Source: Actinomycetota bacterium (GTDB lineage: Bacteria; Actinomycetota; UBA4738). Taken from it: a stretch of DNA of 64,000 nucleotides. The notes under the pieces are model-generated. The model saw only the letters and a program-made list of their open reading frames with translations, did not search any database and was not told the origin of the DNA. Numbering within the stretch: position 1 is the stretch's first letter; each line of letters begins with the position of its first letter. Positions 1-64,000 of this stretch are shown in pieces. The position numbers were made by a program, and so were the translations under genes. The stretch covers positions 8,309 to 72,308 of the forward strand of contig JBOGVA010000074.1 in NCBI GenBank assembly GCA_050692195.1, read 5' to 3'.

Positions 1-2
1 GA

Positions 3-107
3 GTCGGATCGTCTCGCCTCGACCTGACGTTCTCGTCGCACGAAGGTGTCACCGCGACCCAGGTCCCGCGCAAGGAGGGTGAGATCGAGGTCCTGATCAG
101 CCAGTGA
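3..107 (+). CDS. 3' end of an upstream gene (partial, ...EGEIEVLISQ*), function unknown
   Basis: Open frame running from the window edge to a TGA at 105-107, just upstream of the next gene start; codon usage matches the coding frame. Confidence 0.25.
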   Translation, partial: VGSSRLDLTFSSHEGVTATQVPRKEGEIEVLISQ

Positions 108-114
108 GGCGCCG

Positions 115-1185
115 ATGAACGACTCGCTCACGCTCGATGACTTCGAGGAGTCAGCCCGCGAGCTGCTTCCTCAGATGGTGTTCGACTACTACGCCGGCGG
201 CTCGGGCGACGAATGGACGCTGCGGGAGAACCGTCGCGCATTCGATCGGTGGATCATTCGTCCTCGCGTGCTTGTCGACGCATCGGATATGGACCTTCGA
301 ACCAGCGTCCTGGGACAGGCCGTGCCGTTTCCGATCCTCCTGGCCCCCACGGCCTTCCAGCGGATGGCTCACGATGAGGGCGAGCTGGCCACGGCCCGGG
401 CGGCCGCCTCGCTGGGGGCCCTCATGGTGGTGTCCACGATCGCCACCGTGTCCCTCGAGGCGATCGCCCACACCGGCGTCGCGCGCTGGTTTCAGCTCTA
501 CGTTCTGAAGGATCGGGACATCACCGCGGAGCTGGTGAAGCGGGCCGATGCGGCCGGCTACTCGGCGCTCGTGCTGACCGTGGACGCTCCGCTCCTGGGG
601 CGGCGGCTTCGAGACGAGCGCAACGCCTTCACGCTGCCGCCGGGGATCGGGCTCGCCAACCTTGAGGGGACCGGGCTTCCCGTGGTGGCCGGCTCGGGCC
701 TGTCCTCCTTCTTCCTGGACCGACACGACCCGACCCTCAACTGGGAGAGCGTCGCCTGGCTGCGCTCGCTGTCGTCCCTGCCCCTGGTCCTGAAGGGCGT
801 CCTCACTGCCGAAGACGCGACGTTGGCCGTGGAAGCCGGCGCCGACGCGGTGGTCGTGTCGAATCACGGGGGCAGGCAGCTCGACGGTGCCCCCGCCACC
901 ATGGATGTCCTACCCGAGATCGTCGAGGCGGTGTCCGGCCGCACCGAGGTCCTCGTCGACGGCGGGGTGCGGCGCGGGACGGACGTACTCAAGGCGCTGG
1001 CCCTGGGGGCTCGAGCCGTGCTGGTCGGGCGGCCCTACCTGTGGGGCCTGGCCGTCGACGGCGAGGCCGGGGTGCGGCGGGTCCTCGAGATCCTGCGGGA
1101 CGAGCTGACGCTGGCGATGGCCCTCGCCGGCCAGCCGTCCGTCGGCGGGATCGACCGCTCGCTGGTCGCGTCGGCGAGGACGTAG
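115..1185 (+). CDS. FMN-dependent alpha-hydroxy acid dehydrogenase (L-lactate dehydrogenase/glycolate oxidase family)
   Basis: 356 aa; N-terminal DYYAGGSGDE and conserved stretches (VLKGVLTAEDA, SNHGGRQLDG) typical of the LldD/glycolate oxidase FMN TIM-barrel family. Confidence 0.9.
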   Translation: MNDSLTLDDFEESARELLPQMVFDYYAGGSGDEWTLRENRRAFDRWIIRPRVLVDASDMDLRTSVLGQAVPFPILLAPTAFQRMAHDEGELATARAAASLGALMVVSTIATVSLEAIAHTGVARWFQLYVLKDRDITAELVKRADAAGYSALVLTVDAPLLGRRLRDERNAFTLPPGIGLANLEGTGLPVVAGSGLSSFFLDRHDPTLNWESVAWLRSLSSLPLVLKGVLTAEDATLAVEAGADAVVVSNHGGRQLDGAPATMDVLPEIVEAVSGRTEVLVDGGVRRGTDVLKALALGARAVLVGRPYLWGLAVDGEAGVRRVLEILRDELTLAMALAGQPSVGGIDRSLVASART

Positions 1186-1192
1186 CCGGCTC

Positions 1193-2062
1193 ATGGCCGG
1201 GATCGACCTGCATACCCACACCACTTATTCCGACGGGACCTTCACGCCGCGCGAGCTCATCCGGCTGGCTCGAGAGCGCGGGCTCGACGTGGTCGCGGTG
1301 ACCGATCACGACACCACGGCCGGCCTGGCCGAGGCGCTCGAGGCGGGCGCCGACCTGGGGGTCCATGTCGTTTCGGGTGTTGAGTTCTCCACGGTGCGCG
1401 ATGGCGAGGGGATCCACATACTCGGCTACTACATGGACGTGTCGGATCGATCGCTGGTGGCCGAGCTGCGGCGCCTGCGCGAGGACAGGTTCCGCCGGGG
1501 CGAACGGATGGTTGCCAGGCTGCAGGAGCTCGGGTACCCGATCTCCTTCGAGCGGGTCCAGGAGATCGCCGAGAGCGGCAACATCATCCGGCCTCATGTC
1601 GCTCAGGCCCTGGTCGAGGCGGGAGTGGTGCCCACCATCAAGGACGCCTTCACCGCCGAGCTGATCGGTGCGGGCGGCAGAGCGTACGTGGAGAAGGAGG
1701 CGCTGGAGCCCCTCGAGGCCCTGGGAGTGATCCACCGGGCGGGAGGGGTATGCGTCCTGGCTCATCCAGGAGCGTGGCGGGAGGCCGACTCCGTGCCAGA
1801 GGACCTGATCGACGAGCTCATCGGGGCGGGGCTCGACGGGATCGAGGCATCCCATCCGGAGCATCCTCCGGAGGTGGAGGCGCGCTACGTGGCCCTCGCC
1901 CAGAGGCGAGGCCTGATCTGGACCGGGTCCTCCGACTGTCACGGGACAAGATACGACCCTGTCCGACTGGGCATGCGTACAACCTCTGTCGAGCAATTCG
2001 AACGGCTCGAGGCGCGGGCCGCTGAGATCGGGCATCGCGGCCCCGAGGGAAGGGAGGTCTAG
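1193..2062 (+). CDS. PHP-domain metal-dependent phosphoesterase
   Basis: N-terminal IDLHTHTTYSDG and HHDT motifs of the polymerase/histidinol-phosphatase (PHP) family; 289 aa. Confidence 0.85.
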   Translation: MAGIDLHTHTTYSDGTFTPRELIRLARERGLDVVAVTDHDTTAGLAEALEAGADLGVHVVSGVEFSTVRDGEGIHILGYYMDVSDRSLVAELRRLREDRFRRGERMVARLQELGYPISFERVQEIAESGNIIRPHVAQALVEAGVVPTIKDAFTAELIGAGGRAYVEKEALEPLEALGVIHRAGGVCVLAHPGAWREADSVPEDLIDELIGAGLDGIEASHPEHPPEVEARYVALAQRRGLIWTGSSDCHGTRYDPVRLGMRTTSVEQFERLEARAAEIGHRGPEGREV

Positions 2063-2497
2063 GTGCGAAGTTATCTCGTCGTGGCGAACCAGACCCTCGG
2101 CGGCGACCACCTCATAGAGAAGGCGCGAGAGTACGCGGCGGCAGGTCCATGCCGCTTCCATATCGTGGTGCCCGCTACCCCGCCCGGCGAGCACCTCACG
2201 TGGACGGAGGGCGAGTCACACGCAATCGCCGAGCGCCGCCTCCAGCGGGCGCTCGAGCGGTTGCGAGGGCTAGGCCTCGAGGTGGACGGCGAGGTGGGAG
2301 ATGCCAGTCCGCTCCAGGCGATCGGGGATGCCCTGCGCCGAGGTCAGTTCGATGAAATCCTCCTCTCCACGTTGCCGCCCGGCCTGTCTCGTTGGTTGAA
2401 GCTTGACCTGCCGCATCGGGTGGAGCGATCCTTCGGAGTTCCGGTCGTGCACCTGGTCGGCGAGGTCGATCGAGAATCCAAGCCCACCCAGGAGTAG
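2063..2497 (+). CDS. hypothetical protein (possibly USP-like nucleotide-binding alpha/beta fold)
   Basis: 144-aa ORF starting immediately after the previous stop; coding-like codon usage; no strong motif recognised. Confidence 0.5.
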   Translation: MRSYLVVANQTLGGDHLIEKAREYAAAGPCRFHIVVPATPPGEHLTWTEGESHAIAERRLQRALERLRGLGLEVDGEVGDASPLQAIGDALRRGQFDEILLSTLPPGLSRWLKLDLPHRVERSFGVPVVHLVGEVDRESKPTQE

Positions 2498-2546
2498 GGC
2501 TTGCCGACCCCAGGCCACGCCGAAGGAAGCTCGAGAGAGGAGCGAG

Positions 2547-3200
2547 ATGGAGCAACCACCGCCCACTGCCCCGGCAAGGGCTTTGACCGCGTTCCAGAGT
2601 TTCGCCGGTACCGCCGCGATCGCCGTTGGAATCGGTGGATTGGTATACGCCATCCTGTTCGCCTACATCGTGGCCGGTGCACCCAGATGGATCCATGAAC
2701 TGTGGTTCCTCAGCCTGATGCTCGGCGCTGCCATGAGCACCCTCGTGATCGTGGCCGTGTACCTCTTGCTGCGCAGCGCCGATGAAGGCTTCGCTCTCTG
2801 GGCTCTTCTATTGGGCCTTGCCGGAACGCTGGGCGGGATCCTGCATGGCGCCTCGAACCTGCTCCGGATCCTCCGTCCCCCAAACGGCTTTGCGCTGACC
2901 TTCGACATTGTGGTCACGCTCGACCCGTTCGGCGTGCTCCGGTATGGAATGGCGGGGATGTCCCTGCTGGTGGTGGCCTTCCTGGTCCTCCGGGGCGGGC
3001 GGTTTCCAAACGGGCTCGGCTATCTCGCGTACGTGGGAGGCGCGCTCCTGGTCTTCATCTTCTTCGGACGGCTGGGGGATTTCATCACTCCGGACAACCG
3101 CGTCAGCCTGATCCCCCCGCTCCTGTTCGGGTTCGTCGTGTACCCCGCCTTCTACGTCTGGCTCGGGCTGGAGTTACGGCGGGGACCGCGGGGGTCCTGA
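2547..3200 (+). CDS. integral membrane protein, unknown function
   Basis: About 217 aa from an internal ATG (MEQPPPT...); multiple hydrophobic helices; the upstream part of ORF 2403-3200 overlaps the preceding gene. Confidence 0.55.
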   Translation: MEQPPPTAPARALTAFQSFAGTAAIAVGIGGLVYAILFAYIVAGAPRWIHELWFLSLMLGAAMSTLVIVAVYLLLRSADEGFALWALLLGLAGTLGGILHGASNLLRILRPPNGFALTFDIVVTLDPFGVLRYGMAGMSLLVVAFLVLRGGRFPNGLGYLAYVGGALLVFIFFGRLGDFITPDNRVSLIPPLLFGFVVYPAFYVWLGLELRRGPRGS

Positions 3201-3223
3201 AAGAACCCGGGCGGGCTCGCCCG

Positions 3224-3594
3224 CTACGGGCGCCTGATCCTTGCGGCGAGGAGGTCGCGGATGCTGACCACCCCCTTGACCTCCCGGCCCTCCACCACGG
3301 GGAGGTGCCGAAAGCCGCCTTGAAGCATGAGCTGGGCAGCCTCGTCGCTCGTCGTGTCGGGCGTGGCGGTGGTCGGATCCTTCGTCATCCACTCGGATGC
3401 CGGAGAGGTTGTGAGGTCCTTGCCGGAGGCCGCGGCCCGGAGTACGTCCCGCTCGCTCAGGATGCCGATCAGCCACGAGCCCTGCATCACGATCGCCGAG
3501 CCGACCCGGGCCTTGACCATCTCTCGTGCCACCTCTGCCACGGGCGTCTCCGCGGTCGTCTTCACGACGTCCCCGGACATGATGTCTTGCATCA
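3224..3594 (-). CDS. CBS-domain protein
   Basis: Tandem CBS-like segments (IMSGDVVKT...VGSAIVM; ...FRHLPVV....VVSIRDLL); start taken at MQDIMSGDVV. Confidence 0.8.
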
Positions 3595-3620
3595 CAGCCA
3601 CGGTGCCTCCTGGATCTCGC

Positions 3621-4297
3621 CTAGCCGCTTCCGCCGACCTCGTCGAGGTCCGGGTCACGGGGAGGGACGGCCGCCTCCGCCAGCTCCTCGTTCAACAGCC
3701 GCCACAGAGATCCCGTCCACGAGGTGATGTCCGGCCACTTCTTCCAGAACACCTGGAGGCTGGTCTCGTCGAACGTACGGTGGGCCTCGTCTGCCGTCAC
3801 GGAGTCGGCCACCTCCTCGAGCTTGGTGATCGCCTCCAGGAAGCGATCGGAGTTGTTCTCCACGGACGCTCCTTTCCCGGTTCGCAGTGTATGCCGCTCG
3901 GGGGAGGGAGGCCACGGGTGGGTCGGCCCTCCGACACGAACTCTGCACATACTCAGGTCCGCCTCCACAGTGACCCGCCGATCCTGTGGGTGGTACACGA
4001 GGTTCAGGCCGAGGCTCTCGTACAGCTCACTCTTCTTTGCTGGATCGGCCTGCTCGAGTACCTTGACCAGGTCGCCCAACTCGTCCACGAGGCACGGAGC
4101 TCATCGGCGCTCACCGCCCGGACAGTCGAGGCTCGGGTCTCACGCTCCGTCCGGAGCCGAAGCTCGGTCACTTCCTGAATCCAACCTGGCCAGGTGCGCC
4201 CGCTACGAGTGGCTTCACTCGGTGAATCCTGGCGTCTGCTGAGCCCTTGGGCAGTGGTCTGACTGATCCAAGAGGCGTCCCCGACGTCTCGGCACAA
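3621..4297 (-). pseudogene. decayed remnant of a large serine recombinase gene (C-terminal coiled-coil/zinc-ribbon region), frameshifted, with an intact 155-aa ORF (3621-4088) of uncertain function
   Basis: Two adjacent minus-strand frames give recombinase-C-terminus-like text (...RLRTERETRASTVRAV-SADEL... then VDELGDLVKVLEQADPAKKSELYESLGLNLVYHPQDRRVTVEAD); a TGA separates the frames; no intact recombinase catalytic domain present. Confidence 0.3.
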
Positions 4298-4417
4298 TTT
4301 GGTACTGGCACGCCGGGATCACGGTTGGCCGCCCTTCTCCCCAAGTCGTGTGAGCACCCTTTCTCGAAACATGGGAGGCGCCCATAATCGAGGCGGCGCG
4401 CTTGGAGAGGTGAAAGC

Positions 4418-6505
4418 GTGAGGAACCGGATCGCCGTGAAGGCCCGTACTCGGTCTCCGTGGATCGTGTACGCGATCACGGTGCTCCTCGCCGCCGGCAC
4501 CATCACCCTGAGCGTCTTGAACGGGAGCCTGGCCGAGGATTCGTTCCTCATCTCGATCTTCCTCACGATGGTCGTGGGCTACTCCACCGTCGGCGCGCTG
4601 ATCGCGTCGCGGAACCGGATCGGATGGGTGATGATGGCGGCCGGCCTGTCGCTGATCATCGCGGGCTTCGGCGATGAGTACCTCCGCTACGGCTTGGAGA
4701 CCAATCCGGGTTCCCTCCCCGGTGCGCGGCTCGCCGCCCTGTTGTCGAACCTCGCATGGGGCCCGCTACTCGTGGTCTTGATCTTGGTCGTACTCCTCTT
4801 CCCTACCGGCCGGGTCCCCGGGCCGAGGTGGCGGTTCCTTCCACCGGCGATCCTCGCGCTGTTCACACTCGGCCTCTTCGGAACCGTGCTTGCCCCCGGA
4901 ACGATCGACGCCGCTGTGCACGTCGAGAACCCCATCGGCGTCGAAGCGCTTGGCGGCGTCACCGACTTTGCACAGGCCGTCGGGTTCATCGGCCTGCTCC
5001 CGCCCCTGGCCCTATCGATCGGCGCGCTGGTCCTCCGGTACCGCAGGTCGAAAGGAGATGAACGCCAGCAGATCCGGTGGCTCCTGTACGTCGTGGCGGT
5101 CGTCGCCCTGTTGATCCTCGTCGGGATCGTTGGTGATCTCCTCGCGGAGGGAGACCCGTTCGGAGACGTCCTGTTCATCACGATCGTCGCGTTGGTCGGG
5201 ATCGGTGTCCCCTCCGCCATCGGCGTCGCCATCCTCAAGTATCGGCTCTACGACCTCGACCTGGTCATCAAGAAGACGGTGCTATCCGTCACGGTCGCCG
5301 CTCTCCTGACGGCGCTGTTCGTGGCCGTCGGCTTCGCTGTGGGGGCCATCGGGGGGAGGACGCAGACGGGGGCCGTCGTGGCGGCCGCGGCCATCGGACT
5401 GGCGTTCTGGCCTGCTGTTCGCCTGGCGAGGCGAGTGGCGGACCGGGTGGTCTACGGCCGACGGGCCACCCCGTACGAGGTGCTCGCCGACTTCTCCGCT
5501 CGGCTCGCCGGATCCTACGGGGCGGACGACGTGCTGCCGCGGATGGCGACCATCCTGGCGGGGGGGGTCGGGGCGAGCCGGGCGGTGGTATGGCTGCGTG
5601 TGGGGAACGAGCTCAGGCCCGCCGCGGTGGCTCCGGATGCCGAGCGGTTGCCGGATCCCGTCCGCCTCCACGCCGACGCCCTCCCGGACCTTTCGGCCGA
5701 CGCGGCGTTCGAGGTCCGCGACAGAGATGAGTTGCTTGGAGCCCTCGCAGTCTCGATGCCCACGAACGATCCCATGAATCCATCCAAGGACCGCCTCGCG
5801 CGCGACCTCGCGTCGCAGGCAGGGCTCGTGCTGCGCAACGTTCGGCTGATCGAAGAGCTGCGGGCGTCGCGCCAGCGCCTGGTGGCCGCCCAGGACGAGG
5901 AGCGCCGCAGGCTCGAGCGCAACCTCCACGATGGCGCCCAGCAGCAGCTGGTGGCGCTCGCTGTGAAGCAGCGGCTCGCCGAGAACTTCATCCGCGGGGA
6001 TCCGGATAGGGCCGCCCAGATGCTGGCCGAGCTGCAGACCGAGACCGTGGAGGCTCTGGAGAATCTGAGGGACCTGGCCAGGGGCATCTACCCGCCCCTC
6101 CTCGCGGATCAGGGGCTTACGGCGGCGCTGGAGGCCCAGGCGCGAAAGACGCCGGTCGCCGTGACGATCGAGACCGATGGCATCGGCCGGTACGCGCAGG
6201 AGATCGAGGCCGCCACCTACTTCTGTTGCCTCGAGGCCCTCCAGAACGTGGCGAAGTACGCGGAAGCATCAAAGGCAACGGTGCGGATCATCGACGAGGA
6301 GGGCTGGCTCAGCTTCGTGGTGGCGGATGATGGCGCCGGATTCGATCCCGCCGAGACCCCCTTAGGGACGGGCCTTCAGGGTATGGCGGATCGGGTCCAA
6401 GCGCTCGGTGGGACCTTGGAGGTTCGATCCCGGCCGGGGGAGGGCACGACCCTCACGGGACGGATTCCGACTCGCTCGTCCGTGCTGAATTGGTCGGCTG
6501 GCTAA
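4418..6505 (+). CDS. membrane sensor histidine kinase (HisKA_3 dimerisation domain plus HATPase_c), orphan
   Basis: 695 aa; multi-TM N-terminus; LVAAQDEERRRLERNLHDGAQQQL H-box; C-terminal ATPase motifs (DDGAGFD, GxGLxGMADR); no response regulator adjacent. Confidence 0.85.
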   Translation: MRNRIAVKARTRSPWIVYAITVLLAAGTITLSVLNGSLAEDSFLISIFLTMVVGYSTVGALIASRNRIGWVMMAAGLSLIIAGFGDEYLRYGLETNPGSLPGARLAALLSNLAWGPLLVVLILVVLLFPTGRVPGPRWRFLPPAILALFTLGLFGTVLAPGTIDAAVHVENPIGVEALGGVTDFAQAVGFIGLLPPLALSIGALVLRYRRSKGDERQQIRWLLYVVAVVALLILVGIVGDLLAEGDPFGDVLFITIVALVGIGVPSAIGVAILKYRLYDLDLVIKKTVLSVTVAALLTALFVAVGFAVGAIGGRTQTGAVVAAAAIGLAFWPAVRLARRVADRVVYGRRATPYEVLADFSARLAGSYGADDVLPRMATILAGGVGASRAVVWLRVGNELRPAAVAPDAERLPDPVRLHADALPDLSADAAFEVRDRDELLGALAVSMPTNDPMNPSKDRLARDLASQAGLVLRNVRLIEELRASRQRLVAAQDEERRRLERNLHDGAQQQLVALAVKQRLAENFIRGDPDRAAQMLAELQTETVEALENLRDLARGIYPPLLADQGLTAALEAQARKTPVAVTIETDGIGRYAQEIEAATYFCCLEALQNVAKYAEASKATVRIIDEEGWLSFVVADDGAGFDPAETPLGTGLQGMADRVQALGGTLEVRSRPGEGTTLTGRIPTRSSVLNWSAG

Positions 6506-6609
6506 GCCGGTCACGCTGCGAGAGCGAACTCTCCATGCAGCACAACGCATGTGGTTATGGTTCGAATCGGCCCCCGACGCTTCGCCCTCCGCGTGAGACA
6601 CTGGGCCAC

Positions 6610-6894
6610 GTGGACGATGACGAGAAGCTCCTTCGCTGGGCGGAGAGGGCGCTGACCGAGATCAAGGTCGCGCAGGGGCTTACGGACGACCATGCGTCCG
6701 TGCTGGCCGCGCTTCGGATCAGGCTCCGCGGCGACCCCGGGAAGAAGCTCGAGGATCTGTTGACCGCAGCTGGAGACCTCGAGTCCGGCTCGAAGCTCGA
6801 GAAGCTCCTGGAGGACAAGCCCGAACCGGGTCGGACGCTCGACGACGTCCTCTCGCAGCGACCGAAGCCCAAGCCGGAGTGGCCCTCGGGTTGA
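6610..6894 (+). CDS. hypothetical small acidic protein
   Basis: Coding-like GC3-rich frame downstream of the kinase; start uncertain (GTG near 6610 or ATG at 6535). Confidence 0.35.
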   Translation: MDDDEKLLRWAERALTEIKVAQGLTDDHASVLAALRIRLRGDPGKKLEDLLTAAGDLESGSKLEKLLEDKPEPGRTLDDVLSQRPKPKPEWPSG

Positions 6895-6900
6895 TCCAGG

Positions 6901-8088
6901 CTATGTCGGCCCGAAGCGATCGGGGGCAAACGGGCCGGCATCGAATGGGGCCTCTTGGCCCAAGATGGTCGAGGTCGCCAGCCGGGCCGTTCCGCCCGCC
7001 AGGATGATCCCGAGGGAGCCGTGCCCGGTAGCCAGGAACAGGCCATCGCCGGCCGGCCCCACGATGGGCAGCCCATCAGAGGTCATCGGTCTGACTCCCC
7101 ACCACGCCGATAGGAACGCGGCTTCGGCGAGACGAGGGACGAGCCGTATCGCGTCGCGCAGCAGCTTCCGGGGAATGCTGGAGTCCTCGGGCTCTCCGGC
7201 CACTGTGGCCTGACGCGACCCTCCCACCAGGACGGTCCCGTCGGCGTTCGGCTGGAGGAGAGTGCCGGTGGTCGTGGCAGGACCCGCCTCCATGACCTCC
7301 TCGGCCAGGGTCGGAGAGAGGCCCTCCGGATCGGGCGGGGAATGCCAGCCGGCCCGCCCGATCACTCGCGTGACGGGTAACCGCCTTGGGGCAAGGTGGA
7401 CAAGCCATCCTCTCGCCCCCGTCACCGGGAGGTGATGGCCCAGGGGACGAAGGAGAGCCGCCGACCAGGGCCCCGCCGCCAGGACCACCGTGTGCGCTTC
7501 GGCCGGTCCCTCGTCGGTGATCACGCCGCGAACCCTGCCTCCTTCTGCGAGCAGGGCGCGGACCGCGACGTGGGTGCGGACATCCGCTCCCTCCTGTCGG
7601 GCCAGCAACGCCAGCGCGACGGTGAGAGCGGCGGGATCGACCCGGCGAGCGTCCTCCAACAGCCAACCCTCCGAGAGATCGGGCGACAGCTCCGGCTCCA
7701 GATCCAACAGAGCTCGCCTGTCCAGCGGCTCGATCCGCACGCCGCAGTTCGCGGCGGCTTCGGCCTCCAACCGTCCCGCCGTGCGTTCGGCGTCGTCGTC
7801 TCCGGCGACCAGGAGGAAGCCGATCGGCCGGGCATCGAGACGGATCGGAAGAGGAGCGGCCGCGGCCACCTCCTCGTACATCGCCGTGCTGGCTCGAGCC
7901 ATCGGCACCATCAGCGGATCCAACGGTGAAAGAAGGAGACCGTGGTTTCGGCCGGAAGCGCCGGCGGCGAGTTCCTCCCGCTCGAGGAGCACAACCTTGG
8001 CCCCCCGTCGGGCCAGCTCGTATGCGCAGGCGCAGCCGACCACCCCGCCTCCGACCACCAACGCGTCAGTTTGTTGGTGCATGGCCAA
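6901..8088 (-). CDS. FAD-dependent oxidoreductase (DAO family; glycine/D-amino-acid oxidase-like)
   Basis: N-terminal DALVVGGGVVGCACAYELARRGAKVVLLE Rossmann FAD-binding fingerprint; 395 aa. Confidence 0.85.
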   Translation of the reverse strand: MAMHQQTDALVVGGGVVGCACAYELARRGAKVVLLEREELAAGASGRNHGLLLSPLDPLMVPMARASTAMYEEVAAAAPLPIRLDARPIGFLLVAGDDDAERTAGRLEAEAAANCGVRIEPLDRRALLDLEPELSPDLSEGWLLEDARRVDPAALTVALALLARQEGADVRTHVAVRALLAEGGRVRGVITDEGPAEAHTVVLAAGPWSAALLRPLGHHLPVTGARGWLVHLAPRRLPVTRVIGRAGWHSPPDPEGLSPTLAEEVMEAGPATTTGTLLQPNADGTVLVGGSRQATVAGEPEDSSIPRKLLRDAIRLVPRLAEAAFLSAWWGVRPMTSDGLPIVGPAGDGLFLATGHGSLGIILAGGTARLATSTILGQEAPFDAGPFAPDRFGPT

Positions 8089-8144
8089 AGGCTAGTCGGC
8101 CGGGGCTCGCCGGGTGGAACAGGGATGGGGAAGAAGAAGTTCGC

Positions 8145-9014
8145 CTAGAAGCCGACCGTCGCCCGCATCCATCCGGCCGCGTGCCAGGCAGTCTCCAACT
8201 GCTCCTCGGATCCCTGGTCGAGCCGCACCGTGGTGGTCTCGGGGACGACCGTCACGTCGGCTTCGCCGTCGCCGGCTCCCTTCTCCTTCGGTGGCGGCGA
8301 GGAGGTGACGTCGTCACGTTCGGAGCCGGCCTCACTGGCACCCTGCTCGATGGGGGCCAGGGCGGTGCACAGAAATGAGAGCTCGTTCAGGCTTTCGTCG
8401 ATCGAGGACAGTGCATCCGCCAGCGGAGCCAGCGCTTGCTTGATCCGCTCGGGAATGTCCTCGATCTGGACCCGGATGCCGTCGAGCCTGGATCTCACGT
8501 TGCCGACAGCCGGCTCCATCGCGTGGCGCCATGTCGCGAGCCTGGACACCTCGGCCTGGATGCTTTGCCACACCTCGGTGGATCGGGCTATCTGCTCCCG
8601 GGCGGAGGCCGCGGCGCGATCGATGATGCGGGCCGCTCCCTCCTGGGCGACGCTCATGATCCGTGTCAGTTCCTCGACCACGAACGAGGAGACGGTCTCG
8701 CGGGCGGGAGCGATCGGCGCCTCCACGGGAGCCTCGCTCGGAACGGAGACCGTCTCCTCCTCACCGGAGGGCGGTTCGGCCTCGGCGATCGACGCCATCT
8801 GTAGCCGCAGCAGCTCGAGCTGTTGGTCCAGACGCGAGTTCTGAGCCTTCAGATCGACCAGTTCGCTCTCCAGCTCGCCCACCTTCGCCTCCGCGGCGCG
8901 AACCCGGGACTCGGCCTCGCGAAGAATGCGGTCACGGTCCTCGATCAACTTGATCACGACCTTACGGCGGTAGCCGAACAGGCTTCTGCTCAGGCCCATC
9001 ACATTCCCACCCAT
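8145..9014 (-). CDS. DivIVA-domain coiled-coil protein
   Basis: From internal start MGGNVMGLSRSLFGYRRK...; N-terminal DivIVA-like segment followed by long heptad coiled coil; the upstream part of ORF 8145-9824 is a spurious extension overlapping the aminotransferase on the same strand in another frame. Confidence 0.6.
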   Translation of the reverse strand: MGGNVMGLSRSLFGYRRKVVIKLIEDRDRILREAESRVRAAEAKVGELESELVDLKAQNSRLDQQLELLRLQMASIAEAEPPSGEEETVSVPSEAPVEAPIAPARETVSSFVVEELTRIMSVAQEGAARIIDRAAASAREQIARSTEVWQSIQAEVSRLATWRHAMEPAVGNVRSRLDGIRVQIEDIPERIKQALAPLADALSSIDESLNELSFLCTALAPIEQGASEAGSERDDVTSSPPPKEKGAGDGEADVTVVPETTTVRLDQGSEEQLETAWHAAGWMRATVGF

Positions 9015-9115
9015 TCCATCCCTCCGGTCTGCTGCGCGCAAGAAAAGTATGGGTGGGTTGGCACGTCGGTTCAACGACCTCACGAGAGCGTTTCCGAGTG
9101 CGCTATGAAGAGTTG

Positions 9116-10423
9116 TCAGAGGGAGGCGAGCGCTCGGGCGGTCTTCTCCACGGCTTCGGACAGCTCCGCGTCGGTGATGATGAAGGGGGGACCGAGCATG
9201 ATGAGATCGCCTTCCGTACCGTCGGCGCAGCCGGTGGAGGAGTAGAGGAGCAGTCCGTCCTCGTTGGCCGCCGCGACCACTCGCTCCGTGACCCTCGCCG
9301 CGCGGGGAAAGGGCTGCTTGGTGGCGCGGTCTCGAACCAGCTCGATGCCGATCATCAGCCCGAGTCCCCGGACGTCGCCCACGTAAGAGTGGTCGGCCAG
9401 CGCCGCGGTGAGCTCCTTCAGGAGACGCTCGCCTTTCTCGCGGCTGGCTTCGACCAGGGATGCTTCCTTCAGGCGCCGCAGCACCGCCCGCGCGACAGCC
9501 GCTCCGGTAGCCGAGTGCGAGTGGGTGAAGCCGTGCACGAATCCACCGGCGCTCACAGTGTCGATGACCTCGCCCGAGCACGCGACCAGACCGAGGGGCT
9601 AGTAACCCGAAGACGCTCCCTTCCCCCCAACGAGTATGTCCGGACGGACTCCCCAGTGGTCGCACCCGAACCAGGTCCCCGTGCGGCCGAACCCCGTCAT
9701 CACCTCGTCGGCCACCAGCAGGACTCCGTGGGAGCGGCATACGGCGGCGACGGCCGGCCAGTAGTCGTCGGGCGGGACGGCCGCGCCGAGCGTCGCTCCC
9801 ACCACCGGCTCGGCGATGAAGCACGCGACGGTCTCCGGGCCTTCCCGCCGGATCGTCTCATCCAGCATTGCCGCATGCCGCTCCCCGCACCGTTCGGGAT
9901 GCGTGGGGAGCGGGCATCGATACTCGTAGGCCGCCGGGACGTGAAGGGTACGGCCCAGCCATGGCTCGTATGGTCCGCGGAGCGGCTCTCGCCCCGACGC
10001 GTCGAGGGCCCCCAGCGTGTTGCCGTGGTACGAGCCCCGGCGGGCGATGACCTTGTGCCGGCTCGGCTCGCCCCGTGCGAGGTGGTAGGCACGGGCGAGC
10101 TTCAGGGCGGTCTCCACGGCCTCGCTTCCCCCGGACACGGGATAGATGCGTGCGTCATCGACGGGCAGCAACGGCGCCAGCTCGCGCGCGTACTCCTCGA
10201 GTGCGTCGCTCGTGAACTGGGTCCCGTGCACGTAGGAGACGTGACGAGCCTGCTCGACCATGGCCTCGATCACTGCCCGGTCGCCGTGGCCGACGTTCAC
10301 CACGATGGCGCCGCCGGAGGCATCGAGGTACCGCTTCCCATCCGTGCCCCAGATCGAGGCTCCCTCCGCCCGCGCCACCACGGGGAGGTCCCGCCCGAAC
10401 ACCCGCGGGAAGACGTGAGTCAT
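9116..10423 (-). pseudogene. class III (omega) aminotransferase interrupted by one in-frame TAG codon (at about 9599-9601)
   Basis: ORFs 9599-10480 and 9116-9556 are in the same frame; together they give a complete class III aminotransferase whose GKGASSGY-*-PLGLVACSGEV motif is split by an amber codon at the position normally holding W/L/Q. Confidence 0.65.
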
Positions 10424-10442
10424 GGGGCCGCGCTCACACGTC

Positions 10443-11252
10443 TTATCGCGTGTATGCGCCCGCGGGGTCGAGCTCCTCACGGATCAGCCTGAGCTCCTCC
10501 CCGGTCGGCGGGGGAGTTTCCTGAAGCTCATCGGCCACATCCAGGTCCCAGCTCGTGTTCTCCCGGACCTCCTCCAACGAGACCCCCGGATGCAGGCTCG
10601 CCAGAGACATCTCTCCGGTCGCGTCGTCGAAGCCATAGACGCCGAGCCCGGTCACCACGACGGCGGGACCCACCCCGAGCCACCCGTGGGGGCGGCCGCC
10701 TACCACGTGCCCGGGGCTGGTGGTGAAGTCGAGCTGCTCGACGAACGAGCGCCTCGACTGAGGCATGATCACGAACACCTTTCGCGCGTTGATGGCGATC
10801 TCGCATGCGCCTCCAGAGCCGGGGAGCCGGACCTTCGGAGTGTCGTACCTGCCGATTACGGTGGTGTTGATGTTTCCGTACCGATCGATCTGGGAGGCGC
10901 CGAGGAAGCCGACGTCGATGAGACCCGCTTGTAGGTAATACGCGAACAGCTCGAACATGCTGGTGACCTGGAGGCTGCCCGAGACCAGCGTGGGGTCCCC
11001 GATGGAGAGCGGAAGCCTGGCGGGCACCGATCCGAACACCCCCGACTCGTAGACGAGCTCCAGGTCGGGGGCCACGGTGCGCTTGGCCAGGTTGCAGGCG
11101 ATATTGGGCGGGCCCACTCCGACGAAGCACACCCGCTCGCCGGCGAGCTGGCGAGCCGAGGCCACGATCATCATCTCCGCCGTCGAGTACTCGCGGTCCG
11201 ATCCCTCCTGTGTCGGCTGTCCGGCGCGGGCCCGGGTTCGCTCGCTCTTCAT
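10443..11252 (-). CDS. CoA-transferase subunit B (glutaconate/3-oxoacid CoA-transferase family I)
   Basis: From MKSERTRA...; conserved SGGACEIA active-site region and beta-subunit layout; ATGA overlap with subunit A. Confidence 0.85.
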   Translation of the reverse strand: MKSERTRARAGQPTQEGSDREYSTAEMMIVASARQLAGERVCFVGVGPPNIACNLAKRTVAPDLELVYESGVFGSVPARLPLSIGDPTLVSGSLQVTSMFELFAYYLQAGLIDVGFLGASQIDRYGNINTTVIGRYDTPKVRLPGSGGACEIAINARKVFVIMPQSRRSFVEQLDFTTSPGHVVGGRPHGWLGVGPAVVVTGLGVYGFDDATGEMSLASLHPGVSLEEVRENTSWDLDVADELQETPPPTGEELRLIREELDPAGAYTR

Positions 11253-12178
11253 CCGTAGCTCCCGTAGTTCACCGGCTCGGACCATGCCTCTCCTGGCGAG
11301 AGCTGCTCCCAGCGTTCGGCTCCGAGCTTCTCGACGTACTCGGCGTGTGAGTCGAGGCCGTACACCCAGTCCTTCAGCCACGCCTCGAGCGAGTCGCGAT
11401 CGCGGGCGATCGTGTCCCATTCGAGATAGAAGCGATTGTCCCGATCGTAGTAGCCCTGGGCGTAGGAGGGATGGCAGGCCTTGGGCTCCACGACCACGGC
11501 GTCAACGATGAGGCCCGGGATGATGGTGCGGTTGGGATCCTTGCGGACGAGGGATTCCTCCACCAGCTCCTCGCACACCACGATGACACGGTCCGATGCG
11601 AATGCCGCCTCCTTCTGGCATCCCAGCAGCCCCCAGATCTGCGTGTCGCCATTCGGGTCGGCACGTTGGGCGTGCACGATGGCCACGTCCGGGTTGAGAG
11701 GCGGGATCGCGTACACGGTCTCATCGCCGTATGGGGATTGGACCGGAACGATTCGCGGGTTGGCCTTCGGTAGGTCGCTCTCGAAGTAGCTTCGGATCGG
11801 GAAGAACGGCAGCCGTGACGCTCCAGCCACGTACCGGCAGACCATTCCGAAGTGGCTGTACTCCTCGAGCTCCAGCGGTCCGGGTTCGCTCCGCTCGACT
11901 CGCCGGCGGATCGCATGGAGCGAACCGACGCCCGGGTTGCCCAACCAGGAGAACACCAGCTTCCGTGCCACGCCGGCGGCCACCATCTGGTCGTAGATCA
12001 CGTCGGGGGTCAGCCGGCAGAGCGTGAGGTCCCGCTTGCGCTGACGGATGATCTCGTGGCCGGCGGCGAAGCAGATCAGGTGCGTGAATCCTTCGATGGC
12101 TACGGTATCGCCGTCTCGTACCAGGTCGGCCACGGCCTCCCGCATCGTGGCGAGCTTGGAGTTACTCGGGACCGCCAC
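11249..12178 (-). CDS. CoA-transferase subunit A (family I)
   Basis: 309 aa; typical alpha-subunit length and N-terminal glycine-rich region; directly upstream of and overlapping subunit B. Confidence 0.85.
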   Translation of the reverse strand: MAVPSNSKLATMREAVADLVRDGDTVAIEGFTHLICFAAGHEIIRQRKRDLTLCRLTPDVIYDQMVAAGVARKLVFSWLGNPGVGSLHAIRRRVERSEPGPLELEEYSHFGMVCRYVAGASRLPFFPIRSYFESDLPKANPRIVPVQSPYGDETVYAIPPLNPDVAIVHAQRADPNGDTQIWGLLGCQKEAAFASDRVIVVCEELVEESLVRKDPNRTIIPGLIVDAVVVEPKACHPSYAQGYYDRDNRFYLEWDTIARDRDSLEAWLKDWVYGLDSHAEYVEKLGAERWEQLSPGEAWSEPVNYGSYG

Positions 12179-12190
12179 CGGAAGCCGGCC

Positions 12191-12598
12191 TCAGTACTCC
12201 ACGGGCTGGGCACCCGCGGGAACGGGATCCTCCGGTCCGCGCAGGACGCAGAACTCGTTGCCCTCGGGATCTTGCAACACCTTCCACGTCGCCTCCGGGC
12301 CCCCGAAGCCCTCCAGCTCGATGGCTCCGAGTCGCTTGAGTCTTTCGACCTCTTCGTCGCGGGTCCGGGACGGGCGGAGGTCGAAGTGGATCCGATTCTT
12401 CACGGTCTTCGTGTCCGGAACCTTCTGGAACAGGACGCGCATCCGCGGGTTGTCGGGGTCGTCGATCCGAGCGTCCTGGTCCTCCGTTCCGTCGTCCCAC
12501 TCGTCCCTGATCTCGTAGCCGAGCGCGGCTGCCCAGAACGCTGCCAGCATCCCCGGATTGGAGCAGTCGATCAAGATGGTGTCGACGCGAGAAGGCAT
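12191..12598 (-). CDS. VOC/glyoxalase-family protein
   Basis: 135 aa; glyoxalase-like beta-alpha-beta-beta-beta modules (ILIDCSNPGMLAAFW...; IHFDLRPS...). Confidence 0.7.
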   Translation of the reverse strand: MPSRVDTILIDCSNPGMLAAFWAAALGYEIRDEWDDGTEDQDARIDDPDNPRMRVLFQKVPDTKTVKNRIHFDLRPSRTRDEEVERLKRLGAIELEGFGGPEATWKVLQDPEGNEFCVLRGPEDPVPAGAQPVEY

Positions 12599-12601
12599 CG
12601 C

Positions 12602-13897
12602 TCAAGGAGTCCGGGCCTCGTCGGCCACTTCGGCGCAGGCCTCCTCGAAGATGCGAAGCCCCGAGGCTGCCTGCTCCGGGTTGATGACGAGAGGAGGGGA
12701 CATCCGGATCGTCGAGTCCCCGGCCCTCAGCGTGAGCAGACCCCGGCGGAAGCAGGCCATCTCGACGGCATCCGCTATCCGTGAGTTGTCGAATTCCACC
12801 CCGATCATCAGCCCCCGGCCTCGCACCTCCGCGATCAGCGGCTGGCGCTCCTGCAACTGGCTCAGGCCGTTCAGGAGGGAGCGGCCGACGGCGTCCGCGT
12901 TGGCGGCCAGCCCACCCTCGATGAGATCGATCGTGGCCAGCGCGGCGGCGCACGACACGGGGTTGCCCCCGAACGTCGAGCCGTGCGCTCCCTTCTCCCA
13001 GGTCATGATCTCCGCTCTGGCGATGAGGGCCCCGAGCGGCATACCGCTGGCGATCCCCTTGCCGGCCAGCGTGATGTCGGGCTCGACGCCCTCGTGATCG
13101 ACGGCCCACATCTTCCCGGTGCGGCCCATGCCCGACTGGACCTCGTCGGCCACGAGGAGGATCCCGTGCTCCGAGCACATGTGACGTAGCTCCCCGAGCC
13201 AGCCGGGGGGTGGGAAGGCGTACCCCCCCTCGCCCAGGACAGGCTCGACGAACACCGCCGCCACCTCTTGCGGCTTCACGAGCCGCTTGAAGATGACCCG
13301 CTCGATGTAGTCGCCCACGGGCTCGCCGTACGGCGCGTACAGCACCCCCGGCAGGAGCGGTCCGAAGCCCTCGTGGTACTTGGACTGGGACGCGGTGAGG
13401 GAGACGCTTCCATAGGAGCGACCGTGGAACGAGCCGATGAACGAGATCAGGTACTGCCGGCCGGTGTGATTGCGTGCCAGCTTGATGGCGCCCTCCACTG
13501 CCTCGGTCCCCGAATTGGTGAGGAACGACCGAGCCGGCGCCTTCATCGGGGCGATCGCCCCCAGTCGCTCGCAGACCTCGCCATAGATCGGCAGGTAGAA
13601 GTCGCTCGCCGAGTAGTGGATCAGGCGCTCGGCCTGTCGCCTGATCGCCTCCACCACCGCGGGATGCGCATGGCCCGTGGAGCACACGGCGATGCCCGCA
13701 TTGAAGTCGAGGCAGATGTTGCCGTCGACGTCTTCGAGCACAGCGCCCGCCCCGCGGGCCGGTACGAAGGGATAGGCCCGAGGCAGAGAGGGGCTCGTGC
13801 TGCGGGCATCCGCGTCGATGGCGGCTCGAGCCTTCGGCCCCGGCAGGTCCGTGACCAGACGTGGCTCGGTGAAGGCTGCCAGGTTTTCGCTGACCAC
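12602..13897 (-). CDS. gabT: 4-aminobutyrate aminotransferase-like class III aminotransferase
   Basis: 431 aa; LLVADEVQSGMGRTGKMWA and TLAGKGIASGMPLGA PLP-lysine region typical of GabT. Confidence 0.85.
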   Translation of the reverse strand: MVSENLAAFTEPRLVTDLPGPKARAAIDADARSTSPSLPRAYPFVPARGAGAVLEDVDGNICLDFNAGIAVCSTGHAHPAVVEAIRRQAERLIHYSASDFYLPIYGEVCERLGAIAPMKAPARSFLTNSGTEAVEGAIKLARNHTGRQYLISFIGSFHGRSYGSVSLTASQSKYHEGFGPLLPGVLYAPYGEPVGDYIERVIFKRLVKPQEVAAVFVEPVLGEGGYAFPPPGWLGELRHMCSEHGILLVADEVQSGMGRTGKMWAVDHEGVEPDITLAGKGIASGMPLGALIARAEIMTWEKGAHGSTFGGNPVSCAAALATIDLIEGGLAANADAVGRSLLNGLSQLQERQPLIAEVRGRGLMIGVEFDNSRIADAVEMACFRRGLLTLRAGDSTIRMSPPLVINPEQAASGLRIFEEACAEVADEARTP

Positions 13898-13925
13898 TCC
13901 GGTGGCGGTTTCCAGGGTGGGTCCT

Positions 13926-15494
13926 CTAGTCCTCGATGACGGTCTGGCTCTGCTCGCGGAGGTACTGCTGGACGTAGTGAATCCCGCCGCCGGCCTTCCC
14001 GGAGGTTCCCGAGCCCTTCCAGCCGCCGAATGGCTGCATACCGGGCCACGCTCCCGTCGTTGCGCCCGCCTTCCGGTTGACGTACACGACCCCCGCCTCG
14101 ATCTCGTTCAGGAATCGATCGATCTCCGACTGATCCTCTGAGTAGAAGCCCGCAGTGAGTCCGTACTCCGTGTCGTTCGCCAGCTTGAGGGCCTCGTCCA
14201 GCGAGTCGACGGGAGCGACCGAGACGAACGGGACGAACAGCTCCTCCTTCCACACCCTGTTGTCCAGTGGCGCCTCGATGATGGTGGGCTTCACGAACAG
14301 CCCCCGGGCCAGGTCACCTTCCTTGATGCGCTCGCCACCCAGCAGGACTCGCCCGCCTTCGGCCTTCACGTCATCGACTGCCTTCTCGAACGTCTCTACG
14401 GCATCCTCGTTAATGACGGGGCCGGTATAGGTATCCCGCTCCAGCGGGTTCCCCACCTTCAGTCTCGACGCTTTGTCCACGAGCTGGTTGATGAAGTCTT
14501 CGTAGACGGGCCGTTCGACGTATACCCGCGAGCATGCCGAGCACTTCTGGCCGCTGAAGCCGAACGCCGAGCGCATCACGCCCTCGGTGGCCTTGTCCAG
14601 ATCGGCTTTGGCCGAGACGATCGCCGGGTTCTTCCCGCCCATCTCGCAGATGACGGGCTTTGGGTACTCCTTGGCGAACCCCTTGTAGATCTGCATGCCG
14701 ACGGCGTACGAGCCGGTGAAGGTGAGTCCGTCCACATCGGGGTTGCTCTGGAGCTCGTCGCCTACGACGCTCCCCGGTCCCGTCAGGATGTGGAATGCCC
14801 CCGCGGGCACGCCCCCTTCCCTCATCGCCTCGTACAGCTTGAGGCCCGTGAAGTAGCCCTGGTGCGAGGGCTTGAACACCACCGTGTTGCCGGCCACCAG
14901 CGCGCCGCCGGCCGGACCCCCCGCCAGCGCCATGGGGAAGTTGAAGGGGCTGATCACCACCCAGACGCCGTAGGGGCGGAGGACGCTCCGGTTGCGCTCC
15001 TTCTCGGAGAGCGCTCCCATCTTGAAGCTGAAGCCCTGGTTGTCCTCCATCTGCCTGCAGTAGTAGCGGATGAGGTCGGCAGTCTCCTCCACGTCTCCCA
15101 GGGCCTCCAGCCGGCTCTTGCCGACCTCGATGGACAACAGTGCGGCAAGCTCGTACACGCGATCGGAGATTCTCTCCGCCACCTGCCGCATGATCTTCAC
15201 GCGGTCCTCCCACGGCGTGCCCGCCCACTGAGGGAAGAAGGCCTTGGCCGCGGCGATGGCCTCCTTCGCGTCCTCGCGCCCGGCCCGACCGAATTGTCCG
15301 ATCACGATGTCCCGGTCCACGGGCGAGCGCTCCTCGTCGAGGCTTTCGCCCCAGCGCTCCTCCCCGTTGACGTAGAAGGGATGCTTCTGGCCGAGCCAGG
15401 AGTTCGCCGTCTCGATGCCTTTCTCGTAGGCGGCGTGCAACTCCTCGTTGTCCGCAGACATCGTGGCGTAGGTGATACGGAACCTCTCTGGCAT
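13926..15494 (-). CDS. 1-pyrroline-5-carboxylate dehydrogenase (aldehyde dehydrogenase family, short RocA/PruA type)
   Basis: 522 aa; ALDH catalytic motifs (EMGGKNP, FGFSGQKCSACSR); length and N-terminus fit Bacillus-type P5CDH. Confidence 0.85.
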   Translation of the reverse strand: MPERFRITYATMSADNEELHAAYEKGIETANSWLGQKHPFYVNGEERWGESLDEERSPVDRDIVIGQFGRAGREDAKEAIAAAKAFFPQWAGTPWEDRVKIMRQVAERISDRVYELAALLSIEVGKSRLEALGDVEETADLIRYYCRQMEDNQGFSFKMGALSEKERNRSVLRPYGVWVVISPFNFPMALAGGPAGGALVAGNTVVFKPSHQGYFTGLKLYEAMREGGVPAGAFHILTGPGSVVGDELQSNPDVDGLTFTGSYAVGMQIYKGFAKEYPKPVICEMGGKNPAIVSAKADLDKATEGVMRSAFGFSGQKCSACSRVYVERPVYEDFINQLVDKASRLKVGNPLERDTYTGPVINEDAVETFEKAVDDVKAEGGRVLLGGERIKEGDLARGLFVKPTIIEAPLDNRVWKEELFVPFVSVAPVDSLDEALKLANDTEYGLTAGFYSEDQSEIDRFLNEIEAGVVYVNRKAGATTGAWPGMQPFGGWKGSGTSGKAGGGIHYVQQYLREQSQTVIED

Positions 15495-15627
15495 CCTTCG
15501 CTCCTTCGTACGCGCTTTCCCCAGGTCAAACGGGATCTTCAGCCGGCTCTCATCCTAGCCGGGCGGTGGCTCCGACGGCACTCTGCAGCAAGCGGCCGCG
15601 GCCCCGGGCCTGGGAGAATGACTGAGC

Positions 15628-15702
15628 GCGCCCGTAGCTCAGCCCGGATAGAGCATCGGACTTCGGATCCGAGTGTCGGGGGTTCGAATCCCTCCGGGCG
15701 CA
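15628..15702 (+). tRNA. tRNA-Arg (anticodon TCG)
   Basis: Cloverleaf read by eye: acceptor GCGCCCG/CGGGCGC, D-arm GCTC..GAGC, anticodon stem TCGGA/TCCGA with loop CTTCGGA, T-arm GGGGG-TTCGAAT-CCCTC; 75 nt; CCA not encoded. Confidence 0.85.
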
Positions 15703-15765
15703 CACCTCCGGCAACGTCAAAGCTCGCTAGGCCGATCGGGTGACCCCCGATTCTCTGACTCGGCC

Positions 15766-17007
15766 ATGTTGGAATTCCCACCCGATAACGAGAAGGCCAT
15801 GAATTCTCGCCGAGCGGCGTGGATCGACACCTGGTTTGGAGGTGCCTTGGTCCATGGGCGCGGCGGAGCGCCCATCCTGGATGCCCTAGGGATCGCCCTC
15901 ACGATCGCGCTCTGCTGGACGGCCTCGTACACGGTGGGTGGCGCCGGCAAGGTGCCTCCTCACTGGTTCTACGTCCCGATTCTCTTCGCCAGCTCACGCT
16001 TCGGGCATGCTGGGGCACTGCTGTGTGCAGTCGTCTCCGGGATTATTGCTGGTCCATTGCTGCCGCTCGATGTGGGGGCGGGCTCAACGCAGTCGCTACC
16101 GGACTGGCTCGGTCGCTTGGCGTTCTTCGTCGTAATCGGCCAGGTGATGACGTGGGTGATGGCTCAGCGCCAAGGTGCGGAGACTCAACTACACCGAACT
16201 CGCGGGGCTTTGGTCGAGCTGCAGGAACGAATGAGGAGCGAGGAAGAGGAGGCCAGCAGGCGCAAGGTCGTCCACGAGCAGGTGAAGGAAGTGCTCCGCG
16301 GGAATGGCTTAAAAGTGGTGTTCCAGCCACTGGTGGATCTCCGGAACGGCACAGTGGTCGCTGTCGAGGCTCTGTCCAGGTTTGAGTTCGATCCGCGCCG
16401 CCCGCCGAACGAATGGTTCGCGGACGCATGGGCTGTAGGCCTCGGCGAGGCTCTCGAGATCGCTGCCCTCCGGGCGGCGCTCGCAGAGTCGGCCCGTTTG
16501 CCTGCGCGGCTGGCCGTATCGGTGAACCTCGCTCCCAGCGTCGTCAGTTCTCCTCGGTTTGTGGACCTGCTCCCATCCGTGCCGTGCGGCCGGGTAATCG
16601 TCGAGGTGACGGAGCACGCGCGGGTTCTGGACTACGAAGGCTTCCATGAACCACTGAAGGACTTCCGCCAGCGCGGGGGACGACTGGCGATCGACGATGC
16701 CGGCGCAGGGTATGCGAGCCTTCGGCATATCCTCAAGCTGAGTCCCGACATCATCAAGCTCGACATCGAGCTGACGCGCGGCATCGACCGAGATCCGGCG
16801 CGGCGCGCTCTGGCCTCGGCCATGATCGCGTTCGCTGCCGAGCTGGGGATCTGGATCGTCGCCGAAGGCATCGAGACGGAGGCGGAGCTCCGGTGCCTGC
16901 AGGCGCTCGGTGTGCACCTTGGCCAGGGTTACCATCTCGCGCGGCCGACGCCGCTGGATCTGCTCGACCTCTCTCCTCGTGACACGGCCCTGCGCGACAG
17001 CGCCTGA
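15766..17007 (+). CDS. membrane-anchored EAL-domain protein (c-di-GMP phosphodiesterase)
   Basis: N-terminal TM helices, then EAL domain (EALSRF, DDAGAGYASL, KLDIELTRGI, IVAEGIETEAEL, GQGYHLARP); start at MLEFPPDN. Confidence 0.85.
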   Translation: MLEFPPDNEKAMNSRRAAWIDTWFGGALVHGRGGAPILDALGIALTIALCWTASYTVGGAGKVPPHWFYVPILFASSRFGHAGALLCAVVSGIIAGPLLPLDVGAGSTQSLPDWLGRLAFFVVIGQVMTWVMAQRQGAETQLHRTRGALVELQERMRSEEEEASRRKVVHEQVKEVLRGNGLKVVFQPLVDLRNGTVVAVEALSRFEFDPRRPPNEWFADAWAVGLGEALEIAALRAALAESARLPARLAVSVNLAPSVVSSPRFVDLLPSVPCGRVIVEVTEHARVLDYEGFHEPLKDFRQRGGRLAIDDAGAGYASLRHILKLSPDIIKLDIELTRGIDRDPARRALASAMIAFAAELGIWIVAEGIETEAELRCLQALGVHLGQGYHLARPTPLDLLDLSPRDTALRDSA

Positions 17008-17064
17008 ACACAACTCATCCGGAAGGAGCGTTCTCTGTTTGGGGAATTGAGCGGATTTGGGAGG

Positions 17065-17484
17065 TCAGGCGCTGGGGGATCCCTCGAGCCGCCGAAGTCG
17101 TGAGGCCAGGGCTCGGAGCGCGCGGGCTGCGATCTGGGGCGTCTCGGTGAGGAGCGCCGTGAGCTCCTTTCGCAACAAGACCAGGCAGCGGACGGGACCG
17201 TCCGCGACGACCGTCGCCGTCCTGGGCCCGCCATCCAGGAGCGAGATCTCGCCGAAGAAGTCTCCGGAAGACATGCGAGCCACGGTCCGCCCGCTGCGGA
17301 TCACCCGGGCCCTTCCCTCCAGGATGACGAAGAGCTGCTCGCTGTGCCTCCCCTCGGAGACGATCGTGGCACCGTCCGGGTAGGTGTAGTCCTCCGTTGC
17401 CCTGAGCACGCGTCTGAGATGCCGCTCGGACAGGCCAGAGAACAGCGGCACTCCGCCCAGCGCTTGCAACTCCCCTCGGACCAT
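17065..17484 (-). CDS. stand-alone cyclic-nucleotide-binding (cNMP) domain protein
   Basis: 139 aa; Crp-type cNMP-binding fold (GDFFGEISLLDGGPRTATVVA...RALASRLR). Confidence 0.8.
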   Translation of the reverse strand: MVRGELQALGGVPLFSGLSERHLRRVLRATEDYTYPDGATIVSEGRHSEQLFVILEGRARVIRSGRTVARMSSGDFFGEISLLDGGPRTATVVADGPVRCLVLLRKELTALLTETPQIAARALRALASRLRRLEGSPSA

Positions 17485-17578
17485 GCACCCTCCCTCCGCA
17501 TCCCGCCGGGGCCGTCTTTGTCTCGGGCTTGCTTCGGAGCGGCGGCATCATACGCTCCTGTGTCATGGTGATGCGGAG

Positions 17579-18322
17579 ATGACACCTGCGGATCCCGGGA
17601 GTCTCCTCAGCCCTCGGACCCGGCACGCCATCCGGTTGTTCGCCGGCGTCCCGCGCAGCTACGATCGGATGTCCCGCCTTCTCTCCCTCGGCCTGGACCC
17701 ACTGTGGCGGCGATTCCTCGTTTCTCGGGTGACCGTGCCGCCCGCCGGCCTTGTTCTGGACGTGGCCACCGGAACGGGGGCCGTGGCTCTGGAGGTGGCG
17801 GCCAGGACGGATGCGTCGATCGTTGGGCTCGACCAGAGCGAGCCGATGCTTCGCCGCGGGGTGAAACGCGCCACCGAAGCCGGATCGTCGGCCCGAGTCA
17901 ACTTCGTGCTGGGACGTGCCGAGCGCCTTCCCTTTGCCGACGAGCGTTTCGACGCGGTGTCGTTCACGTATCTGCTTCGCTATGTCGACGACCCGGCCGC
18001 GACGCTCGCAGAGCTGGCCCGTGTCGTGAAGCCCGGCGGGACTCTGGCGAGCCTCGAGTTCCACGTTCCCGGGAACCCGGTATGGCGAGCGCTCTGGTTC
18101 GTCCACACCAGGGTCGGGCTACCGGTGGCCGGGCGCCTGGTCTCCTCTTCCTGGTACCGGGCCGGCCGGTTCCTGGGCCCGAGCATCTCGAGCTTCTATC
18201 GCCGCCATCCGGTCGGCGATCAACTCGCCATGTGGCGCGAGGCAGGCCTGGCGACGGTGCGCACCCGCGTCATGAGCTTGGGCGCCGCGGTCGTGACGTG
18301 GGGGACGAAGCGTGCCCGGTGA
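17579..18322 (+). CDS. UbiE/MenG-family class I SAM-dependent methyltransferase
   Basis: Motif I LDVATGTGAVALEVA and acidic post-I region; start at MTPADPG; overlaps the next gene by 11 nt. Confidence 0.8.
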   Translation: MTPADPGSLLSPRTRHAIRLFAGVPRSYDRMSRLLSLGLDPLWRRFLVSRVTVPPAGLVLDVATGTGAVALEVAARTDASIVGLDQSEPMLRRGVKRATEAGSSARVNFVLGRAERLPFADERFDAVSFTYLLRYVDDPAATLAELARVVKPGGTLASLEFHVPGNPVWRALWFVHTRVGLPVAGRLVSSSWYRAGRFLGPSISSFYRRHPVGDQLAMWREAGLATVRTRVMSLGAAVVTWGTKRAR

Positions 18323-19076
18323 TGCGGGCACCGAGCTTCCTGAAGGAGGGAGGCCTGCCTTCTACGCCCTCCGCCCGGGAGGCTGGCGAGACTACTGGAC
18401 CCTCCTGCACCCACCGTACACGGTGTGGCATCTGTCCCACGTGGCCATCGGGGCCGCAGCCGCGCCCCGGTTCAGCGCCTGGCGCCTTGGACTCAGCGTG
18501 CTGGCGTTCTTCTTCGCCATTGGGTTGTCTGCGCACGCGCTGGACGAGCTCGCAGGCCGGCCGCTCGGAACTCGCATCCCGGCAAGGATCCTTCAAGCTA
18601 TCGCCGGGGTCGGCATGGCGGCGGCCGTGGCCCTCGGGGTATACGGGGTGCTCTCGTTCTCCGTCTGGCTGCTCGTGTTCATGGCGTTCGGGATCTTCAT
18701 CCTGGTCGCCTACAACCTGGAGCTCTTCGGTGGTCGCTTCCACAGCGATGCCTGGTTCGCCATCTCGTGGGGAGCCTTCCCCGCGCTGACGGGCTACTTC
18801 GCCCAGTCCGCCGCCATCCGATGGCCGGCGCTCCCGGTGGCGGCGGCGTGCCTGTTCCTGGCGGCGGCGCAGCGCCGGCTGTCGACCCCGGTCCGGATGC
18901 TTCGACGCAAGGTGGCCTCTTTGGAAGGTCGGATGCGATTGCGCGACGGAACGGAGGTCGGCGTGGACGAAGCGCTGTTTCGCGCCGGCCCCGAGGCCGC
19001 CCTTCGGATCCTCTCCGTCGCCGTGACCCTCCTGGCCATCGGCGTGGTGGGGGCCAGGCTCACGGCGAGTCCGTAG
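18312..19076 (+). CDS. polytopic membrane protein, possibly degenerate UbiA-like prenyltransferase
   Basis: 254 aa, about 6 predicted TM helices; HALDELAGRPLGT resembles the UbiA Asp-rich/RPL motif; translationally coupled to the UbiE-like gene. Confidence 0.45.
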   Translation: MPGDAGTELPEGGRPAFYALRPGGWRDYWTLLHPPYTVWHLSHVAIGAAAAPRFSAWRLGLSVLAFFFAIGLSAHALDELAGRPLGTRIPARILQAIAGVGMAAAVALGVYGVLSFSVWLLVFMAFGIFILVAYNLELFGGRFHSDAWFAISWGAFPALTGYFAQSAAIRWPALPVAAACLFLAAAQRRLSTPVRMLRRKVASLEGRMRLRDGTEVGVDEALFRAGPEAALRILSVAVTLLAIGVVGARLTASP

Positions 19077-19080
19077 CTCC

Positions 19081-20724
19081 GTGGCCGACCATCCGGCAGG
19101 CACCATCCTGGTGGGCGCCGTGTACACGGCGGACCCATCTGACAGGTGGGCGGAGTCCGTGGCGGTACGAGACGGCCGTATCGTAGCCGTGGGTTCTCGG
19201 CGAGAGGTCGCGCAGCACGCCGGCCCGGATACGCGGCGTCTGGACCTGTCCACCGGAATGATCCTTCCCGGGTTCCAGGACGCGCACGTGCATCCCGACG
19301 GCGGTGGGCTGGTGAAGTCGCGATGCGAGCTGCACGGGATCTCCGGCCGGGAGGGCTACGAACGGGCCGTCCGCCGCTATGCGGACGACCATCCCGCTGT
19401 CGGGTGGATCCTGGGAGGGGGCTGGTCCCTGCCCGACTTCCCCGGCGGCACGCCGCATCGCTCGGTCCTCGACGCCCTCGTCCCCGACCGGCCAGTCTTC
19501 CTGAAGAATCGCGACGGCCACGGAGCCTGGGTGAACAGCCGTGCGCTGGCGTTGGCAGGCATCACGCCCCAAACGCCGGATCCTTCAGATGGAAGGATCG
19601 AGCGCGATGTGGATGGGACGCCCTCCGGGACGTTGCACGAAGGAGCCATGGGCCTCGTCGCCCAACTGGTCCCCGCGCCTACCCGGGCCGAGTTGGAACG
19701 GGCCTTGCTTCTGGCCCAGGCGTACCTCCATTCCCTTGGGGTTACGGGGTGGCAGGACGCCCACGTGACGGCCGAGACGCTGTCGGCTTACCGGTCTCTG
19801 GCCGAGCGCGGCGACCTCACCGCTCGGGTCGTGGCATCCCTGTGGTGGGAACGGGATCGGGGAGAGGAGCAGGTCGAGAGGCTGCTCGAGCTCAGGGAGC
19901 TCGGAGCGGCGGACTCACTCCAGGCCACGTCGGTGAAGATCATGCAGGACGGCATCGTGGAGAACTTCACGGCGGCGATGATCGATCTCTACCTGGATGG
20001 CTCGAGGAATCCAAGCAACCGGCGAGGCCTCAGCTTCATCGACCCGGAGAAGCTCAAGCGGTACGTCACCCGGCTCGACGCGGAAGGATTCCAGGTCCAC
20101 GTCCACGCGATCGGCGATCGGGCGGTCCGAGAAGCGCTCGATGCCTTCCAGGCCGCTCGAGACGCGAACGGCTTGAGGGATTCTCGCCATCACATCGCCC
20201 ACATCCAGGTGGTTCATCCGGACGACGTGCCGAGGTTCGCCGAGCTCGGAGTCGTGGCCAATGCCCAGCCGCTGTGGGCGTGTCTCGACGACCAGATGCG
20301 AGACCTGACGGTCCCGTTCCTTGGACCCGAGCGAGTGGGATGGCAATACCCGTTCGCCAGCCTCAGGCGGGCCGGCGCGACCCTGGCCTTCGGGAGCGAT
20401 TGGCCGGTCACCACGCCCAACCCGCTGAAGGAGCTCCAGGTCGCCGTCACCCGGATCCCGGAGGACGACCCCGAGCGCGAGCCCTTCCTTCAGGACGAGC
20501 GGCTGGAGCTCGATGCCGCCATCGACGCCTTCACCAGGCGATCGGCGTTCGTGAACCACCTCGACGATCAAGCGGGAACGGTGCAGGTCGGCAAGCTGGC
20601 CGACCTCGTCGTGCTCGACCGCAACCTGTTCGAGATCGATGCCCTCGAGATCGGAGACGCCAAGGTTCTTCTCACGATGGTGGAAGGCGAACCCGTCCAC
20701 GTTGCTCCCGGGGTGGGTTGGTAG
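19081..20724 (+). CDS. metal-dependent amidohydrolase (Amidohydro_3/YtcJ-like)
   Basis: 547 aa; HVHPDGGG metal-binding N-terminus, HVHAIGD, AFGSDWP C-terminal motifs. Confidence 0.85.
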   Translation: MADHPAGTILVGAVYTADPSDRWAESVAVRDGRIVAVGSRREVAQHAGPDTRRLDLSTGMILPGFQDAHVHPDGGGLVKSRCELHGISGREGYERAVRRYADDHPAVGWILGGGWSLPDFPGGTPHRSVLDALVPDRPVFLKNRDGHGAWVNSRALALAGITPQTPDPSDGRIERDVDGTPSGTLHEGAMGLVAQLVPAPTRAELERALLLAQAYLHSLGVTGWQDAHVTAETLSAYRSLAERGDLTARVVASLWWERDRGEEQVERLLELRELGAADSLQATSVKIMQDGIVENFTAAMIDLYLDGSRNPSNRRGLSFIDPEKLKRYVTRLDAEGFQVHVHAIGDRAVREALDAFQAARDANGLRDSRHHIAHIQVVHPDDVPRFAELGVVANAQPLWACLDDQMRDLTVPFLGPERVGWQYPFASLRRAGATLAFGSDWPVTTPNPLKELQVAVTRIPEDDPEREPFLQDERLELDAAIDAFTRRSAFVNHLDDQAGTVQVGKLADLVVLDRNLFEIDALEIGDAKVLLTMVEGEPVHVAPGVGW

Positions 20725-20742
20725 ATCGGAGGAGCCCGGCCG

Positions 20743-21711
20743 CTACTCCTCCGTCGGACGGAGGGCGGGCTCGTCGATGCTCAACTTGCGCTGGTCTGCA
20801 TCGAGCGTCGCGGTCACGCCGAGGGGCAGTGCCGCCAGGTGCTTGCCGTGCCCGAGCGGAAGCTTGTACAGCACCGGCACTCCGAGGGGCTCGAGCCGTT
20901 CTTCCAGGACGTCTTCGATCGATCTGGTACGCGGCCACTCGGGCCGGGTCTCACGCCAGTCGCACTTCTCCAGGTCGCCTACCACCACTCCTCGAACGCG
21001 GTCCAGCTTCCCGGCCTGTGTGAGCTGAAGGAGCATCCCGTCGATGACCCAGGCCGGGCAGTCGTAGTCCTCGAAGAAGAAGATGCAACCCTCGAGGTCG
21101 ATCTCCCAAGGAGTCCCCATGGTCTGCAGGAGCAGCCACAGGCAGCCGCCGGCGAGCGGAGCGGTCACCCTGCCGCCACGGATGGCGCGAGCGTACGGGT
21201 CGTCCGGGTCCCGCGGGACTTCGCCCATGGTGCTTCCCTTCAGCACCGACAGCAGCCGGTTCTTGCTGAACGTGGAGACCTCCTTGTCCCCCACACCGGC
21301 CAGTCCGTTGGAGTAGATCGTCGCAAGGCCCGTGCGCTGGCGGATCGCCACGTGCAGCGCCGTGATGTCCGAGAACCCGCACAGGGCCTTGGGGTTCTCC
21401 GAGATCGCGTCGAAGTCGAGGTGGGGGATGGTCTGCGCCGCCCCAAACCCCCCTTGCAGGCACTGCACGACGTCGACATCGGGGTCCTCGAACATCGCCA
21501 CCACGTCCCGAGCCCGGGCCTTTGGGTCCCCCGCCACGTAGTCGTCCCGTTCGAAGATGCCCTCCGCGAGCTTGACGCGGTATCCTTGCGCCTCCCACCA
21601 CTCCACCCCCCGAAGCACCTCCGAGCGGTTGAAGTACGGGCTGGCAGGGGCAGGGACGCCGATCGTCCCTCCGTCCGGGAGGGGCTTGCCGAGCAGCGTG
21701 GCGGCGTTCAC
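20743..21711 (-). CDS. LD-carboxypeptidase (peptidase S66, LdcA-like)
   Basis: GTIGVPAPASP N-terminal motif, GFSDITALH Ser-nucleophile region; GTG start giving a 4-nt overlap with the upstream gene. Confidence 0.8.
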   Translation of the reverse strand: MNAATLLGKPLPDGGTIGVPAPASPYFNRSEVLRGVEWWEAQGYRVKLAEGIFERDDYVAGDPKARARDVVAMFEDPDVDVVQCLQGGFGAAQTIPHLDFDAISENPKALCGFSDITALHVAIRQRTGLATIYSNGLAGVGDKEVSTFSKNRLLSVLKGSTMGEVPRDPDDPYARAIRGGRVTAPLAGGCLWLLLQTMGTPWEIDLEGCIFFFEDYDCPAWVIDGMLLQLTQAGKLDRVRGVVVGDLEKCDWRETRPEWPRTRSIEDVLEERLEPLGVPVLYKLPLGHGKHLAALPLGVTATLDADQRKLSIDEPALRPTEE

Positions 21712-22526
21712 GGGAGGGTCTCCCGAGGCTCTCTGCGCTGGGGAAGCGGCTTCTCCAGCAGCTCCCTCACGTACCCCACACACTCGGCCACGGCGGCATC
21801 CATGAAGGCCTTGCCCTTCTCCGCCGTGGCCAGGGTGGGGGAACCTTGCACGCCCGTTCGACTGAACGAAGACCACCACGGCATCAGGCGCAGAGGGCCA
21901 TCCGCCCACCACTCCAGGCGCGCGTTCTCCCCCGCAGGGTAGCCGTGCTCATCCACCGCCTTGTCCATGTCCACTGCATCCGGGTCGATGAAGAGGTAGA
22001 TCGACGTCTCCAGCTCGTCGGCGTGGGCCATGCCTCCGAACTCAGACGTGCGGATCTCCTCTACCGCCTTCACCCCTTCCTGGCTCTGGAGATAGAAGGC
22101 GGCCGCCGCCAGGACCTCCGGGTAGTCGATCATCACCAGGCGAGCCGCCATCTCGACGAGGTTCTGGTTCGACCCGTGTCCGTTCAGGTACAGGATCCTC
22201 TTGAAGCCATGGTGAGCGAGCGAGGTCCCCACGTCCTTGCAGTACTTGGCGAACGTGTCCCAACCAATGCTGATGGGGCCGGGAAAGTCCATGTGGTGCG
22301 GGTCGTACCCGTGGGGAATGGTCGGGAGGAGCACGATCTCATCCGGCGCCTCCTCGGCTGCCCGCCTGCAGATCTCCGTGATGATGCGAACGTCCGTATC
22401 GACCGGCAGATGAGGGCCGTGGTCTTCCAGCGTCCCCACCGGAATCAGGGCAACGCGATGCTCACCCGCGGCCCGGCGGACTTCCGGCCACGTGAGTCGC
22501 TCGTACAGGAGCGGCCTCTCCCACAT
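21708..22526 (-). CDS. creatininase-family amidohydrolase
   Basis: 272 aa; LIPVGTLEDHGPHLPVDTD and LNGHGSN motifs characteristic of creatinine amidohydrolase family. Confidence 0.85.
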   Translation of the reverse strand: MWERPLLYERLTWPEVRRAAGEHRVALIPVGTLEDHGPHLPVDTDVRIITEICRRAAEEAPDEIVLLPTIPHGYDPHHMDFPGPISIGWDTFAKYCKDVGTSLAHHGFKRILYLNGHGSNQNLVEMAARLVMIDYPEVLAAAAFYLQSQEGVKAVEEIRTSEFGGMAHADELETSIYLFIDPDAVDMDKAVDEHGYPAGENARLEWWADGPLRLMPWWSSFSRTGVQGSPTLATAEKGKAFMDAAVAECVGYVRELLEKPLPQRREPRETLP

Positions 22527-22559
22527 AGCGTTCCTCCCTCAATTTCAGGTCTGCCCGCG

Positions 22560-23672
22560 TCAGAACAGGCCGATCAGGTCGACCTCCTCATACGGAGTCG
22601 TGCACGGGTTGCCGGGCGCCACCCACATCCGGTGGCCCTCGAGGTCGCTGACCATCGAGAACAGGACGGCCGCCGCCTCCTCACCCTCCTCCTCGTCCGG
22701 ATGCAGGCAGATGGCCTGCGGCTCCCCCTGGTGGTCTCGAAGGATGTCCATGACGTCCTCGGGCGCGGCCGGGTCCCGCTCCTCGATGAGCTCCAGGAGG
22801 CGCTCATAGCGGGCGGCGCTGCCCGGAGAAGGCCGAGGCCCCAGTTCGGCCAGCTCGGGGTCGAGGTAATGGTTCGTGTGCGGTCCCGGTCCCTCCAGGA
22901 CGGACTCGCGCTTCCCGGTGGTTTCCACGATGAACGAGTCGCCTCCCGCGAATGCGAACACGTGGCCGTACCCGCCGGCCCGCCCCGGCAGAGCCGCCCG
23001 GCGCACCGCGTCCAGCCGGTCCGAGGCCTCCAGCGCGTGCCGGGAGACCAGGACTCGGGGGACGCCGACGCCGTTGTCGGAAGCGGTCAACGACTGGATG
23101 CCCTGAGCGCCTCCGTGCTCGTTCATGCCGACGGCCCCCAGGCAGCACACCACCGACGGCGAGGCGATCGCCCCGGCCCCGCTCTTCGGCATCTCGATGA
23201 TCACCGCCACGTTGCCCGCGTCGCCGGCCAGCCAATGCTCGTTGTGACCGAGCAGCGTATAGCCCGGCCCCGATACCGTGAAGGTCGAGCAGCGGGTGGG
23301 TCCGCCGGCCTCCGCCTCCGGAGTCGGCATGTGTCCTTCCTTCCGCTGGAGGAAGGGGAGGGTCCCTTCGACCGGCTCGAGGATTGGCTCCAGCTCCTCG
23401 AAGGCATTCACCGCGAACAGCTCCCAGACCGGGGCCATCGCTCCTTCGGACATCCCCTTGATGGCCGCCATGCACTCGGGCAGATGCGACTCGGTTGCGG
23501 CCAGATATGGAGCCAGCAGATCCTGGAGCTCGCGCGAGGCGACCCCACGCCGCTCGAAGTAGCGCTGGTAGAAGGCCAGGGACCCCTCGATGAGGTCTCC
23601 CAGCATGCGGCCGATCTGCCTGCCGCGTGAGGCCGGATCTCCTTCTGCCCGTATCACCCTCAGCTCATGCAT
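22560..23672 (-). CDS. C45-family (acyl-CoA:6-APA acyltransferase-like) Ntn-hydrolase/acyltransferase
   Basis: 370 aa; CSTFTV putative N-terminal nucleophile Cys after a propeptide; overall AAT/C45 architecture. Confidence 0.75.
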   Translation of the reverse strand: MHELRVIRAEGDPASRGRQIGRMLGDLIEGSLAFYQRYFERRGVASRELQDLLAPYLAATESHLPECMAAIKGMSEGAMAPVWELFAVNAFEELEPILEPVEGTLPFLQRKEGHMPTPEAEAGGPTRCSTFTVSGPGYTLLGHNEHWLAGDAGNVAVIIEMPKSGAGAIASPSVVCCLGAVGMNEHGGAQGIQSLTASDNGVGVPRVLVSRHALEASDRLDAVRRAALPGRAGGYGHVFAFAGGDSFIVETTGKRESVLEGPGPHTNHYLDPELAELGPRPSPGSAARYERLLELIEERDPAAPEDVMDILRDHQGEPQAICLHPDEEEGEEAAAVLFSMVSDLEGHRMWVAPGNPCTTPYEEVDLIGLF

Positions 23673-23819
23673 GGCTGTCCCCAGGCCGGCCGGATCGACT
23701 CGATCCCCTTCTCGGCCAGCTTCCCATTGTTGCCCAGGCAGATCTCCAGAGCCAGCAGGAGCTCTGGTAAGGGACAGGACCCCTCTGGGCCGGGCGCGAC
23801 CCGCTACCCTGGAGTGCTC

Positions 23820-25256
23820 ATGAAGGCGCCGCCGATCTCATCCGCGACGACCATCGGAGAGCTCCGCGCCTCCGGCTACGTGGACCGCACGGTGAAGGAG
23901 GAGCTGCGGGAGAACCTCCTGGCGCGGCTGAGCCGACGAGAGGAGCTCTTTCCCTCCATCGTCGGGTTCGATGATTCCGTACTCCCTGCGCTGGAACGCG
24001 GCATCCTGGCCGGCCACGACGTCATCTTGCTGGGCGAGCGGGGGCAGGCCAAGACCCGGCTGATCCGCCATCTCGTCGATCTCCTGGACGAGTCCATCCC
24101 GGTGATCGCCGGCTGCGAGGTGAACGACCATCCCTTCCGGCCGATCTGCGCGCGTTGCCGCGCCAGGGTGGCCGAAGACGAGGACGCGGTTGACGTCGAG
24201 TGGCTCACTCGGGATCGGCGGTATGCCGAGAAGCTGGCTACGCCGGACATCAGCGTGGCCGACATCATCGGTGACGTCGATCCGATCCGGGTGGCCGAAG
24301 GCAGGTACCTGTCGGACGAGATGACCATCCACTACGGCCTCATCCCCCGGACACATCGGGGCATCGTGGCCATCAACGAGATGCCGGACCTGCCGGAGCG
24401 GATCCAGGTGGCGCTGTTCAACATCCTGGAGGAGCGCGACGTCCAGATCCGTGGGTATCAGATCAGGCTCCCCCTCGACCTGCTTCTGGTGGCGACGGCC
24501 AACCCGGAGGATTACACGCACCGAGGGCGGATCGTCTCCCCTTTGAAAGACCGATTCGGGACTCAGGTTCGCACGCACTATCCGGAGACCCTCGGAGACG
24601 AGATCGCCATCATGGAGCAGGAGGCTCACCCGGCAGCCGGGCGGGGCCAGGTGCCCGTCCGCTTTCCGGCATTCATGAAGGAGGTCGTGGCTGCGCTGAC
24701 CGCGGAGCTGCGGCGTTCTCCGCAGATCAACCAGCGCAGCGGCGTGTCCGTGAGGTACTCGATAGGGAACCTCGAGACCCTGTCGGCGGCGGCGCTGCGA
24801 CGCGCCGCGCGGACCGGCGAGGTCGAGGCCGTGCCGCGGCCGGTGGACCTCCCCGCCGCTCTGGCCGGATCCCTTGGCCGCCTGGAGTTCGACACGGTGG
24901 AGGAAGGAAGGGAGGAGGAGATCCTGGCTCGCGCGGTGAAGAGCGCGACGCTGGAGGTCTTCCGCCGTCGCCTGGCCGGGTTCGACTTCGCCCGGCTTCT
25001 CTCGAGGTTCGAAGGAGGGTTTGTCGCGGAGACGTCGGACCTGATGCCGGCGCACGACTTCCTGGCACAATTCGGCGATCTGCCCGGACTTGCGAAGATG
25101 CTCGGTCGGTTGGGGGTGGAGGAGGAAAGTCCGGGGATCGCGGCGTCTGCCCTCGAGCTGGCCCTGGAGGGGTTGCATCTGTCGCGCCGGCTGAACAGGG
25201 ACAGCGCCGGGCCGTCCGGTCCCTTCCGGTACGAGGGACTCGGGCGCGAAAGCTAG
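23820..25256 (+). CDS. ChlI/BchI-like (Mg-chelatase superfamily) AAA+ ATPase with non-canonical Walker A (GERGQAKT)
   Basis: Architecture parallels BchI: degenerate P-loop, Cys-containing insertion (AGCEVNDHPFRPICARCRAR), sensor/arginine-finger block (RGIVAINEMPDL...LLVATANPE...LKDRFG); start at MKAPPISS. Confidence 0.75.
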   Translation: MKAPPISSATTIGELRASGYVDRTVKEELRENLLARLSRREELFPSIVGFDDSVLPALERGILAGHDVILLGERGQAKTRLIRHLVDLLDESIPVIAGCEVNDHPFRPICARCRARVAEDEDAVDVEWLTRDRRYAEKLATPDISVADIIGDVDPIRVAEGRYLSDEMTIHYGLIPRTHRGIVAINEMPDLPERIQVALFNILEERDVQIRGYQIRLPLDLLLVATANPEDYTHRGRIVSPLKDRFGTQVRTHYPETLGDEIAIMEQEAHPAAGRGQVPVRFPAFMKEVVAALTAELRRSPQINQRSGVSVRYSIGNLETLSAAALRRAARTGEVEAVPRPVDLPAALAGSLGRLEFDTVEEGREEEILARAVKSATLEVFRRRLAGFDFARLLSRFEGGFVAETSDLMPAHDFLAQFGDLPGLAKMLGRLGVEEESPGIAASALELALEGLHLSRRLNRDSAGPSGPFRYEGLGRES

Positions 25257-25269
25257 TCTCTCGTCCGAC

Positions 25270-25641
25270 GTGAACACCATCCATGCCGCCGTCGGCTTCG
25301 CCATCGTGGGCGGTTGGTTCGTCTTCTTCGTGTGGGGGCTCATCGGCTGGCTGGCCAAGCGGGATCCCGGGGCGTGGTATTGGCGCTTCCTAGCCTTCCT
25401 CCAGCTGCTGTTAGCGCTTCAGCTCGCCGCGGGGGTGGTGCTTTTGGCTGCCGGTCGCACCCAGTCCCTTCTTCACTACGCCTATGGTCTGCTGTTCCCC
25501 GTCATCGCCGTAGTCGTGGCCCATGTGCTGGCTCGAGGGATGGAGCAGGGTCGCGACGCGTTGCTCGTGTTCGTGATCGGGTCGTTCGTCGTCTTCGGCC
25601 TCACCTTGCGGGCTCTGGCCACCGGCCTCGGTCTGGGCTGA
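25270..25641 (+). CDS. small integral membrane protein (4 TM), unknown
   Basis: 123 aa; strongly hydrophobic; starts 14 nt after the AAA+ gene stop. Confidence 0.55.
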   Translation: MNTIHAAVGFAIVGGWFVFFVWGLIGWLAKRDPGAWYWRFLAFLQLLLALQLAAGVVLLAAGRTQSLLHYAYGLLFPVIAVVVAHVLARGMEQGRDALLVFVIGSFVVFGLTLRALATGLGLG

Positions 25642-25649
25642 GGCCGCGC

Positions 25650-28600
25650 TCAGCATCCCTCTCGAATCGATCCGGGCTCCACCACCAGGTCGGCAAACGA
25701 GCTGGAGGTCTTGCCGAACTCCCACCATCCCTTCACCCAGGGCTTGACGAAGGCCATGCTCCGTCCGTAGATGAGCGGGATGAGGGCCACGCGGTCAGCC
25801 ACCGCCAGGCGATCGGCTTCGTGGAACAGTTCCAGCCGGCCCCGGTCTTGTCGCTCCTGGCGGGCCCGCTCGATCAGCTCGTCGAACGGCGGGTACGCAA
25901 AGCCTCCCTCGTTCGTCTTGCTGTCGGAGTGAAGCAGGAGGCGGAGGTAGTACTCGGGGTCGGGATAGCCGGGGAGCCATCCCGCCATCACGATGGGCGC
26001 AAGGTCGAACCGTTCGTGAAGGGTCGCCTGCGCCCACGTCCACCAGCGGGTCTCAACTCTCAAGTCCAACACGCGCTCCCAGGACGCAGCGACGGCTGCG
26101 ATCATCGGGCCCATCTCGTCGAGGGCCGCCACTGCGATCTCACCGCCCACGCCGGAGCGGGTCAGGTGCTCTCGCGCTCGCTCAGGATCGAAGCGAGGGG
26201 CGATATCGGGAGTGTGCCCCTGCAGCGCAGGCGGCACGATTCCTCCGGTTGCGACCACCAGGTTCGCCGGGCAGGCCTCGCGGACGGAGTCCCGGTCGAT
26301 CGCATGTGCCAGTGCCCGCCGGAACTCGACGTTCCCGGCCAGGAGGTGGTCGTGATCGAAAGCGAGGTATGCCGTCCAAGCTGCGGGCCCGAGTTTCACA
26401 TGCTCAGGGAGAGAGGCGGTGACATCGGCGCGCAAGGGCGTGTAGCGGACGGTCACGACGTCGAAGGTTCCCTGTTCGAACGGTTCGAGGGCATCCTGCA
26501 ACGCTGAACGGACGAACTCCACCCTGTCCACGTTTCCGGGGCGCACTCCCGTGTACGAGTCCTGGCGGACCAGGACCAGCCGATCCGCGGTGCGTTCGGC
26601 CTGACGGAATGGTCCGCTCACAACCTGCATGTGGGGCTCTATCCACGCGTCTCCGTCACGCTCGATCGCGTGCTGGGGCTGAGGGCCGCCGTCCGGGCGG
26701 TTCATCACGCTCATGAAATACGGAGCCGGGGCCACCAGGCGGAACTCCACGGTTCGGTCGTCCAGGGCTCGCACCCCGATCCGATCCGCGTCGCGGTTCC
26801 GACCAAGGTAATAGTCCTGTCCGTTCTCGAGGACGAAGTAGATGGCCACCGATGAGCCTGGGCTCTCGGGGTCGAGCACTCGCTTGATCCCGAACTCGAC
26901 GTCCCTCGCGGTGAGGGGCTGTCCGTCGGACCACCGAAGCCCTTCACGGAGGTGGAACACGTACCGCAGCCCGTCGTCGGAGATCTCCCACCGCTCGGCC
27001 AGGGACGGGACGATCGTCCGCTCGGGCCACTGCTCGACGAGCCGGTCGAACACCTGCATGCAGAGCTGGATGTTCGGCCAGGCGATGGCCGACTTGGGGT
27101 CCGGGTCGTTGGGCAGGAAGCTCGTAGCCACCCGGAGCGCGGCGGCGGGAGGCTCGGGCCAAGCAGCCGGCGGGATCCATTGCTCGAACGCGCGTTGGTA
27201 GGTCGCGTTCGCCTCCCCGAAGCGCAGGGACGTGTGCAGGGCCAGGGCCAACTTGAACAGCACCAGGGCGATGGCCTGGCGTTCACCCCGCCGCTCCAGC
27301 AGGGGGAGCAGTGCCTGGTAATGCCCGATGGCCTCGTCCAGGGCGTACTCCTGCCTGGCCTTGTCTCCAGCCCGCGTCAGGTAAGCGATGGCCTTGTCCT
27401 CGTCTTCCGCCGAGAGCCAGTGGTGCGCAAGGAGGCCGTACACCTCCTCCTCGCTGCCTGCGTAGCGGCTCTCCAGCCACTCCGCAGCCTTACGGTGGAG
27501 GCGAGTCCGCTTGTCGGTGAGGATCGTCCGGTAGGCGGCTTCCTGGATCAGCACGTGCTTGAAGCGGTATTCCGGCTGGGGCCACCGGCGGGCCTCCCGG
27601 ACCAGGTCGAGGCGCTGCAGCTCGTTGAGCGCGTCCCGCAGCCTGCCGTCCCCGTCGCTCACCCCTTCGAGCAGCGGGAGCCCGAAACGCCGCCCCAGTA
27701 CCGAGGCCGCGGTGAGGACGTCGTGGCACTGCGGAGTGAGACGGTCGATCCGGGCAAGGATCACCTTCTCCACGGTCTGGGGGAGGTCGATCGGAACCTC
27801 GTGGTCGAATCGCCAGTCACCGCCGTCCCTTACCAGGGCTCCGGCGTCCGCGAGCATGCCGACGAGCTCCTCGAGGTAGAACGGGTTTCCCTCAGCGTCC
27901 TCCAGAATGCGCTTCTCCAGCTCATCGGGAAGGGTTCTCTCTCCGACCAGCGCGTGGAGCAGCTCGCGGTCGGCCTGGCCCGAGAGCGCCTCCAGGGCGA
28001 CGTCCCGGGTACGGTGGGCGAAACGACGAGCGGCGGCCTCCTTGACGCCCCAGAACGGGTGATCGCGCTCGGACCGTCCCACGATGACCAGCAGCACGGC
28101 CGCCTCCTCGGTGAGAGGCAGGAGCCGCTCCGTGAGCTGCACGGATGTGGGATCGGCCCAGTGGAGGTCATCGATCGCAATCACTACCGGCCGGTCCATG
28201 GCCAGCCGTTCGAAAAGGCTCCGCACGACCTCGAAGGTCCGATATTGGAGCGCCTCGGGAGAGAGCTCGGCGAGCCGGCTCGAGGCATCGAGCTCGAGGG
28301 ACGATCCCAGCATGGCCCCGAGGTAGGGGTAGATCTCGAGGGCTCGCTCTTCGAACAAGCGCTCGAGGTTTCGCCGAAGAGTGACTCGCACTCGCAGCTC
28401 CGGCTCGTCCACGCCCGCTCCCAGCCAGTCTCGGAGAAGGTCGCGAAACGGCCAGTAGGGAAGCGATTCGCCGTAGGAGACGCACCGTCCCTCTGCCCAC
28501 AGCGGCTCGCGCTCGGAGGCGGAGCGACCGAGAGAGTCTCTAAGCTCGATCAGGAGTCGGGTCTTGCCGATCCCCGCCTCGCCGGTGACGAACAGGATCC

Positions 28601-29315
28601 CACCGGAACCGCCGAGTACCTCCTCCAGCGCCTCCTGGCCCATGGAAAGCTCTCGGTCTCTGCCGATGAGAGGGGCGTGGAGGCTTGCCGGGCCCTTGAG
28701 CCTGGCGGATACGAGTACTGCCCGAGCGACGGGGTACGCCAAGACCGGATCGGCCTTGCCCTTGACGGAGAGCTCGCGGAGCGATTCCCACTCGAACAGC
28801 GAGGCCACCAGGCGATGCGTGTCGGTGCCGACGAGCACGGTGCCCGGCAGGGCCGCCGCCTGGAGCCGGGCTGCTGTGTTGACGGTGTCCCCGAAGGCTC
28901 CGTACTCGATCCGCTGCCCGGTGCCGACCGGGCCGAGCACCACCGGGCCCGTATTCACGCCGACTCGGACCCCGAACCCCTCGATTCGCCAAGCTCGGGC
29001 CACGTCTTCTCCGTACGCCTCGAGCTCCTGGATGATCTTGAGCGCCGCCCTGACGGCACGTTCGGGGTCGTCCTCATGGGTCGCTGGAGCTCCGAAGAGA
29101 GCCAGCACGCCATCCCCGGCCAGGTCCTTGACCGTGCCTCCGAACTCCTCGACTGCCCGGACCATGCGGGCCACGGCCTCGCCCACGATCAGCTTGACCT
29201 CCTCTGGGTCGAGGCGTTCGGCGAGTGCGGTAGAGGCAACCAGATCGGCGAATACGGCCGTGACGACCTTGCGCTCTTCTCGCATACCGACGGGTGGAGA
29301 AGATTCTTCCGGCAT
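25650..29315 (-). CDS. multidomain signalling protein: class III adenylate/guanylate cyclase + STAND/AAA NTPase + TPR-like helical region + C-terminal SBP_bac_5 (oligopeptide-binding-protein-like) domain
   Basis: 1221 aa; N-terminal cyclase motifs (VTAVFADLVAST, DLAGDGVLALFG, GDTVNTAARL), P-loop GEAGIGKTRL, long helical repeats, then about 500 aa with solute-binding family 5 signatures; no signal peptide or HTH. Confidence 0.85.
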   Translation of the reverse strand: MPEESSPPVGMREERKVVTAVFADLVASTALAERLDPEEVKLIVGEAVARMVRAVEEFGGTVKDLAGDGVLALFGAPATHEDDPERAVRAALKIIQELEAYGEDVARAWRIEGFGVRVGVNTGPVVLGPVGTGQRIEYGAFGDTVNTAARLQAAALPGTVLVGTDTHRLVASLFEWESLRELSVKGKADPVLAYPVARAVLVSARLKGPASLHAPLIGRDRELSMGQEALEEVLGGSGGILFVTGEAGIGKTRLLIELRDSLGRSASEREPLWAEGRCVSYGESLPYWPFRDLLRDWLGAGVDEPELRVRVTLRRNLERLFEERALEIYPYLGAMLGSSLELDASSRLAELSPEALQYRTFEVVRSLFERLAMDRPVVIAIDDLHWADPTSVQLTERLLPLTEEAAVLLVIVGRSERDHPFWGVKEAAARRFAHRTRDVALEALSGQADRELLHALVGERTLPDELEKRILEDAEGNPFYLEELVGMLADAGALVRDGGDWRFDHEVPIDLPQTVEKVILARIDRLTPQCHDVLTAASVLGRRFGLPLLEGVSDGDGRLRDALNELQRLDLVREARRWPQPEYRFKHVLIQEAAYRTILTDKRTRLHRKAAEWLESRYAGSEEEVYGLLAHHWLSAEDEDKAIAYLTRAGDKARQEYALDEAIGHYQALLPLLERRGERQAIALVLFKLALALHTSLRFGEANATYQRAFEQWIPPAAWPEPPAAALRVATSFLPNDPDPKSAIAWPNIQLCMQVFDRLVEQWPERTIVPSLAERWEISDDGLRYVFHLREGLRWSDGQPLTARDVEFGIKRVLDPESPGSSVAIYFVLENGQDYYLGRNRDADRIGVRALDDRTVEFRLVAPAPYFMSVMNRPDGGPQPQHAIERDGDAWIEPHMQVVSGPFRQAERTADRLVLVRQDSYTGVRPGNVDRVEFVRSALQDALEPFEQGTFDVVTVRYTPLRADVTASLPEHVKLGPAAWTAYLAFDHDHLLAGNVEFRRALAHAIDRDSVREACPANLVVATGGIVPPALQGHTPDIAPRFDPERAREHLTRSGVGGEIAVAALDEMGPMIAAVAASWERVLDLRVETRWWTWAQATLHERFDLAPIVMAGWLPGYPDPEYYLRLLLHSDSKTNEGGFAYPPFDELIERARQERQDRGRLELFHEADRLAVADRVALIPLIYGRSMAFVKPWVKGWWEFGKTSSSFADLVVEPGSIREGC

Positions 29316-29371
29316 GACAGTTCATATTCTGGCCGGTCTCCGCATGGCCGGGAAGGGCGTACCCTCGAGGC

Positions 29372-31300
29372 GTGCGGATCCGCTATGCGCAGTGGGACGG
29401 GACACAGGACCCGCTCGGCCCGGACCTGTCGACGGGCGACCTCATGGAGGCGATGTCGAACGACCTGCTCTCCGGGCGAGGCGCCGATCGGGCCCTGTCC
29501 CGGCTGATCAGACGCGGGATGCGGGGGCGCTTCACCGGGCTGGACGCGCTACGGGCCCGCCTGCAACAAGCGCGCCGCCGGGAGCAGGATCGACTGAACT
29601 TGCAGGGGCCCCTCCAGCAGATCCAGGCGCGCCTGGAAGAGATCCTCGAGGCCGAGCGCCGCAGGCTCTCCCTCAGTCCGGAGGACGACGCCCGTCTGCG
29701 CGAGCAGTTCCTGGAGTCGCTTCCCCCGGACGCCGCCGGGGCCATCAAGGAGCTCAGGGAGTACCGCTTCGTCGACCCCGAGGCGCAGCGGAAGTTCGAC
29801 GAGCTCATGGATTGGCTCGAACAGCAGGTCCTCGGCTCCTACTTCAGAAAGATGGCCCAAGGCATGAAGAGCTTGTCGCCCGAACAGCTGCAATCGTTCA
29901 AGGACATGCTCGCCGACCTGAACTCGATGATCGAGGCGCGGGACCGGGGGGAGGCCGTCGATTTCGAAGGCTTCATGAGGAGACACGGGGACCTCTTCCC
30001 CGACCAGCCGAAGACGATGGACGAGCTGCTCGAGAGCATGGCCCGGCGAATGGCCGCGATGTCACGCCTGATGGCGTCCCTCTCGCCCGAACAACGGGCC
30101 GAGCTCGAGGCACTGGCCCGTGAGGTGCTGGAAGACCTCGACCTCGCGTTCGAGCTGGACCGCCTGGCCCGTTCCCTGTCGGAGCTCTACCCCCGCATGC
30201 CCTGGGACGATCCCGCCCTCATGGGGGGAGACCAGTCGCTCCCCATGCAGGCCACCGTGGACGCCCTGGAGCGCCTGTCGGACTACGAAGAGCTGGATCG
30301 GTCGATGCGCGGGGACTACGCGGGCGCGGCGCTGGAGGACGTCGACGAGGACCGGCTGCGCCGCACACTGGGAGAGGCCGCCGTCCGGGACATCCGGCGG
30401 CTGAAGGATGTGGAACGCGCCCTCGAACGCGTCGGCCTGGTGACGCGATCGGGTGGCCGGCTGCGTGTTACCCCGCGTGGCGCCCGGAGGTTGGGAGAGA
30501 GAGCCCTGGTCCGGCTCTTCGAGCAGCTTCGGCAGGACCGGGAGGGCGCGCACGACGCTCGGAAGGCCGGCGGCGTTGCCGAGCCCACCGGAGGGACCCG
30601 GCCCTGGAGGTTCGGTGACAGCGCCCAGATCGCGGTTCAGAAGACGGTGTTCAACGCGGTCCTCAGGGGAGGACCATCGGGCCGTCCTCGGCTGCGGCCG
30701 GAAGACTTCGAGTTGGTGGAGGGGGAGAAGCGCACCGAGGCGGCGACCGCGCTGCTGCTCGACCTCTCGTTCTCCATGCCGCTCCGCGGTCACTGGGTGC
30801 CGGCGAAGAAGATGGCCCTCGCTCTGCACGCCCTCATCGAGGGCCGCTATCCGAACGACCGTCTGTACCTGATCGGCTTCTCCGACTACGCGCGTCAGAT
30901 ACGGCCCGAGGACCTGGCCGGCACGGGGTGGGAGCGGGTGTACGGGACCAACATGCAGCACGCGTTCAACCTGGCGGGCCGGCTGTTGGCGAATCATCCT
31001 CGCGCCAGCAGGCAGGTGATCATGGTCACCGACGGCGAGCCGACCGCTCACCTCGAAGAGGGCGAGGCCTTCTTCTCGTGGCCTCCGGTGCCGGAGACGA
31101 TCCGCAGGACGCTGTCCGAGGCGATGCGCCTGGCCAAGACGGGCGTGACGATCAATGTGTTCATGCTGGAAGACACGGCCAGCTTGGCGCGGTTCATGCA
31201 GCGACTGGCCCGTCTGACCAGAGGACGCGTGTTCCAGACCGCCGGCGAGGGACTGGGAGAGTTCGTGATCCGCGACTACGTCGCCCGTCGTGGCAGCTGA
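29372..31300 (+). CDS. von Willebrand factor A (VWA) domain protein with long N-terminal coiled-coil region
   Basis: 642 aa; C-terminal VWA fold (LLLDLSFSM MIDAS-like start, VIMVTDGEPT, VTINVFML); N-terminal 400 aa charged, helical. Confidence 0.8.
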   Translation: MRIRYAQWDGTQDPLGPDLSTGDLMEAMSNDLLSGRGADRALSRLIRRGMRGRFTGLDALRARLQQARRREQDRLNLQGPLQQIQARLEEILEAERRRLSLSPEDDARLREQFLESLPPDAAGAIKELREYRFVDPEAQRKFDELMDWLEQQVLGSYFRKMAQGMKSLSPEQLQSFKDMLADLNSMIEARDRGEAVDFEGFMRRHGDLFPDQPKTMDELLESMARRMAAMSRLMASLSPEQRAELEALAREVLEDLDLAFELDRLARSLSELYPRMPWDDPALMGGDQSLPMQATVDALERLSDYEELDRSMRGDYAGAALEDVDEDRLRRTLGEAAVRDIRRLKDVERALERVGLVTRSGGRLRVTPRGARRLGERALVRLFEQLRQDREGAHDARKAGGVAEPTGGTRPWRFGDSAQIAVQKTVFNAVLRGGPSGRPRLRPEDFELVEGEKRTEAATALLLDLSFSMPLRGHWVPAKKMALALHALIEGRYPNDRLYLIGFSDYARQIRPEDLAGTGWERVYGTNMQHAFNLAGRLLANHPRASRQVIMVTDGEPTAHLEEGEAFFSWPPVPETIRRTLSEAMRLAKTGVTINVFMLEDTASLARFMQRLARLTRGRVFQTAGEGLGEFVIRDYVARRGS

Positions 31301-31302
31301 CC

Positions 31303-32871
31303 CTAGCCCTGCACTCGGTCCGTGACCCGGATGAAGCTATAGAGGTGCTTGAGGTCGGGAAAGATGTGGTTGTCGTCCGGGAGGAGCTCCAGGCCGGCGT
31401 CGAAGTACAGGTTGAACAGCAGCCGGAACGTGTTGACCGGAGTGATCGACGGATAAAGGCCGGGCTTCTCGACGCCCGGAAGATGAAAAGCGTTCAGGAT
31501 GCTGAACTTCTGCTTGATCTGGTCAGGGCGAGTTTGCCAATCCTCCGAGAAGGGACCTTCATCGGCTTGGATGATGATCACCGGGCGCGATTCCTCGGGA
31601 CCTTCCAGAAGCCGATCCACGGCCTCCAGGACTTTCTGGTTCGTGAACATGAGCTGCTCGGTGTAGTTCTGCTCCAACGTCCTGGACTCCTGAGCCTTGC
31701 GCGAGATGAATCCGCCGTTGCGGTCGAATAGATACGGCTCGTGGGGCAGCAGGATGTGGGCGAAAACGAACGTCGGGCCGCCCAACTCTCGGGTCTCCGC
31801 GAGCTTCTCGAACTGGAAGAGCGGGCGTAGGTACTCCCGATGTCGGTGGTCCAGCCTGTCGATGGCGCCCCCGAACGCCGGGAGGATCGTGGATTCGAGC
31901 ACGGCGGACGAGAATTCGCTCAAATCCCCCTTCAGCCGCACGTTCAGGTCCGCCTGGGGGTTGGTGGCGGTGGGCTGCCACCTCGACCCGATGTGCACGT
32001 ACCGATATCCCCTCGACTTGAGGAAGCTCCCGACCTCGTGGTTCTGCAGCAGCTCGTAGATGGGGCCCCAGTTGTCCGGGGTGCCTCCTCCGTCCAGGCC
32101 GTTGAGAAACTCGAGGTTGAGCGAGGAGGCCAGGGAGTGGGCCGTCTTCGGATAGTTCGCCGTGCTGTCGGAGGCCACGTAGAACCCCCGGTCCTCCAGT
32201 GAGTCCAGGAAGGGCCGGTTGTCGAAGCCGAACTGACCTCGCAAGGCGGGCTCTCCACCGTAGCGGTCCAGGATGATGTAGTAGATGTCTGGCTTGCCCG
32301 CCGTGTCGGGCGACGCCGAGACGCCGAGGTTCCTCACTTCTTGGGCCAAGGTGGGCGACACGTCACCCCCCGAACGCAGCTCGTACCAGCCGATCGTCGC
32401 CAGGTTGCTGAGGACCAGCACGGCCGCAGCGATGTTGAGCCCCTTGGTGAGGAGCGCGGTGCGTCTTCCGGCTCGGACCGCCGCGATGACGCCCAGGACG
32501 GCCAGGGCTCCCCACATCGGTAGCAGGTAGAGATGGCGACCAAGCTCCACCCCTCCGATGGCCCAGCCTTCGATCCGAAGGAAGATCTGCCCGTACGAGA
32601 AGAACAGGAGCACAAGGACCGTCGCCACCAATCCAGCCCTCAGCCCATCCCCCCGTAGCGCAAGCCAGGCGACTAGCATCGCCAGGCCCGCGCCTGCCAT
32701 GAGCCCGATCAGCCAGGGCAAGACGTCGGTGAGAGGCACCGCGTATTCGACGTTGGAGGCGTAGACATAGAGCACGGGGAAGGCCGCCAAGAGGAAGGGA
32801 TGAATCACCGGCGGTCGCTTCTCTCGGTGCCCGCGCTGGGGCTGGCCTTCCGCGCTTGACTCAGTGTCCAT
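31303..32871 (-). CDS. membrane-anchored sulfatase/LTA-synthase-like (alkaline phosphatase superfamily) protein
   Basis: 522 aa; 5 N-terminal TM helices then sulfatase-like domain (DIYYIILD..., IIIQADEGP). Confidence 0.8.
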   Translation of the reverse strand: MDTESSAEGQPQRGHREKRPPVIHPFLLAAFPVLYVYASNVEYAVPLTDVLPWLIGLMAGAGLAMLVAWLALRGDGLRAGLVATVLVLLFFSYGQIFLRIEGWAIGGVELGRHLYLLPMWGALAVLGVIAAVRAGRRTALLTKGLNIAAAVLVLSNLATIGWYELRSGGDVSPTLAQEVRNLGVSASPDTAGKPDIYYIILDRYGGEPALRGQFGFDNRPFLDSLEDRGFYVASDSTANYPKTAHSLASSLNLEFLNGLDGGGTPDNWGPIYELLQNHEVGSFLKSRGYRYVHIGSRWQPTATNPQADLNVRLKGDLSEFSSAVLESTILPAFGGAIDRLDHRHREYLRPLFQFEKLAETRELGGPTFVFAHILLPHEPYLFDRNGGFISRKAQESRTLEQNYTEQLMFTNQKVLEAVDRLLEGPEESRPVIIIQADEGPFSEDWQTRPDQIKQKFSILNAFHLPGVEKPGLYPSITPVNTFRLLFNLYFDAGLELLPDDNHIFPDLKHLYSFIRVTDRVQG

Positions 32872-34141
32872 CGGACCGTCGGCCTCGCATCAGATACAGG
32901 ACCCGCTGGGAGCCTCTGATCGGCTCACGCCGTTCGATCGCGAACTCGGCCTCGAACGCCTTCTCGAAGCCTTCCTGAGTGTAGTCGGGAAAGACGTCCT
33001 CTCTGGTGGCCAAGAGGATCTGGGCCATGGGATCACTCTTCGGGACGAACTCCACGGCCAACCATGTACACATGCCCCTCAGGAAGCCCGCCAGTCGATC
33101 CAGCGGGACGTTGTTCCCGATCACCAGATGATGGATCAGCGCAAGCGCCAGCGCCATGCCGGCGGGCTTCCGCTCGAGCAGCGAGAGGCGCTCCCGGTTC
33201 TCCCATCCGATGCTGGGGCTGGGATTGGTGAGGTCCATGATCAGGGGAAGGACGCCCATCTCGGACTCCGTTACCACCCTCCGGTAGCTCACCTCCACCG
33301 CGGCCGGGTCCATGTCGAACGAGATCGTGGGGATGCCCTTGTCCGACGCCACGCGGCTGAACAGGCCCGTGTTCGCCCCGAGATCCCATACGTGCCTCGG
33401 GTCTGCCACCTGGATGAACGCGGCGACCAGGCTCATCTTGTGGTCCAGAGCCTCGGGAGTGTAGCTCAGGGCCTCCGCGTAGTAGCCGGACCACGCAGAC
33501 GGGCCGGGCTGCCAGCTGAGCTTCCGCACTGCCGCAGTGAGGCTGTCGATCAGCCCCCGGAAGGCGCGGAGGGTGAAGGGTCGATTCGTCGTTCGGCCCG
33601 TCGCGGGGGCTCGCGCCTGCCGGCGCTGGCTCCGAGCGTGGAGAAAGATGTGCAAGAGAAGAGGGAAGCGGAAGCGCGCGCGCATGGGGAGGAGGGTCGC
33701 GGCCAGGTCCATGGGGATGCCATCGATATGGATGCGGGAGAGCTGGCCCAGCCGGGCATCCCTGTAGCTGATGAGGGCCAGGGGCGCAAGGAAGTGCTGG
33801 CAGAACTGGCGATAGGCGACCCAGGGAGCACCTTCCCGTAGCTTCTCGAACGAGAGCGTGTCGATCAGCACGGGCCGTCCTCGATGGAACTGGATGTTGT
33901 AGGCGCTGGCGTCGCGAAGAGACATGTCATGGTCCATCGCCGTTCGCTGGATCGCGAGCGTCGTCAGGGCGGCGTCCTTCAGCTGGCTGAAGCACCACTC
34001 ATACGGGTAGGAGATGAACTCGACGTGCTCGGGTCGGATCACCCTGTAGGCGCCGTCGGCGACCGCGTAGCCCGCGTCGACCTCGTCGTGGGGAATCATC
34101 AACCCGGCCTCGACCAGGGTCGCATACAGGCCCGATCGCAT
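32861..34141 (-). CDS. class I SAM-dependent methyltransferase with N-terminal accessory domain
   Basis: 426 aa; motif I VWDLGANTGLFS in the C-terminal half; 11-nt overlap with the downstream sulfatase gene. Confidence 0.7.
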   Translation of the reverse strand: MRSGLYATLVEAGLMIPHDEVDAGYAVADGAYRVIRPEHVEFISYPYEWCFSQLKDAALTTLAIQRTAMDHDMSLRDASAYNIQFHRGRPVLIDTLSFEKLREGAPWVAYRQFCQHFLAPLALISYRDARLGQLSRIHIDGIPMDLAATLLPMRARFRFPLLLHIFLHARSQRRQARAPATGRTTNRPFTLRAFRGLIDSLTAAVRKLSWQPGPSAWSGYYAEALSYTPEALDHKMSLVAAFIQVADPRHVWDLGANTGLFSRVASDKGIPTISFDMDPAAVEVSYRRVVTESEMGVLPLIMDLTNPSPSIGWENRERLSLLERKPAGMALALALIHHLVIGNNVPLDRLAGFLRGMCTWLAVEFVPKSDPMAQILLATREDVFPDYTQEGFEKAFEAEFAIERREPIRGSQRVLYLMRGRRSDGH

Positions 34142-34254
34142 CAGGTGGTCGTAGGAGTCCCGGTACGGGAGATTGATCTGCCGGTACAGGCCGTCCGGGC
34201 GCGAGAAAAGGAACCCGCTGGGGTCGCGAAAGGAGCCCGGGACGACGGAGGGGA

Positions 34255-34506
34255 TCAGTCTTCCCGGGCCGATGGGCCCACCGGATGGGGCTCTGTCCGA
34301 GACGATCGGCGAGTGAAGAAGGCCCAGATCCGCCTCCAGAATGCCTTGACCGCCACCGCGGCCCCCAGCAGCCCGCCGATCAGGACCTGGAACAGAAAGC
34401 TGCCGGATCCCGGGTCGATGTACGCGTGAGCCGGAGGGATCGCGATCATCGTGAGATAGACGAGCAGAATGCCGGTCCAGAACATTCCGGATCTGCGGCC
34501 ACGCAT
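34255..34506 (-). CDS. small membrane protein, hypothetical
   Basis: 83-aa ORF with two hydrophobic segments; start ambiguous (possibly MFWTGILLV). Confidence 0.4.
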   Translation of the reverse strand: MRGRRSGMFWTGILLVYLTMIAIPPAHAYIDPGSGSFLFQVLIGGLLGAAVAVKAFWRRIWAFFTRRSSRTEPHPVGPSARED

Positions 34507-34627
34507 TCGCTTCCCTCCCTTGAGGCTCGGATCGCGGCGGATTCTACCTCACGTTCGCCTGGACGCCATTTTGTCAGTCCCCGGGGGCTGGCGAACACAT
34601 CCTGGCGAAAATAGGCTGTTTGGCTCG

Positions 34628-35773
34628 ATGGCGGATCCGTTCACTCCCGAAGAGGTCGACCGAGCCCGGCGCTATCACCGGGCGGGTTACCTGACCCTCC
34701 CCCTGGGCGTGGTCCTCTCGGTGACCACACTGGTGGTGCTCTCTTTCGGCTCCTGGGGCGACCGGCTCTACCGGCTGCTCGGGCCGTTTCCCTGGTGGGG
34801 GAGGACGCTAGCCTTCGCCGCCGTCGTCGTGGCGATCTCGTTCGCGGTTCGCCTTCCTCTGTCGCTCTGGCGCGGTTACCTGCACGAAAGGAAGTGGGGA
34901 TTCTCGACGCAGAGGCTCCTCGGCTGGTTCGCAGACCGGGCGAAGGGCCTGGTGGTCGGTCTGGTGCTCATTTCTGGAGCCATGCTCGGGCTGATCCTTC
35001 TTGCCCGGGTGTTTCCAGGGGGCTGGCCCCTGGCGGCGGCGCCTGCAGGCGCGTGCTTGATTCTGGTCTTGAGCTTCGTGGCTCCGGTCATCCTCGAGCC
35101 GATCTTCCATCGGTTCGCCCCAGTCGCGGAGCAGCGACTGGCCGAGGACCTTCGTGCTCTCGCTGCGAGGGCGGGCGTGCCGGTGAGAGACGTCCTCGCG
35201 GCCGACGCCAGCCGCCGGACCCGCAAGGAGAACGCGTACGTCTCTGGCCTGGGCCGAACCAGACGGGTGGTGGTCTACGACACTCTTTTGGCCCGGGCCC
35301 GGCCGCAGGTTCGTCTGGTGGTCGCCCACGAGCTGGGGCACCGACGGATGCGACATGTCGCCAAAGGAACGGCGCTGGGCATGGCCGGCATCATCCTGCT
35401 CGTGTTTGCCCTGTGGGCCCTGCTTCGAGACGAGGGGATCCTGGGCGCGATCGGGGCTCGCGCCGCGGGCGATCCGCGGGTCGTCCCGTTCGTCCTCCTG
35501 GTTGGGACCGCATTGAATCTGCTCTCCCTGCCGCTCCGAAGCGCGTTGTCACGCAGGTGGGAAAGGGATGCCGATCGTTTCTCGCTTGAGTTGACGCAAG
35601 ACGCGCAGGTGTTCGAGGACAGCCACCGCGCCTTGGCTCTGGCGAACCTCTCGGATCTGGCTCCGCCCAGGTTCGTCTACCTCGCGCTGTTCACACATCC
35701 CAGCCCGCCGGAGCGGATCGCCGCCGCCCGCCGGTGGGCTCGGCAGGCGCGGCCCCCTCCCACCACAGCGTAG
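34628..35773 (+). CDS. M48-family zinc metallopeptidase (Ste24/HtpX-like)
   Basis: HELGH zinc motif, multiple TM helices, C-terminal HPSPPERI; start at MADPFTPEEV. Confidence 0.8.
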   Translation: MADPFTPEEVDRARRYHRAGYLTLPLGVVLSVTTLVVLSFGSWGDRLYRLLGPFPWWGRTLAFAAVVVAISFAVRLPLSLWRGYLHERKWGFSTQRLLGWFADRAKGLVVGLVLISGAMLGLILLARVFPGGWPLAAAPAGACLILVLSFVAPVILEPIFHRFAPVAEQRLAEDLRALAARAGVPVRDVLAADASRRTRKENAYVSGLGRTRRVVVYDTLLARARPQVRLVVAHELGHRRMRHVAKGTALGMAGIILLVFALWALLRDEGILGAIGARAAGDPRVVPFVLLVGTALNLLSLPLRSALSRRWERDADRFSLELTQDAQVFEDSHRALALANLSDLAPPRFVYLALFTHPSPPERIAAARRWARQARPPPTTA

Positions 35774-36560
35774 CGACCGGGCGGTCGGTGAAGCCGAAGC
35801 GCCCGTCCCGCTCCACGATCCTGTGGCCGATGGCGGCTGCGATCTCGCTGTCGCGCTCGGAGCCCAGGCACAGCATGCGTCGCACGGAAGCGACGAGGTC
35901 GCCCCGTGTGGGGAAGCCTCCGGGTCGGGGAGCGTTCCAGTCGTGGCGCGAGGGATGCAGGCCGGCCTCGCGGAGTACCTCCTCGGCATCGTCGGCCGTC
36001 GGCGTGGTGGGCCGGGCCACGCCATGGAAGCGCATCCAGAGGTCGTTCATCGCTTGGAGCGGATGCGCCACCGTCATCTCCACCACCACACGACGCCGCG
36101 CATGGTCGGTCAGCCGGAGGGCGAACGTCCTGAGGTCGGGGGCGTTGTACACAACGTGGTGGCATACCACCACGTCCGCAACCGGCGACCGATCCGCAAC
36201 GTCCGGCCAGGTCCCCTCGATCGTCGTCGCCAGCACCCCCGAGGCCTCCGCGTGCTTGGTGAACTCCTCGAGCATCGCCGGGGAGGTGTCCACGCCGATC
36301 AGGCGGGAGGCCCGGCCGGCCAGGGGAAGTGAGGCCGCTCCCGCGCCACAGCCGACGTCCAGGACCGTTCCCCACTCGGGTAGCTCTTCCCGGGCACGCT
36401 GGTTGGAGAACGTCAGCTGCTTGGCGGCGGCCTGGGCCCTGCTCGTGAACAGGCCGACGGGGAACGCCCATGGCGACTCCGGAGCGGCCCGAAGGATGTT
36501 CTCGGGGATCGCCCATGCCCCCAGGGCATCCCGCCAGCGCTCTGCCGCCGTCGACATCGC
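35691..36560 (-). CDS. class I SAM-dependent methyltransferase
   Basis: Motif I VLDVGCGAGAASL, post-I GVDTSPAML; start at MSTAAERW; the upstream part of ORF 35691-37664 is a spurious extension; 3' ends overlap the convergent M48 gene by about 80 nt. Confidence 0.7.
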   Translation of the reverse strand, partial: AMSTAAERWRDALGAWAIPENILRAAPESPWAFPVGLFTSRAQAAAKQLTFSNQRAREELPEWGTVLDVGCGAGAASLPLAGRASRLIGVDTSPAMLEEFTKHAEASGVLATTIEGTWPDVADRSPVADVVVCHHVVYNAPDLRTFALRLTDHARRRVVVEMTVAHPLQAMNDLWMRFHGVARPTTPTADDAEEVLREAGLHPSRHDWNAPRPGGFPTRGDLVASVRRMLCLGSERDSEIAAAIGHRIVERDGRFGFTDRPVATLWWEGAAPAEPTGGRRRSAPAGWDV

Positions 36561-36607
36561 TGCGACGCTAGCAAGAGTCCCCGGTCGAGGGCCTGAGCCC
36601 CGGGAAG

Positions 36608-37039
36608 TCACGGAGACGTCAGCAGCTCCGGGGCCTGGGGACCGGCCGTCAACAGGAGCGAGCGATACCTGGGCGGCCATCCAGCCGGCCGGCCGCCTGC
36701 CTTGGAGAGGAGGACCGCCACCGCCACTCCACGGACCGCCACCTCGCCGCGGCACGACATCTCGAACCGATAGGTGACCGAGGTTTCCCCGACCGAGCTC
36801 ACCGCGAGACTGATGTCGACGAGGTCGCGGAACTGTAGGGGGCGCTCGAAGTCGGCCTCGATGTGAGCGCGGGGAAGGCGCCCGTAGACACGGTGAAGTA
36901 TCCCCAGGCGCTCCAGGAGCGCGGTCTCCGCGACCTCGATGAACCGGAAGGCGGCGGTGTTGTGGTAGGCGCCCGAAGCATCCGTGTCGGGCCATTCGAT
37001 CCGACGTTGGACCAGGATGCTGGCCGGCGAGGAGGGCAT
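36608..37039 (-). CDS. acyl-CoA thioesterase (hotdog fold, 4HBT/YbgC-like)
   Basis: 143 aa; WPDTDASGAYHNTAAFRFIEVAE catalytic N-terminus typical of 4HBT-class thioesterases. Confidence 0.75.
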   Translation of the reverse strand: MPSSPASILVQRRIEWPDTDASGAYHNTAAFRFIEVAETALLERLGILHRVYGRLPRAHIEADFERPLQFRDLVDISLAVSSVGETSVTYRFEMSCRGEVAVRGVAVAVLLSKAGGRPAGWPPRYRSLLLTAGPQAPELLTSP

Positions 37040-37088
37040 TGGAGCCTATTCTGTAGCGTCCTGGCCCGAGTGGCGACGGAGGGTCGGC

Positions 37089-37934
37089 GTGAAGGTCGGA
37101 GTGGGACTGCCCAACACCATCCCGCTGATGGACGGGCCGGTGGCGGTCGAGTGGGCCCGCCGAGCCGAGCGAGGTCCGTTCTCCAGCCTGGGGGTACTGG
37201 ACCGGGTGCCCTACGATAGCTTCGATCCCTTCGTCACGCTGGCCGCCGCTGCCGCTGCGACCAACCGCATAACGCTGGTCACCATGGTGGTGATCGGGCC
37301 ACTCCGTGGTTCCGTCCTCCTGGCCAAGCAAGCGGCCTCGGTCGATTCGATCTCCGGTGGGAGGCTCGTGCTGGGGCTGTCGATTGGGGCTCGCCGCGAG
37401 GACTACCTGACCGCACGGGTCGACCATCGAATCAGGGGCCGCAGACTCTCGGAACAGCTGTCGGCCCTCAGATCCCACTGGGAACAGGAGGCGTTCGTCC
37501 CGGGTACCGTCCCTCGTGCCGGGGCCCCGAAGCTCCTGGTCGGTGGGCTCACCGGGGAGGCGTTCGGCAGGATGGCCCGGTATGCCGACGGCTACGTGCA
37601 CGGCGGTGGTCCCCCTCGGGCCTTCGCCGGCGCCGCCTCGAAGGCGAGGGCCGCCTGGACCCAACTCGGCCGTCCCGGGCGCCCCGCGCTTTGGGGGCAG
37701 GGCTATTTCGCCCTGGGAGGAGGATCCGCCGGACCGGGCGCCGACTACCTGAGGGACTACTACGCCTTCACCGGTCCCTTCGCGGAGAAGATCGCCGCGG
37801 CGAACCTCACCACCCCCCAGGCAATCATGGACTTCGTGCGGGGCTACGAGGAGGCGGGATGCGACGAGCTGGTCCTCCTGCCGACGGTCCCGAGCATCGA
37901 GCAGGTGGACCGTCTGGCGGAAGTCGTGGGCTAG
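37089..37934 (+). CDS. LLM-class flavin(F420)-dependent oxidoreductase (luciferase-like monooxygenase family)
   Basis: GTG start (VKVGVGLPNT) behind a GGAGGG RBS; TIM-barrel LLM signatures. Confidence 0.8.
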   Translation: MKVGVGLPNTIPLMDGPVAVEWARRAERGPFSSLGVLDRVPYDSFDPFVTLAAAAAATNRITLVTMVVIGPLRGSVLLAKQAASVDSISGGRLVLGLSIGARREDYLTARVDHRIRGRRLSEQLSALRSHWEQEAFVPGTVPRAGAPKLLVGGLTGEAFGRMARYADGYVHGGGPPRAFAGAASKARAAWTQLGRPGRPALWGQGYFALGGGSAGPGADYLRDYYAFTGPFAEKIAAANLTTPQAIMDFVRGYEEAGCDELVLLPTVPSIEQVDRLAEVVG

Positions 37935-37945
37935 GGGAGGGTGCG

Positions 37946-40099
37946 GTGCGGATCGTGACCCTGGGAGGGGGGCCGGCAGGACTGTACTTCAGCCTGCTCA
38001 TGAAGAAGGTGGATCCTGATCACCAGGTCACGGTGGTCGAGCGCAACCCCCCCGACGCCACGTACGGCTGGGGGGTGGTCTTCTCGGAGGAGACGCTCGG
38101 CGCGCTGCGGGATGCCGACCTCCAGACGTTCGAGGAGATCCAGGACAGCTTCGCGAAGTGGAACGCCATCGACGTCCACTACCGGGACCGGACCATCCGC
38201 TCCCGCGGGCACGCGTTCTCCGCCATCTCTCGCGTGAAGCTCCTGAACATCCTGCAGCGCCGGTGCGCCGATCTCGAGGTCGACCTGCAGTTCCTGACAG
38301 AGGTCACGGATCCGCAGACGCTGCTGGAGGCCGACCTCGTCGTCGGGGCGGACGGGGTCAACAGCGTGGTCCGAGGACGCTTCGCCGATCGCTTCCTGCC
38401 CGCGCTCGACGTGCATACCACCAGGTTCGTCTGGTTCGGCACGGACCTGGTGTTCAAGGCCTTCACCTTCATCTTCCGCGAGAACGAGCACGGGCTGTTC
38501 CAGGTGCACGCCTACCCCTTCGACGCGCAGACCAGCACGTTCATCGTCGAATGCCCCGAGTCCACGTGGGCACGGGCTGGGCTCGATGGAGCCACGGAGG
38601 TGGAGAGCATCGCCTACTGCGAGAAGCTCTTCGCCGACGATCTCGCCGGACACTCGCTTCTTTCGAACCGGTCGCTCTGGATCAACTTCATCACGGTCAA
38701 GAACCAGACCTGGCACCACCGCAACGTCGTCCTGCTGGGCGATTCGGCCCATACCGCTCACTTCACCATCGGCTCGGGGACGAAGCTCGCCATGGAGGAT
38801 GCCGTCGCCTTGTCCGAAGCTCTTCGCCGGCACGCCAACCTGGAGACCGCTCTCACCGACTTCGAGATGGAGCGTCAGCCGGTCGTGGAGCGTTTCCAGG
38901 AAGCCGCCCTGGAGAGCTCCGCGTACTTCGAGAACGTGAGCCGGTACGCGACGTTCGACCCGATCCAGTTCGCCTTCAACCTGCTCACCCGGAGCGGGAG
39001 GATCACCCACCTCGAGCTCGAGAAGCGCGACCCCGACTTCGTCGCGAGGGTCGATGGATGGTTCGCGGCCAACGCCACGGGAGACGATGAGGCCGAGGAC
39101 GTCATCGCCCGCCCGCCCATGTTCTCGCCGCTCATATTGGGGGGAACGACGATCGCGAACCGCGTGGTGGTGTCCCCGACAGGTGAGGACGACGCCGCGG
39201 AGGGGGAGCCGAGCGCCGGCCACGCCGAACGATTGCTGCTCGCAGCCCGGTCGGCGGCGGGGCTCGTGCTGACCGAGCCCGTCGCGGTCTCGGCACACGC
39301 GCGGATCACTCCCGGAACGCCGGGGCTCTACGAAGATCGCCACGGCGACGCATGGCGGCGGATCGTGGAGGAGATCCATCGCATACCGGCGGCCCGGGTG
39401 GCCATCCGACTGGTGCACGCGGGGGCCCGGGGGGCGACCCGCCCCCGGCGGTGGGGCGTGGACCGGCCGCTCCGAGACGGAGCCTGGCCGCTGCTGGCCC
39501 CGTCGGCCGTGCCCTACACGAGAGGGAGCCAGGTGCCTCACCCCATGACTGCCGACAAGATGCAGGACGTCAGGGACGATTTCGTTCGGGCCGCCGAGCG
39601 TGCCGCGGAAGCCGGGTTCGATCTCCTCGAGCTGGACATGGGGCACGGGTACCTCCTGGCGAGCTTCCTGTCTCCGCTTACCAACCGGCGGTCCGACGCG
39701 TACGGGGGCTCCTTGGAGAATCGCATGCGCTATCCGCTCGAGGTCATGGACGCCGTCCGCGCGGTCTGGCCGGGCGACCGCCCCCTCGGCGCTCGGCTGA
39801 ACGTGACCGATTGGGCAGCGGGGGGCTTCGACGTGGACGAGGCGGTGTGGGTCTCCGGGGTGCTGGGGGAGCACGGTTGCGATCTCATCGAGGTGGCGGC
39901 CGGCCAGACGATCGAGCACGACAAGCCTCAGTACGGGCGATTCTTCCTCGTCCCGTACAGCGACCGCGTTCGAAACGAAGCCAGCATCCACACCCTGGCC
40001 TCCGGCGGCCTCACCACGGCAGACGAGATCAACACGATCCTCGCGGCGGGCCGGGCCGACCTGTGCGTACTGGACCGCCGAGCGGCCCCGGGTCGCTAG
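37946..40099 (+). CDS. bifunctional FAD-dependent aromatic hydroxylase / Old-Yellow-Enzyme (FMN) oxidoreductase, salicylyl-CoA 5-hydroxylase (SdgC)-like
   Basis: N-terminal FAD monooxygenase (RIVTLGGGPAGL, DLVVGADGVNS, GDSAHTAHFTIGSGTKLAMED) fused to a C-terminal OYE/NADH:flavin oxidoreductase domain; GTG start after a GGGGAGGG RBS. Confidence 0.8.
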   Translation: MRIVTLGGGPAGLYFSLLMKKVDPDHQVTVVERNPPDATYGWGVVFSEETLGALRDADLQTFEEIQDSFAKWNAIDVHYRDRTIRSRGHAFSAISRVKLLNILQRRCADLEVDLQFLTEVTDPQTLLEADLVVGADGVNSVVRGRFADRFLPALDVHTTRFVWFGTDLVFKAFTFIFRENEHGLFQVHAYPFDAQTSTFIVECPESTWARAGLDGATEVESIAYCEKLFADDLAGHSLLSNRSLWINFITVKNQTWHHRNVVLLGDSAHTAHFTIGSGTKLAMEDAVALSEALRRHANLETALTDFEMERQPVVERFQEAALESSAYFENVSRYATFDPIQFAFNLLTRSGRITHLELEKRDPDFVARVDGWFAANATGDDEAEDVIARPPMFSPLILGGTTIANRVVVSPTGEDDAAEGEPSAGHAERLLLAARSAAGLVLTEPVAVSAHARITPGTPGLYEDRHGDAWRRIVEEIHRIPAARVAIRLVHAGARGATRPRRWGVDRPLRDGAWPLLAPSAVPYTRGSQVPHPMTADKMQDVRDDFVRAAERAAEAGFDLLELDMGHGYLLASFLSPLTNRRSDAYGGSLENRMRYPLEVMDAVRAVWPGDRPLGARLNVTDWAAGGFDVDEAVWVSGVLGEHGCDLIEVAAGQTIEHDKPQYGRFFLVPYSDRVRNEASIHTLASGGLTTADEINTILAAGRADLCVLDRRAAPGR

Positions 40100-40124
40100 C
40101 CCGCGCTCTCTATGCGGTCGCCGC

Positions 40125-41489
40125 TCAAGCCGAGCTAGAGCCGCTCCGAGGAGGCCACTGGTAGCCCTGCCACGGGTCGTAGTCCACCTCGAGCGCCTCC
40201 TGATGAGGGCGCTCGGCCTCAGGCACGTTCCTCAGATTCAGCCGGATTCGCGTCCAGGTGGTGCTTCGCCCCCGCATCGAGTCCACCAGCAGATCGGCAG
40301 GCTCCAGGTACGACCACACCCCGGGATGCCGCGCCTTCCAACGCTCCAGTCCCTCCATCGCCTCCTCCTCGGTGGCCGCCCGAGCGATCTCGATCAGGGG
40401 CATGGTCGTCCGCCGCCGTCCCGTCGGTCCGGCGGCCTTTCCCGGCGCGGGAGGCGGCACCATCCCTTCTCGCACCTGTGTGCCGGTGGCCCTTCGTCGC
40501 TTGGACGGCTGGACCCGGGGCGGCTCGCCCGCCTGCTTGGCGAAATGGGGCGGCCACGGGGCGTCGGCGAAACCGGCGGCTTCGTGCTGGGCCGCCAGCT
40601 CCAGGAGCGGTTCCAGCGAGCCGGCGGCCTCGTCGATCCCCTCCGAAGGGTCGCCGAGTCGGGCAAACCGCTCCGGAACGGTGTCGATCGTGAACGCAGC
40701 AGGGTCGCAATCGGGCGCCTCGTCCCAGCTGATGGGAGTGGACACTCGAGCATCGGGGGTCGGGCGAACCGAATAGGCGGACGCGACCGTCCGATCCTTT
40801 GCGTTCTGGTTGTAGTCGAGGAAGACGCCGTGGCGTTCTTCCTTCCACCACTTGCTGGTGGCAAGCTCCGGCACCCGCCGTTCGACCTCTCGGGCCAGGG
40901 CCAGGGCCGCGCGGCGTACTTCCGTGAAGGACCACCGGCGCTCGATCCGGCAGTAGACGTGGAACCCTCGCGAACCTGACGTCTTGGGCCATCCCACCAA
41001 TCCGAAGTCCTCGATGGCCTCCTTGGTCACCAGGGCGACGTCCCGGATCTGTGCCCATTCCACGCCGGGGAGAGGGTCGAGGTCGACCCTGAGCTCGTTG
41101 GGGTGGTCCAGGTCGTCCGCACGGACCGGGTGCGGATTGAGGTCGATGCACCCGAGGTTGACCACCCAGGCAAGCTGCGCGGCATCCCGGACCACGATCT
41201 CGTGGGCCGTCCGGCCGGATGGGAAGCTCAGCTCGACCATCTCGACCCAGTCGGGCCGCGACTCCGGGGCCCGTTTCTGGAAGAAGAACTCGCCCTCGGC
41301 CCCGTTGACGTACCGCTTCAGGGCCATGGGACGTCCCGCCACCCCGCGAAGAGCGCCGCCGGCCACGGCCAGGTAATAGCGAACGAGGTCCAGCTTGGTG
41401 TGCCCGGTGCGCGGGAAGAAGACCTTGTCCGGATTGGTGACGGTCACGTCACGGCCGTCGACGGGCAGGATCTCCTTTCGGCCCGGCAT
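40125..41489 (-). CDS. stand-alone LigD-type primase-polymerase (NHEJ polymerase domain) with about 110-aa C-terminal extension
   Basis: VDGRDVTVTNPDKVFFP, RVDLDP and KTSGSRGFHVY motifs of the LigD Pol/prim-pol domain; start at MPGRKEIL. Confidence 0.8.
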   Translation of the reverse strand: MPGRKEILPVDGRDVTVTNPDKVFFPRTGHTKLDLVRYYLAVAGGALRGVAGRPMALKRYVNGAEGEFFFQKRAPESRPDWVEMVELSFPSGRTAHEIVVRDAAQLAWVVNLGCIDLNPHPVRADDLDHPNELRVDLDPLPGVEWAQIRDVALVTKEAIEDFGLVGWPKTSGSRGFHVYCRIERRWSFTEVRRAALALAREVERRVPELATSKWWKEERHGVFLDYNQNAKDRTVASAYSVRPTPDARVSTPISWDEAPDCDPAAFTIDTVPERFARLGDPSEGIDEAAGSLEPLLELAAQHEAAGFADAPWPPHFAKQAGEPPRVQPSKRRRATGTQVREGMVPPPAPGKAAGPTGRRRTTMPLIEIARAATEEEAMEGLERWKARHPGVWSYLEPADLLVDSMRGRSTTWTRIRLNLRNVPEAERPHQEALEVDYDPWQGYQWPPRSGSSSA

Positions 41490-41534
41490 GTCCACACGAT
41501 ACGGCGTGCCGACTCGGCCGTAGACTGCCTCTCG

Positions 41535-44500
41535 TGCCTGTCTGCCGTCACCCTGGGGGCTCGCCCCGAGGAGGGCGAGGGGATCGTCGCCGGTGACGTC
41601 GTCAACACCGCTGCACGCCTCCAGCAGGCCGCGCCCACCAACGGGGTAGTGGTGGGCGAGGTCACCTTCCGCGCTACCAAGGACGTCATCGAATACGAAG
41701 AAACCGAACCGGTCCTGGCGAAGGGGAAGGCCGAGCCGATCCCGATCTGGCTCGCCAGGGCCCCCCGGACCCGATTCGGTGTGGACGTCGAGCAGGCGGA
41801 TCGCGCCCCGTTCGTTGGGCGGCACGATGAGCTGGAGCTCATGAAACGGACGTTCGCCCGAACGGTGAACGAGTCGGGGGTCCAGGTGGTCACCGTGACG
41901 GGTGAGCCGGGCGTGGGCAAGACGCGGCTGGTCTGGGAGCTCCGAAGCTTCCTCGACAACCAGCCGGGCCTCGTCTACTGGCGCCAGGGCCGCTGCCTCC
42001 CATACGGCGAGGGCGTGACGTTCTGGGCGCTCGGCGAGATGGTCAAGGCCCAAGCCGGGATCCTGGAGTCCGACGACCCGGAGCAGGCCGCACAGAAGAT
42101 CGAGGTGGCGGCGCGGGCGGTGGCCACCGACTCCTCGGAGCAGGAATGGCTCGAGGCCCGGCTCTCTCCACTGGTGGGCATCGGCGGGCCCGACGGCGGC
42201 AGGGTCGCCGAGCGAGACGAGTCCTTCGCGGCCTGGCGTCGGTTCCTGGAGGCCATCGCCGCGCTCCGGCCGCTCGTTCTCGTGTTCGAGGACCTTCACT
42301 GGGCCGACCTGGCGCTGCTCGACTTCGTGGAGCATCTCGTTGACTGGTCCACCGAGGTGCCACTGCTCGTGCTCTGTACTGCCCGGCCGGAGCTGTACGA
42401 GCGGTACCCTGCGTGGGGGGGCGGCAAGCGAAACTCCACCACGCTGGCGCTCCCTCCCCTCGCGGAGCAGGACACGGCGCACCTGATCTCCGTCCTTCTG
42501 TCCCAGGCGGTGCTTCCGGCGGAGGTGCATGCCGCCTTGCTCGAGCGGTGCGGCGGCAATCCCCTCTATGCGGAGGAGTTCGTCCGGATGCTGCTGGACC
42601 GCGGGATCCTGGAACGTCGCGGGCGGACGGTCCGGATCGCGCCGGGCTCCGAGATCCCCGTCCCCGAGACAGTGCAGGCCCTCATCGCCGCCCGCCTCGA
42701 CACCTTGCCTCCCGAGCGGAAGTCACTCCTCCAGGATGGCTCGGTGGTGGGGAAGGTGTTCTGGTCGGGAGCGGTGGCGTTCATGGGCGGGATCGACGAG
42801 AGGACGGCGAGAGCCGAGCTGCACGAGCTGGGCCGCAAGGAACTGCTCCGTCCGGCCAGGACTCCATCGGTGAAGGATCAGGCGGAGTATTCCTTCTGGC
42901 ACATCCTCGTGCGGGACGTCGCCTACGGGCAGATACCTCGGGCCTCGCGAGGTCGCAAGCACCGGCTGGCGGCAGAGTGGTTAGAGCGAGTGGCCGGCGA
43001 CCGGGTGGCCGACCTCGCGGAGTTTCTGGCCTTCCACTACGAGCGAGCTCTGGAGCTGGCCCGGTCGGCTGGCGAGACGGAGGAGGTCCCAGCACTGGAG
43101 GAAGGGACCTTGAGATTCCTCGTCATGGCCGGCGACCGCGCGTTCCATCTCGATCTCGGGAAGGCGTACGAGTTCTACCGGCGGGCGCTCGAGCTCATTC
43201 CGCCCGAGCATCCGGATCGTCCGCGCGTCCTGGCCGAGGCGATGGACGCCGGTGGCGGCGCTGGCCTGCTTTCCCTGGACGAGGCGGAGCCTCGTTTCCT
43301 GGAGGCGATCGAGGCGTTCCGGACCCGGGGCGACCTCCTGGGCGCCGGAGATGCGGCGCTCAGGCTCGCGGGGTGGGTCTGGGTGCGGGGCGAGACTTCC
43401 CGGGCGGCGAGTATCGCTGGGGAGGCCGCCGACCTCCTCGAGCCACACGGCTCCACGCCACAACTCGCCGAGGCCTACAACGAGCTCGCCCGTTACGCCA
43501 CGCTTGGCGGACGGCGGGATGAAGGCCTTCGATGGACCGAGCAGGCGCTCGCGATGGCCCGAGAGCTGGGCATCGGCAGGGTGGAGGCCAGGGCGCTCCA
43601 GTTCCGGGGAATCATCAGATGCGAGCGCGGCGACGTGGGGGGCCTGGAGGACCTCCGGGAATCGCTGCGCATGTGCCTCGAGTTGGGAGTGGGAGTGACA
43701 TACGAGACGGGAACCGCGTACACGAACCTTGGAAGCGAGTTGTGGATGATCCAGGGACCGGCCAGCGCCCTGGAGATCTATCGCGAAGGGGTCGAATTCG
43801 CCACGCGGCGCCGATACGCCGCGCAGGTCGCGTGGATAAGGGCGGAGATGCTCTGGGCGCTGTTCGACCTCGGCGATTGGGACGAGGTGTTGAGAGTCGC
43901 GGACGAGCTGCTCGAGTGGGATCCGGCCGGCGCTCGAACCCAGCAGGGGGTGTTCGCCCTCTCCTACAAGGCCCGGGTGCTCGTTTCGCGAGGCGAGGTG
44001 TCGGAGGCCATTGGTCTCTGCGCCCACCTCCTCCCTCGAGCCAGGACCATCAGGGACCCGCAGGTGCTCGGGCCGGCGCTGGAGGTGGCCGCCCTGGTCG
44101 AGCTGGCCCGAGGGGACCAGGGCGGTGTGCCGGCGGCCGCCGCGTTGATCGAAGAGCTCAACCGAGAGCAAGGTGCGTTGCTGTTGACGCACGGTTTGAC
44201 GGCGGCGAACGCTGCACGTGTGCTCGTTGCCGCCGGAAAGCCGGAGCGGGCGAAGGCGTTCCTGGAGAAGGCGGCCGGGGGAGTCGGGCGCGCGGAACAC
44301 AACGTGCTTACGGGGCGAGCCGTCCTGGCGGAGTCGCTGGGCGATCTGAGGGAAGCGCTGGAGCTGTACTCCGACGCCGCAGCGCAATGGGCCCGCTTCC
44401 GGATCCCGTTCGAGCAGGCTTTGGCTCTGCTCGGGGTAGGGCGGTGCCTGGTGAGCCTGGGCCGACCGGGCGAGGCCGCGGAACCTTTGCGGGAGGCCCG

Positions 44501-44585
44501 CGACATCTTCACCCCGCTCGGAGCTCGGCCCGCGCTCAAAGAGACCGACGAGCTGCTCGAGCGGGCGGTGGCCCGGACGTCCTGA
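41535..44585 (+). CDS. STAND/AAA NTPase-TPR regulator with only the C-terminal half of a class III cyclase domain (5'-truncated paralog of 25650-29315, no SBP domain)
   Basis: In-frame GDVVNTAARLQ...VLAKGKAEP cyclase C-terminus, then GEPGVGKTRL P-loop, DLHWADLALL and long TPR-like helical region; first ATG only at about 41841. Confidence 0.7.
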   Translation, partial: CLSAVTLGARPEEGEGIVAGDVVNTAARLQQAAPTNGVVVGEVTFRATKDVIEYEETEPVLAKGKAEPIPIWLARAPRTRFGVDVEQADRAPFVGRHDELELMKRTFARTVNESGVQVVTVTGEPGVGKTRLVWELRSFLDNQPGLVYWRQGRCLPYGEGVTFWALGEMVKAQAGILESDDPEQAAQKIEVAARAVATDSSEQEWLEARLSPLVGIGGPDGGRVAERDESFAAWRRFLEAIAALRPLVLVFEDLHWADLALLDFVEHLVDWSTEVPLLVLCTARPELYERYPAWGGGKRNSTTLALPPLAEQDTAHLISVLLSQAVLPAEVHAALLERCGGNPLYAEEFVRMLLDRGILERRGRTVRIAPGSEIPVPETVQALIAARLDTLPPERKSLLQDGSVVGKVFWSGAVAFMGGIDERTARAELHELGRKELLRPARTPSVKDQAEYSFWHILVRDVAYGQIPRASRGRKHRLAAEWLERVAGDRVADLAEFLAFHYERALELARSAGETEEVPALEEGTLRFLVMAGDRAFHLDLGKAYEFYRRALELIPPEHPDRPRVLAEAMDAGGGAGLLSLDEAEPRFLEAIEAFRTRGDLLGAGDAALRLAGWVWVRGETSRAASIAGEAADLLEPHGSTPQLAEAYNELARYATLGGRRDEGLRWTEQALAMARELGIGRVEARALQFRGIIRCERGDVGGLEDLRESLRMCLELGVGVTYETGTAYTNLGSELWMIQGPASALEIYREGVEFATRRRYAAQVAWIRAEMLWALFDLGDWDEVLRVADELLEWDPAGARTQQGVFALSYKARVLVSRGEVSEAIGLCAHLLPRARTIRDPQVLGPALEVAALVELARGDQGGVPAAAALIEELNREQGALLLTHGLTAANAARVLVAAGKPERAKAFLEKAAGGVGRAEHNVLTGRAVLAESLGDLREALELYSDAAAQWARFRIPFEQALALLGVGRCLVSLGRPGEAAEPLREARDIFTPLGARPALKETDELLERAVARTS

Positions 44586-44598
44586 GGGTCGCTCCTGG

Positions 44599-44808
44599 TC
44601 AGGCGCCCAGCTCGTAGACCTGGCCCGGGTCCATGTCGAGGCCGTTCATGACCTGCCACAGGGCGGCCAGGGCCTTCTGCGCGTTGCGTCGGGCGAAGGG
44701 CGGTAGGTCGTCGCCGTGCATCTCGATCACGCTCGCCAGCTGCCGGTAGCAGTCTACGAGCTTGCCCTCGGCCCCGGTCAGCTCGACGCCCATGTGGTTC
44801 TCCATCAC
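44599..44808 (-). CDS. small hypothetical protein (69 aa) co-transcribed with the CoA ligase
   Basis: ATGA overlap with the upstream PaaK-like gene stop; acidic; no recognised motif. Confidence 0.5.
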   Translation of the reverse strand: MMENHMGVELTGAEGKLVDCYRQLASVIEMHGDDLPPFARRNAQKALAALWQVMNGLDMDPGQVYELGA

Positions 44809-46163
44809 GTCTGCCTCCGCTCGTCTTCGGTGCCGATCACGATCCGTTCGTCCAGCAATCGCTTGGCCTTCAGCTCGAAGCGGGGGAGCGTGCCGTTCTC
44901 CGCCTGCTTCACCCCGAATCGCAGGCCCTCATGGGACTCGGCCAGCTCCTTCCCGAGTTGCTCAAGCAGTGCGTCGGCATCCGGCCTGGGATCCGGAATC
45001 TCCACCAGGATCTCGATCTCGTCCCGCCGTCCTTCCGCGGTGTACAGGTGGATCTGGAACTCGTCGATCTCGGGATGCTCCCGGATGATGGCCTCCACGG
45101 CCCGGGGGTACACGTTCGTCCCGCGGACCAGCTTCATGTCGTCCACTCGTCCGCGGATCCCGCCGTCGTACAGGTCCCACGTGCGGCCGCACCGGCAGTT
45201 CGTCCCCGGCACTTTTACCACGTAGTCGCGGGTCCGATATCGCAGCACCGGGATGAATCCGCGGCCGAAGGAGGTCACCACCCGCTCGCCCATCTCTCCG
45301 TAGGGGAGCGGCTTGTCGCCTTCGGGGTCCAGGACCTCTTCGATGTAGTTGTCCTCGATGATGTGCGTACCGCCTGGCTGCTCGGCGCACTCGAAGATCA
45401 TGATCGTGCCGAGCTCGGTCATCCCCGCGGTGTCCCCGGCCTTGGCCCCCCACTCGGCCTCGATCAGCTTCTTGGTGGCCGGGATCGACCCGGCCGGCTC
45501 GCCGGAGAGGATCAGCTTCTCGACGGGCCCGGCCGCCAGGTCGATGCCCATCGTCTTGGCCTCCTGGGCCATGCGCAGCGCGTAGGTCGGAGTGGAGCAC
45601 ACGACCGTGGCGCCCATGTCCATGATCTGCTTGACTCGCTGCTCGGTGGTCAGGGCTCCTCCGGGCAGCGTGAGGCAGCCCATCTTCTCGCAGGCGTAGT
45701 GGAGCCCCCAGAAGCCGATGAACGTGCTGTAGCCGAAGGCCACGAAGACCGTGTCCTCCTGGCGTACCCCGAACCCCCACAGCCCGTAGCACCACATCTC
45801 GGCGATCCACTCCCAGTCCTTCATGGAGTCGAGGACCCGGATCGGCGTTCGCCCCGTGGTGCCCGAGGTCATGTGGTAGCGGATGGCCCTCTGGACCGGC
45901 GCTGCCAGGTTGGTGCCGTACGGGGGGCTTTCGAGCTGGCCCTCCATCCAATCGTCCCGAGTCATGAGGGGGATGCGTCTCAGGTCGTCGAGGCCGTTGA
46001 TCGAATCGGGCGTGACCCCGGCGTCGCGAAGCCGCTTCGCCTGCCACGGAACCTGGGCGTCCGCCCACATCACCAGGTTCCTGAGCTTCCGCGTCTGGAG
46101 CGCCTCCACCTGGTCGTGGGGCAGGGTCTCGTGCCGGGGGTTCCAGTACGGCGAGTCGGCCAT
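44805..46163 (-). CDS. phenylacetate-CoA ligase family (PaaK-like) adenylate-forming enzyme
   Basis: MTSGTTGRTP AMP-binding P-loop, overall PaaK architecture; start at MADSPYWN. Confidence 0.85.
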   Translation of the reverse strand: MADSPYWNPRHETLPHDQVEALQTRKLRNLVMWADAQVPWQAKRLRDAGVTPDSINGLDDLRRIPLMTRDDWMEGQLESPPYGTNLAAPVQRAIRYHMTSGTTGRTPIRVLDSMKDWEWIAEMWCYGLWGFGVRQEDTVFVAFGYSTFIGFWGLHYACEKMGCLTLPGGALTTEQRVKQIMDMGATVVCSTPTYALRMAQEAKTMGIDLAAGPVEKLILSGEPAGSIPATKKLIEAEWGAKAGDTAGMTELGTIMIFECAEQPGGTHIIEDNYIEEVLDPEGDKPLPYGEMGERVVTSFGRGFIPVLRYRTRDYVVKVPGTNCRCGRTWDLYDGGIRGRVDDMKLVRGTNVYPRAVEAIIREHPEIDEFQIHLYTAEGRRDEIEILVEIPDPRPDADALLEQLGKELAESHEGLRFGVKQAENGTLPRFELKAKRLLDERIVIGTEDERRQT

Positions 46164-46238
46164 GATCGTCTCCTTCCGCTCGCGGTAGCGACTCGAGCAT
46201 CGTAGCGAGTGCGGACCGCTCGTGGTAAACCGCATCGG

Positions 46239-47384
46239 ATGGCCTTCGCCCTAACGCCGGAGCAGCAGCGGCTGATCGAGGAGACGCGGCAGCTGGCTCG
46301 CGACGTGCTGGCCCCGATCTCCCGCGAGGGGCAACCGGGGCGGGTGAACCGGAATCTGGTCCGCGCCCTCGCCGAGCAGGGCCCGCTGCCTCGGCTGTTT
46401 CCGAAGCGGGCCGGAGGCGCGCGGGAAGGTGACGTGTCGGCGCTCGAGCTCTGCTTGATCCGGGAGGCGCTGGCCCAGGGCTCGACGGAGGCCGAGACGG
46501 CCTTCGCCATGCAGGGATTGGGGGCTTACCCGATCCTTCAGTCCGGGACGGAGGAGCAGGTGGCCAGATGGGTGCCTGCGGTGGCCCGCGGGGAGGCCGT
46601 GGCCGCCTTCGCGCTGACCGAGCCCGAGCACGGATCCGACGCCGCCGCCATCGAGCTTCGGGCAGAGCGTGACGGCGATGGGTATCGCCTGAGCGGCGTG
46701 AAGACGTGGATCTCCAACGCGCCGGACGCGGACGTCTACACTTTGTTCGCTCGGACGACCAGTGAGGTCGGGGCGAAGGGGGTCACGGCGTTCGTGGTCC
46801 CAGGGGACAGCCCCGGCCTCGCCGGGTCATCCATCGAGCTTCTGTCACCCCACCCGATCGGCCGGCTGGAGCTGGATGGTGTACCGGTGGGTTCCGGTCA
46901 CGTGCTCGGCCAACTGGACCAGGGGTTCCGGGTGGCCATGCGGACCCTGAACCTGTTCAGGCCGAGTGTGGGCGCCTTCGCCGTGGGGATGGCCCAGGCC
47001 GCCCTGGATGCGGCCATGGACCACGCGGCCGACCGGCTTGCCTTCGGCCGGCCGATCCGAGAGTTCCAGGCGGTCTCTCATCTGCTGGCCGAGATGGCCA
47101 CCCGCACCGAAGCCGCGCGCGCGATCGTGTACACGGCAGCATCCGCCTACGACGAGCGGCGCCCTGGCGTCACCCGCTCATCGGCCATGGCCAAGCTGTT
47201 CGCCACCGAGACCGCTCAGTTCGTGGTGGACGCGGCGGTCCAGATCCACGGCGCGGCCGCGCTGGAGCGAGGGCACCTCCTCGAGCACCTGTACCGTGAG
47301 GTCCGGGCGCCGCGCATCTACGAGGGAACGTCAGAGATCCAAAGGGAGATCATCGCCCGCGAGCTGTTTCGGCCCCCCGAGTGA
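46239..47384 (+). CDS. acyl-CoA dehydrogenase
   Basis: ACAD motifs (AFALTEPEHGSDAAA, YEGTSEIQREIIAREL); start at MAFALTPEQ. Confidence 0.85.
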   Translation: MAFALTPEQQRLIEETRQLARDVLAPISREGQPGRVNRNLVRALAEQGPLPRLFPKRAGGAREGDVSALELCLIREALAQGSTEAETAFAMQGLGAYPILQSGTEEQVARWVPAVARGEAVAAFALTEPEHGSDAAAIELRAERDGDGYRLSGVKTWISNAPDADVYTLFARTTSEVGAKGVTAFVVPGDSPGLAGSSIELLSPHPIGRLELDGVPVGSGHVLGQLDQGFRVAMRTLNLFRPSVGAFAVGMAQAALDAAMDHAADRLAFGRPIREFQAVSHLLAEMATRTEAARAIVYTAASAYDERRPGVTRSSAMAKLFATETAQFVVDAAVQIHGAAALERGHLLEHLYREVRAPRIYEGTSEIQREIIARELFRPPE

Positions 47385-47439
47385 GCCTCCCCCAGTTGAC
47401 GACACCCGGCGTTTGCCTGGCTCTAGGTGAGATGTCTTT

Positions 47440-47487
47440 CATCCCGATTCGGGATGTTGAACATCGCAATTCTAGATGTTATACATC
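47440..47487. promoter_or_regulatory. operator array: three palindromes (CATCCCGA-T-TCGGGATG; GATGTT-G-AACATC; GATGT-TAT-ACATC) overlapping a sigma70-like promoter TTGAAC-N17-TATACA
   Basis: Perfect inverted repeats read directly from the sequence in an unusually AT-rich spacer; palindromes 2 and 3 are about 22 bp centre to centre; the -10 ends about 8 nt before the ATG at 47494. Confidence 0.6.
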
Positions 47488-47493
47488 TTTCCA

Positions 47494-48088
47494 ATGAGTC
47501 TAGACAGCGAGTTTGGTGCGGAGCGAGTGGACGAGCTGCTTCGTGCCTTGGAGGAACAGCTCAGGGGCACTTGGTGCCCGGTTCGAGCTCGTCATCATCG
47601 GAGGAACTGCGCTCCTGGCGCTCGGGCTAATCAGGAGGGCAACCACGGATGTGGATGTCGTGGCCCTCGTCGGTCGAGGTGTGCTCATTCCGGCGGAGCC
47701 ACTGCCCTCCCCCCTCGTTGAGGCAGCCATGAGGGTCGCCCGCGACTTTCGCTTGGCGGGCGGCTGGCTGAACGCAGGACCCGCGGATCTTCTTCGCTTC
47801 GGGCTTCCTGAGGGGTTCGACACTCGTCTGCGAACTCGAACCTATGGCCCTGCTCTGGTCGTCCACTTCGCCAGCCGCTTCGACCAGATCCATTTCAAGT
47901 TGTACGCGATCGTGGACCAGGGCGCTGGCCGGCACGAAGCCGACCTTCGCGCTTTGGAGCCTTCTCCCCAGGAGTTGTTAGCTGCGGCTCGCTGGGCCCG
48001 TACCCACGATCCTTCAGAGGGCTTCAAACAACAGCTCGTGCTAGCACTTGCTCATCTCGGGGTGGCTGATGCAGACGTCGGACCTTAG
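47494..48088 (+). CDS. AbiEii/MenT-like (DUF1814-type) nucleotidyltransferase-fold protein; frame disrupted at a G4 run (47564-47567)
   Basis: GGTALLALGLIRRATTDVDVV matches the GGxAL...RxS/TxDxD NTase signature; N-terminus MSLDSEFGAERVDELLRALEEQLR is in frame 1, the NTase core is in the -1 frame; removing one G restores ...EEQLRALGARFELVIIGGTAL. Confidence 0.55.
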
Positions 48089-49082
48089 GCAGCGCGTCCA
48101 AGCCACGCTCATCGACTTCGTCTGGAGCCAGTGGGTCCAGATGGGAGTCTCAGGCTCTACCGTTCGGCGGGATCGGTGGGCAGCCGACCCTGAGGCCCTC
48201 CTCCTCTTCACCGTTCACGCGGCACGCCGCGACCCCAGGCTATTCGACGAGGTGCTCGACTGGCTGCGGCTGAACGGGAAGCTTCTGAGCGTTCAGCGTC
48301 TGCGAAATTTGGCCGAAGCCGATGATGAGACCCCGCGGCTGATTGGCGCTGCACTCGCGTGGGCGCGGTCACAGAACCCGACGCTCCGATCACGGTTGCC
48401 GATCGACGAGGCGGCCTCGGCTGGTGAGCCAAAGGATCTATTCCTAGCTGACGGGGAAGCCCTCTTGGCTGGTACGCCGGATCCCATCTTTCTCCGCTTC
48501 GGATATCGCCGTCCCCGAGCGAAGCCGAGCTGGAAGTCTCAAGCTCCCAATCCGCTGGCACCGATCAACCTGGCATTCCGGCTTCGTCTCGCGTTCGGTG
48601 TCGGAAGCAGGTCGGAGGTCCTTCGCTACCTACTCACGACCGAACACCCCGAGGCCTCTACCCAGCAGATCGCAGAGGCGACTGCGTTTGCCAAGCGCAA
48701 CGTCAGTGACATCCTCCTTGGGCTGGCCGATGCTGGTGTGGTCGAGACGCGGCAGCGAACGAACGAACGAGTCTACTGGGCCGACCGACGTCGCTGGGCA
48801 TTCTTGCTCGGGGTGGGCATTCGAGAGCTACCAGACTTCGTCGACTGGATCCGGCTGCTGACGGCCATCCGGATCGTTCTCGCGTGGCTGGATGAAGATG
48901 CCAAGGTCGAACGATCCGACTACCTGCGCTCGAGCGAGGCTAGGCGGCTTCTCGATCGCATCCGACCGGACCTGCTCGCCTCAGGGGTGGACGTGGCCGA
49001 CGATCGGAGTGTTGGGACCGAGCACTGGACCGCCTTGGAGGAGACTCTGGAGCGCACGCTGAGGAAGCTGCGTCCTCTCTAG
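48069..49082 (+). CDS. 338-aa protein with internal winged-helix DNA-binding domain, unknown family (candidate cognate regulator/partner of the NTase)
   Basis: Overlaps the NTase gene end by 20 nt; wHTH-like segment STQQIAEATAFAKRNVSDILLGLADAGVVETRQRTNERVYW at residues about 210-270; lower GC than genome. Confidence 0.55.
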   Translation: MQTSDLRQRVQATLIDFVWSQWVQMGVSGSTVRRDRWAADPEALLLFTVHAARRDPRLFDEVLDWLRLNGKLLSVQRLRNLAEADDETPRLIGAALAWARSQNPTLRSRLPIDEAASAGEPKDLFLADGEALLAGTPDPIFLRFGYRRPRAKPSWKSQAPNPLAPINLAFRLRLAFGVGSRSEVLRYLLTTEHPEASTQQIAEATAFAKRNVSDILLGLADAGVVETRQRTNERVYWADRRRWAFLLGVGIRELPDFVDWIRLLTAIRIVLAWLDEDAKVERSDYLRSSEARRLLDRIRPDLLASGVDVADDRSVGTEHWTALEETLERTLRKLRPL

Positions 49083-49104
49083 TGGAGGTCGCGGCGCACG
49101 AAGA

Positions 49105-49121
49105 CATCACCCTAGGTGATG
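49105..49121. repeat. 17-bp perfect palindrome CATCACC-CTA-GGTGATG downstream of the wHTH gene
   Basis: Read directly from sequence; shares the GATG/CATC core with the upstream operators. Confidence 0.4.
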
Positions 49122-49263
49122 TTGGCGGTTGTGGGCTGGCTCGGATCGGGCGGCTGTCTGCGACTTCGGGGATCTGTTTGGCGAAGTGGCCCTTCGCGAA
49201 GCAGTCGTTGCCGATGCAACCTACTCGTGAGGTCCGAGTGACGTCCCCCTCTGGTCCCGTTGG

Positions 49264-49920
49264 CTAGAGAGAGCCAACGGGGTATGGGATTCCTACTGTA
49301 GACAACACGAGCGTATGCAGAGTTTCTCCTTGCGGCAGCGAATCGGTCGGCGAATACATCTGAATATAGATTTCGAGCCCCTGCGTCTCCCACGCGAGCC
49401 GTACGTCATCCGTGTAGACGGTAACCGCTTCCACCTCGCCAAGAAGCCAGTACGTGCCGTTCGCCACAGCCTCTTGAAGTGTCTCTAGAGAGCTCGAGTC
49501 GTCGTCCGATGTGTCATCCGCCCACATGTAGAAGGTCGTTGCCCCACCTCTCACCAGAAAGGCACTTCCGGTGTCCCGGATCAGGGCGTAGCCCGACTCT
49601 TTGACAACCTCTCGAACCCAGACGGCTTCCTCAGAGCATTCCGACCAGGGGCCATAGTCGCATTGGCTGGATGGGCTTGGAGTGGATGGCAACCTCGAGC
49701 TGGGGGATCCGAGAACGGAGCTTCCAGACAATGACCTTTCCCCCGGCCGGAATGCGCTCCACAGGCCAAAGACCATTCCCGCCAAGATCGTCAGAGCTAC
49801 CACTCCGGCGAGCAAACGCCGACTGCTCTGCCGACGGCGGACTCGCTGCAGTGTTCTGGCGAACGCCTCATCGGGCTCCGGGTCGAACGAGGCCACTCCT
49901 CGATCCAAGATCTCCTTCAT
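49264..49920 (-). CDS. single-pass membrane anti-sigma-factor-like protein
   Basis: 4-nt overlap with the upstream ECF sigma gene; N-terminal cytoplasmic segment, one TM (LLAGVVALTILAGMVFGLW), extracytoplasmic Ser/Pro-rich domain. Confidence 0.6.
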   Translation of the reverse strand: MKEILDRGVASFDPEPDEAFARTLQRVRRRQSSRRLLAGVVALTILAGMVFGLWSAFRPGERSLSGSSVLGSPSSRLPSTPSPSSQCDYGPWSECSEEAVWVREVVKESGYALIRDTGSAFLVRGGATTFYMWADDTSDDDSSSLETLQEAVANGTYWLLGEVEAVTVYTDDVRLAWETQGLEIYIQMYSPTDSLPQGETLHTLVLSTVGIPYPVGSL

Positions 49921-50438
49921 TTGATCTCCTCTCCAAACTGCCTCCGAAGCGCTGATCTACCCCGGTGCATCCTCACCCGAACGGTTGCCGCTTTGATGCC
50001 AAGGATTCGGCCTGCCTCCTCTGGGTCCAAACCGAGCCATTCCACGAGAACCAGCGCTTGGCGCTGACCTGCAGGGAGTGAGGACAATGCTGTTAGGACG
50101 CGATTCTTGGCTTCGACAGCAGACGACGGGTCGGAGTCGGGTTCTCTGGCAAAGAGCAGCCGCCGACGGACCAGTGACCACCGAATTCTCTTGCGATTTA
50201 GGTTGAGAGCTGTTCGGAACAAGTAGCCAGCGGGAGATGCCATGTTACGGACGGTCTCCCAGCGTTCGTATACGCGGACGAATGCTTCCTGAGCAATGTC
50301 CTCCGCCTCCAACCGATTGCCGCTGAGCAACAGAGCAGCACGGGCTAGGCGTGGATACCAGGCCCTAAAAAACACCTGGAACTCCAGATCAGCCCCAGCC
50401 TTAGCCACGTGGAGGTGCTCGCTCTGCTCGACCACCAT
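49917..50438 (-). CDS. ECF-type RNA polymerase sigma-70 factor
   Basis: Region 2 (FRAWYPRLARAALLL...AEDIAQEAFVRVY) and region 4 HTH (LPAGQRQALVLVEWLGLDPEEAGRILGIKAATVRVRMHRGRSALR). Confidence 0.85.
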   Translation of the reverse strand: MVVEQSEHLHVAKAGADLEFQVFFRAWYPRLARAALLLSGNRLEAEDIAQEAFVRVYERWETVRNMASPAGYLFRTALNLNRKRIRWSLVRRRLLFAREPDSDPSSAVEAKNRVLTALSSLPAGQRQALVLVEWLGLDPEEAGRILGIKAATVRVRMHRGRSALRRQFGEEIK

Positions 50439-50590
50439 TGCCTAACATGAACCCCTAACCCCCCGCCCACGTTTCCGGTCCGGACGAATTCGCCGTCAAT
50501 CTTCCAGACCCATCGTCCAGATGGCGTTGGATCGGATTCCAGAGAGTTCCCGTGAACTCTGCCGGACACGTACGGGCCGGAAGCGGCTTT

Positions 50591-51067
50591 CTAGCCCTCC
50601 GAGGTCTCCAGTCCTCGGTCGGGGATCACGGCGACGCCCATCAGCTCGACCTTGGAGTGCGGATCGAGGAGCCCGCTCACCTCCAGAAGGCTCTCGGCCG
50701 GGTAATGCCTGCCGAAATGTCGCCTGTACACCTCGCCGACCTCCCGCATGGAGGCCCGGTACTCTGCGACGTCGGTCACGAAGATCTGAATCGACACCAG
50801 GTCCTGAGGCAACCCGCCGGCGGCGGCGAGGGCCTCCACCACGTTGCCGCAGGCCTGGTCGAACTGCTGGATGAGCGAGTCGCCGGCCAGCGATCCGTCC
50901 GGCTTGTGCCCGGCCTGGCCTCCCAGGTAGACGACCAGGCCCGGGGCGGGAACGACCGCGTGGGCGAACCCCACGGCAGGCGGCAGCCAGGCGGGATTCA
51001 GGATGAGGTGGGGGCTCACCGGTGGCCTGCGCTCGGAGGCGCCGGCCGACAGGTCCTCTTCGCCCAT
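50591..51067 (-). CDS. RidA/YjgF-family protein
   Basis: About 158 aa from the ATG overlapping the hydratase stop (TGATG); conserved RidA C-terminal signature (PARSTVEV-like region SLLEVSGLLDPHSKVELMGVAV). Confidence 0.8.
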   Translation of the reverse strand: MGEEDLSAGASERRPPVSPHLILNPAWLPPAVGFAHAVVPAPGLVVYLGGQAGHKPDGSLAGDSLIQQFDQACGNVVEALAAAGGLPQDLVSIQIFVTDVAEYRASMREVGEVYRRHFGRHYPAESLLEVSGLLDPHSKVELMGVAVIPDRGLETSEG

Positions 51068-51894
51068 CAGCGGCCGGTCCAGTTCGGGTCCTGCCCGCTG
51101 CGGAAGGCACGATAGAACTCGGCGTGATCGGCGCTCTTCATCAGCAGGGCCTGGGCCATGGCCTCCAGCTCCAGGGACCCGGCCAGATCCATGTCCAGCT
51201 CGCGAGACAGAAGGATCTTGGTGGTGGCGTACGCCAGGGCCGGGCCCGAGGCGAGGCGACGGGCCAGCTCCATGGCCTTGCCGGACAGCTCCGGATCCTG
51301 CACGACCCCCCCGGCCAGGCCGATCTCTACGGCCCGCGTTGCGTCCACCTTTTCCCCCAGGATCAACAGTTCGGCGGCGCGGCCGAAGCCTACCAGTCGG
51401 GGCAACAGATAGGCGGAGCCCATGTCGGCCCCTGCCAGCCCGACCTTGGTGAACAGAAAGGAGAACGACGCCGAGGCCGCAAGCAGCCTGAAGTCCGCCG
51501 CCAGGGCGATGACCGCTCCGGCTCCGGCCGCGATGCCGTTGACGGCTGCGATGATCGGGATGGGGCATTCCCTCATCCGCTGCACCACCGCCCCGGTCAT
51601 GCGGCTGAAGTCCAGGACGTCCTTTGGCGTCATCTCCAGAAGCCGGCCGATGATGTCGTGCACGTCACCGCCCGAGCAGAACCCCCGCCCCGTCCCGGTG
51701 ATGATCAGGGCCCTGACGTCGCCCCGGTGTGGGAGCTCGGCAAGGAGGTCCCTGAGATCGGCGTAGACGTCGAATGTCAGGGCGTTCAGCCGGTCCGGCC
51801 GGTCGAAGGTCACTGTGGCCACGCCGTCGCCCAGCTCGAACCCGAAGTGCTCCCAGCGCTCGGTGAATCCGGGGGAAGCCCGGAACGGGCTCAT
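51067..51894 (-). CDS. enoyl-CoA hydratase/isomerase (crotonase family)
   Basis: 275 aa; oxyanion-hole motifs (ITGTGRGFCSGGDV; AAVNGIAAGAGAVIALAAD). Confidence 0.85.
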   Translation of the reverse strand: MSPFRASPGFTERWEHFGFELGDGVATVTFDRPDRLNALTFDVYADLRDLLAELPHRGDVRALIITGTGRGFCSGGDVHDIIGRLLEMTPKDVLDFSRMTGAVVQRMRECPIPIIAAVNGIAAGAGAVIALAADFRLLAASASFSFLFTKVGLAGADMGSAYLLPRLVGFGRAAELLILGEKVDATRAVEIGLAGGVVQDPELSGKAMELARRLASGPALAYATTKILLSRELDMDLAGSLELEAMAQALLMKSADHAEFYRAFRSGQDPNWTGR

Positions 51895-51952
51895 CTCGAA
51901 GACGCCCGGGGGCGGTCCGATGGGTCGAACGCCTCTTCTGACGGCTGCGCCG

Positions 51953-53191
51953 TCACTCGAAGGCCTCGAAGCCGGTGATGGCGTGTCCCAGGATCAGCGT
52001 GTGGATCTCGCTCGTGCCTTCGTACGTGAGCACGGACTCCAGGTTGTTCATGTGTCTGATCACGGGGTACTCGAGCGTGATCCCGTTGGCGCCCAGGATC
52101 GAGCGGGCCTCCCGGGCGATCCGGAGAGCCTCCCGGACGTTGTTGAGCTTGCCCAGGCTTACCTGCTGTGGGGCGAGCCGCCCCTCATCCTTCATCCGCC
52201 CGAGGTGCAGAGCCAGGAGCATCCCCTTGTTCAGCTCGAGCAACATGTTGACCAGCTTCTCCTGGGTGAGCTGGAAGCCTCCGATCGGCTTGCCGAACTG
52301 GACCCGAGTCTTCGAATACTCGAGCGCGGCCTCGTAGCACGAACGGGCCGCTCCCATGACTCCCCACACGATCCCGTACCGGGCCTCGGTGAGGCACGAG
52401 AGCGGCCCGCGCATCCCGGTCACCTCGGGAAGGACCGCCTCCTCCGGGAGGCGGCACTCGTCGAAGACCAGCTCGGACGTGACCGAGGCACGAAGAGAGA
52501 GCTTGCGCTCGATGTCCTTCGTGGCGAAGCCGGGGGTTCTTCGGGGAACCAGGAACCCGCGGACCCCCCGTTCGGTTTGGGCCCACACCACCGCGACATC
52601 GGCGATCCCCCCGTTGGTGATCCACATCTTCGTGCCGGAGAGGATCCAGTCAGTCCCGTCTCTGCGGGCCGCCGTCCTCATTCCCGCGGGGTCGCTTCCG
52701 AAGTCGGGCTCGGTGAGCCCGAAGCACCCGATGGCCTCTCCCGCCGCCATCTGGGGGAGCCACTCCCGTTTCTGTTCCTCGGACCCGTACTTCCAGATCG
52801 GGAACATGGCCAGCGAACCCTGCACGGAGATCGCGCTTCGGAACCCGCTGTCCCCCGCTTCCATCTCCATGCAGGCCAGGCCGTAGCTCACCGCGTTCGT
52901 CCCTGCGCAGCCGTAGCCGGTGAGGTGCATCCCCAGCAGGCCGAGCGCACCGAGCTCCTGATAAGCCTCCCTGGGGAACTCCGCGCGCTCGAACCATTCC
53001 TCGATCCCGGGCATGACCCGGTCGACGACGAACTCGCGAACCGCGTCCCGGATCATCCGCTCCTCGTCGATGAGGAGTGCGTCGACGTCCAGGAAGTCCA
53101 GGGGCTTTGGGGCCGGCCCCGGGACCTCGGGCGTTTCCTTGGGGGCACCCTGGCCCCGGCGCGTGCCGGTCCTCGCCATCGTGGTCTCCAC
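51953..53191 (-). CDS. glutaryl-CoA dehydrogenase-like acyl-CoA dehydrogenase
   Basis: 412 aa; ACAD fold with GCDH-like N-terminus (LDFLDVDALLIDEE) and C-terminal YEGTSEIHTLILG. Confidence 0.85.
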   Translation of the reverse strand: METTMARTGTRRGQGAPKETPEVPGPAPKPLDFLDVDALLIDEERMIRDAVREFVVDRVMPGIEEWFERAEFPREAYQELGALGLLGMHLTGYGCAGTNAVSYGLACMEMEAGDSGFRSAISVQGSLAMFPIWKYGSEEQKREWLPQMAAGEAIGCFGLTEPDFGSDPAGMRTAARRDGTDWILSGTKMWITNGGIADVAVVWAQTERGVRGFLVPRRTPGFATKDIERKLSLRASVTSELVFDECRLPEEAVLPEVTGMRGPLSCLTEARYGIVWGVMGAARSCYEAALEYSKTRVQFGKPIGGFQLTQEKLVNMLLELNKGMLLALHLGRMKDEGRLAPQQVSLGKLNNVREALRIAREARSILGANGITLEYPVIRHMNNLESVLTYEGTSEIHTLILGHAITGFEAFE

Positions 53192-54057
53192 TTTATACGC
53201 GTGTCAGGGCGGTAAGCTTCGCCTCGACTCCTGCTCCGAGGAGGTGTCGCATCGACCAAGGGACCTCAGGGGACCAGCCTGGGAAAGAGAGAGAAGAGCT
53301 CTCCTACGGGAGGTATCTCCGCATCCCGGAGCTGCTGAGCCTGCAGCAGCCTCTGTCCCAGCCGCTTGCCCACGACGAGCAGCTGTTCATCGTGGTCCAC
53401 CAGTCCTTCGAGCTGTGGTTCCGGCTGATCCTCTTCGAGCTGGAGAGCGTGCGGGCGGCCCTTTTCGCGGGCCAGACCTTCCCCGCCCGGCACTTTCTGA
53501 AGCGTGTCCAGGCCATCGAGCGGATGCTCCTGGACCACATCGGGATCATCGAATCGATGTCGCCACAGGATTTCCTGGAGTTCAGGGGGAACCTGGCCCC
53601 CGCCAGCGGCTTCCAGTCCGTCCAGTTCCGCGAGATCGAGTTCATCTCCGGGCTGAAGGAACCCGGCCTGATGGCCCGTTTGGCGGAGACGCCGGAGGAG
53701 CGGGCCCGCCTGGAGCGCCGGCTGTCGGAGCCGACCCTGTGGGACGCCTTCAGCGCCCTCATGGAGTCGAACGGGCTCCCCATGCCGGGGGGAGAGGAGA
53801 ATGTGGAAGCCCGGCGGGCCAGCCTGCTCAAGATGATGCGGGACAAGGACGCCTACGCGGAGCTGTTCTATACGGCGGAGTCACTGCTCACCCACGACGA
53901 GCTGTTCACGCTGTGGCGCCAGCACCACATCCTGATGGTGGAGCGCCAGATCGGGTCCAAGACGGGGACGGGGGGCACGGCCGGGGTCTCGTATCTCCGC
54001 TCCACCCTGGACAAGCGCTTCTACCCGGAGCTCTGGGAGCTGCGCAGCTACCTCTGA
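53077..54057 (+). CDS. kynA: tryptophan 2,3-dioxygenase (start codon uncertain)
   Basis: LSYGRYLRIPELLSLQQPLS...HDEQLFIVVHQSFELWFRLILFEL and C-terminal TGGTAGVSYLR motifs of TDO; the only upstream in-frame ATG (53077) overlaps the divergent ACAD gene by about 115 nt, so the true start may be a non-canonical codon near 53230. Confidence 0.75.
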   Translation: MRRRPGSPGALGPAPGPRAFPWGHPGPGACRSSPSWSPLYTRVRAVSFASTPAPRRCRIDQGTSGDQPGKEREELSYGRYLRIPELLSLQQPLSQPLAHDEQLFIVVHQSFELWFRLILFELESVRAALFAGQTFPARHFLKRVQAIERMLLDHIGIIESMSPQDFLEFRGNLAPASGFQSVQFREIEFISGLKEPGLMARLAETPEERARLERRLSEPTLWDAFSALMESNGLPMPGGEENVEARRASLLKMMRDKDAYAELFYTAESLLTHDELFTLWRQHHILMVERQIGSKTGTGGTAGVSYLRSTLDKRFYPELWELRSYL

Positions 54058-54965
54058 GGGCGTTTCGACCCGCTCTCGCGCCCGGTCACTTTGTTCAAGA
54101 CCCGACGGGTCCGGGCCTTCAGGTGACTCCGCTCCTCTTGCATCATCAGCCGGATGCTCTCTTCGAAGGTCATGCCTCCTCGTTCCGGGAACACGGCCCG
54201 GCGGCGCTGGGACACACAGAGAAACAGGTCGGCCTCCGTCGCTCGCGGCAGCAGGTCCTGAAGGCCCTCCTTGCGCATGGCCTCGATGGCCGGAAGGTAG
54301 ACGTGGTCGTACCAATCGGCGGCGACCTCCTCTATCGCCAGGACCTCGCCGCGTTCAGACATCAGGTTGAACCCGTGAAGCTTCACGTGCTCCAGGAGTT
54401 CGATGTACCCGGGTGGACGGCTGAACTCGATCCGAGCCTCGGGCCGGGCTCGTTCCAGGGCGCTCCCCTGCATGAACATCCGTTCCTGCTCGGCCAGGAT
54501 GATCCGCCCGATGTCGGCATCCGCGGGGAAGCGCACGGTGGTCCTGAGCCTGGTGACCTCGGCGTCGATGGTCTCCATGCCGCGCTGCCTGGCGATGGCC
54601 ACCCGGTGGTGTCCGTCGACGACGAAGTACGCGTCGCCCACCTGGTACACCACGATGGGAGGAAAGTCTCCGCCGGGAAAGAGCTGCTCGACCCGTTTCC
54701 ACCGGGTCTCCAGCTCCGGCCGTCGGGGAAGGAAGTCTCGGTCGAAGTCCCTGTCCCGCTCGACCGTCCCCACGATCCGCTTGACGGGGATGGGTCGGAT
54801 GCCGAGGTAGCTCTGCTCGAAGATCCCCAGACGCCTCTGCACGTCGCCGAGCGACAGCAGTTCAGCCGTGTCGTCCCGCTTCACGATGTCCGTGAGCCGG
54901 CGAAAGGTCTTCTTTCGCTGGGCCTTCTCGAACGTCGAGGGTCCGGGTGGCTCTCGCCAGCTCAT
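54048..54965 (-). CDS. ParB/sulfiredoxin-like nuclease-domain protein
   Basis: From MSWREPPG; VVDGHHRVAIARQRG ParB-like motif; ATGA overlap with the upstream phosphoesterase gene. Confidence 0.6.
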   Translation of the reverse strand: MSWREPPGPSTFEKAQRKKTFRRLTDIVKRDDTAELLSLGDVQRRLGIFEQSYLGIRPIPVKRIVGTVERDRDFDRDFLPRRPELETRWKRVEQLFPGGDFPPIVVYQVGDAYFVVDGHHRVAIARQRGMETIDAEVTRLRTTVRFPADADIGRIILAEQERMFMQGSALERARPEARIEFSRPPGYIELLEHVKLHGFNLMSERGEVLAIEEVAADWYDHVYLPAIEAMRKEGLQDLLPRATEADLFLCVSQRRRAVFPERGGMTFEESIRLMMQEERSHLKARTRRVLNKVTGRESGSKRPQR

Positions 54966-55615
54966 CGCTCCAACTCCAGCACCCGGTGTCCGACCGCGTT
55001 GACGACCTGCGTAGGCCCCAGGCGGCGATCGGGACGCGGAGATCCGTAGGGATGCACGTGACCATGAACCATCAGCTTGGGCGAGAGCTTCCCGACGAGG
55101 CGGTGGAAGGCGGCGAATCCACGGTGGGCCGGGTCGTCCTCGTCGCCCAGACCGAGGGGCGGAGCATGCGTGATGAGGACATCGATTCCCCGGCCGTTCC
55201 GAAAGCCCTTCAGCCTGGCCCTGATCTCCAGGCGGAGGGCGCGCCACCTCATCTGCGACTGTGTGTACTGATTGGGGCCCTCGCGGTAGCGCGCGGAGCC
55301 GCCGAGACCAGCCACTCGGACCCCGGCCGCCTCGACGATCCGGCCGTCGACGAAGGTGCAGCCGGGAGGGCCGGGAGGGTCCACGTACTGATCCAGGAAC
55401 GGGGACGGCTCCAACGTGGGGGCGGTGGCCCGCAGGTCCGGATCGTGGTTGCCCGGCACGTACAGCAGCGGCACGTCCGTCATCGAGACCAGGCGTTCGA
55501 GGTAGTCGAACGGGAGATCTCCGCACGACAGCACCAGGTCCGGGCGGAGCTCCCGCAGGCGCTCGCCGTACAAGGTCTCCTCGACCTCATCGGCGACGGC
55601 CAGGATGCGCGTCAT
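54962..55615 (-). CDS. calcineurin-like metallophosphoesterase
   Basis: 217 aa; metal-ligand motifs (CGDLPF, GNHD, GHVH). Confidence 0.8.
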   Translation of the reverse strand: MTRILAVADEVEETLYGERLRELRPDLVLSCGDLPFDYLERLVSMTDVPLLYVPGNHDPDLRATAPTLEPSPFLDQYVDPPGPPGCTFVDGRIVEAAGVRVAGLGGSARYREGPNQYTQSQMRWRALRLEIRARLKGFRNGRGIDVLITHAPPLGLGDEDDPAHRGFAAFHRLVGKLSPKLMVHGHVHPYGSPRPDRRLGPTQVVNAVGHRVLELER

Positions 55616-55760
55616 CGAGCCTCCGCTTGCTCGCCCCGGCGCCGCCGAGCGTGCGTTCGCATCGTTCTTCCACCATAGCTCAGGCCGACCCGATACCTGC
55701 TGGGTGGATCTGCGTCCGCCCGGGAACCCGCGGCGGCCTCACTCCGTCAAAGGAGCCAGG

Positions 55761-56657
55761 ATGAAACGGAATGCCAGGAGGCGTGTGCCCTGGACGGCGC
55801 TGGTTCCGCTCCTGACCGTGCTGGCTGGTGCCTGCGCCGGCCTCGCCACCGGGAGAGGGGCCGATGGGATCGACCATCCGACGGACCCAGGCCGGTTGGT
55901 GCTACGGGTGGAGCAGGGTGGCGGCTTCGTTCCCGTCGAGTACGCGCTGAGGGACGTCCCTATCTTCTCCCTGTACGGCGATGGCCTCATCGTGACGACG
56001 GGGCCTCAGATCGCCATCTATCCCGGGCCCGCCCTTCCGAACCTCGTGGCGACCCGGATCTCCGACGCGGGGATCCAGGCGATCCTCCGGGCCGCCCGGG
56101 ACGCGGGCCTTCTGGGGCGAGATCGCCACTACGACAATCCCGGGATCGCCGACGCGGCTACCACCACGTTCGCCGTGGTCGCCGAGGGGAGGCGCCACGT
56201 CGTCTCCGCGTACGCGCTGGGGGTCGACGAGCCCCCCGGGCTCATCCCGGAGGACGAGCGGGAGGCCCGCCGGAAGCTGAGCGAGTTCCAGGCCAGGCTG
56301 TCCGATCTGCGCCGTTGGCTCCCCGAGGGATCGGTGGGAGAGGAGCGCCCCTTCGAATTCGACGAGCTCAGGATCTTCGTTCGCCAGGGGGCCCAGGCGC
56401 CCCAGGACGAGGGTCTCGAGCAGCCGGAGATGAAGTGGCCCCTCCAGGATGGCTTGGCCGGCTTCGGCCTGGAGGTCCTGGATCTGGAGTTCCGGTGTGG
56501 GTCGATGGAGGGCGCCTCACTGGAGACGCTGCTGCCGCTCGTCCAGAACGCCAACGAGCTGACCCCCTGGCGAGATGGCGGGGAGCTATACAGCCTGATC
56601 TTCCGGCCGCTCCTGCCGGACGAATCCGGCTGCGAGGGCATCCCGAGCCCTTATTAG
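55761..56657 (+). CDS. secreted lipoprotein, unknown function
   Basis: Signal peptide with lipobox-like LAGACAG after MKRNARRRVPWTALVPLLTV; RBS AAAGGAG upstream. Confidence 0.6.
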   Translation: MKRNARRRVPWTALVPLLTVLAGACAGLATGRGADGIDHPTDPGRLVLRVEQGGGFVPVEYALRDVPIFSLYGDGLIVTTGPQIAIYPGPALPNLVATRISDAGIQAILRAARDAGLLGRDRHYDNPGIADAATTTFAVVAEGRRHVVSAYALGVDEPPGLIPEDEREARRKLSEFQARLSDLRRWLPEGSVGEERPFEFDELRIFVRQGAQAPQDEGLEQPEMKWPLQDGLAGFGLEVLDLEFRCGSMEGASLETLLPLVQNANELTPWRDGGELYSLIFRPLLPDESGCEGIPSPY

Positions 56658-56923
56658 CTGTCGGGCGAGATCCGAAGCTGCTTGTCTCCCTTGCACGGTC
56701 TCGAAAATACGGCCGATGGACTGTTGACAATCCCGTGAGGCGTGCGGCAGTCTTCCCTAATCCTATGGATCGGATGGGAATTTGATCCGAACTCGGTGCT
56801 TCGGCCTGGTGGGGGAGATGATCCCCTGCTGCTGCTGTTGTCGCGTTTTCTGCGCCCTGTGTAAGGGCGCGGAGGTGATGGCGCGGCCTTAAGCAGTAGA
56901 AGCCGGAGATCGGCGAAGTTGAA

Positions 56924-56951
56924 GGGGCCGCTCGGGCGGCCCCCTTTCTTT
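56924..56951 (+). terminator. intrinsic-terminator-like hairpin (GGGGCCGC-TCGG-GCGGCCCC) plus U-tract, at the end of a ~300-nt leader immediately 5' of the sirA RBS
   Basis: Perfect 8-bp GC stem read from sequence, followed by CTTTCTTT; the AGGAG RBS and ATG (56966) follow within 15 nt. Confidence 0.55.
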
Positions 56952-56965
56952 ACAGGAGACAAGAC

Positions 56966-58615
56966 ATGGTCGAGGACAGGCGTTTCGGAACCGGTGAGCG
57001 GCGTCCCTTGCCGCCCGCCCCCACCTGGGAGCAGGTCCTCGAGCGCAATTCCATCGAGCGCATGAAGCAGGAGAAGCAGCCGTACCGAATGATGGAGGAG
57101 ATCGAGGAGCTGGGCCGGCGGAACTACCTGGACATCCTGGAGGAGGACCTCGTCCGCCTCAAGTGGTGGGGGCTGTACCACGACAAGCCGAAGATCGGCT
57201 CGTTCATGCTGCGCATCAAGGTGCCGGGCGGGCTCCTGCCGCCGCAAAGCCTCCGGGCCATCGGGGAGATCGCCAACCAGTACGGTGAGGGGTTCGCCGA
57301 GCTGTCGACCAGGCAGAACGTGCAGCTCCACTTCATCAGGCTGTCCGAGGTGCCGGCGATCCTCGATCGGCTGGGAAGCGTGGGCCTGACAACGGCCGGC
57401 GCGTGCGGGGACGCCGTTCGAAACATCACCGGCTGCCCACTGGAAGGGATCCTGGCCGAGGAGGCCTTCGACGCGACCCCGGTCGTGGAGGAGGCCGCGG
57501 GGTTCTTCTACGGCAACCCCGACTACATGGACCTCCCTCGCAAGCACAAGATCACCATCTCGACCTGCCCATACCAGTGCGACATGCCCGAGATCAACTG
57601 CATCGCCCTGGTGGGAGTGATCCGGGAGGGCCGGCCGGGGTTCGCCGTCCGGGTTGGAGGCGGCCTTTCCACCGTGCCTCGGATCTCCAGGGACATGGGG
57701 GTGTTCGTCCCCGTAAGCGAGTCCGTGGAGGTGCTCAGGGCGATCGTTGACGCGTGGAAGGAAGACCTTCGGTACCGCCTGTCACGGGTCAAGGCCCGGC
57801 TGAAGTTCATGGTCGACGACTACGGGGCCGAGGGGATCCGCAAGCGGGTCGAGGAGCGGCTCGGCCGGCGACTGGAGGACTTCGAGGCGCCGCCCCCCAA
57901 GGACTTCACCGACCACATGGGGATCTACGAGCAGAAGCAGCCCGGGGTCTACCACGTGGGCGTCCCCGTTCCGGTCGGCATCATTCACGGCCAACAGCTG
58001 ATCGACGTGGCCGACCTCGCGGATTCCCTGGGAGGAGACGTCCGGCTGACGAAGCAGCAGAACTTCATCGTGACGGGCATCGAGGAAGCGCGGCTCCAGG
58101 AGGCGACCGGCCGGCTCGAGGAGATCGGCTTCCCGGTCGACGCCAATCCGCTGCGAGCGACGGCCATCGCGTGCACCGGAGAGCCTCACTGCAACTACTC
58201 GGTGACCGAGACCAAGGGGAAGCTCCAGGAGATCCTGGCCCATCTCGAGACGCGGTGGGGAGACCGGCTGGGGAACTTCCGGCTGAACCTGGACGGATGC
58301 CCTCACGCCTGCGCGCTCCACTGGGTGGGGGACATCGGCTTGATGGGGACGACGGCGCGGGAGGCCGTGAACGGCGAGCGTCAAGCCTTCGACCTGTTCC
58401 TCCGGGGAGGGGTTGGACCCGAGCAAGCCATCGGCCGGCCGCTCATCCGGCGCGTCCCGTTCCCCCGCGTCGAGGTGGTCCTGGACAGGCTGATCGAAGC
58501 GTGGCTGGAGGGGCGGGGGAAGGCCGAGTCCTTCAGGGACTTCTGCATCCGAACGCCCGACGGGGAGCTTCAGGCGATCGCGGCGGGGCAAGCCGCAGGA
58601 GGGGAGGCGGCGTGA
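56966..58615 (+). CDS. sirA: ferredoxin-dependent assimilatory sulfite reductase (siroheme/4Fe-4S hemoprotein, NirA/SirA type)
   Basis: 549 aa; nitrite/sulfite reductase ferredoxin-like half-domains and Cys cluster (TGCPLEG...; CTGEPHCNYS; DGCPHACALH). Confidence 0.9.
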   Translation: MVEDRRFGTGERRPLPPAPTWEQVLERNSIERMKQEKQPYRMMEEIEELGRRNYLDILEEDLVRLKWWGLYHDKPKIGSFMLRIKVPGGLLPPQSLRAIGEIANQYGEGFAELSTRQNVQLHFIRLSEVPAILDRLGSVGLTTAGACGDAVRNITGCPLEGILAEEAFDATPVVEEAAGFFYGNPDYMDLPRKHKITISTCPYQCDMPEINCIALVGVIREGRPGFAVRVGGGLSTVPRISRDMGVFVPVSESVEVLRAIVDAWKEDLRYRLSRVKARLKFMVDDYGAEGIRKRVEERLGRRLEDFEAPPPKDFTDHMGIYEQKQPGVYHVGVPVPVGIIHGQQLIDVADLADSLGGDVRLTKQQNFIVTGIEEARLQEATGRLEEIGFPVDANPLRATAIACTGEPHCNYSVTETKGKLQEILAHLETRWGDRLGNFRLNLDGCPHACALHWVGDIGLMGTTAREAVNGERQAFDLFLRGGVGPEQAIGRPLIRRVPFPRVEVVLDRLIEAWLEGRGKAESFRDFCIRTPDGELQAIAAGQAAGGEAA

Positions 58616-59457
58616 GCGACCAGACCCTGCTGGACGAGTACGAGGCCGGGGAGCTCTCGGTCATCTACGACTCGGAGCCGGCAGAGGAGGTGGTGGCCTG
58701 GGCGCTGGACAGGTTCCATCCCCGGATCGCCATCTCGGAGGGCGGGGGGGCCGAGGGCATGGTCATCCTCGACATGGCCGTCCGCCGCAACCCACAGGTC
58801 AGGGTGTTCACGCTCGACACCGGCCGGCTTCCACAGGAGAGCTACGACCTCATCCAGCGGGTCCAGGAGCGATACGGAGTCCAGGTCGAGATGATCTTCC
58901 CGGAGGCGTCGCACGTCGAGGGCATGGTCAACAATCACGGCCCCAACCTCATGTACCAGGCCGTGGACATGCGCCTGTTGTGCTGCCAGGTCCGCAAGGT
59001 CCTGCCACTGAAGCGACACCTCCAGGAGCTCGATGCCTGGATGACCGGGCTCCGCCGAGAGCAGTGGGCCAGCCGGGCCGAGGTCCGCAAGATCGAGCTC
59101 GACCACGACCACGGTGGCATCGTGAAGGTCAATCCTTTGGCCGACTGGACCAAGAAGGAGGTCTGGGACTACATACAGGCGAACGACGTGCCCTATCACG
59201 CTCTGTATGACCAGGGCTACACCTCGATCGGATGCGCTCCCTGCACGCGGCCCATCCAGCCCGGGGAACCGGACAGGGCCGGCCGGTGGTGGTGGGAGAC
59301 CGACGGTCCCAAGGAGTGCGGGATCCACTGCGCCATCTACACGGGGGGCTTCGAGCACGAGCTGAATGCCCTGCTCGGCCACAACGGAGCGGACGGACCC
59401 GGGCACGGCCAGCCGAAGGTTGGGGAAGCTCCCCAGCATGGGGAGTTCGCGCCGTGA
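58612..59457 (+). CDS. cysH: phosphoadenosine-phosphosulfate/adenylylsulfate reductase (thioredoxin-dependent)
   Basis: GTGA-overlapping GTG start; PAPS-reductase fold with C-terminal Cys cluster (CC...ECGIHC), which favours an APS-reductase-type enzyme. Confidence 0.85.
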   Translation: MSDQTLLDEYEAGELSVIYDSEPAEEVVAWALDRFHPRIAISEGGGAEGMVILDMAVRRNPQVRVFTLDTGRLPQESYDLIQRVQERYGVQVEMIFPEASHVEGMVNNHGPNLMYQAVDMRLLCCQVRKVLPLKRHLQELDAWMTGLRREQWASRAEVRKIELDHDHGGIVKVNPLADWTKKEVWDYIQANDVPYHALYDQGYTSIGCAPCTRPIQPGEPDRAGRWWWETDGPKECGIHCAIYTGGFEHELNALLGHNGADGPGHGQPKVGEAPQHGEFAP

Positions 59458-59921
59458 AGATAGGCGCGGCCGAGCGGCCGTTCCTGGCGGCGGAGGCCCG
59501 AGCCCTGGCGGAGCAGGTCGGGAGCGGCGAGGGCCGGGCCTCGTACGAGGAGGTCGCCCGGATGGCCGAGGCGGGAGAGGTGCCCGACGAAAGCGCGGCC
59601 GCGGTGGAGGCGGTCGTCGCCCTCGCCCTGGAAACGGGTCGCGCCCGTGCCGTCCACGGTCCGGCCGGGGTCCGGGCACTGGTGTCGGTGTGGAAGGACA
59701 CGCCTCGAGGCGAGTTGGTGAGCCGGGAGCTGGAGGAGCTCAACGAGGCCCTCACGGCCCTCCGCGGCCTGCCGGTGCGATCCGTTCGGGTGGCTGCGAC
59801 CGGTCCGGGCACGTACTCCCTGGGGATCTCGGCGGGCGACTACGAGATGCGGCTCTCCGTGGACCGCACCGGCATTCGGCTGAGGAGCCTGAACGTTGGC
59901 GGCGGGGGGATCGGGGAGTAA
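59454..59921 (+). CDS. hypothetical protein (155 aa) embedded in the sulfate-assimilation/siroheme operon
   Basis: GTG start overlapping the cysH stop (GTGA); coding-like usage; no recognised motif; not CbiX-like. Confidence 0.5.
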   Translation: MKIGAAERPFLAAEARALAEQVGSGEGRASYEEVARMAEAGEVPDESAAAVEAVVALALETGRARAVHGPAGVRALVSVWKDTPRGELVSRELEELNEALTALRGLPVRSVRVAATGPGTYSLGISAGDYEMRLSVDRTGIRLRSLNVGGGGIGE

Positions 59922-59924
59922 GCC

Positions 59925-60572
59925 ATGGCCTTCGGCTATCCGATCAGCCTGGAAGTCCGAGGGCGAAAGGCCGTCGTCATCGGACACGAGGCGGTCGCGC
60001 AGGGCAAGGTTCGGGGGCTGCTCGAGGCCGGCGCCGAAGTCACCGTGGTGGCCGAGGAGCCCGCCGCAGCCCTCGATCGACTGGAGCGAGACGGACGGGC
60101 CAGGGTGCTGCGACGGACCTATCGGGCCGGGGACCTGGAGGGTGCCTATCTGTGCGTGGCGTCCTCGGAGGACCCCGAGATCCGAGCGGCGATCCATCGA
60201 GAGGGGCGGGCGCGGGGCGTCCTGGTGAACGTGATGGACGACATCCCGCATTGCGACTTCGCCGCGCCCGCGGTGGTTCGCCGTGGCGACCTGGTCATCG
60301 CCATCTCGACCGGGGGCCGGTCGCCCGCACTGGCCCGCCGGCTGAGGATCGAGCTGTCCAAGCAGTTCGGGCCGGAGTGGGAGGGGCTGCTCGACCTGCT
60401 GGGGACGGTGCGCGGCGAGACGCTCGCCTCTCTTCCCGATCCGCGGGAACGGTCCAGCCGGTGGCAGCAGGCCCTGGATACCGAGGAGTTGCTGGCGCTG
60501 GTCCGGGAGGGCCGCCAGGAGGAGGCGCGGATCCGCCTGCTCGACCGCCTGGTCGGGGAGGGAGCGGCATGA
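59925..60572 (+). CDS. precorrin-2 dehydrogenase / sirohydrochlorin ferrochelatase (SirC/Met8/CysG-N-terminal type)
   Basis: N-terminal Rossmann fold (VVIGHEAVAQGKV) and typical 215-aa length; located between cysH and cobA. Confidence 0.8.
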   Translation: MAFGYPISLEVRGRKAVVIGHEAVAQGKVRGLLEAGAEVTVVAEEPAAALDRLERDGRARVLRRTYRAGDLEGAYLCVASSEDPEIRAAIHREGRARGVLVNVMDDIPHCDFAAPAVVRRGDLVIAISTGGRSPALARRLRIELSKQFGPEWEGLLDLLGTVRGETLASLPDPRERSSRWQQALDTEELLALVREGRQEEARIRLLDRLVGEGAA

Positions 60573-60606
60573 CTCGAAGCCTGCGCCCGCAGCGAGGCGG
60601 CGCCTC

Positions 60607-61386
60607 GTGACCGGCATTGTCTACCTGGTGGGAGCCGGCCCCGGAGATCCGCGGCTGCTCACCCTTCGAGGCGCGGAGGTTCTGCGGCAGGCCGACGTCG
60701 TCGTGTACGACCGGCTGGCCCCCTCTGCCCTGATCGACCTGGCACCCCATCGGGCGGAGCGCGTCGATGCCGGCAAGTCCCCGAACAGGGCCACCCTGGA
60801 CCAGGACCGGATCAACCGGCTCATCGTGCAGCGGGCTCGAGAGGGGAAGACCGTGGTCCGGCTGAAGGGTGGTGATCCGTTCGTGTTCGGGCGGGGCGGC
60901 GAGGAAGCCCTGGCCTGCGCCCGGGCGGGGATCCCGTTCGAGGTGGTACCCGGCGTGAGCGCGGCAGTCGCGGCGCCGGCATATGCGGGCATCCCGCTCA
61001 CTCACCGGGGCGTTGCCTCGACGGTCGCCGTGGCCACCGCCTGCACGGCGCCGGGAGGCAAGGTGGATCTCGGCGAGCTGGCCGTCGCAGCGGACACGCT
61101 CGTCGTGCTGATGGCCGCCGGAAAGCTCGAGGCCGTGTGCCGGTCGCTGATGGAGGCCGGCCGCTCCGGGGACGAGCCCGCAGCGATCGTTCAGTGGGCC
61201 AGCACGTCGAGACAGCGATCGGTGGTCTCCACGATCGCCGACCTGCCTTCCGTGGCGGCCGCCGAAGGGATCGCCGCTCCGGCCACACTGGTGGTCGGTG
61301 CCGTGGTGGCGCTGGCTGAGCAGCTCGCATGGTTCCACACCGATGTCCAAACGAGCGCTACAGCGAGGCTCCAAGGGGTTCTCTAG
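60607..61386 (+). CDS. cobA: uroporphyrinogen-III C-methyltransferase (SUMT)
   Basis: VYLVGAGPGDPRLLTLRG, VVRLKGGDPFVFGRGGEE signatures. Confidence 0.85.
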   Translation: MTGIVYLVGAGPGDPRLLTLRGAEVLRQADVVVYDRLAPSALIDLAPHRAERVDAGKSPNRATLDQDRINRLIVQRAREGKTVVRLKGGDPFVFGRGGEEALACARAGIPFEVVPGVSAAVAAPAYAGIPLTHRGVASTVAVATACTAPGGKVDLGELAVAADTLVVLMAAGKLEAVCRSLMEAGRSGDEPAAIVQWASTSRQRSVVSTIADLPSVAAAEGIAAPATLVVGAVVALAEQLAWFHTDVQTSATARLQGVL

Positions 61387-61400
61387 GGAGGAGGAAAGAG

Positions 61401-61646
61401 GTGCCAAGACTCACGGGAACGGTCCTCGCGCAGGGCAAGCCCGCGGAGGGCGCGTACGTGCAGCTCCAAAATCTGAAGGGAGACTTTCAGGGCGAGGTTC
61501 GCGCCTTCGAGCAGGGGAGGTTCACGTTTCACCCTTCGCCGGGCCGATGGCGCCTGGTCTCGTGGCTGCCCAGTGGGGAGAGCCGCGCGGAGCGCGAGAT
61601 CGAGGTGGCTAAGGAGGACCTCCAGGTCGATATCGCGCTCTCGTAG
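61401..61646 (+). CDS. DUF1416-like small protein (carboxypeptidase-regulatory/transthyretin-like fold)
   Basis: GTG start after a GGAGGAGG RBS; LTGTVLAQGKPAEGAYVQL...GEVRAFEQGRFTF pattern typical of actinobacterial DUF1416 proteins found near sulfur-metabolism genes. Confidence 0.55.
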   Translation: MPRLTGTVLAQGKPAEGAYVQLQNLKGDFQGEVRAFEQGRFTFHPSPGRWRLVSWLPSGESRAEREIEVAKEDLQVDIALS

Positions 61647-61680
61647 CGGGCGAACATCCGGGACGAGCTGGCTGCCCCTG

Positions 61681-61853
61681 TCAGAGGCGGCCGCGGCCCC
61701 GCCCGATTCCGAGATCCGACACCAGCAAGGCTCCGGCGAATGCCGCGAGGCCCAGGGCGAGGAGGTCGAAGGAGTTGCCCTCGGTCAGCATGGCCACGAT
61801 GAACAGCACGACCGCGACCAGCAACAGGATCGATCTCAGTCCGAACTTCATGG
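61681..61853 (-). CDS. 57-aa small membrane protein (MKFGLRSILLLVAVVLFIVAMLTEG...)
   Basis: Not in the ORF track (<60 aa); strong RBS GAGGGAGGGAACC directly upstream of the ATG; one or two hydrophobic helices. Confidence 0.4.
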
Positions 61854-61976
61854 TTCCCTCCCTCTATTAGGTCCTGGCGGACTCTACCCCGAGGCCGGGC
61901 CCCGATCGAGGACGCTCGGGGCGGCCGGTAGGCTGGTCGCATCGAGAGTGCTCCCGACCCCGCGCTCGTCGAGCGG

Positions 61977-62834
61977 GTGGCTGAGGTCCTGCGCCTCCGG
62001 CCCGTTGGATGGCGCCGGGTGGCCCGCGGCGGCTACACGGCGGCCGAGCGCTGGGTCGTCTCTTTAGAGGATGGATCGTCGGTGTTCGCCAAGGTCGGCG
62101 TCACCGGTCATACGGCGGGGTGGCTTCGGGCAGAGCACAACGTCTATGCCCATGTCACCGCCGACTTTCTCCCTCCGCTGCTCGGCTGGAACGACGACGG
62201 CGACCGGCCGGTCCTCCTGCTCGAGGATCTGAGCGACGGGGAGTGGCCGCCCCCGTGGTCCCCGGAGAGGGTCGACCGGGTCCTCGAGACGCTCGATGCG
62301 ATCAGGATGTCCCGGTCTCCGCCGGCGCTCCCCGACCTGGAGACGCGGCGATCGGAGCTATCGGCGTGGGTCCGCGTGGCAGAGGATCCCGCAGCGTTCC
62401 TCTCGATCAATATGGCTTCCGGGTCCTGGCTCGAGGCCGCGCTGCTGGTGTTGCTCGAGGCGGAGGCCTCGGCTCGTCTCAAAGGCCACGAGCTCCTTCA
62501 CCTCGACGTCCGGAGCGACAACCTCTGCTTCCTCGGGGCGCGCACTCTGCTCGTCGACTGGAACAGCGCCTGCGTGGGGAACGCTCGGGTCGACCTGGCC
62601 TTCTGGCTCCCGAGCCTGGAACAGGAAGGAGGTCCGGACCCCCACGCGATCCTTCCGGGTGAGCCGGAGCTTGCGGCCTTCGTCGCCGGGTACTTCGCCG
62701 GCAGGACGGGGCTGCCGCCGATCGACGACGCTCCGCGAGTCCGGGGCGTCCAGCTCAGCCAGCTCCGTTCGGCGCTGCCGTGGGCGTGCCGAGAGCTCGG
62801 CGTCCCCCCGCCCGATGGGCCGCCCAGGTCCTAG
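61977..62834 (+). CDS. phosphotransferase-family (APH/choline-kinase-like) small-molecule kinase
   Basis: Brenner motif HLDVRSDN and D-W-N divalent-cation motif; 285 aa. Confidence 0.7.
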
Positions 62835-63991
62835 GTCGGGATGGGCACGCCGGGCAGTTTGGCCAGCCCGGCCTCCATGTCCTCCTCGCGGAACTCGACC
62901 TCGGGAAGGCGACCGTTCAGGTAATCGTCGTAGGCCTGCATGTCGAAGTGGCCATGGCCGCACAGGTTGAACAGGATGACCTTCTCCTCTCCCGACTCCC
63001 TGGCCGCGATGGCCTCGTCGATCACCGCCCGGATGGCGTGGTTCGGTTCGGGCGCCGGGAGGATGCCCTGCGTCTGGGCGAACTGCACGCCCGCCTCGAA
63101 GACCTGGTTCTGGGTGTAGGCGCGCGCTTCCATCAGCCCGTTCTTCACCAGCAGTGACAGCGACGGGGCGTCGCCGTGGTAGCGAAGTCCCCCGGCGTGC
63201 ACGGGCGCCGGCACGAAGGTGTGGCCGAGGGTGTACATGGGAAGCAGCGGCGTCATCTGTCCGGTATCACCGAAGTCGTAGGCGAACTGGCCCCGGGTGA
63301 GGGTAGGACAGGCCGCCGGCTCCGTAGCGATGAACCGGGCCTCCAGCTTCCCCGCCACCTTCAGTGCCATGAAGGGATAGGAGAAGCCCGCGTAGTTCGA
63401 TCCGCCCCCCACGCAGCCGATGACGAAGTCGGGTCTCTCGCCGGCCATCTCCATCTGCTTCTGGGTCTCCAGGCCGATGATCGTCTGGTGCAACAGGACG
63501 TGGTTCAGCACGCTTCCCAGCGAGTAGTGCGTGTCCTCGTTCTGGGCGGCGACCTCGATCGCCTCGCTGATGGCGATGCCCAGTGAGCCGGTTGACTTGG
63601 CGTCCTCCTCGAGGATCTTCTTGCCGACGCCGGTGGTCGGGCTGGGCGACGGACGGACCTCGGCTCCGAAGGTCTCCATCATGATTCGGCGATAGGGCTT
63701 CTGCTCGTACGACGCCCTGACCATGAACACCAGACAGTCCAGGCCGAAGAACTGGCAGGCCATCGAAAGCGCGGATCCCCACTGTCCGGCCCCCGTCTCG
63801 GTGGTCAGTCGTCGGGTTCCGGCCTCCTTGTTGTAGTACGCCTGAGCCAGAGCGGTGTTGGGCTTGTGCGACCCGACGGGGGAGACGCCCTCGTACTTGA
63901 AGTAGATGCGGGCCGGGGTCTCCAGGGCGCGCTCCAGCCGCCGGGCCCGGTACATGGGGGTCGGCCTCCACAGGCGGTAAATGTCGAGCAC
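62831..63991 (-). CDS. TrpB-like PLP-dependent enzyme (tryptophan synthase beta-subunit-like, TrpB2 group); N-terminus beyond window
   Basis: GSHKPN PLP-lysine motif, GGGSNYAG glycine loop; ORF runs off the 3' edge of the window. Confidence 0.85.
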
Positions 63992-64000
63992 CGGTCCGGG

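Follow-up and report, generated by a model that had tools for sequence, protein, structure and literature searches.

Results

Architecture of the locus

The window, that is, the whole 64,000-nucleotide stretch of DNA analyzed, contains on its reverse strand an open reading frame for a cyclase–STAND–SBP5 protein, whose start codon is ATG and whose limits agreed exactly with those originally assigned to it (Table 1). The GC content at third codon positions (GC3) was 0.82, like that of other genes in this 67% GC window. The real start may be Met11, because conservation in the family begins at 'MREERK'. At least 119 full-length homologues with 67-92% identity, from independent metagenomes and MAGs, have the same domain layout, and the 1221-aa protein is under strong purifying selection.

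Table 1. Positions of the gene and of its encoded domains and motifs in the window
Feature	Residues	Position	Strand	Basis or remark
Whole CDS	1-1221	25650..29315	(-)	ORF list and translation, GC3, homologues
Stop codon of CDS		25650-25652	(-)	
Alternative start ATG	Met11	29283-29285	(-)	Start of family conservation
Class III nucleotidyl cyclase domain	14-189	28749..29276	(-)	
Base-specifying position	Asp64	29124-29126	(-)	
Base-specifying position	Gly139	28899-28901	(-)	
Cyclase–NOD linker, variable, low-confidence	190-214	28674..28748	(-)	Conservation and pLDDT
STAND NOD (AAA_16)	215-410	28086..28673	(-)	
Walker A, GEAGIGKT	245-252	28560-28583	(-)	
Walker B, AIDDLHWAD	380-388	28152-28178	(-)	
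Helical arm/winged-helix region and TPR-like superhelix	411-715	27171..28085	(-)	AF2, TPR_12
Pro-rich TPR–SBP5 linker	716-734	27114..27170	(-)	Length and sequence vary family-wide
Complete cluster-C solute-binding domain (SBP_bac_5, OppA-like)	735-1221	25653..27113	(-)	
Motif GWLPGY	1112-1117	25965-25982	(-)	Gly1116 in place of OppA Asp419

Cyclase domain

The N-terminal domain was assigned to class III by its match to Pfam Guanylate_cyc (PF00211; residues 14-189, 80.9 bits against a cut-off of 21.9) and by its cyclase homology fold. The original prediction had credited it with all key motifs, and for catalysis this proved correct: metal-binding Asp24 and Asp68, together with Asn146 and Arg150, were present and conserved family-wide, the KGK lysine was conserved, and K185/K187 were present in the domain. 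The adenine-specifying Lys/Asp pair, however, was replaced by Asp64/Gly139. In CyaB and CyaC, Lys aligned with Asp64 and Thr with Gly139; in Cya2, the aligned residues were Glu488 and Gly. The pair is D/G in the family and R/T, Q/N or Q/L in divergent clades, and an ATP-specifying pair (Lys with Asp, Thr or Ser) was absent from the alignment of the present protein. Because the Lys position is occupied by Asp64 and its partner by Gly139, resembling the Glu/Gly of the guanylate cyclase Cya2, the name adenylate cyclase and the synthesis of cAMP, both part of the original prediction, are unproven. The pair permits no call between cAMP and cGMP, either of which could be the product, and the protein is a candidate for a bacterial guanylate cyclase or for a cyclase with unusual specificity. 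The linker that follows had the lowest conservation of the whole protein (majority frequency 0.51), and the AF2 pLDDT was below 50 at model residues 190-202.

STAND NOD and helical arm

The central region matched Pfam AAA_16 with 98.1 bits (cut-off, 32.6), and both Walker motifs were kept family-wide with conservative substitutions only. Residues 411-715 were all-helical in the AF2 model, with a weak Pfam match to TPR_12 at residues 659-711. These features, together with the tripartite layout of effector, NOD and repeat sensor and a NOD fold like that of known STAND proteins, agree with the predicted STAND NTPase followed by TPR-like helices. A phmmer search with residues 201-721 gave no PDB sequence match.

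SBP5 domain and its binding site

The C-terminal part of about 490 aa is a complete SBP_bac_5 (OppA-type) fold. The Pfam match at residues 767-1134 (208.6 bits against a cut-off of 32.4) covered profile positions 1-367 of 368, and the last 500 aa aligned to residues 27-498 of the 517 of Salmonella OppA (E = 1e-46). All parts were folded in the full-length AF2 model (pLDDT 83.6, pTM 0.76); Foldseek comparison of the SBP5 model with liganded OppA, DppE and MppA gave TM-scores of 0.80-0.85. The modeled domain resembled liganded, closed solute-binding proteins, fitting these (TMt 0.80-0.85) better than open structures (0.60-0.64). Conservation within the protein was strongest at the N-terminal end of this domain, where residues 732-891 had majority-residue frequencies of 0.89-0.95.

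The oligopeptide/nickel-binding signatures noticed originally were thus confirmed at the level of the fold but not at the residues that hold the ligand in OppA. The position of OppA R413 was hydrophobic in the family, that of H371 was W/F/D/N in the family and Met in the 1221-aa protein, and that of K307 was Pro; these three OppA residues anchor the peptide termini (basic residues for the C-terminal carboxylate). OppA D419, which holds the N-terminal amine of the peptide (PMC5736914), corresponds to Gly1116, and all 119 family sequences had Gly there. In the binding strand, the scaffold residues G1112, W1113, Y1117 and W1092 (equivalent to OppA G415, W416, Y420 and W397) were conserved. With none of the anchors D419, R413, H371 and K307 kept, a peptide gripped by its free termini as in OppA is probably not the ligand.

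Given the loss of these anchors, the cleft could be non-functional or re-purposed, and the high conservation of residues 732-891 could mark an intramolecular or protein-protein interface instead of a ligand site. SBP5 would then be a degenerate Venus-flytrap, a structural, autoinhibitory or protein-docking module that regulates the NOD without sensing a small molecule, for example by recognizing a partner protein, as sensors of TPR or WD40 type do elsewhere among STAND proteins. The four replaced anchors with an invariant Gly1116, the conservation expected of a fixed interface, and the defined interdomain packing that the pTM suggests are all consistent with such a module. We nevertheless consider it unlikely, since the full-length fold has been kept with both lobes and the binding-strand scaffold, the model resembles closed, liganded solute-binding proteins, and sister STAND–SBP5 clades retain the canonical Asp of GWxADYPDP, which points to ancestral ligand binding. 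Moreover, some genuine peptide binders, the OppA of L. lactis among them, are also without a D419-type Asp (PMC5736914).

STAND–SBP5 family and exchanged N-terminal domains

The family was sampled as the best 150 representatives at 50% identity found with the SBP5 domain alone as query. At least 900 aa were present in 67 of them, with SBP5 C-terminal in nearly all, and the N-termini of these long proteins were cyclase (26), SARP/BTAD (25) or protein kinase (9) domains. The alignment to proteins of SARP and kinase type ran unbroken through residues 215-1214, which indicates that the sensor cassette has been conserved and the output module exchanged, as would be expected of a signal-input device. 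The protein belongs, as a single branch, to a large STAND–SBP5 family whose heads are cyclase, SARP or kinase domains, and almost all of the nearest relatives of its SBP5 domain form the C-terminal ends of further STAND proteins. As candidates for free-standing transporter relatives, matches of about 500 aa among the best 150 were inspected; these were N-truncated fragments starting inside the TPR region, and none of those inspected had a signal peptide. The wiring, originally judged unusual, is so in comparison with characterized proteins but is not rare, in view of the size of this family and its three head types. A full-text literature search for a fusion of SBP_bac_5 with cyclase, AAA_16, BTAD or STAND domains found no report, with subscription journals thinly covered. 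Public records label such proteins 'ABC transporter substrate-binding protein'.

Gene neighborhood

No conserved neighbors were found across 35 loci, and this points to a self-contained one-component unit. In tblastn searches with 10 neighbors from the window against 80 loci, synteny was seen only in two (L001 and L009); clustering of 139 flanking proteins from the 35 loci gave no family present in more than 5 loci, and by Pfam the flanking proteins were products of unrelated housekeeping genes that differed between loci. Cognate permease or ATPase genes were found neither in the window nor as conserved neighbors in the 35 loci, and no genomic link to cNMP receptors or peptide importers was detected. 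Two permease genes upstream of the divergent L064 were considered as a peptide ABC importer and rejected; they adjoin a GH4 glycosidase and probably belong to a sugar system.

These surroundings also bear on whether the protein could be an antiviral STAND (Avs-like) or Pycsar-like defense system, with an SBP5/TPR arm that would detect a protein or peptide of a phage and a cyclase that would produce a cyclic nucleotide as alarm signal. PADLOC did return PycC matches on residues 14-170, but these (at most 63 bits) were weaker than the Guanylate_cyc match and are accounted for by the shared fold, and no Avs or other PADLOC model matched the NOD, the sensor or the neighboring genes; a STAND paralogue was likewise without a significant PADLOC match. 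There is no adjacent effector gene, the neighbors being housekeeping genes that vary between loci, and the gene recurs in about 60 species-level genomes, while no defense genes were detected near the window's own copy. As the sister clades, moreover, bear SARP DNA-binding or kinase heads, which are typical of regulators, a role in defense seems quite improbable.

Cellular location

A search of the 1221-aa protein for an N-terminal signal peptide, a lipobox and membrane segments found none, in agreement with the original prediction, and the protein is predicted to be soluble and cytoplasmic. Its sole hydrophobic peak lies at residues 681-699 (Kyte-Doolittle 1.64). This segment was rejected as a membrane anchor; it is a TPR helix (within the TPR_12 match) with conserved Lys688 and His694, is placed in the helical repeat by AF2, and lacks hydrophobic character in L063, a divergent homologue. 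Among 187 long homologues scanned (at least 900 aa), a single clear TM segment was found, in a non-STAND tandem-SBP5 protein; the STAND-linked homologues checked in this size class had neither a signal peptide nor a convincing TM segment. The export signal of ABC-transporter substrate-binding proteins is thus absent here, where SBP5 begins only at residue 735 and the protein as a whole is soluble. Only the position of the peak, just upstream of SBP5, and its value near the usual TM threshold would suit an extracytoplasmic SBP5 anchored by helix 681-699 in a transmembrane receptor cyclase like the ANP-receptor guanylate cyclases; in addition to the evidence on the helix and the homologues, the same cassette is joined to DNA-binding SARP heads, which are necessarily cytoplasmic, and this topology is very improbable.

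Integrity of the gene

The alignment of the 119 homologues was collinear across every domain junction, and soil Actinomycetota, Chloroflexota and Dormibacterota carry full-length, single-ORF copies with 63-77% identity in about 60 genomes at species level; the C-terminal part is neither a domain other than SBP_bac_5 nor a second gene, the two cases for which the original prediction had allowed. High-GC DNA does yield long spurious ORFs, such as one of 851 aa on the opposite strand, but because at least 119 independent full-length homologues keep the layout, the same single ORF is encoded at about 60 genome loci, and the codon-position GC fits genuine genes, an artefact in which two genes were fused by a sequencing or assembly error, a missed stop or a frameshift can practically be dismissed.

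Discussion

Proposed mechanism

With a probability of roughly 60%, we interpret the protein as a cytoplasmic STAND with a MalT-like NOD, an N-terminal cyclase as output and a C-terminal sensor of TPR and Venus-flytrap, working as a ligand-driven switch for cNMP synthesis. The order effector–NOD–TPR–SBP5 puts SBP5 in the sensor position, as originally proposed. Class III cyclases require a dimer for activity. At rest, the sensor arm would keep the NOD closed, ADP-bound and monomeric, and lone cyclase domains could not build the dimeric active site. A cytoplasmic ligand entering the SBP5 cleft would close the two lobes, and lobe closure would free the NOD for exchange of ADP for ATP and for oligomerization, by which the cyclase domains would be paired as catalytic dimers and a cyclic nucleotide made. 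The general STAND/NLR switch model is summarized in bioRxiv 10.64898/2026.09.02.748808. We infer that a ligand is bound and that oligomerization is the switch; the nature of the ligand and of the product is likewise inferred.

Wider significance

More tentatively, and with somewhat less than even odds, the STAND–SBP5 proteins may be a large unrecognized class of cytoplasmic one-component receptors, in which an OppA-derived flytrap senses an intracellular metabolite and drives three interchangeable outputs. Such receptors would belong to soil Actinomycetota, Chloroflexota and their relatives, and their ligand would be a peptide-like or other small metabolite, for example an imported signaling peptide or a product of cell-wall recycling or proteolysis. 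ATP-dependent oligomerization would lead to cyclic-nucleotide synthesis, SARP-type activation of transcription or Ser/Thr phosphorylation, and the clade described here would have re-tuned both ends, having lost the free-terminus anchors and possibly making cGMP.

The activating signal of most bacterial STAND/NLR-like regulators, AfsR included, is unknown (bioRxiv 10.64898/2026.09.02.748808), and a well-understood ligand-binding fold at the end of the sensor arm offers a concrete route to it. Since heads of all three kinds (cyclase, SARP and kinase) are driven by this one cassette, a single class of ligand could account for signaling in hundreds of uncultured Actinomycetota and Chloroflexota from soil. 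A systematic mis-annotation is also exposed, by which fusion proteins are filed as transporter components. Through the fusion, cluster-C solute-binding proteins would gain a role in intracellular sensing beside that in transport; to our knowledge, these have so far been regarded as strictly extracytoplasmic. A review of signaling by solute-binding proteins treats extracytoplasmic ones only (PMC8050422).

Comparison with known systems

OppA, DppA, MppA and DppE share with the C-terminal domain the full-length SBP_bac_5 cluster C fold and membership of the family at the sequence level. They are exported and serve ABC importers, whereas the domain described here lacks both signal peptide and lipobox, forms part of a cytoplasmic protein and has no linked permease or ATPase genes; the combination typical of the peptide binders OppA and DppA (Asp at D419 and basic residues for the carboxylate) is also absent.

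For the cyclase domain, the best PDB sequence match was Cya2 of Synechocystis (PDB 2W01, E = 4.5e-26), and ANP-receptor guanylate cyclases were also among the matches. Cya2 and the present protein both have an acidic residue and Gly at the base-specifying positions (Glu488/Gly in Cya2, Asp64/Gly139 here), but Asp is one carbon shorter than Glu, so that a preference for GTP should not be assumed. In Cya2, which sits in the membrane under the control of an extracellular CHASE2 domain, the E488K substitution converts GC to AC (PMC5995499).

The N-terminal order of class III cyclase, AAA_16 NOD and helical repeats is that of Rv0386-type proteins and TIGR03903. The TOMM kinase/cyclase fusion TIGR03903 aligned to residues 12-680 (E = 1e-75), but membership was rejected; the score was 255 bits against a cut-off of 705.75, the alignment began at profile position 282, past the kinase part, and no Pkinase match was found. 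The mycobacterial cyclase–STAND relatives of Rv0386 type end in a LuxR HTH, whereas a 490-aa SBP5 stands at this end here and no LuxR/GerE or HTH match was found by Pfam at E < 0.1. The base-specifying pair is non-canonical in both; four divergent members (L063, L064, P0157 and P0193) have Gln at the Lys position, two of them (L064 and P0157) also with Asn as partner, and Gln/Asn is the pair of Rv0386.

MalT, the activator of the E. coli maltose regulon and prototype of the MalT-clade STAND NTPases, belongs to the same AAA_16 clade, with an identity of only 14%. It has a LuxR HTH at the C-terminus as output and a helical-repeat domain as sensor, whereas here the output is the N-terminal cyclase and the sensor arm ends in the SBP5 Venus-flytrap. 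With regard to large SARP regulators (AfsR type), SARP-headed proteins share the exact NOD–TPR–SBP5 cassette, whereas characterized AfsR ends in TPRs only. AfsR-like proteins follow the same effector–NOD–TPR logic (bioRxiv 10.64898/2026.09.02.748808), which is extended here by SBP5 beyond the TPR. With regard to the sensor, periplasmic-binding-protein folds detect ligands inside the cell in LacI, LysR and AmiC and provide the cyclase input in ANP receptors, but these are type I or type II folds of other families, not the large cluster-C SBP5 fold, and none of them acts through a STAND NTPase.

Domain organization and reality of the fusion

The original prediction had described a single 1221-aa ORF whose last 500 or so residues form a family 5 solute-binding domain (SBP_bac_5, SBP5), and both points are borne out by the ATG-started ORF and the Pfam domain scan (see table), in which almost the whole SBP5 profile was matched. 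The third-position GC of the gene (0.82) is in line with that of the other genes in the window, the GC content of which is 67%. NCBIfam models relate the first 680 aa to the TOMM kinase/cyclase STAND family, and place the C-terminus with OppA, DppA, SapA and NikA, all with scores well under the equivalog cut-offs. Residues 27-498 of the 517 of Salmonella OppA match the last 500 aa (E = 1e-46).

A database search gave 6540 significant relatives, the best 120 of which (including one partial record) are 1183-1282 aa long, share 67-91% identity with the protein and carry the identical set of three Pfam domains. When a single genome of each species was scanned, at least 560 loci encoding relatives were found, and the SBP5 part was covered in about 60 of the 80 loci retained. 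The carriers of the retained loci were all MAGs, chiefly of soil Actinomycetota (Thermoleophilia, Gaiellaceae, Solirubrobacterales), and some were Chloroflexota and Dormibacterota. Given the relatives of the same layout and the some 60 SBP5-covering loci, the fusion is genuine and under selection. That the long ORF is an artefact, namely two genes joined by a missed stop or frameshift, as the original prediction had itself considered, or an assembly chimera, is ruled out by the same relatives and is no longer a serious explanation.

Features of the window and domains of the cyclase-STAND-SBP5 protein
Feature	Position	Strand	Remarks
HisKA_3/HATPase_c histidine kinase gene	4418-6505	+	signalling gene
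EAL-domain protein gene	15673-17007	+	signalling gene; c-di-GMP phosphodiesterase
MoxR-like AAA_5 ATPase gene	23667-25256	+	3' side of cyclase gene, convergent
123-aa ORF	25270-25641	+	3' side of cyclase gene, convergent; no Pfam match
Cyclase-STAND-SBP5 CDS	25650..29315	-	ATG-started ORF, 1221 aa
Guanylate_cyc	residues 14-189		Pfam E = 1e-22
AAA_16 (NOD)	residues 215-410		Pfam E = 1e-27
TPR_12 (weak)	residues 659-711		Pfam E = 0.068
SBP_bac_5	residues 767-1134		Pfam E = 2e-61; profile positions 1-367 of 368
VWA-domain gene	29372-31300	+	5' side of cyclase gene, divergently transcribed
522-aa gene	31303-32871	-	good coding statistics; no Pfam/PADLOC match
426-aa gene	32861-34141	-	good coding statistics; no Pfam/PADLOC match
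LigD Prim-Pol (NHEJ polymerase) domain gene	40125-~41400	-	PF21686, E = 8e-87
STAND paralogue	41103-44585	+	AAA_16 and long TPR arm, without SBP5; 32% identity to the cyclase-STAND-SBP5 protein over residues 126-653

Only a C-terminal remnant of the cyclase (GDVVNTAARLQ...KGKA) is left in the STAND paralogue. The first ~130 codons of its listed ORF overlap the opposite-strand LigD gene, which the ORF list extends to 42530; because the resulting 801-aa ORF overlaps the paralogue, the start of one of the two genes has been over-called. These ~130 codons are probably non-coding, with the real start of the paralogue after about 41500.

Genomic context

Genes for AAA_5 and VWA proteins usually lie side by side as partners. 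The flanking arrangement of the cyclase gene persists only in two close relatives: at locus L001 the AAA_5/VWA pair is likewise interrupted by an opposite-strand cyclase gene, and locus L009 keeps the VWA gene. Counterparts of the 522-aa and 426-aa genes also lie beside the VWA gene in L001 (42% and 67% identity, respectively). Over 35 loci compared, the neighbours included a lactate-racemase-like gene, an acyltransferase, TetR, glucan phosphorylase, G6PD and ribosomal protein S4, no neighbour family occurring in more than 5; no ABC permease or ATPase gene is linked in the window or shared as a neighbour by these loci. An antiviral STAND is no longer a serious reading, as PADLOC matches were limited to PycC models, through the common cyclase fold, and none was obtained for the NOD (nucleotide-binding oligomerisation domain) or the neighbouring genes. 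By these comparisons the protein behaves like a stand-alone, one-component signalling unit and unlike a component of a transporter or of a defence island. No gene for a cNMP-binding (Crp-like) protein was present among the ~40 window ORFs scanned, several ORFs at ~51.9-64 kb lying outside the scan.

Cellular location of the SBP5 domain

The sole hydrophobic peak of the protein (residues 681-699, Kyte-Doolittle 1.64) directly precedes the SBP5 domain, so a membrane anchor had to be excluded. This segment falls within the TPR_12 match and retains its invariant Lys and His, it lacks hydrophobicity in the homologue at locus L063 (38% identity), and the structure model places it in a helical repeat. 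An N-terminal signal sequence is absent from the protein, and among 187 long homologues a real TM segment was found only in a non-STAND tandem-SBP5 protein. The cassette also occurs in sister proteins with SARP heads, and such DNA-binding heads must lie in the cytoplasm. Judged from sequence and model together, the SBP5 domain is cytoplasmic, as originally predicted from the missing signal peptide, and an extracytoplasmic receptor is no longer a serious alternative.

Ligand-binding site

Conservation along the protein peaks at the start of SBP5 (residues 732-891), where the majority-residue frequency (0.89-0.95) exceeds that of the cyclase domain. When the OppA alignment was mapped to the family of 119 full-length homologues, the binding-strand scaffold was found to be retained (OppA G415, W416, Y420 and W397 correspond to G1112, W1113, Y1117 and W1092), and the charge anchors were all replaced: D419 by Gly1116 in 119/119 sequences, R413 by hydrophobic residues, H371 by W/F/D/N (Met in the window protein) and K307 by Pro. 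In OppA, D419 forms a hydrogen bond to the amino group of the first peptide residue (PMC5736914). OppA-style holding of free peptide termini is thus excluded by the alignment; a peptide may still be the ligand, since L. lactis OppA binds peptides without a D419-type anchor (PMC5736914). More distant STAND-SBP5 clades, with SARP, kinase or divergent cyclase heads, mostly retain the canonical GWxADYPDPDNFLR with its Asp; the loss of this Asp is specific to the present clade. A degenerate SBP5 acting as a scaffold or docking module without ligand is the only serious rival to a ligand-sensing domain.

Cyclase domain and product

The original prediction of a cyclase with all key motifs holds for the metal-binding Asp24 (F-A-D) and Asp68 (G-D-G), Asn146 and Arg150 (V-N-x-A-A-R) and the K-G-K lysines, all conserved family-wide, but not for the base-specifying pair. 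In gap-free alignments, Asp64 and Gly139 occupy the positions that are Lys and Thr, respectively, in CyaB and CyaC, both adenylate cyclases, Lys63 lying one position before the Lys site. Across the wider cyclase-STAND-SBP5 group this pair varies (D/G, R/T, Q/L and Q/N, the last of which is that of M. tuberculosis Rv0386). The best PDB match, Cya2 (2W01), has Glu/Gly at these positions; it is a guanylate cyclase that is converted to an adenylate cyclase by E488K alone, at the position equivalent to Asp64 (PMC5995499). The product may accordingly be cAMP, cGMP or another nucleotide, and the sequence gives no call.

Exchangeable output heads

The SBP5 domain alone was searched against 1.84 billion 50%-identity representatives, giving 47,134 matches (1,754 with E < 1e-30). 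Among the best 150, 67 proteins were at least 900 aa long, with SBP5 C-terminal in nearly all. The ~500-aa, seemingly free-standing matches inspected start within the TPR part and lack signal peptides, and were therefore rejected as transporter-type relatives and regarded as N-truncated fragments. N-terminus clustering of the long proteins gave heads of class III cyclase (n = 26), SARP (Trans_reg_C with BTAD; n = 25) and protein kinase (n = 9), besides a few tandem-SBP5 proteins and one DyP-peroxidase fusion. Since residues ~215-1214 match the SARP- and kinase-type proteins as one piece (phmmer), and one relative, P0128, combines SARP, cyclase, NOD and SBP5, NOD-TPR-SBP5 is, by these alignments, a conserved sensor cassette with exchangeable output heads.

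This dual-output relative (MFP3913466.1, Actinomycetota MAG, 1452 aa; NCBI name, 'ABC transporter substrate-binding protein') has Trans_reg_C and BTAD at 23-237, followed by the cyclase, AAA_16 and SBP5, and matches the window protein over residues 10-1212 of the latter. Divergent cyclase-STAND-SBP5 proteins (38% identity) are encoded at L063:7728-11315 (+), in a Caldilineales MAG, and L064:7974-11489 (+); both have Gln in the Lys position of the cyclase. The former has an additional N-terminal double zinc ribbon; the latter retains the canonical GWHADYPDP Asp, and its gene lies immediately downstream of two BPD_transp_1 permease genes, with a GH4 glycosidase nearby. Unusual SBP5 architectures among the closest relatives are P0122 (2843 aa), P0141 (2704 aa), P0164 (1515 aa) and P0140/P0232 (about 1200 aa), some with two to four SBP5 domains in tandem; in P0164 an N-terminal DyP-type peroxidase precedes a pair of SBP5 domains, and P0232 carries an N-terminal TM anchor.

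Proposed mechanism and comparison with known systems

Class III cyclases are active as dimers only. In the STAND/NLR model, the sensor holds the NOD closed and ADP-bound until signal recognition leads to ATP exchange, oligomerisation and engagement of the N-terminal effector (bioRxiv 10.64898/2026.09.02.748808). On the basis of this switch and the dimer requirement, the most economical reading is that a ligand would close the cytoplasmic SBP5 flytrap and release the NOD, whose oligomerisation would pair the cyclase domains and turn on cNMP synthesis.

Full-text searching of the literature gave no description of a cluster-C SBP5 as a cytoplasmic STAND sensor, and a review of SBP signalling (PMC8050422) treats SBPs as extracytoplasmic. 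In public records these proteins are named 'ABC transporter substrate-binding protein', 'AAA family ATPase' or 'hypothetical protein', and the JGI automatic name is the concatenation 'ABC-type oligopeptide transport system substrate-binding subunit/class 3 adenylate cyclase'. All components belong to known families, and STAND scaffolds are well known to exchange their effectors; we rate the protein as a widespread, uncharacterised STAND cyclase with a new type of sensor. The closest functional precedent for its proposed ligand-switched mechanism is MalT, which is activated by maltotriose and ATP.

Follow-up and report, generated by a model that had tools for sequence, protein, structure and literature searches.

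Two adjacent genes, A and B, located on an inserted island in the analysed stretch (the window, 64,000 nucleotides of an Actinomycetota genome), form a conserved, self-contained, mobile two-gene unit. Judged by sequence, A belongs to the DUF6036 nucleotidyltransferases and has motifs of the AbiEii/MenT type. The reading that we favour, with somewhat more confidence than doubt, is a module of the toxin-antitoxin type, in which A would be the toxin and B the antitoxin and autorepressor, the ECF genes of the same island being independent. For this genome the message is modest: a recent insertion, a toxin gene that is probably inactivated, and an ECF pair that is an unrelated passenger.

The edges of the island (3209 bp, Table 1) were set by comparison with the empty site. 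In blastn comparisons with the close relatives L168-L170, the aligned blocks correspond to window positions 41547-47381 and 50591-58000, and the position of the island is taken by 17 bp only. The acyl-CoA dehydrogenase gene of these relatives (96% identity) directly abuts RidA, and the presence of the island is polymorphic among close strains. The GC content of region 47385-50590 is 61.3%, the minimum of all 3.2-kb stretches within the window (mean 67.4%, SD 1.6% in 3.2-kb windows), against 69.0% in the left and 67.2% in the right flank. GC3 is 63-73% in the four island genes versus 86-91% in five flanking genes. Since the relatives without the island join the dehydrogenase to RidA, and both GC and GC3 depart sharply from the flanks, this region is a horizontally acquired, foreign insertion; in this genome it is recent. 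The original prediction of a lower-GC island is thus confirmed by composition, codon usage and the empty site, and the limits given there, 47385-50560, were essentially exact. The island would carry two unrelated cargoes, the A-B operon and the ECF sigma factor with a membrane protein.

Table 1. Features of the island (window coordinates)
Feature	Position	Strand	Details
Inserted island with A, B, membrane protein and ECF sigma factor	47382..50590	.	blastn versus L168-L170, GC, GC3
Operator-like palindrome 1, GATGTCTTTCATC	47431..47443	.	one of three at 22-bp spacing
Operator-like palindrome 2, GATGTTGAACATC	47453..47465	.	overlaps putative -35 TTGAAC (47457-47462); same motif upstream of A in 104/145 loci
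Operator-like palindrome 3, GATGTTATACATC	47475..47487	.	overlaps putative extended -10 TGnTATACA (47477-47485)
Gene A, 5' part (codons 1-24, helix alpha-1, frame 1)	47494..47566	+	translation MSLDSEFGAERVDELLRALEEQLR agrees with the N-termini of intact homologues
GGGG run with one-base insertion (+1 frameshift) in gene A	47564..47567	+	deletion of a G restores 197 aa; same in Logan contig L001
Gene A, 3' part (residues 25-197, frame 2, nucleotidyltransferase core)	47567..48088	+	
Core residues of A	G36-G37 47600-47605; R48 47636; T50 47642; D52 47648; D54 47654; K135 47897; D150 47942		
Gene B, 337 aa, putative antitoxin/autorepressor	48069..49082	+	N-terminal helical domain, central ArsR-like winged helix (~165-246), C-terminal helical domain; start from alignment of 38 homologues
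Hairpin, 10-bp stem, CCCGTTGGCT-AGAGAG-AGCCAACGGG, between convergent genes	49255..49280	.	possible bidirectional terminator; read from sequence
Single-pass membrane protein, 218 aa, putative anti-sigma factor, co-transcribed with the sigma gene	49264..49920	-	ORF; shares ATGA (start/stop) with the sigma gene
ECF-type sigma factor, 173 aa	49917..50438	-	Sigma70_r2 9.4e-12; Sigma70_r4_2 8.1e-15; TIGR02937 64.2 bits (cut-off 42.9)

Gene A runs from the ATG at 47494 to the stop codon at 48088, and its reading frame is not intact. One surplus G in a run of four shifts the frame after codon 24. Because of this +1 frameshift, the A protein of this genome is probably inactive. Removal of one G yields a protein of 197 residues, which can be aligned end-to-end with homologues of about 196 residues over 97-100% of the length. 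The identical frameshift is present in an independent Logan assembly of run SRR27067773.

The frame-corrected A matches DUF6036 (PF19502) at 24.8 bits, above the gathering cut-off of 23.6, whereas the uncorrected 191-aa ORF remains below it (21.5 bits). This match extends mainly over the catalytic strand-helix region at the N-terminus. Homologues of A match DUF6036 in 34 of 35 cases (E <= 0.01), and several are named "DUF6036 family nucleotidyltransferase" by NCBI. The score of A with AbiEii/DUF1814 (PF08843), 21.3 bits over profile positions 9-43 of 238 only, is just under the gathering cut-off of 22.5. As A falls below this cut-off, yet 29 of its 35 homologues match AbiEii at E <= 0.01 (the best at 2.7e-6), the sequence comparisons make it a borderline relative of AbiEii/DUF1814. 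No PADLOC model, including that of AbiE, matches A.

The active-site signature of A is hGG-x14-R-x-T-x-D-x-D, followed by a KLxA lysine and an RHExD motif. Motifs I and II (I35-G36-G37 and R48-A-T50-T-D52-V-D54, with a spacer of 14 residues) are invariant among the 35 homologues, and so are K135 and D150. The GGTAL...RxTxDxD hallmark noted earlier is present as IIGGTAL followed by R48-x-T50-x-D52-x-D54. Around motif III (F-K135-L-Y-A-I-V-D-Q) the K, L and A are kept, and the aromatic residue and Arg of KLxAaxxR are absent. Around motif IV (R146-H-E-A-D150) the H, E and D are invariant, and the first Asp of +DxxD is absent. D150 may be the counterpart of D192 of AbiEii or D152 of MenT1. The closest solved folds to A appear to include MenT4, MenT1 and MenT3; the fold neighbours are MenT, ANT(2'') and Lnu, not MntA. 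At the sequence level, a HMMER comparison with PDB chains produced no match of A to MenT structures. The proposed AbiEii/MenT-like nucleotidyltransferase identity of A therefore stands, as the DUF6036 match is above and the AbiEii match just below the cut-off, motif II with its Arg and Thr is of the DUF1814 type, and MenT folds appear to be among the closest.

One could also consider A a benign small-molecule nucleotidyltransferase of the ANT(2'') aminoglycoside or Lnu lincosamide resistance type, with B as its dedicated transcriptional regulator and no toxin-antitoxin relation between the two. However, A has the Arg and Thr within motif II and the long spacing between G and D, features that are specific for DUF1814 and absent from other pol-beta nucleotidyltransferases (Dy et al., PMC3985639). 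Other observations bear on this possibility in both directions and are given below.

The central winged helix of B is ArsR/TrmB-like and occupies about residues 180-250, or about 165-246 as delimited in Table 1 (pLDDT of the structure model 89.9). Matches of B in Pfam, NCBIfam and PDB are limited to generic winged helix-turn-helix (wHTH) entries, and B has no Pfam family of its own. PADLOC yields only weak matches to PDC-M05A and Csa3, both confined to the winged helix. None of the 38 B homologues match the AbiEi Pfam families, and no similarity of B to any known antitoxin was detected by sequence and fold search. This agrees with the earlier description of a much larger wHTH protein in a non-canonical position downstream of the nucleotidyltransferase, the order being opposite to that of AbiE and MenAT and no kinship to AbiEi being seen by sequence or fold. 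The module had also been called a candidate undescribed one. This holds for the partner and the architecture but not for the family of A, which Pfam already lists as DUF6036; for DUF6036 neither a function nor a partner or publication was found, and nothing was found in the literature on the A-B family. A winged helix of this classical ArsR/MarR type would suit the dedicated regulator of a benign enzyme. On the other hand, the B alignment has 35 invariant columns, with many invariant charged residues in the two further conserved domains, which would be superfluous for a simple repressor.

Upstream of A there are only a promoter and operator-like sites, and no gene of the AbiEi/MenA type. Three 13-bp palindromes GATG-N5-CATC start at 47431, 47453 and 47475, the spacing being exactly 22 bp. 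They overlap a promoter-like pair TTGAAC-17-TATACA. Since the -10 box ends 8 nt before the ATG at 47494, it is plausible that the A transcript may be leaderless or nearly so. Of 145 loci, 104 have an exact GATG-N5-CATC site no more than 100 nt upstream of A, versus 0.003 expected. In loci with several sites the spacing is always 22 or 44 bp. Such a conserved operator would suit any autoregulated operon, that of a benign enzyme included.

Of 84 loci selected by B, 80 have A immediately before it, and B is downstream of A in all 56 loci selected by A. Among 64 intact loci, 57 have an overlap of exactly 20 nt between the two genes, as has the window. Any other neighbour is shared by at most 8 of 80 loci. 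The B family comprises more than 2,300 clusters at 50% identity, with matches in 364 species-level genomes, mostly of soil Thermoleophilia. The A-B unit thus shows generic features of toxin-antitoxin systems, namely a tight bicistronic operon, variable context and conserved operator-like sites. Against the toxin-antitoxin reading stand the AbiEii score of A below the cut-off, the lack of a PADLOC AbiE match, the divergent motifs III and IV, the absence of similarity between B and known antitoxins, and the fact that plasmids and viral contigs yielded no copy of the module.

The two genes are lost unequally. A is deleted, degraded or frameshifted next to an intact B in about 13 of 77 loci selected by B (L040, L056, L065, L068, the window itself and others), whereas B is broken or absent in none of the 56 loci selected by A (Fisher p = 6e-4; p = 1e-3 without nanopore assemblies). 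This asymmetry depends partly on frameshift calls in metagenome-assembled genomes, and a number of the frameshifted A genes, being from nanopore assemblies, may reflect errors of sequencing; if only clear deletions are counted, A is lost in 4 of 77 and B in 0 of 56 loci, which is not significant (p = 0.14). The pattern is that of toxin-antitoxin pairs, where no toxin occurs without its antitoxin and orphan antitoxins are tolerated. It fits a reading in which A would be the toxin, and B both the antitoxin and the autorepressor. A conserved housekeeping pair, which would have contradicted the original prediction, is not what these loci look like: linkage, overlap, variable context, operator and loss asymmetry all point to a mobile unit with the hallmarks of a toxin-antitoxin system. 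The strictly obligate pairing with its fixed overlap, and the repeated loss of A with B kept and never the reverse, also argue against a benign enzyme with its regulator, which we regard as unlikely.

The loss pattern bears on the assignment of roles as well. The roles might be reversed as in HEPN/MNT systems (type VII), so that A would be an antitoxin nucleotidylating and silencing B, and B the harmful effector. Indeed, A is the first gene and overlaps B, and the first gene encodes the antitoxin in most toxin-antitoxin operons and in mntA-hepT, where the minimal nucleotidyltransferase is the neutraliser (PMC7641770). However, intact B persists without functional A, which would be lethal if B were the toxin. 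Moreover, there is no invariant histidine among the 35 invariant columns of B, hence no HEPN Rx4-6H motif; B has no HEPN match in Pfam, and no nuclease-like fold was found. Reversed roles are therefore very unlikely.

With A retained as the putative toxin and B as its putative antitoxin, the same mechanism could serve another role, that of abortive infection or phage defence rather than that of a housekeeping or addiction-type pair. Of the characterised systems, AbiE is the closest relative, and it acts in phage defence (PMC3985639). A-B is found in varied surroundings, frequently with integrases, restriction-modification genes, PIN, AbiEi_4 or AAA ATPases, and some loci adjoin AAA_14/DUF4143 or ATPase_2/DUF234 genes. 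The polymorphism of the insertion among close strains points in the same direction. However, the neighbourhood of A-B is not consistently that of a defence island, and the PADLOC results, with no match of A and a weak match of B to the winged helix only, speak against it. We consider a defence role unlikely.

The sigma factor belongs to the ECF type (group 4 of sigma-70), having regions 2 and 4 only and a TIGR02937 score above the cut-off. The membrane protein has no match in Pfam, NCBIfam, PADLOC and PHROGs, and no anti-sigma domain (e.g. zf-HC2, RskA) was found in it with Pfam and NCBIfam. Its synteny, the start/stop overlap with the sigma gene and the single transmembrane helix suggest a putative anti-sigma factor. 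The hairpin between the convergent genes has no T-run and was not picked up by the terminator scan. It had been proposed that the ECF pair may be linked to A-B, and all four genes could be one unit in which this pair controls or responds to A-B, as they share the same 3.2-kb insertion and the low GC3. However, about 160 other loci have A-B without these sigma and membrane protein genes, and unrelated ECF genes (25-39% identity) are found near A-B in five loci only. Further, A-B has its own sigma-70-like promoter and operator, and the two gene pairs are convergent with the hairpin between them. A single four-gene unit is thus highly improbable. The ECF pair is a passenger that does not belong to the A-B module, and ECF control is not supported because the pair co-occurs with A-B nowhere else.

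If A-B is indeed a toxin-antitoxin module, A would arrest growth by nucleotide addition to the 3'-CCA ends of tRNA, by analogy with MenT and AbiEii. B would be translationally coupled to A via the conserved 20-nt overlap. Its central winged helix is predicted, from the conservation of the sites, to bind GATG-N5-CATC over the -35 and -10 boxes and to repress the operon, and its N- and C-terminal helical domains may neutralise A by binding it. B might instead cause A to phosphorylate itself at the invariant Thr50, the way in which MenA1 and AbiEi act on their toxins. In this genome, with A probably dead, B would be left as an orphan regulator or antitoxin.

A more far-reaching proposal, which we make only tentatively, is that A-B represents a new family of toxin-antitoxin or abortive-infection systems with a nucleotidyltransferase, and a third partner class for DUF1814-like toxins, beside COG5340/AbiEi and COG4861/MenA3. 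The downstream 337-aa B, a structurally novel protein with its winged helix in the centre, would then repress the operon through the 22-bp-phased GATG-N5-CATC sites and neutralise A, possibly through Thr50 autophosphorylation. The MenT/AbiEii-type toxins are a recently opened field, with tRNA 3'-end modification and antitoxin-induced autophosphorylation. To our knowledge, in every characterised system of this type the antitoxin is encoded upstream and is of the COG5340, COG4861 or MenA1 type. A-B differs in the large size of the family, the reversed order, the partner without known relatives and the unusually clear conserved operator architecture, which leads to directly testable predictions. 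If true, the proposal would extend antitoxin-induced autophosphorylation to the Thermoleophilia, which are largely uncultured, and to an unrelated fold of the antitoxin. Confirmation would widen the range of partners controlling DUF1814-like toxins, and assign a function to DUF6036 and to the B family, which has no Pfam entry.

Among known systems, AbiE (AbiEi-AbiEii; DUF1814/COG2253 nucleotidyltransferase and COG5340 antitoxin; type IV/VII) shares with A the hG[GS], the long spacer, R-x-T-x-D-h-D and, less clearly, the catalytic Lys of KLxA and a downstream conserved Asp. AbiEii proteins are described as having hG[G/S], a spacer of about 15 residues and DhD with a family-specific Arg in motif II (PMC3985639), motif III being a Lys between hydrophobic residues (KLxAaxxR in COG4849). 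Residues R48, T50, D52 and D54 of A, and probably K135 and D150, correspond to motifs II-IV of AbiEii/MenT and the phospho-acceptor (PMC3985639; bioRxiv 10.64898/2026.01.19.700257). AbiE and A-B further have in common a winged-helix partner with an additional domain, a bicistronic operon whose promoter is overlaid by inverted repeats, and a mobile, patchy distribution. However, in AbiE the regulator gene precedes that of the nucleotidyltransferase (PMC3985639), opposite to the order in A-B. A is shorter than AbiEii (197 aa versus a 238-position profile) and under the AbiEii Pfam cut-off. B has 337 residues and no relationship to the families of AbiEi, and it carries the winged helix in the centre, not at the N-terminus. 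The operators differ as well: a 13-bp palindrome every 22 bp in A-B and 23-bp inverted repeats in abiE.

Of the MenAT systems of Mycobacterium tuberculosis (MenT1, MenT3, MenT4), MenT1 is near to A in size (195-residue chain, 8an4). The MenT fold is that of a bilobed nucleotidyltransferase whose C-lobe is helical. In these toxins and in A alike, a Thr or Ser precedes the first catalytic Asp by two residues; MenT1 T39 and MenT3 S78, which become autophosphorylated when the antitoxin binds, occupy this place. In contrast, the putative antitoxin of A-B is unrelated and encoded downstream. HEPN/MNT systems (HepT-MntA, type VII) resemble A-B in gene order and overlap, the gene of the minimal nucleotidyltransferase being the first and running into that of the partner. 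However, B is devoid of the HEPN motif, and the loss pattern marks A as the dispensable or harmful partner.

In reverse-order type II systems with HTH antitoxins (HigBA, MqsRA, HicAB) the toxin gene comes first, and the downstream DNA-binding antitoxin autoregulates via promoter palindromes. The toxins of these systems are RNases instead of nucleotidyltransferases, and their antitoxins have only about 100-150 aa. The A-B unit similarly places its putative toxin first and the DNA-binding partner downstream.

Gene A, a DUF6036 nucleotidyltransferase gene of AbiEii/MenT type, and the downstream winged-helix gene B form a conserved, self-contained unit. A homologue of A lies immediately 5' of B in 80 of the 84 loci collected through B homologues. 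Of the 64 loci in which neither gene is broken, 57 share with the window an overlap of exactly 20 nt between the stop codon of A and the start of B. Among 80 metagenome loci sampled through A, an unbroken B was present in all 56 that have at least 1 kb of downstream DNA, and the start of B was visible in the shorter contigs with sufficient downstream room. Judged by its sequence and by comparison, this is a mobile, bicistronic operon with translational coupling, and the winged-helix partner is obligate. A profile search found relatives of B in 364 species-representative genomes, mostly of Thermoleophilia (47 of the best 80 belong to Solirubrobacterales, Gaiellales, Thermoleophilaceae or Conexibacter), but also in other Actinomycetota and in a few bins labelled Nitrospira, Gemmatimonadales, Polyangiales and Limnocylindrales. 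An exhaustive profile search (E <= 1e-3) gave 2,307 clusters at 50% identity. Searches of IMG/VR for relatives of B and of PLSDB for either gene were negative, and a PHROG search gave no meaningful matches.

The ECF sigma factor and the membrane protein encoded downstream of B are outside this unit. Control of the pair by the ECF system had been considered possible. A tblastn search of both proteins against all fetched loci matched nothing beyond the copy in the window and a handful of unrelated ECF genes; since these two genes occur in no other A-B locus, ECF control is unsupported. Clustering of the flanking ORFs revealed no conserved third gene, with no neighbour family in more than 8 of 80 loci, although gene calling was crude and spurious ORFs are common in high-GC DNA. 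The genes around the pair vary even between the closest relatives; among them are genes for integrases (or fragments of these), restriction-modification systems, a PIN protein and ATPases of the AAA_14/DUF4143 or ATPase_2/DUF234 type, as well as a divergent AbiEi_4 gene. In one locus, L165 (B 64% identical), a 170-aa AbiEi_4-family gene (1571-2083, minus strand) is divergently oriented just upstream of A, so that a canonical AbiEi-type gene adjoins a non-canonical nucleotidyltransferase pair; an AAA_14/DUF4143 ATPase gene lies 3' of B. A metagenome-assembled genome of Actinomycetes (L078) carries two tandem A-B modules, at 5463-6912 and 7995-9439, about 1 kb apart.

The gene anatomy and coordinates of the original prediction agree with the ORF list and family scans (Table). 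The predicted difference in composition was also observed: positions 47385-50590 are the lowest-GC 3.2-kb stretch of the window, with 61.3% GC against a mean of 67.4% (SD 1.6%, windows of the same size) and 69.0% and 67.2% in the two flanks. The contrast is greater at third codon positions, where GC is 66% in A, 73% in B, 67% in the membrane protein gene and 63% in the sigma factor gene, compared with 86-91% in five flanking metabolic genes.

Features of the island, its flanks and the predicted B protein
Feature	Position	Strand	Source or remark
Acyl-CoA dehydrogenase	46209-47384	+	ORF list and family scans
13-bp palindrome 1, GATGTCTTTCATC	47431		Upstream of A
13-bp palindrome 2, GATGTTGAACATC	47453		Upstream of A; covers TTGAAC -35-like hexamer
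13-bp palindrome 3, GATGTTATACATC	47475		Upstream of A; covers TGnTATACA extended -10-like element
Gene A	47494-48088	+	ORF list and family scans
Gene B	48069-49082	+	ORF list and family scans
Single-pass membrane protein, 218 aa, no family match	49264-49920	-	ORF list and family scans
ECF sigma factor	49917-50438	-	ORF list and family scans
RidA, then enoyl-CoA hydratase	50591-51010 (RidA)	- (RidA)	ORF list and family scans
B, N-terminal five-helix domain	residues 3-102		Predicted model
B, ArsR-like winged helix, preceded by poorly conserved linker	residues ~165-246		Predicted model
B, C-terminal three-helix domain	residues 260-334		Predicted model

The island is a true insertion, and close relatives lack it at this site. 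Relatives of the flanking acyl-CoA dehydrogenase were found with 95-96% identical protein sequences. Three metagenome contigs (L168-L170) each encode a 96%-identical dehydrogenase, and in all three it lies directly against RidA; enoyl-CoA hydratase and then a second acyl-CoA dehydrogenase come next, again without other genes between. In a blastn comparison with L168, positions 41547-47381 and 50591-58000 of the window align at 91-94% identity, and 3209 bp at the island site correspond to 17 bp in L168 (7588-7604). The dehydrogenase gene has lost its six final codons to the insertion, which truncates the protein by 6 aa; in close relatives this gene and the RidA gene overlap by 4 nt. Neither terminal repeats nor a target-site duplication of at least 8 bp were found at the island ends, and the island contains no integrase or recombinase gene. 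At the same junction, L171, a more distant relative (77% identity), carries a 174-aa gene (8225-8749) that is unrelated and has no Pfam match. Thus this convergent junction tolerates insertions, and it seems to be an insertion hot spot.

An independent Logan contig from SRR27067773 (L001, 2878 bp) corresponds to window positions 47474-50351. Its ends fall within the island, about 90 nt from the left end and about 240 nt from the right end, so the island junctions come solely from the metagenome-assembled genome. The breaks could reflect strain heterogeneity in the sample, with and without the island. A perfect hairpin with a 10-bp stem (CCCGTTGGCT / AGCCAACGGG), a 6-nt loop and no T-run was observed at 49255-49280. 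It lies where the B and sigma operons converge, spans the stop codon of the membrane protein gene, and may be a bidirectional terminator.

Gene A carries the predicted hallmark motifs, but it is frameshifted. The frame starting at ATG 47494 reads MSLDSEFGAERVDELLRALEEQLR, and the remainder of the gene, including the catalytic motifs, is in the next frame (ORF 47513-48088). Removal of one G from the run at 47564-47567 yields a 197-aa protein. Hundreds of homologues, about 196 aa long and 62-74% identical, align with it over 97-100% of its length. The same frameshift is present in L001, where the gene call is a truncated 181-aa product; thus the lesion is either real or a systematic read error. 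All family-invariant residues downstream of the frameshift are intact, and the mutation is therefore recent. The displaced segment corresponds to helix alpha-1, a conserved element of the nucleotidyltransferase fold, and hence the product in this genome is probably inactive.

The corrected protein scores above the Pfam cut-off for DUF6036 (24.8 bits, cut-off 23.6), whereas the expected AbiEii match falls slightly short (21.3 bits, cut-off 22.5). Among 35 homologues, 34 match DUF6036 and 29 also match AbiEii at E <= 0.01. PADLOC, PHROGs and NCBIfam scans of A gave nothing useful. The invariant residues follow the DUF1814 motifs described by Dy et al. (PMC3985639). Motif I (hGG) is I35-G36-G37, followed by a long 14-residue spacer, and motif II, with a family-specific arginine, is R48-x-T50-x-D52-x-D54. 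K135 within F-K-L-Y-A forms a partial KLxA motif III, and R146-H-E-x-D150 is similar, although not identical, to motif IV (+DxxD). T50 is placed two residues ahead of the first catalytic aspartate, and the equivalent residues T65 of AbiEii, T39 of MenT1 and S78 of MenT3 are acceptors of antitoxin-induced autophosphorylation (PMC11375011; bioRxiv 10.64898/2026.01.19.700257). A thus represents a distinct minimal nucleotidyltransferase family bordering DUF1814, and its DUF1814-type active site has the signature of the toxins. The fold neighbours are ANT(2'') (8.3), MenT4 (7.9), MenT1 (7.8), MenT3/TglT (6.6) and LnuA (6.6). Fold evidence by itself cannot tell A from antibiotic nucleotidyltransferases. 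One possibility is that A-B comprises a benign enzyme and its regulator, but we consider this unlikely.

The two genes are not lost equally. An intact B accompanies a damaged A in approximately 13 of about 77 B-selected loci with upstream room, the window's own copy, a further such case, being left out of this count. L040 and L068 lack A altogether, L056 and L065 keep only remnants of it, and in about nine further loci it is frameshifted. B, despite being the longer target, is missing or interrupted in none of the 56 A-selected loci (Fisher's exact test, p = 6e-4). The preference for loss of A persists when nanopore-based assemblies, with their tendency to homopolymer errors, are left out (8/45 against 0/56, p = 1e-3); it is not significant if only clear deletions are counted (4/77, p = 0.14). 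This is the pattern expected if A were harmful without B and B harmless without A. In a system similar to HEPN/MNT, the upstream nucleotidyltransferase A would be the antitoxin; however, A is repeatedly lost or damaged with B intact and never the reverse, and such an arrangement is even less probable than a benign enzyme. L040 and L068 are two Solirubrobacterales genomes with an intact B at 6001 but not even a remnant of A in the 1.5 kb upstream, which makes B an orphan in both.

The region upstream of A contains a conserved, phased candidate operator. In the window, three palindromes are spaced at exactly 22 bp. The extended -10-like element lies 17 nt downstream of TTGAAC and ends 8 nt before the ATG of A. 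No Shine-Dalgarno sequence is visible, and thus a leaderless or near-leaderless transcript is plausible. A strict sigma-70 consensus scan of 47300-50700 called no promoter because the -10 is TATACA, and the promoter assignment accordingly relies on geometry and conservation across loci. An exact GATG-N5-CATC occurs within 100 nt of the A start in 104 of 145 loci with usable upstream sequence, the background rate being 0.003 per equivalent stretch. In the 38 loci with at least two sites, the spacing is always either 22 bp (38 cases) or 44 bp (6 cases). The proximal site usually has a centre that is first T-rich and then A-rich (TnTAA or TnTAT), coinciding with a TANNNT -10. Such a pattern looks like the signature of a dimeric winged-helix repressor that would bind cooperatively to one DNA face over its own promoter. 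The candidate repressor is B, as it is the only invariably present DNA-binding protein, and as AbiEi provides a precedent (PMC3985639, PMC7319586).

The start of B, ATG 48069, was fixed by an alignment of 38 homologues, which has 35 invariant positions in three regions. In the predicted model (pLDDT 89.9, pTM 0.90), the domains flanking the winged helix are candidates for A binding. Several B homologues (P0367, P0371, P0383, P0384) are 450-775 aa as called, with C-terminal DUF1508 and DUF2188, or DUF4238; these are either real fusions or run-on gene calls. A 518-aa protein, P0436, was considered as an A-B fusion (Rosetta-stone evidence), but its sequence is a frameshifted read-through. B represents an uncatalogued family; the A side was already catalogued, only as a DUF, and the B side not at all.

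On balance, we lean slightly towards A-B being a toxin-antitoxin module. A would arrest growth by nucleotidyl transfer, most likely onto tRNA 3' ends, as do MenT and AbiEii. B would repress the A-B promoter via the GATG-N5-CATC sites and would neutralise A, whether through binding or through induced autophosphorylation of Thr50. The putative toxin gene is frameshifted in this genome, with B retained. A defence role through abortive infection is compatible with the toxin-antitoxin reading.

Predicted toxin-antitoxin families are numerous. The A-B family has many members, is coherent and lends itself to direct tests, and the operator gave a clean result; on the other side, the function is inferred and the window's copy is a probable pseudogene.

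Full-text searches of the searchable literature found no papers on DUF6036 or PF19502. The literature is inconsistent on gene order in DUF1814 systems, which bears on how unusual the order in A-B is. The Discussion of PMC11375011 places the DUF1814-superfamily nucleotidyltransferases "DUF2253 and DUF4849" typically upstream of predicted regulators, whereas the source it cites (PMC3985639) puts the regulator first and names the groups COG2253 and COG4849. The closest characterised systems are AbiE and MenAT. As originally predicted, the architecture of A-B is non-canonical: unlike in AbiE and MenAT, the nucleotidyltransferase comes first and the partner encoded downstream is unrelated, while A itself is shorter and falls in DUF6036 rather than PF08843. 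A-B resembles a toxin-antitoxin module built on a nucleotidyltransferase, and both its partner family and its architecture are new.

Follow-up and report, generated by a model that had tools for sequence, protein, structure and literature searches.

The gene pair and the region upstream of it

The window, by which we mean the whole 64-kb stretch of DNA analyzed here, carries on its forward strand two overlapping genes preceded by a short AT-rich region with repeated palindromes. The upstream gene, gene A (47494..48088, + strand), encodes a putative toxin, a nucleotidyltransferase (NTase) of the DUF6036 family that is related to AbiEii and resembles MenT1. The frame opened by its ATG at 47494 stops at 47721, and the NTase core runs on in the +1 frame; alignment with homologues shows that a GGGG run at 47564..47567 (+ strand) has one G too many for the frame read by the family. 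Since gene A is frameshifted in the window, the module may be decaying here. An assembly error behind the frameshift was considered and rejected, as a second, independent assembly (locus L081; Logan, run SRR27067773) has the same AGGGGC, although this run may be the MAG’s own data.

Once the frame is repaired, the gene A protein aligns over its full length with homologues at 62–74% identity. It scores 24.8 bits against Pfam DUF6036 (gathering threshold 23.6) and 21.3 bits against Pfam AbiEii, below the cut-off of 22.5 and over the N-terminal 40 residues only. A PF19502 assignment is precomputed for many gene A homologues; a literature search for DUF6036 found no papers, and PADLOC returned no match for the gene A NTase. 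The best PDB matches of the gene A model are the MenT1 structures 8an4 and 8an5 (probability 1.0, TM ~0.49, ~20% identity), and a profile search of gene A against PDB sequences detected no MenT1 similarity. Within the family, T50, D52, and D150 are invariant and K135 is near-invariant. The intervals T50/D52 (+2) and K135/D150 (+15), compared by spacing alone, equal those of T39/D41 and K137/D152 in MenT1, four residues that were mutated in that protein (PMC10435456).

The downstream gene, gene B (48069..49082, + strand), encodes a 337-aa putative repressor and antitoxin with a central winged helix-turn-helix (wHTH) at residues ~165–246. Both Pfam and NCBIfam detect this domain, with all HTH family scores below curated cut-offs, and PADLOC gives generic wHTH matches only. 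Solved structures match the AF2 model (pLDDT 90) in the wHTH only, which is of the ArsR/MarR type; the N-terminal ~160 and C-terminal ~90 residues are helical and have no solved relative. The recognition helix reads K209-R210-N211-V212, and this KRNV is near-invariant among homologues. The end of gene A overlaps the start of gene B by 20 nt (48069..48088, + strand), which suggests translational coupling of gene B to gene A; among 78 genome loci with a measurable overlap, 67 have exactly this length. In 80/80 loci, the NTase is immediately followed by a gene B homologue. At E<=1e-3, ~2,000 relatives of the NTase and ~950 of gene B were found, mostly in soil Actinomycetota.

Several familiar assignments of gene B were examined and rejected. 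An AbiEi partner for the NTase was set aside, as gene B had no Pfam AbiEi match at E<=1, no AbiEi or Rv2827c structure appeared among its top 50 Foldseek matches, and the gene lies downstream of the NTase. A HEPN-MNT toxin–antitoxin (TA) pair was likewise discarded: gene B showed no HEPN match in Pfam, and the fold search shows a wHTH only. When its invariant or nearly invariant columns were inspected for the HEPN Rx4-6H motif, they contained no histidine. A mobile-element origin was also rejected, with no tblastn match to gene B in plasmid or phage collections. The preliminary description, made from the letters of the sequence, had guessed at a TA/Abi-like locus. This assignment is now supported by gene content (a DUF6036/AbiEii-related gene A whose best model match is MenT1, a wHTH protein as gene B, and strict synteny of the two), and it remains a prediction from sequence and structural models.

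Upstream of gene A, the 13-bp palindrome GATGT-N3-ACATC occurs in three copies within 47431–47487, starting at 47431, 47453, and 47475 and thus spaced by exactly 22 and 22 bp. As 22 bp is about two helical turns, all copies are presented on the same face of the helix. The distal site 1 (GATGTCTTTCATC, 47431..47443) has one mismatch to GATGT-N3-ACATC and lies upstream of the −35 hexamer; the middle site 2 (GATGTTGAACATC, 47453..47465) forms a perfect 6+1+6 palindrome and includes the −35 hexamer; and the proximal site 3 (GATGTTATACATC, 47475..47487) contains the extended −10. The array had initially been parsed as three perfect inverted repeats between 47440 and 47496. The array itself is real, and two of these repeats are indeed perfect, whereas GATGTTATACATC is imperfect as a 13-mer, since it pairs in the 5-bp arms GATGT and ACATC only, which flank 3 central nt. 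The repeat taken as the first, CATCCCGATTCGGGATG at 47440–47456, is present as described, a perfect 8+1+8 palindrome, but it is simply a junction, composed of the right half of copy 1 and the left half of copy 2 with 9 nt of spacer between them; the true copy 1 begins before 47440. The spacing of two helical turns noticed between the last two repeats measures 22 bp.

The GC content is 0.47 in 47400–47499, compared with 0.62–0.78 in the 2 kb upstream and 0.59–0.69 in the operon downstream, in line with the AT-rich promoter in GC-rich surroundings that had been remarked on. Allowing <=1 mismatch, six motif matches were found in the window against 0.94 expected, three of them inside 57 bp; clustered or exact copies within the 64 kb occur at 47431–47487 only.

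The array also contains promoter-like elements. A −35-like hexamer, TTGAAC (47457..47462, + strand; 5/6 vs TTGACA), is followed after a 17-nt spacer, within the 16–19 nt usual for sigma-70-type promoters, by TATACA (47480–47485), a −10 hexamer matching at 4/6 positions; the TG at 47477–47478, supplied by the operator’s GATG, makes this an extended −10, TGtTATACA (47477..47485, + strand). The two hexamers fall inside sites 2 and 3, so that the overlap of the repeats with TTGAAC-N17-TATACA reported from the first inspection is confirmed. A consensus sigma-70 promoter scan called 0 sites at the locus because the −10 is without the final T that is conserved in actinobacterial −10 hexamers (TANNNT). 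The earlier label “consensus-like sigma70” is thus too generous, and we retain the reading as a predicted promoter, despite the empty scan, on comparative grounds.

The −10 ends 8 nt before the gene A start codon (ATG, 47494..47496, + strand), as had been estimated, and these 8 nt (TCTTTCCA) are without a Shine-Dalgarno sequence (SD). Translation from this ATG gives an N-terminus, MSLDSEF, that lines up with the first residues of 196-aa homologues; a second ATG in the same frame, located within site 3 (47476..47478, + strand), would as an alternative start add MLYIFP N-terminally. From this geometry, the transcript is predicted to be leaderless or to have a leader of 1–2 nt, with a transcription start site (TSS) at 47492–47494. 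A terminator scan found none between the operon and the acyl-CoA dehydrogenase gene that precedes it, which leaves room for read-through transcription.

Conservation of the palindromes in related loci

The array is widely conserved. GATGT-N3-ACATC was found upstream of homologous operons in 78/79 genome loci. The 180-nt stretch around the start holds an average of ~1.9 sites in the NTase-anchored genome loci, whereas a stretch of equal length from the flanks holds 0.05; across 376 kb of flanking DNA, the motif is ~40-fold rarer. An independent, gene-B-anchored set of metagenome loci carries it in 42/51 cases, with an inter-site spacing of exactly 22 bp in 33/38 metagenome pairs. These counts bear out the proposal of a repeated palindromic element, which we take as a predicted operator. 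Its consensus is cGnGATGTcTAaCATCtcG, with an information content of 1.35–1.58 bits in the site columns vs 0.13–0.26 bits further upstream; the GATG/CATC core is invariant, and adjacent bases around the sites are not conserved across homologous loci. More than 100 homologous loci, with protein identities of 55–70%, share motif, phasing, and position, and the 22-bp phasing holds across >100 species. At ~130 loci from other species, the motif reappears with the same phasing of 22 bp and the same geometry between −10 and ATG, and the motif-bearing loci span Solirubrobacterales, Streptosporangiaceae, Gemmatimonadales, Limnocylindrales, and Polyangiales MAGs. Cultured carriers of the homologous locus include Conexibacter stalactiti KCTC 39840 (L027) and Conexibacter sp. 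CPCC 205762 (L028).

The closest relatives preserve the arrangement seen in the window in detail. Throughout the window’s clade (L014, L030, and L082–L084), the three-site layout recurs, the middle site always carries a TTGxxx −35, and TGnTATACA always lies in the proximal site, which supports the view that the operator is embedded in a promoter, as predicted from the window alone. An equivalent of the distal site is present in L083, L084, L002, and L030, and the −35 site GATGTTGAACATC also occurs in L002, L014, L030, and L083. The sequence GATGnTATACATC, identical or nearly identical to site 3, lies 4–7 nt before the ATG in L014, L030, L063, L077, and L082–L084. At the site equivalent to TATACA, four loci (L001, L002, L061, and L064) have TAACAT or TATCAT.

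The −10-to-ATG distance is 6–8 nt in 16 loci and 6–9 nt in the window’s clade, and an SD-like tetramer was found in 1/79 loci. Both results agree with the leaderless mRNA first suggested for the window, which stays a prediction. Within the largest clade, made up of 52 loci, 11 nt separate the −10 from the ATG, so a 3–5-nt leader is predicted there rather than a strictly leaderless transcript. In 52/79 related loci, the start codon is part of an operator copy.

The NTase has been inactivated or deleted repeatedly while gene B was kept: it is lost in 5/73 gene-B-anchored loci, compared with no loss of gene B among the 80 NTase-anchored ones (Fisher p = 0.023), an asymmetry that lends indirect support to a toxin-like NTase. 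At three loci where the NTase is deleted (L088, L125, and L163), the phased sites still stand directly upstream of gene B, so that operator and gene B stay together. No other DNA-binding candidate is encoded in the operon, and the near-invariant KRNV of gene B matches the invariant GATG/CATC core. Gene B, tied to the operator by co-occurrence, is therefore the probable operator binder and the probable repressor and antitoxin of the pair. Operator variants were compared with the HTH residues of gene B. Three loci (L036, L045, and L052) have the variant GAAGT-N3-ACTTC, yet KRNV is kept in their gene B. A clade with GCATT-N3-AATGC has the HTH residues H203, G208, and A213; as there are 37 clade-specific columns in all, the HTH is not enriched for them.

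A predicted promoter-operator and its alternatives

We consider it likely that 47431–47487 is the autorepressed, leaderless, TA-type promoter-operator of the NTase/gene B operon, with gene B as the likely repressor. Of the three 22-bp-phased palindromes, one lies upstream of the −35, one over the −35, and one over the extended −10. Most likely, gene B dimers would occupy neighbouring sites of the array and keep the housekeeping sigma factor off the promoter. By blocking its own promoter, gene B would make the operon self-repressing, as in classic TA negative autoregulation. On a free promoter, RNA polymerase would initiate at the ATG at 47494 or 1–2 nt before it, yielding a leaderless mRNA, and the 20-nt overlap would then couple the translation of gene B to that of gene A. 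We infer that the sites are bound by gene B and that its binding amounts to repression; the NTase would be the toxin and gene B its antitoxin.

The main competitor keeps the same operator but has translation begin at the ATG at 47476 inside site 3, with transcription from a weaker promoter one site upstream, CTTTCA(47436)-N17-GAACAT(47459). The ORF so defined (47476..47721) is in frame with 47494, and sites 2 and 3 of the window match exactly the geometry of the 52 of 79 loci in which the second site holds the ATG and the site before it holds the −10, at a distance of 11 nt. Locus L025 has a parallel N-terminus, MLYIPHMT, and the homologue P0029 begins with MYII, possibly operator-encoded too. 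However, CTTTCA-N17-GAACAT (3/6 + 3/6) is much inferior as a promoter to TTGAAC-N17-TGtTATACA, and the N-termini of homologues align with MSLDSEF rather than with the six-residue extension. Moreover, the in-site ATG is out of frame in the closest loci of the TATACA clade (L014, L030, L063, and L077), so that the downstream ATG must serve there, which favours 47494. We thus regard a start at 47476 as unlikely. A further reading retains the palindromes as binding sites but assigns them to a host global regulator or another trans factor instead of gene B. In its favour, covariation between the HTH residues of gene B and the operator variants was not demonstrable. Against it, the motif accompanies the operon across very different lineages, is rare in the 376 kb of flanks, has its clustered and exact copies in the window restricted to this promoter, and remains with gene B after NTase deletion; we deem it improbable.

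The inverted repeats could instead act as RNA, either as a terminator of the acyl-CoA dehydrogenase transcript or as a 5′ structure controlling translation. The minimum-free-energy fold does contain a hairpin, CAUCCCG-AUU-CGGGAUG, with a 7-bp GC-rich stem at 47440–47456, and this stem lies 56 nt past the stop of the upstream same-strand gene. Yet the stem lacks a T-tract on its 3′ side, the gain in stability of the fold over shuffled sequences is not significant (z = −1.7), and 47000–48200 had no Rfam match at E<=1; with the empty terminator scan and this z value, a terminator or structured leader was rejected as the main function. The inter-site repeat CATCtcg-N3-cgaGATG, which arises automatically when extended palindromes are phased at 22 bp, recurs in related loci regardless of the upstream gene, and it is the sequence itself that is conserved at the invariant core, not merely the pairing. 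A role as RNA therefore seems very improbable to us. Least credible, to the point of being nearly negligible, is a functionless chance cluster of palindromes in an AT-rich spacer. Short palindromes are common in such spacers, and the promoter scan was negative; but 0/100 shuffles of the 64-kb window attained six motif matches, a cluster of this kind would arise somewhere in the window with a probability of ~6e-6, and the conservation of motif, phasing, and position in the homologous loci refutes it.

Relation to known toxin–antitoxin systems

In reverse-order TA operons such as higBA, mqsRA, and hicAB, the toxin gene comes first and the antitoxin represses at promoter palindromes. The window pair has the same order, a toxin-like gene before a DNA-binding antitoxin-like gene, whereas the toxin and antitoxin folds of those systems are unrelated to those found here. 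Repressors of the ArsR/SmtB and MarR families likewise use dimer-type palindromes overlapping −35/−10, and residues ~165–250 of gene B match the folds of CzrA, CadC, SqrR, BigR, and MarR; gene B differs from them by ~160 additional N-terminal and ~90 additional C-terminal residues, and there is no metal- or ligand-sensing context around it.

Two further relevant systems are AbiE (AbiEi/AbiEii), a type IV TA and abortive-infection system from Streptococcus agalactiae, and the M. tuberculosis pair Rv2827c/Rv2826c (MenA4/MenT4), which are likewise bicistronic and pair an NTase-fold toxin with a winged-helix partner. AbiEi and Rv2827c repress their NTase-TA operons via multiple inverted repeats over the promoter (PMC7319586), and the window operon shares with them several inverted repeats overlapping the promoter and, by prediction, negative autoregulation. 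The order of the genes is reversed, however, with the NTase first in the window. The AbiE operators are 23-bp inverted repeats 3 bp apart (13 bp for Rv2827c), each bound by a monomer (PMC7319586), compared with 13–19-bp palindromes at 22-bp phasing here. AbiEi has its wHTH at the N-terminus plus a C-terminal antitoxicity domain, whereas the wHTH of gene B is central and Pfam detects no AbiEi domain; and AbiEii belongs to DUF1814, the window NTase to DUF6036 with a near-threshold AbiEii score.

The structure closest to the window NTase among those solved is MenT1 (8an4/8an5), from MenAT1 (Rv0078B/Rv0078A) of M. tuberculosis, which is of similar size (~190 aa) and has the same T-x-D and K-(15)-D spacing. 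Its antitoxin MenA1 has 68 aa and is usually encoded upstream of the toxin (PMC10435456), in contrast to the 337-aa wHTH partner encoded downstream in the window. As for the start of the transcript, 32/37 TA pairs of M. tuberculosis with a mapped TSS are leaderless (PMC3898074). The window operon resembles such leaderless actinobacterial TA operons in its −10 a few nt before the start and its lack of an SD, a resemblance that follows from geometry alone.

The design of the predicted promoter-operator is conventional, textbook TA autoregulation, and it is the NTase/wHTH family in reverse order that is uncharacterised. Somewhat short of an even chance, in our judgement, is a wider reading in which the NTase and the 337-aa wHTH protein form a widespread reverse-order MenT-like TA/defence family, with a three-domain antitoxin-repressor that has no structural relative among solved proteins and an operator in a triple role. 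This operator would serve as repressor site, as promoter element, and, in most members, as the start and first four codons of the toxin. GATG would provide the TG of the extended −10, the palindrome centres the −35 and −10 hexamers, and G-ATG-TCT-GAC-ATC the MSDI with which the toxin of most members would start. If true, a single protein–DNA contact would gate transcription start and constrain the N-terminus of the toxin.

By itself, the promoter-operator adds little; its value lies in providing an entry to an unstudied family. A precise operator, GATGT-N3-ACATC at 22-bp phasing, is now available for it, together with a candidate repressor-antitoxin for a MenT1-like NTase frequent among the poorly cultured Actinomycetota of soil. 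Confirmation would establish a new antitoxin type for tRNA-modifying NTase toxins and a compact DNA element that is simultaneously operator, promoter, and coding sequence. The frameshift in the window and the NTase deletions elsewhere form a natural series for the decay of such modules.

Three phased copies of a probable operator over an AT-rich predicted promoter

The interval 47440-47496 reads catcccgattcgggatgttgaacatcgcaattctagatgttatacatctttccaATG and contains all three strings that a preliminary description had named as perfect inverted repeats. Two of these are indeed perfect (CATCCCGA-T-TCGGGATG and GATGTT-G-AACATC), but the third, GATGTTATACATC, pairs only as GATGT-TAT-ACATC. We searched the whole 64-kb window for GATGT-N3-ACATC with at most one mismatch, using 100 shuffles as a control, and found six matches against 0.94 expected, a count that no shuffle equalled. 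The matches beginning at 47431, 47453 and 47475 follow one another at steps of exactly 22 and 22 bp, so the true anatomy is one 13-bp palindrome in three tandemly phased copies (sites 1, 2 and 3, at 47431-47443, 47453-47465 and 47475-47487). The same copies were also recovered as repeat family D1 and as inverted repeats I1/I4. Site 1 starts 9 nt upstream of the interval originally described, and the 17-bp "palindrome" previously taken as a unit is actually a junction, in which the right arm of site 1 meets the left arm of site 2 across a 9-nt spacer. Site quality is unequal, from the perfect site 2 through the 5+5 arms of site 3 to site 1 with its one mismatch. The one-mismatch matches at 3581, 24413 and 60233 are isolated, neither phased nor clustered, and their count is close to the chance expectation (0.94). 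In a second assembly, built by Logan from run SRR27067773, contig L081 has its position 1 at window 47474; it breaks exactly where site 3 begins, presumably because the repeated copies interrupted the assembly.

As had been noted, the predicted promoter is AT-rich; its GC content of 0.47 lies below that of both the preceding 2 kb (0.62-0.78) and the operon that follows (0.59-0.69). A -35-like TTGAAC (47457-47462) is separated by a 17-nt spacer from a -10-like TATACA (47480-47485), itself preceded by a TG at 47477-47478, and the 8 nt reported between the end of TATACA and the ATG at 47494 hold. Calling this promoter "consensus-like" was an overstatement, because TATACA lacks the conserved final T and a consensus promoter scan of the region called no promoter. 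For TGtTATACA, transcription should start at 47492-47494, a position from which the predicted mRNA would be leaderless or carry a 1-2-nt leader. This prediction fits the absence of a Shine-Dalgarno sequence and the predominance of leaderless transcripts among toxin-antitoxin (TA) operons of M. tuberculosis (32 of 37 pairs with a mapped TSS; PMC3898074).

Conservation of the putative operator across homologous loci

A genome scan anchored on the nucleotidyltransferase (NTase) encoded by gene A, with one genome per species, yielded 80 loci, mostly from Solirubrobacterales, Thermoleophilia and other Actinomycetota MAGs, with two Conexibacter isolates and further loci assigned to Gemmatimonadales, Limnocylindrales and Polyangiales. 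A homologue of gene B lay directly downstream of the NTase in 80/80 loci, and 67 of the 78 measurable overlaps were exactly 20 nt long. Allowing up to two mismatches, there were on average 1.9 motif copies per locus within the 180-nt region surrounding the start, compared with 0.05 per 180 nt in 376 kb of flanks. Sites lie at -23 and -1 in 52 loci, with the start codon inside the second copy. In these 52 of 79 loci (group A, L004-L080), the first four codons, ATG included, form an operator copy, G-ATG-TCT-GAC-ATC (positions -1 to +12, e.g., L027:2500-2512), which thus appears to dictate the NTase N-terminus (MSDI, MTDI or MSNI). The column consensus is cGnGATGTcTAaCATCtcGnttcGaGATGtctgACAtC. 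The two sites carry 1.58 and 1.35 bits per column, the spacer 0.85 and the more distal upstream positions 0.13-0.26.

A smaller clade that includes the window (L001, L002, L014, L025, L030, L044, L046, L063 and L077) places all of its two or three sites ahead of the ATG. Its nearest relatives were retrieved separately (L082-L084), share 70% NTase identity and carry the same three sites at 22 bp; the middle site holds TTGAAC, TTGTAC or TTGAGT, and the proximal site holds TGnTATACA, at a distance of 6-9 nt from the ATG. In a comparison of 79 loci, the distance from the end of the best promoter-like pair to the start was 11 nt in 44 loci and 6-8 nt in 16, and an SD-like tetramer was present in only one. 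An independent metagenome scan anchored on gene B (80 loci) reproduced the motif, neighbouring sites being 22 bp apart in 33 of 38 pairs.

One sub-clade (L093, L107, L109, L111, L115 and L134), as well as L003, L011 and L090, carries a variant palindrome of the same 5-N3-5 design, GCATT-TGC-AATGC. In the sub-clade it is found some 60 nt ahead of the NTase start. A TTGCAA -35 occupies its centre, and a TAAACT -10 lies 7 nt before the ATG. The sub-clade's gene B has H203, G208 and A213 in the helix-turn-helix, which together with the variant palindrome may represent a specificity switch, confounded by phylogeny.

A frameshifted NTase gene and its retained partner

The reading frame from the ATG at 47494 ends after 75 codons, at 47721, and a second frame (+1, 47513-48088) holds the nucleotidyltransferase core. 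Shortening the GGGG run at 47564-47567 by one G restores a 197-aa protein that aligns end to end with homologues of 193-202 aa at 62-74% identity, its N-terminus MSLDSEFGAERVDELL matching theirs. From this alignment, gene A (47494-48088) is frameshifted by one extra G, and 47494 appears to be the family start codon. The same AGGGGC is found in L081, and the frameshift is probably a genuine inactivating mutation of a toxin-like gene. The repaired protein scores 24.8 bits against Pfam DUF6036 (threshold 23.6) and 21.3 bits against AbiEii, just under the threshold of 22.5. An AlphaFold model of its closest intact homologue (P0002; pLDDT 93) best matches the M. tuberculosis toxin MenT1 (8an4/8an5; probability 1.0, TM ~0.49), and the family's conserved T50, D52, K135 and D150 have the spacing of MenT1 T39, D41, K137 and D152.

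Gene B (48069-49082) shares 20 nt with the end of gene A and encodes a 337-aa protein, the sole DNA-binding candidate of the operon. Its predicted model is confident (pLDDT 90, pTM 0.90), and only residues ~165-246 match solved structures, namely winged helix-turn-helix domains of ArsR/SmtB, MarR and TFE-alpha; all HTH family matches in Pfam and NCBIfam were under their cut-offs. We found no AbiEi or HEPN signal in it and no match in plasmid or phage collections. Its recognition helix (K209-R210-N211-V212) is near-invariant, and the operator GATG/CATC core is invariant.

Among the gene-B-anchored loci with enough upstream DNA, the NTase was present in 68/73 and absent in five. In three of these the NTase is cut to a short remnant, and an intact phased array still lies directly upstream of an equally intact gene B, making them putative orphan repressor/antitoxin loci (L088:1428-1520, L125:1368-1520 and L163:1336-1520). 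Both NTase and operator are gone in L098 and L161. In L033:2501-3253 and L077:2501-3271, NTase similarity ends at about residue 171-179 and the frame extends 205 nt beyond the point where gene B begins, possibly reflecting 3' frameshifts. Together with the frameshift in the window, these loci indicate an asymmetric loss (gene B missing in 0/80, NTase in 5/73, p = 0.023), the pattern that would be expected of a toxin and its antitoxin-repressor. In L047 the module may be duplicated in tandem, as the first NTase homologue is followed after ~2 kb by another (5033-5539).

A 61-codon GTG frame (49082-49267), annotated as a gene by Logan, overlaps the gene B stop with its start; L084 has a putative 49-codon gene after gene B. 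In the window, the pair is flanked by metabolic genes (acyl-CoA dehydrogenase, 46209-47384) and, on the minus strand, by two ECF sigma-factor-like genes (49264-50438). Close relatives adjoin conflict-type genes (L083:936-1448, minus strand; L082:3054-3361; L083:3087-3582), comprising a divergent AbiEi_4-domain gene and AAA ATPases of the DUF234/DUF4143 types, which suggests a variable-island context.

Predicted self-repression and comparison with known systems

The best explanation would be a self-repressed promoter. Along the array, cgaGATGT half-sites alternate with ACATCtcg half-sites at 11-bp steps, which would place all sites on the same helix face, with site 1 upstream of the -35, site 2 over it and site 3 over an extended -10, whose TG would be provided by the invariant GATG. 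Winged-helix dimers on these sites, with gene B as the candidate binder, would exclude RNA polymerase, and the unequal sites would permit graded occupancy, as described for Rv2827c (PMC7319586). Comparative genomics lends good support to the earlier suggestion of a tightly autoregulated TA-type operator: the feature is real and of an ordinary kind, a probable TA-type autoregulatory promoter-operator with a predicted leaderless start.

The probability that three such sites would fall within 57 nt of each other at any point of the window is about 6e-6, and a chance cluster of palindromes is excluded. A host regulator rather than gene B could bind the palindromes, but this is unlikely, since the motif is faithful to this operon across phyla and rare elsewhere. 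An RNA-level role of the repeats, as a terminator or leader structure, lacks support. It is improbable that translation begins instead at the in-frame ATG at 47476, inside site 3, from a weaker upstream promoter; the operator reading would be unchanged.

The predicted self-repression resembles the autoregulation of the NTase-type TA operons of AbiEi and Rv2827c. The operon is not a member of that family, because the gene order is reversed, gene B lacks AbiEi features, the operators are 13-19-bp palindromes with 22-bp phasing rather than 23-bp repeats 3 or 13 bp apart, and the NTase is a DUF6036 protein structurally nearest to MenT1. PADLOC did not recognise the pair, and we found no mention of DUF6036 in the literature searched. 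The operon belongs to an uncharacterised, widespread, reverse-order NTase/winged-helix family, its toxin-like gene being broken in the window. It differs also from the MenT1 module, in which the antitoxin has 68 aa and its gene usually precedes the toxin gene, whereas the partner here has 337 aa and lies downstream.
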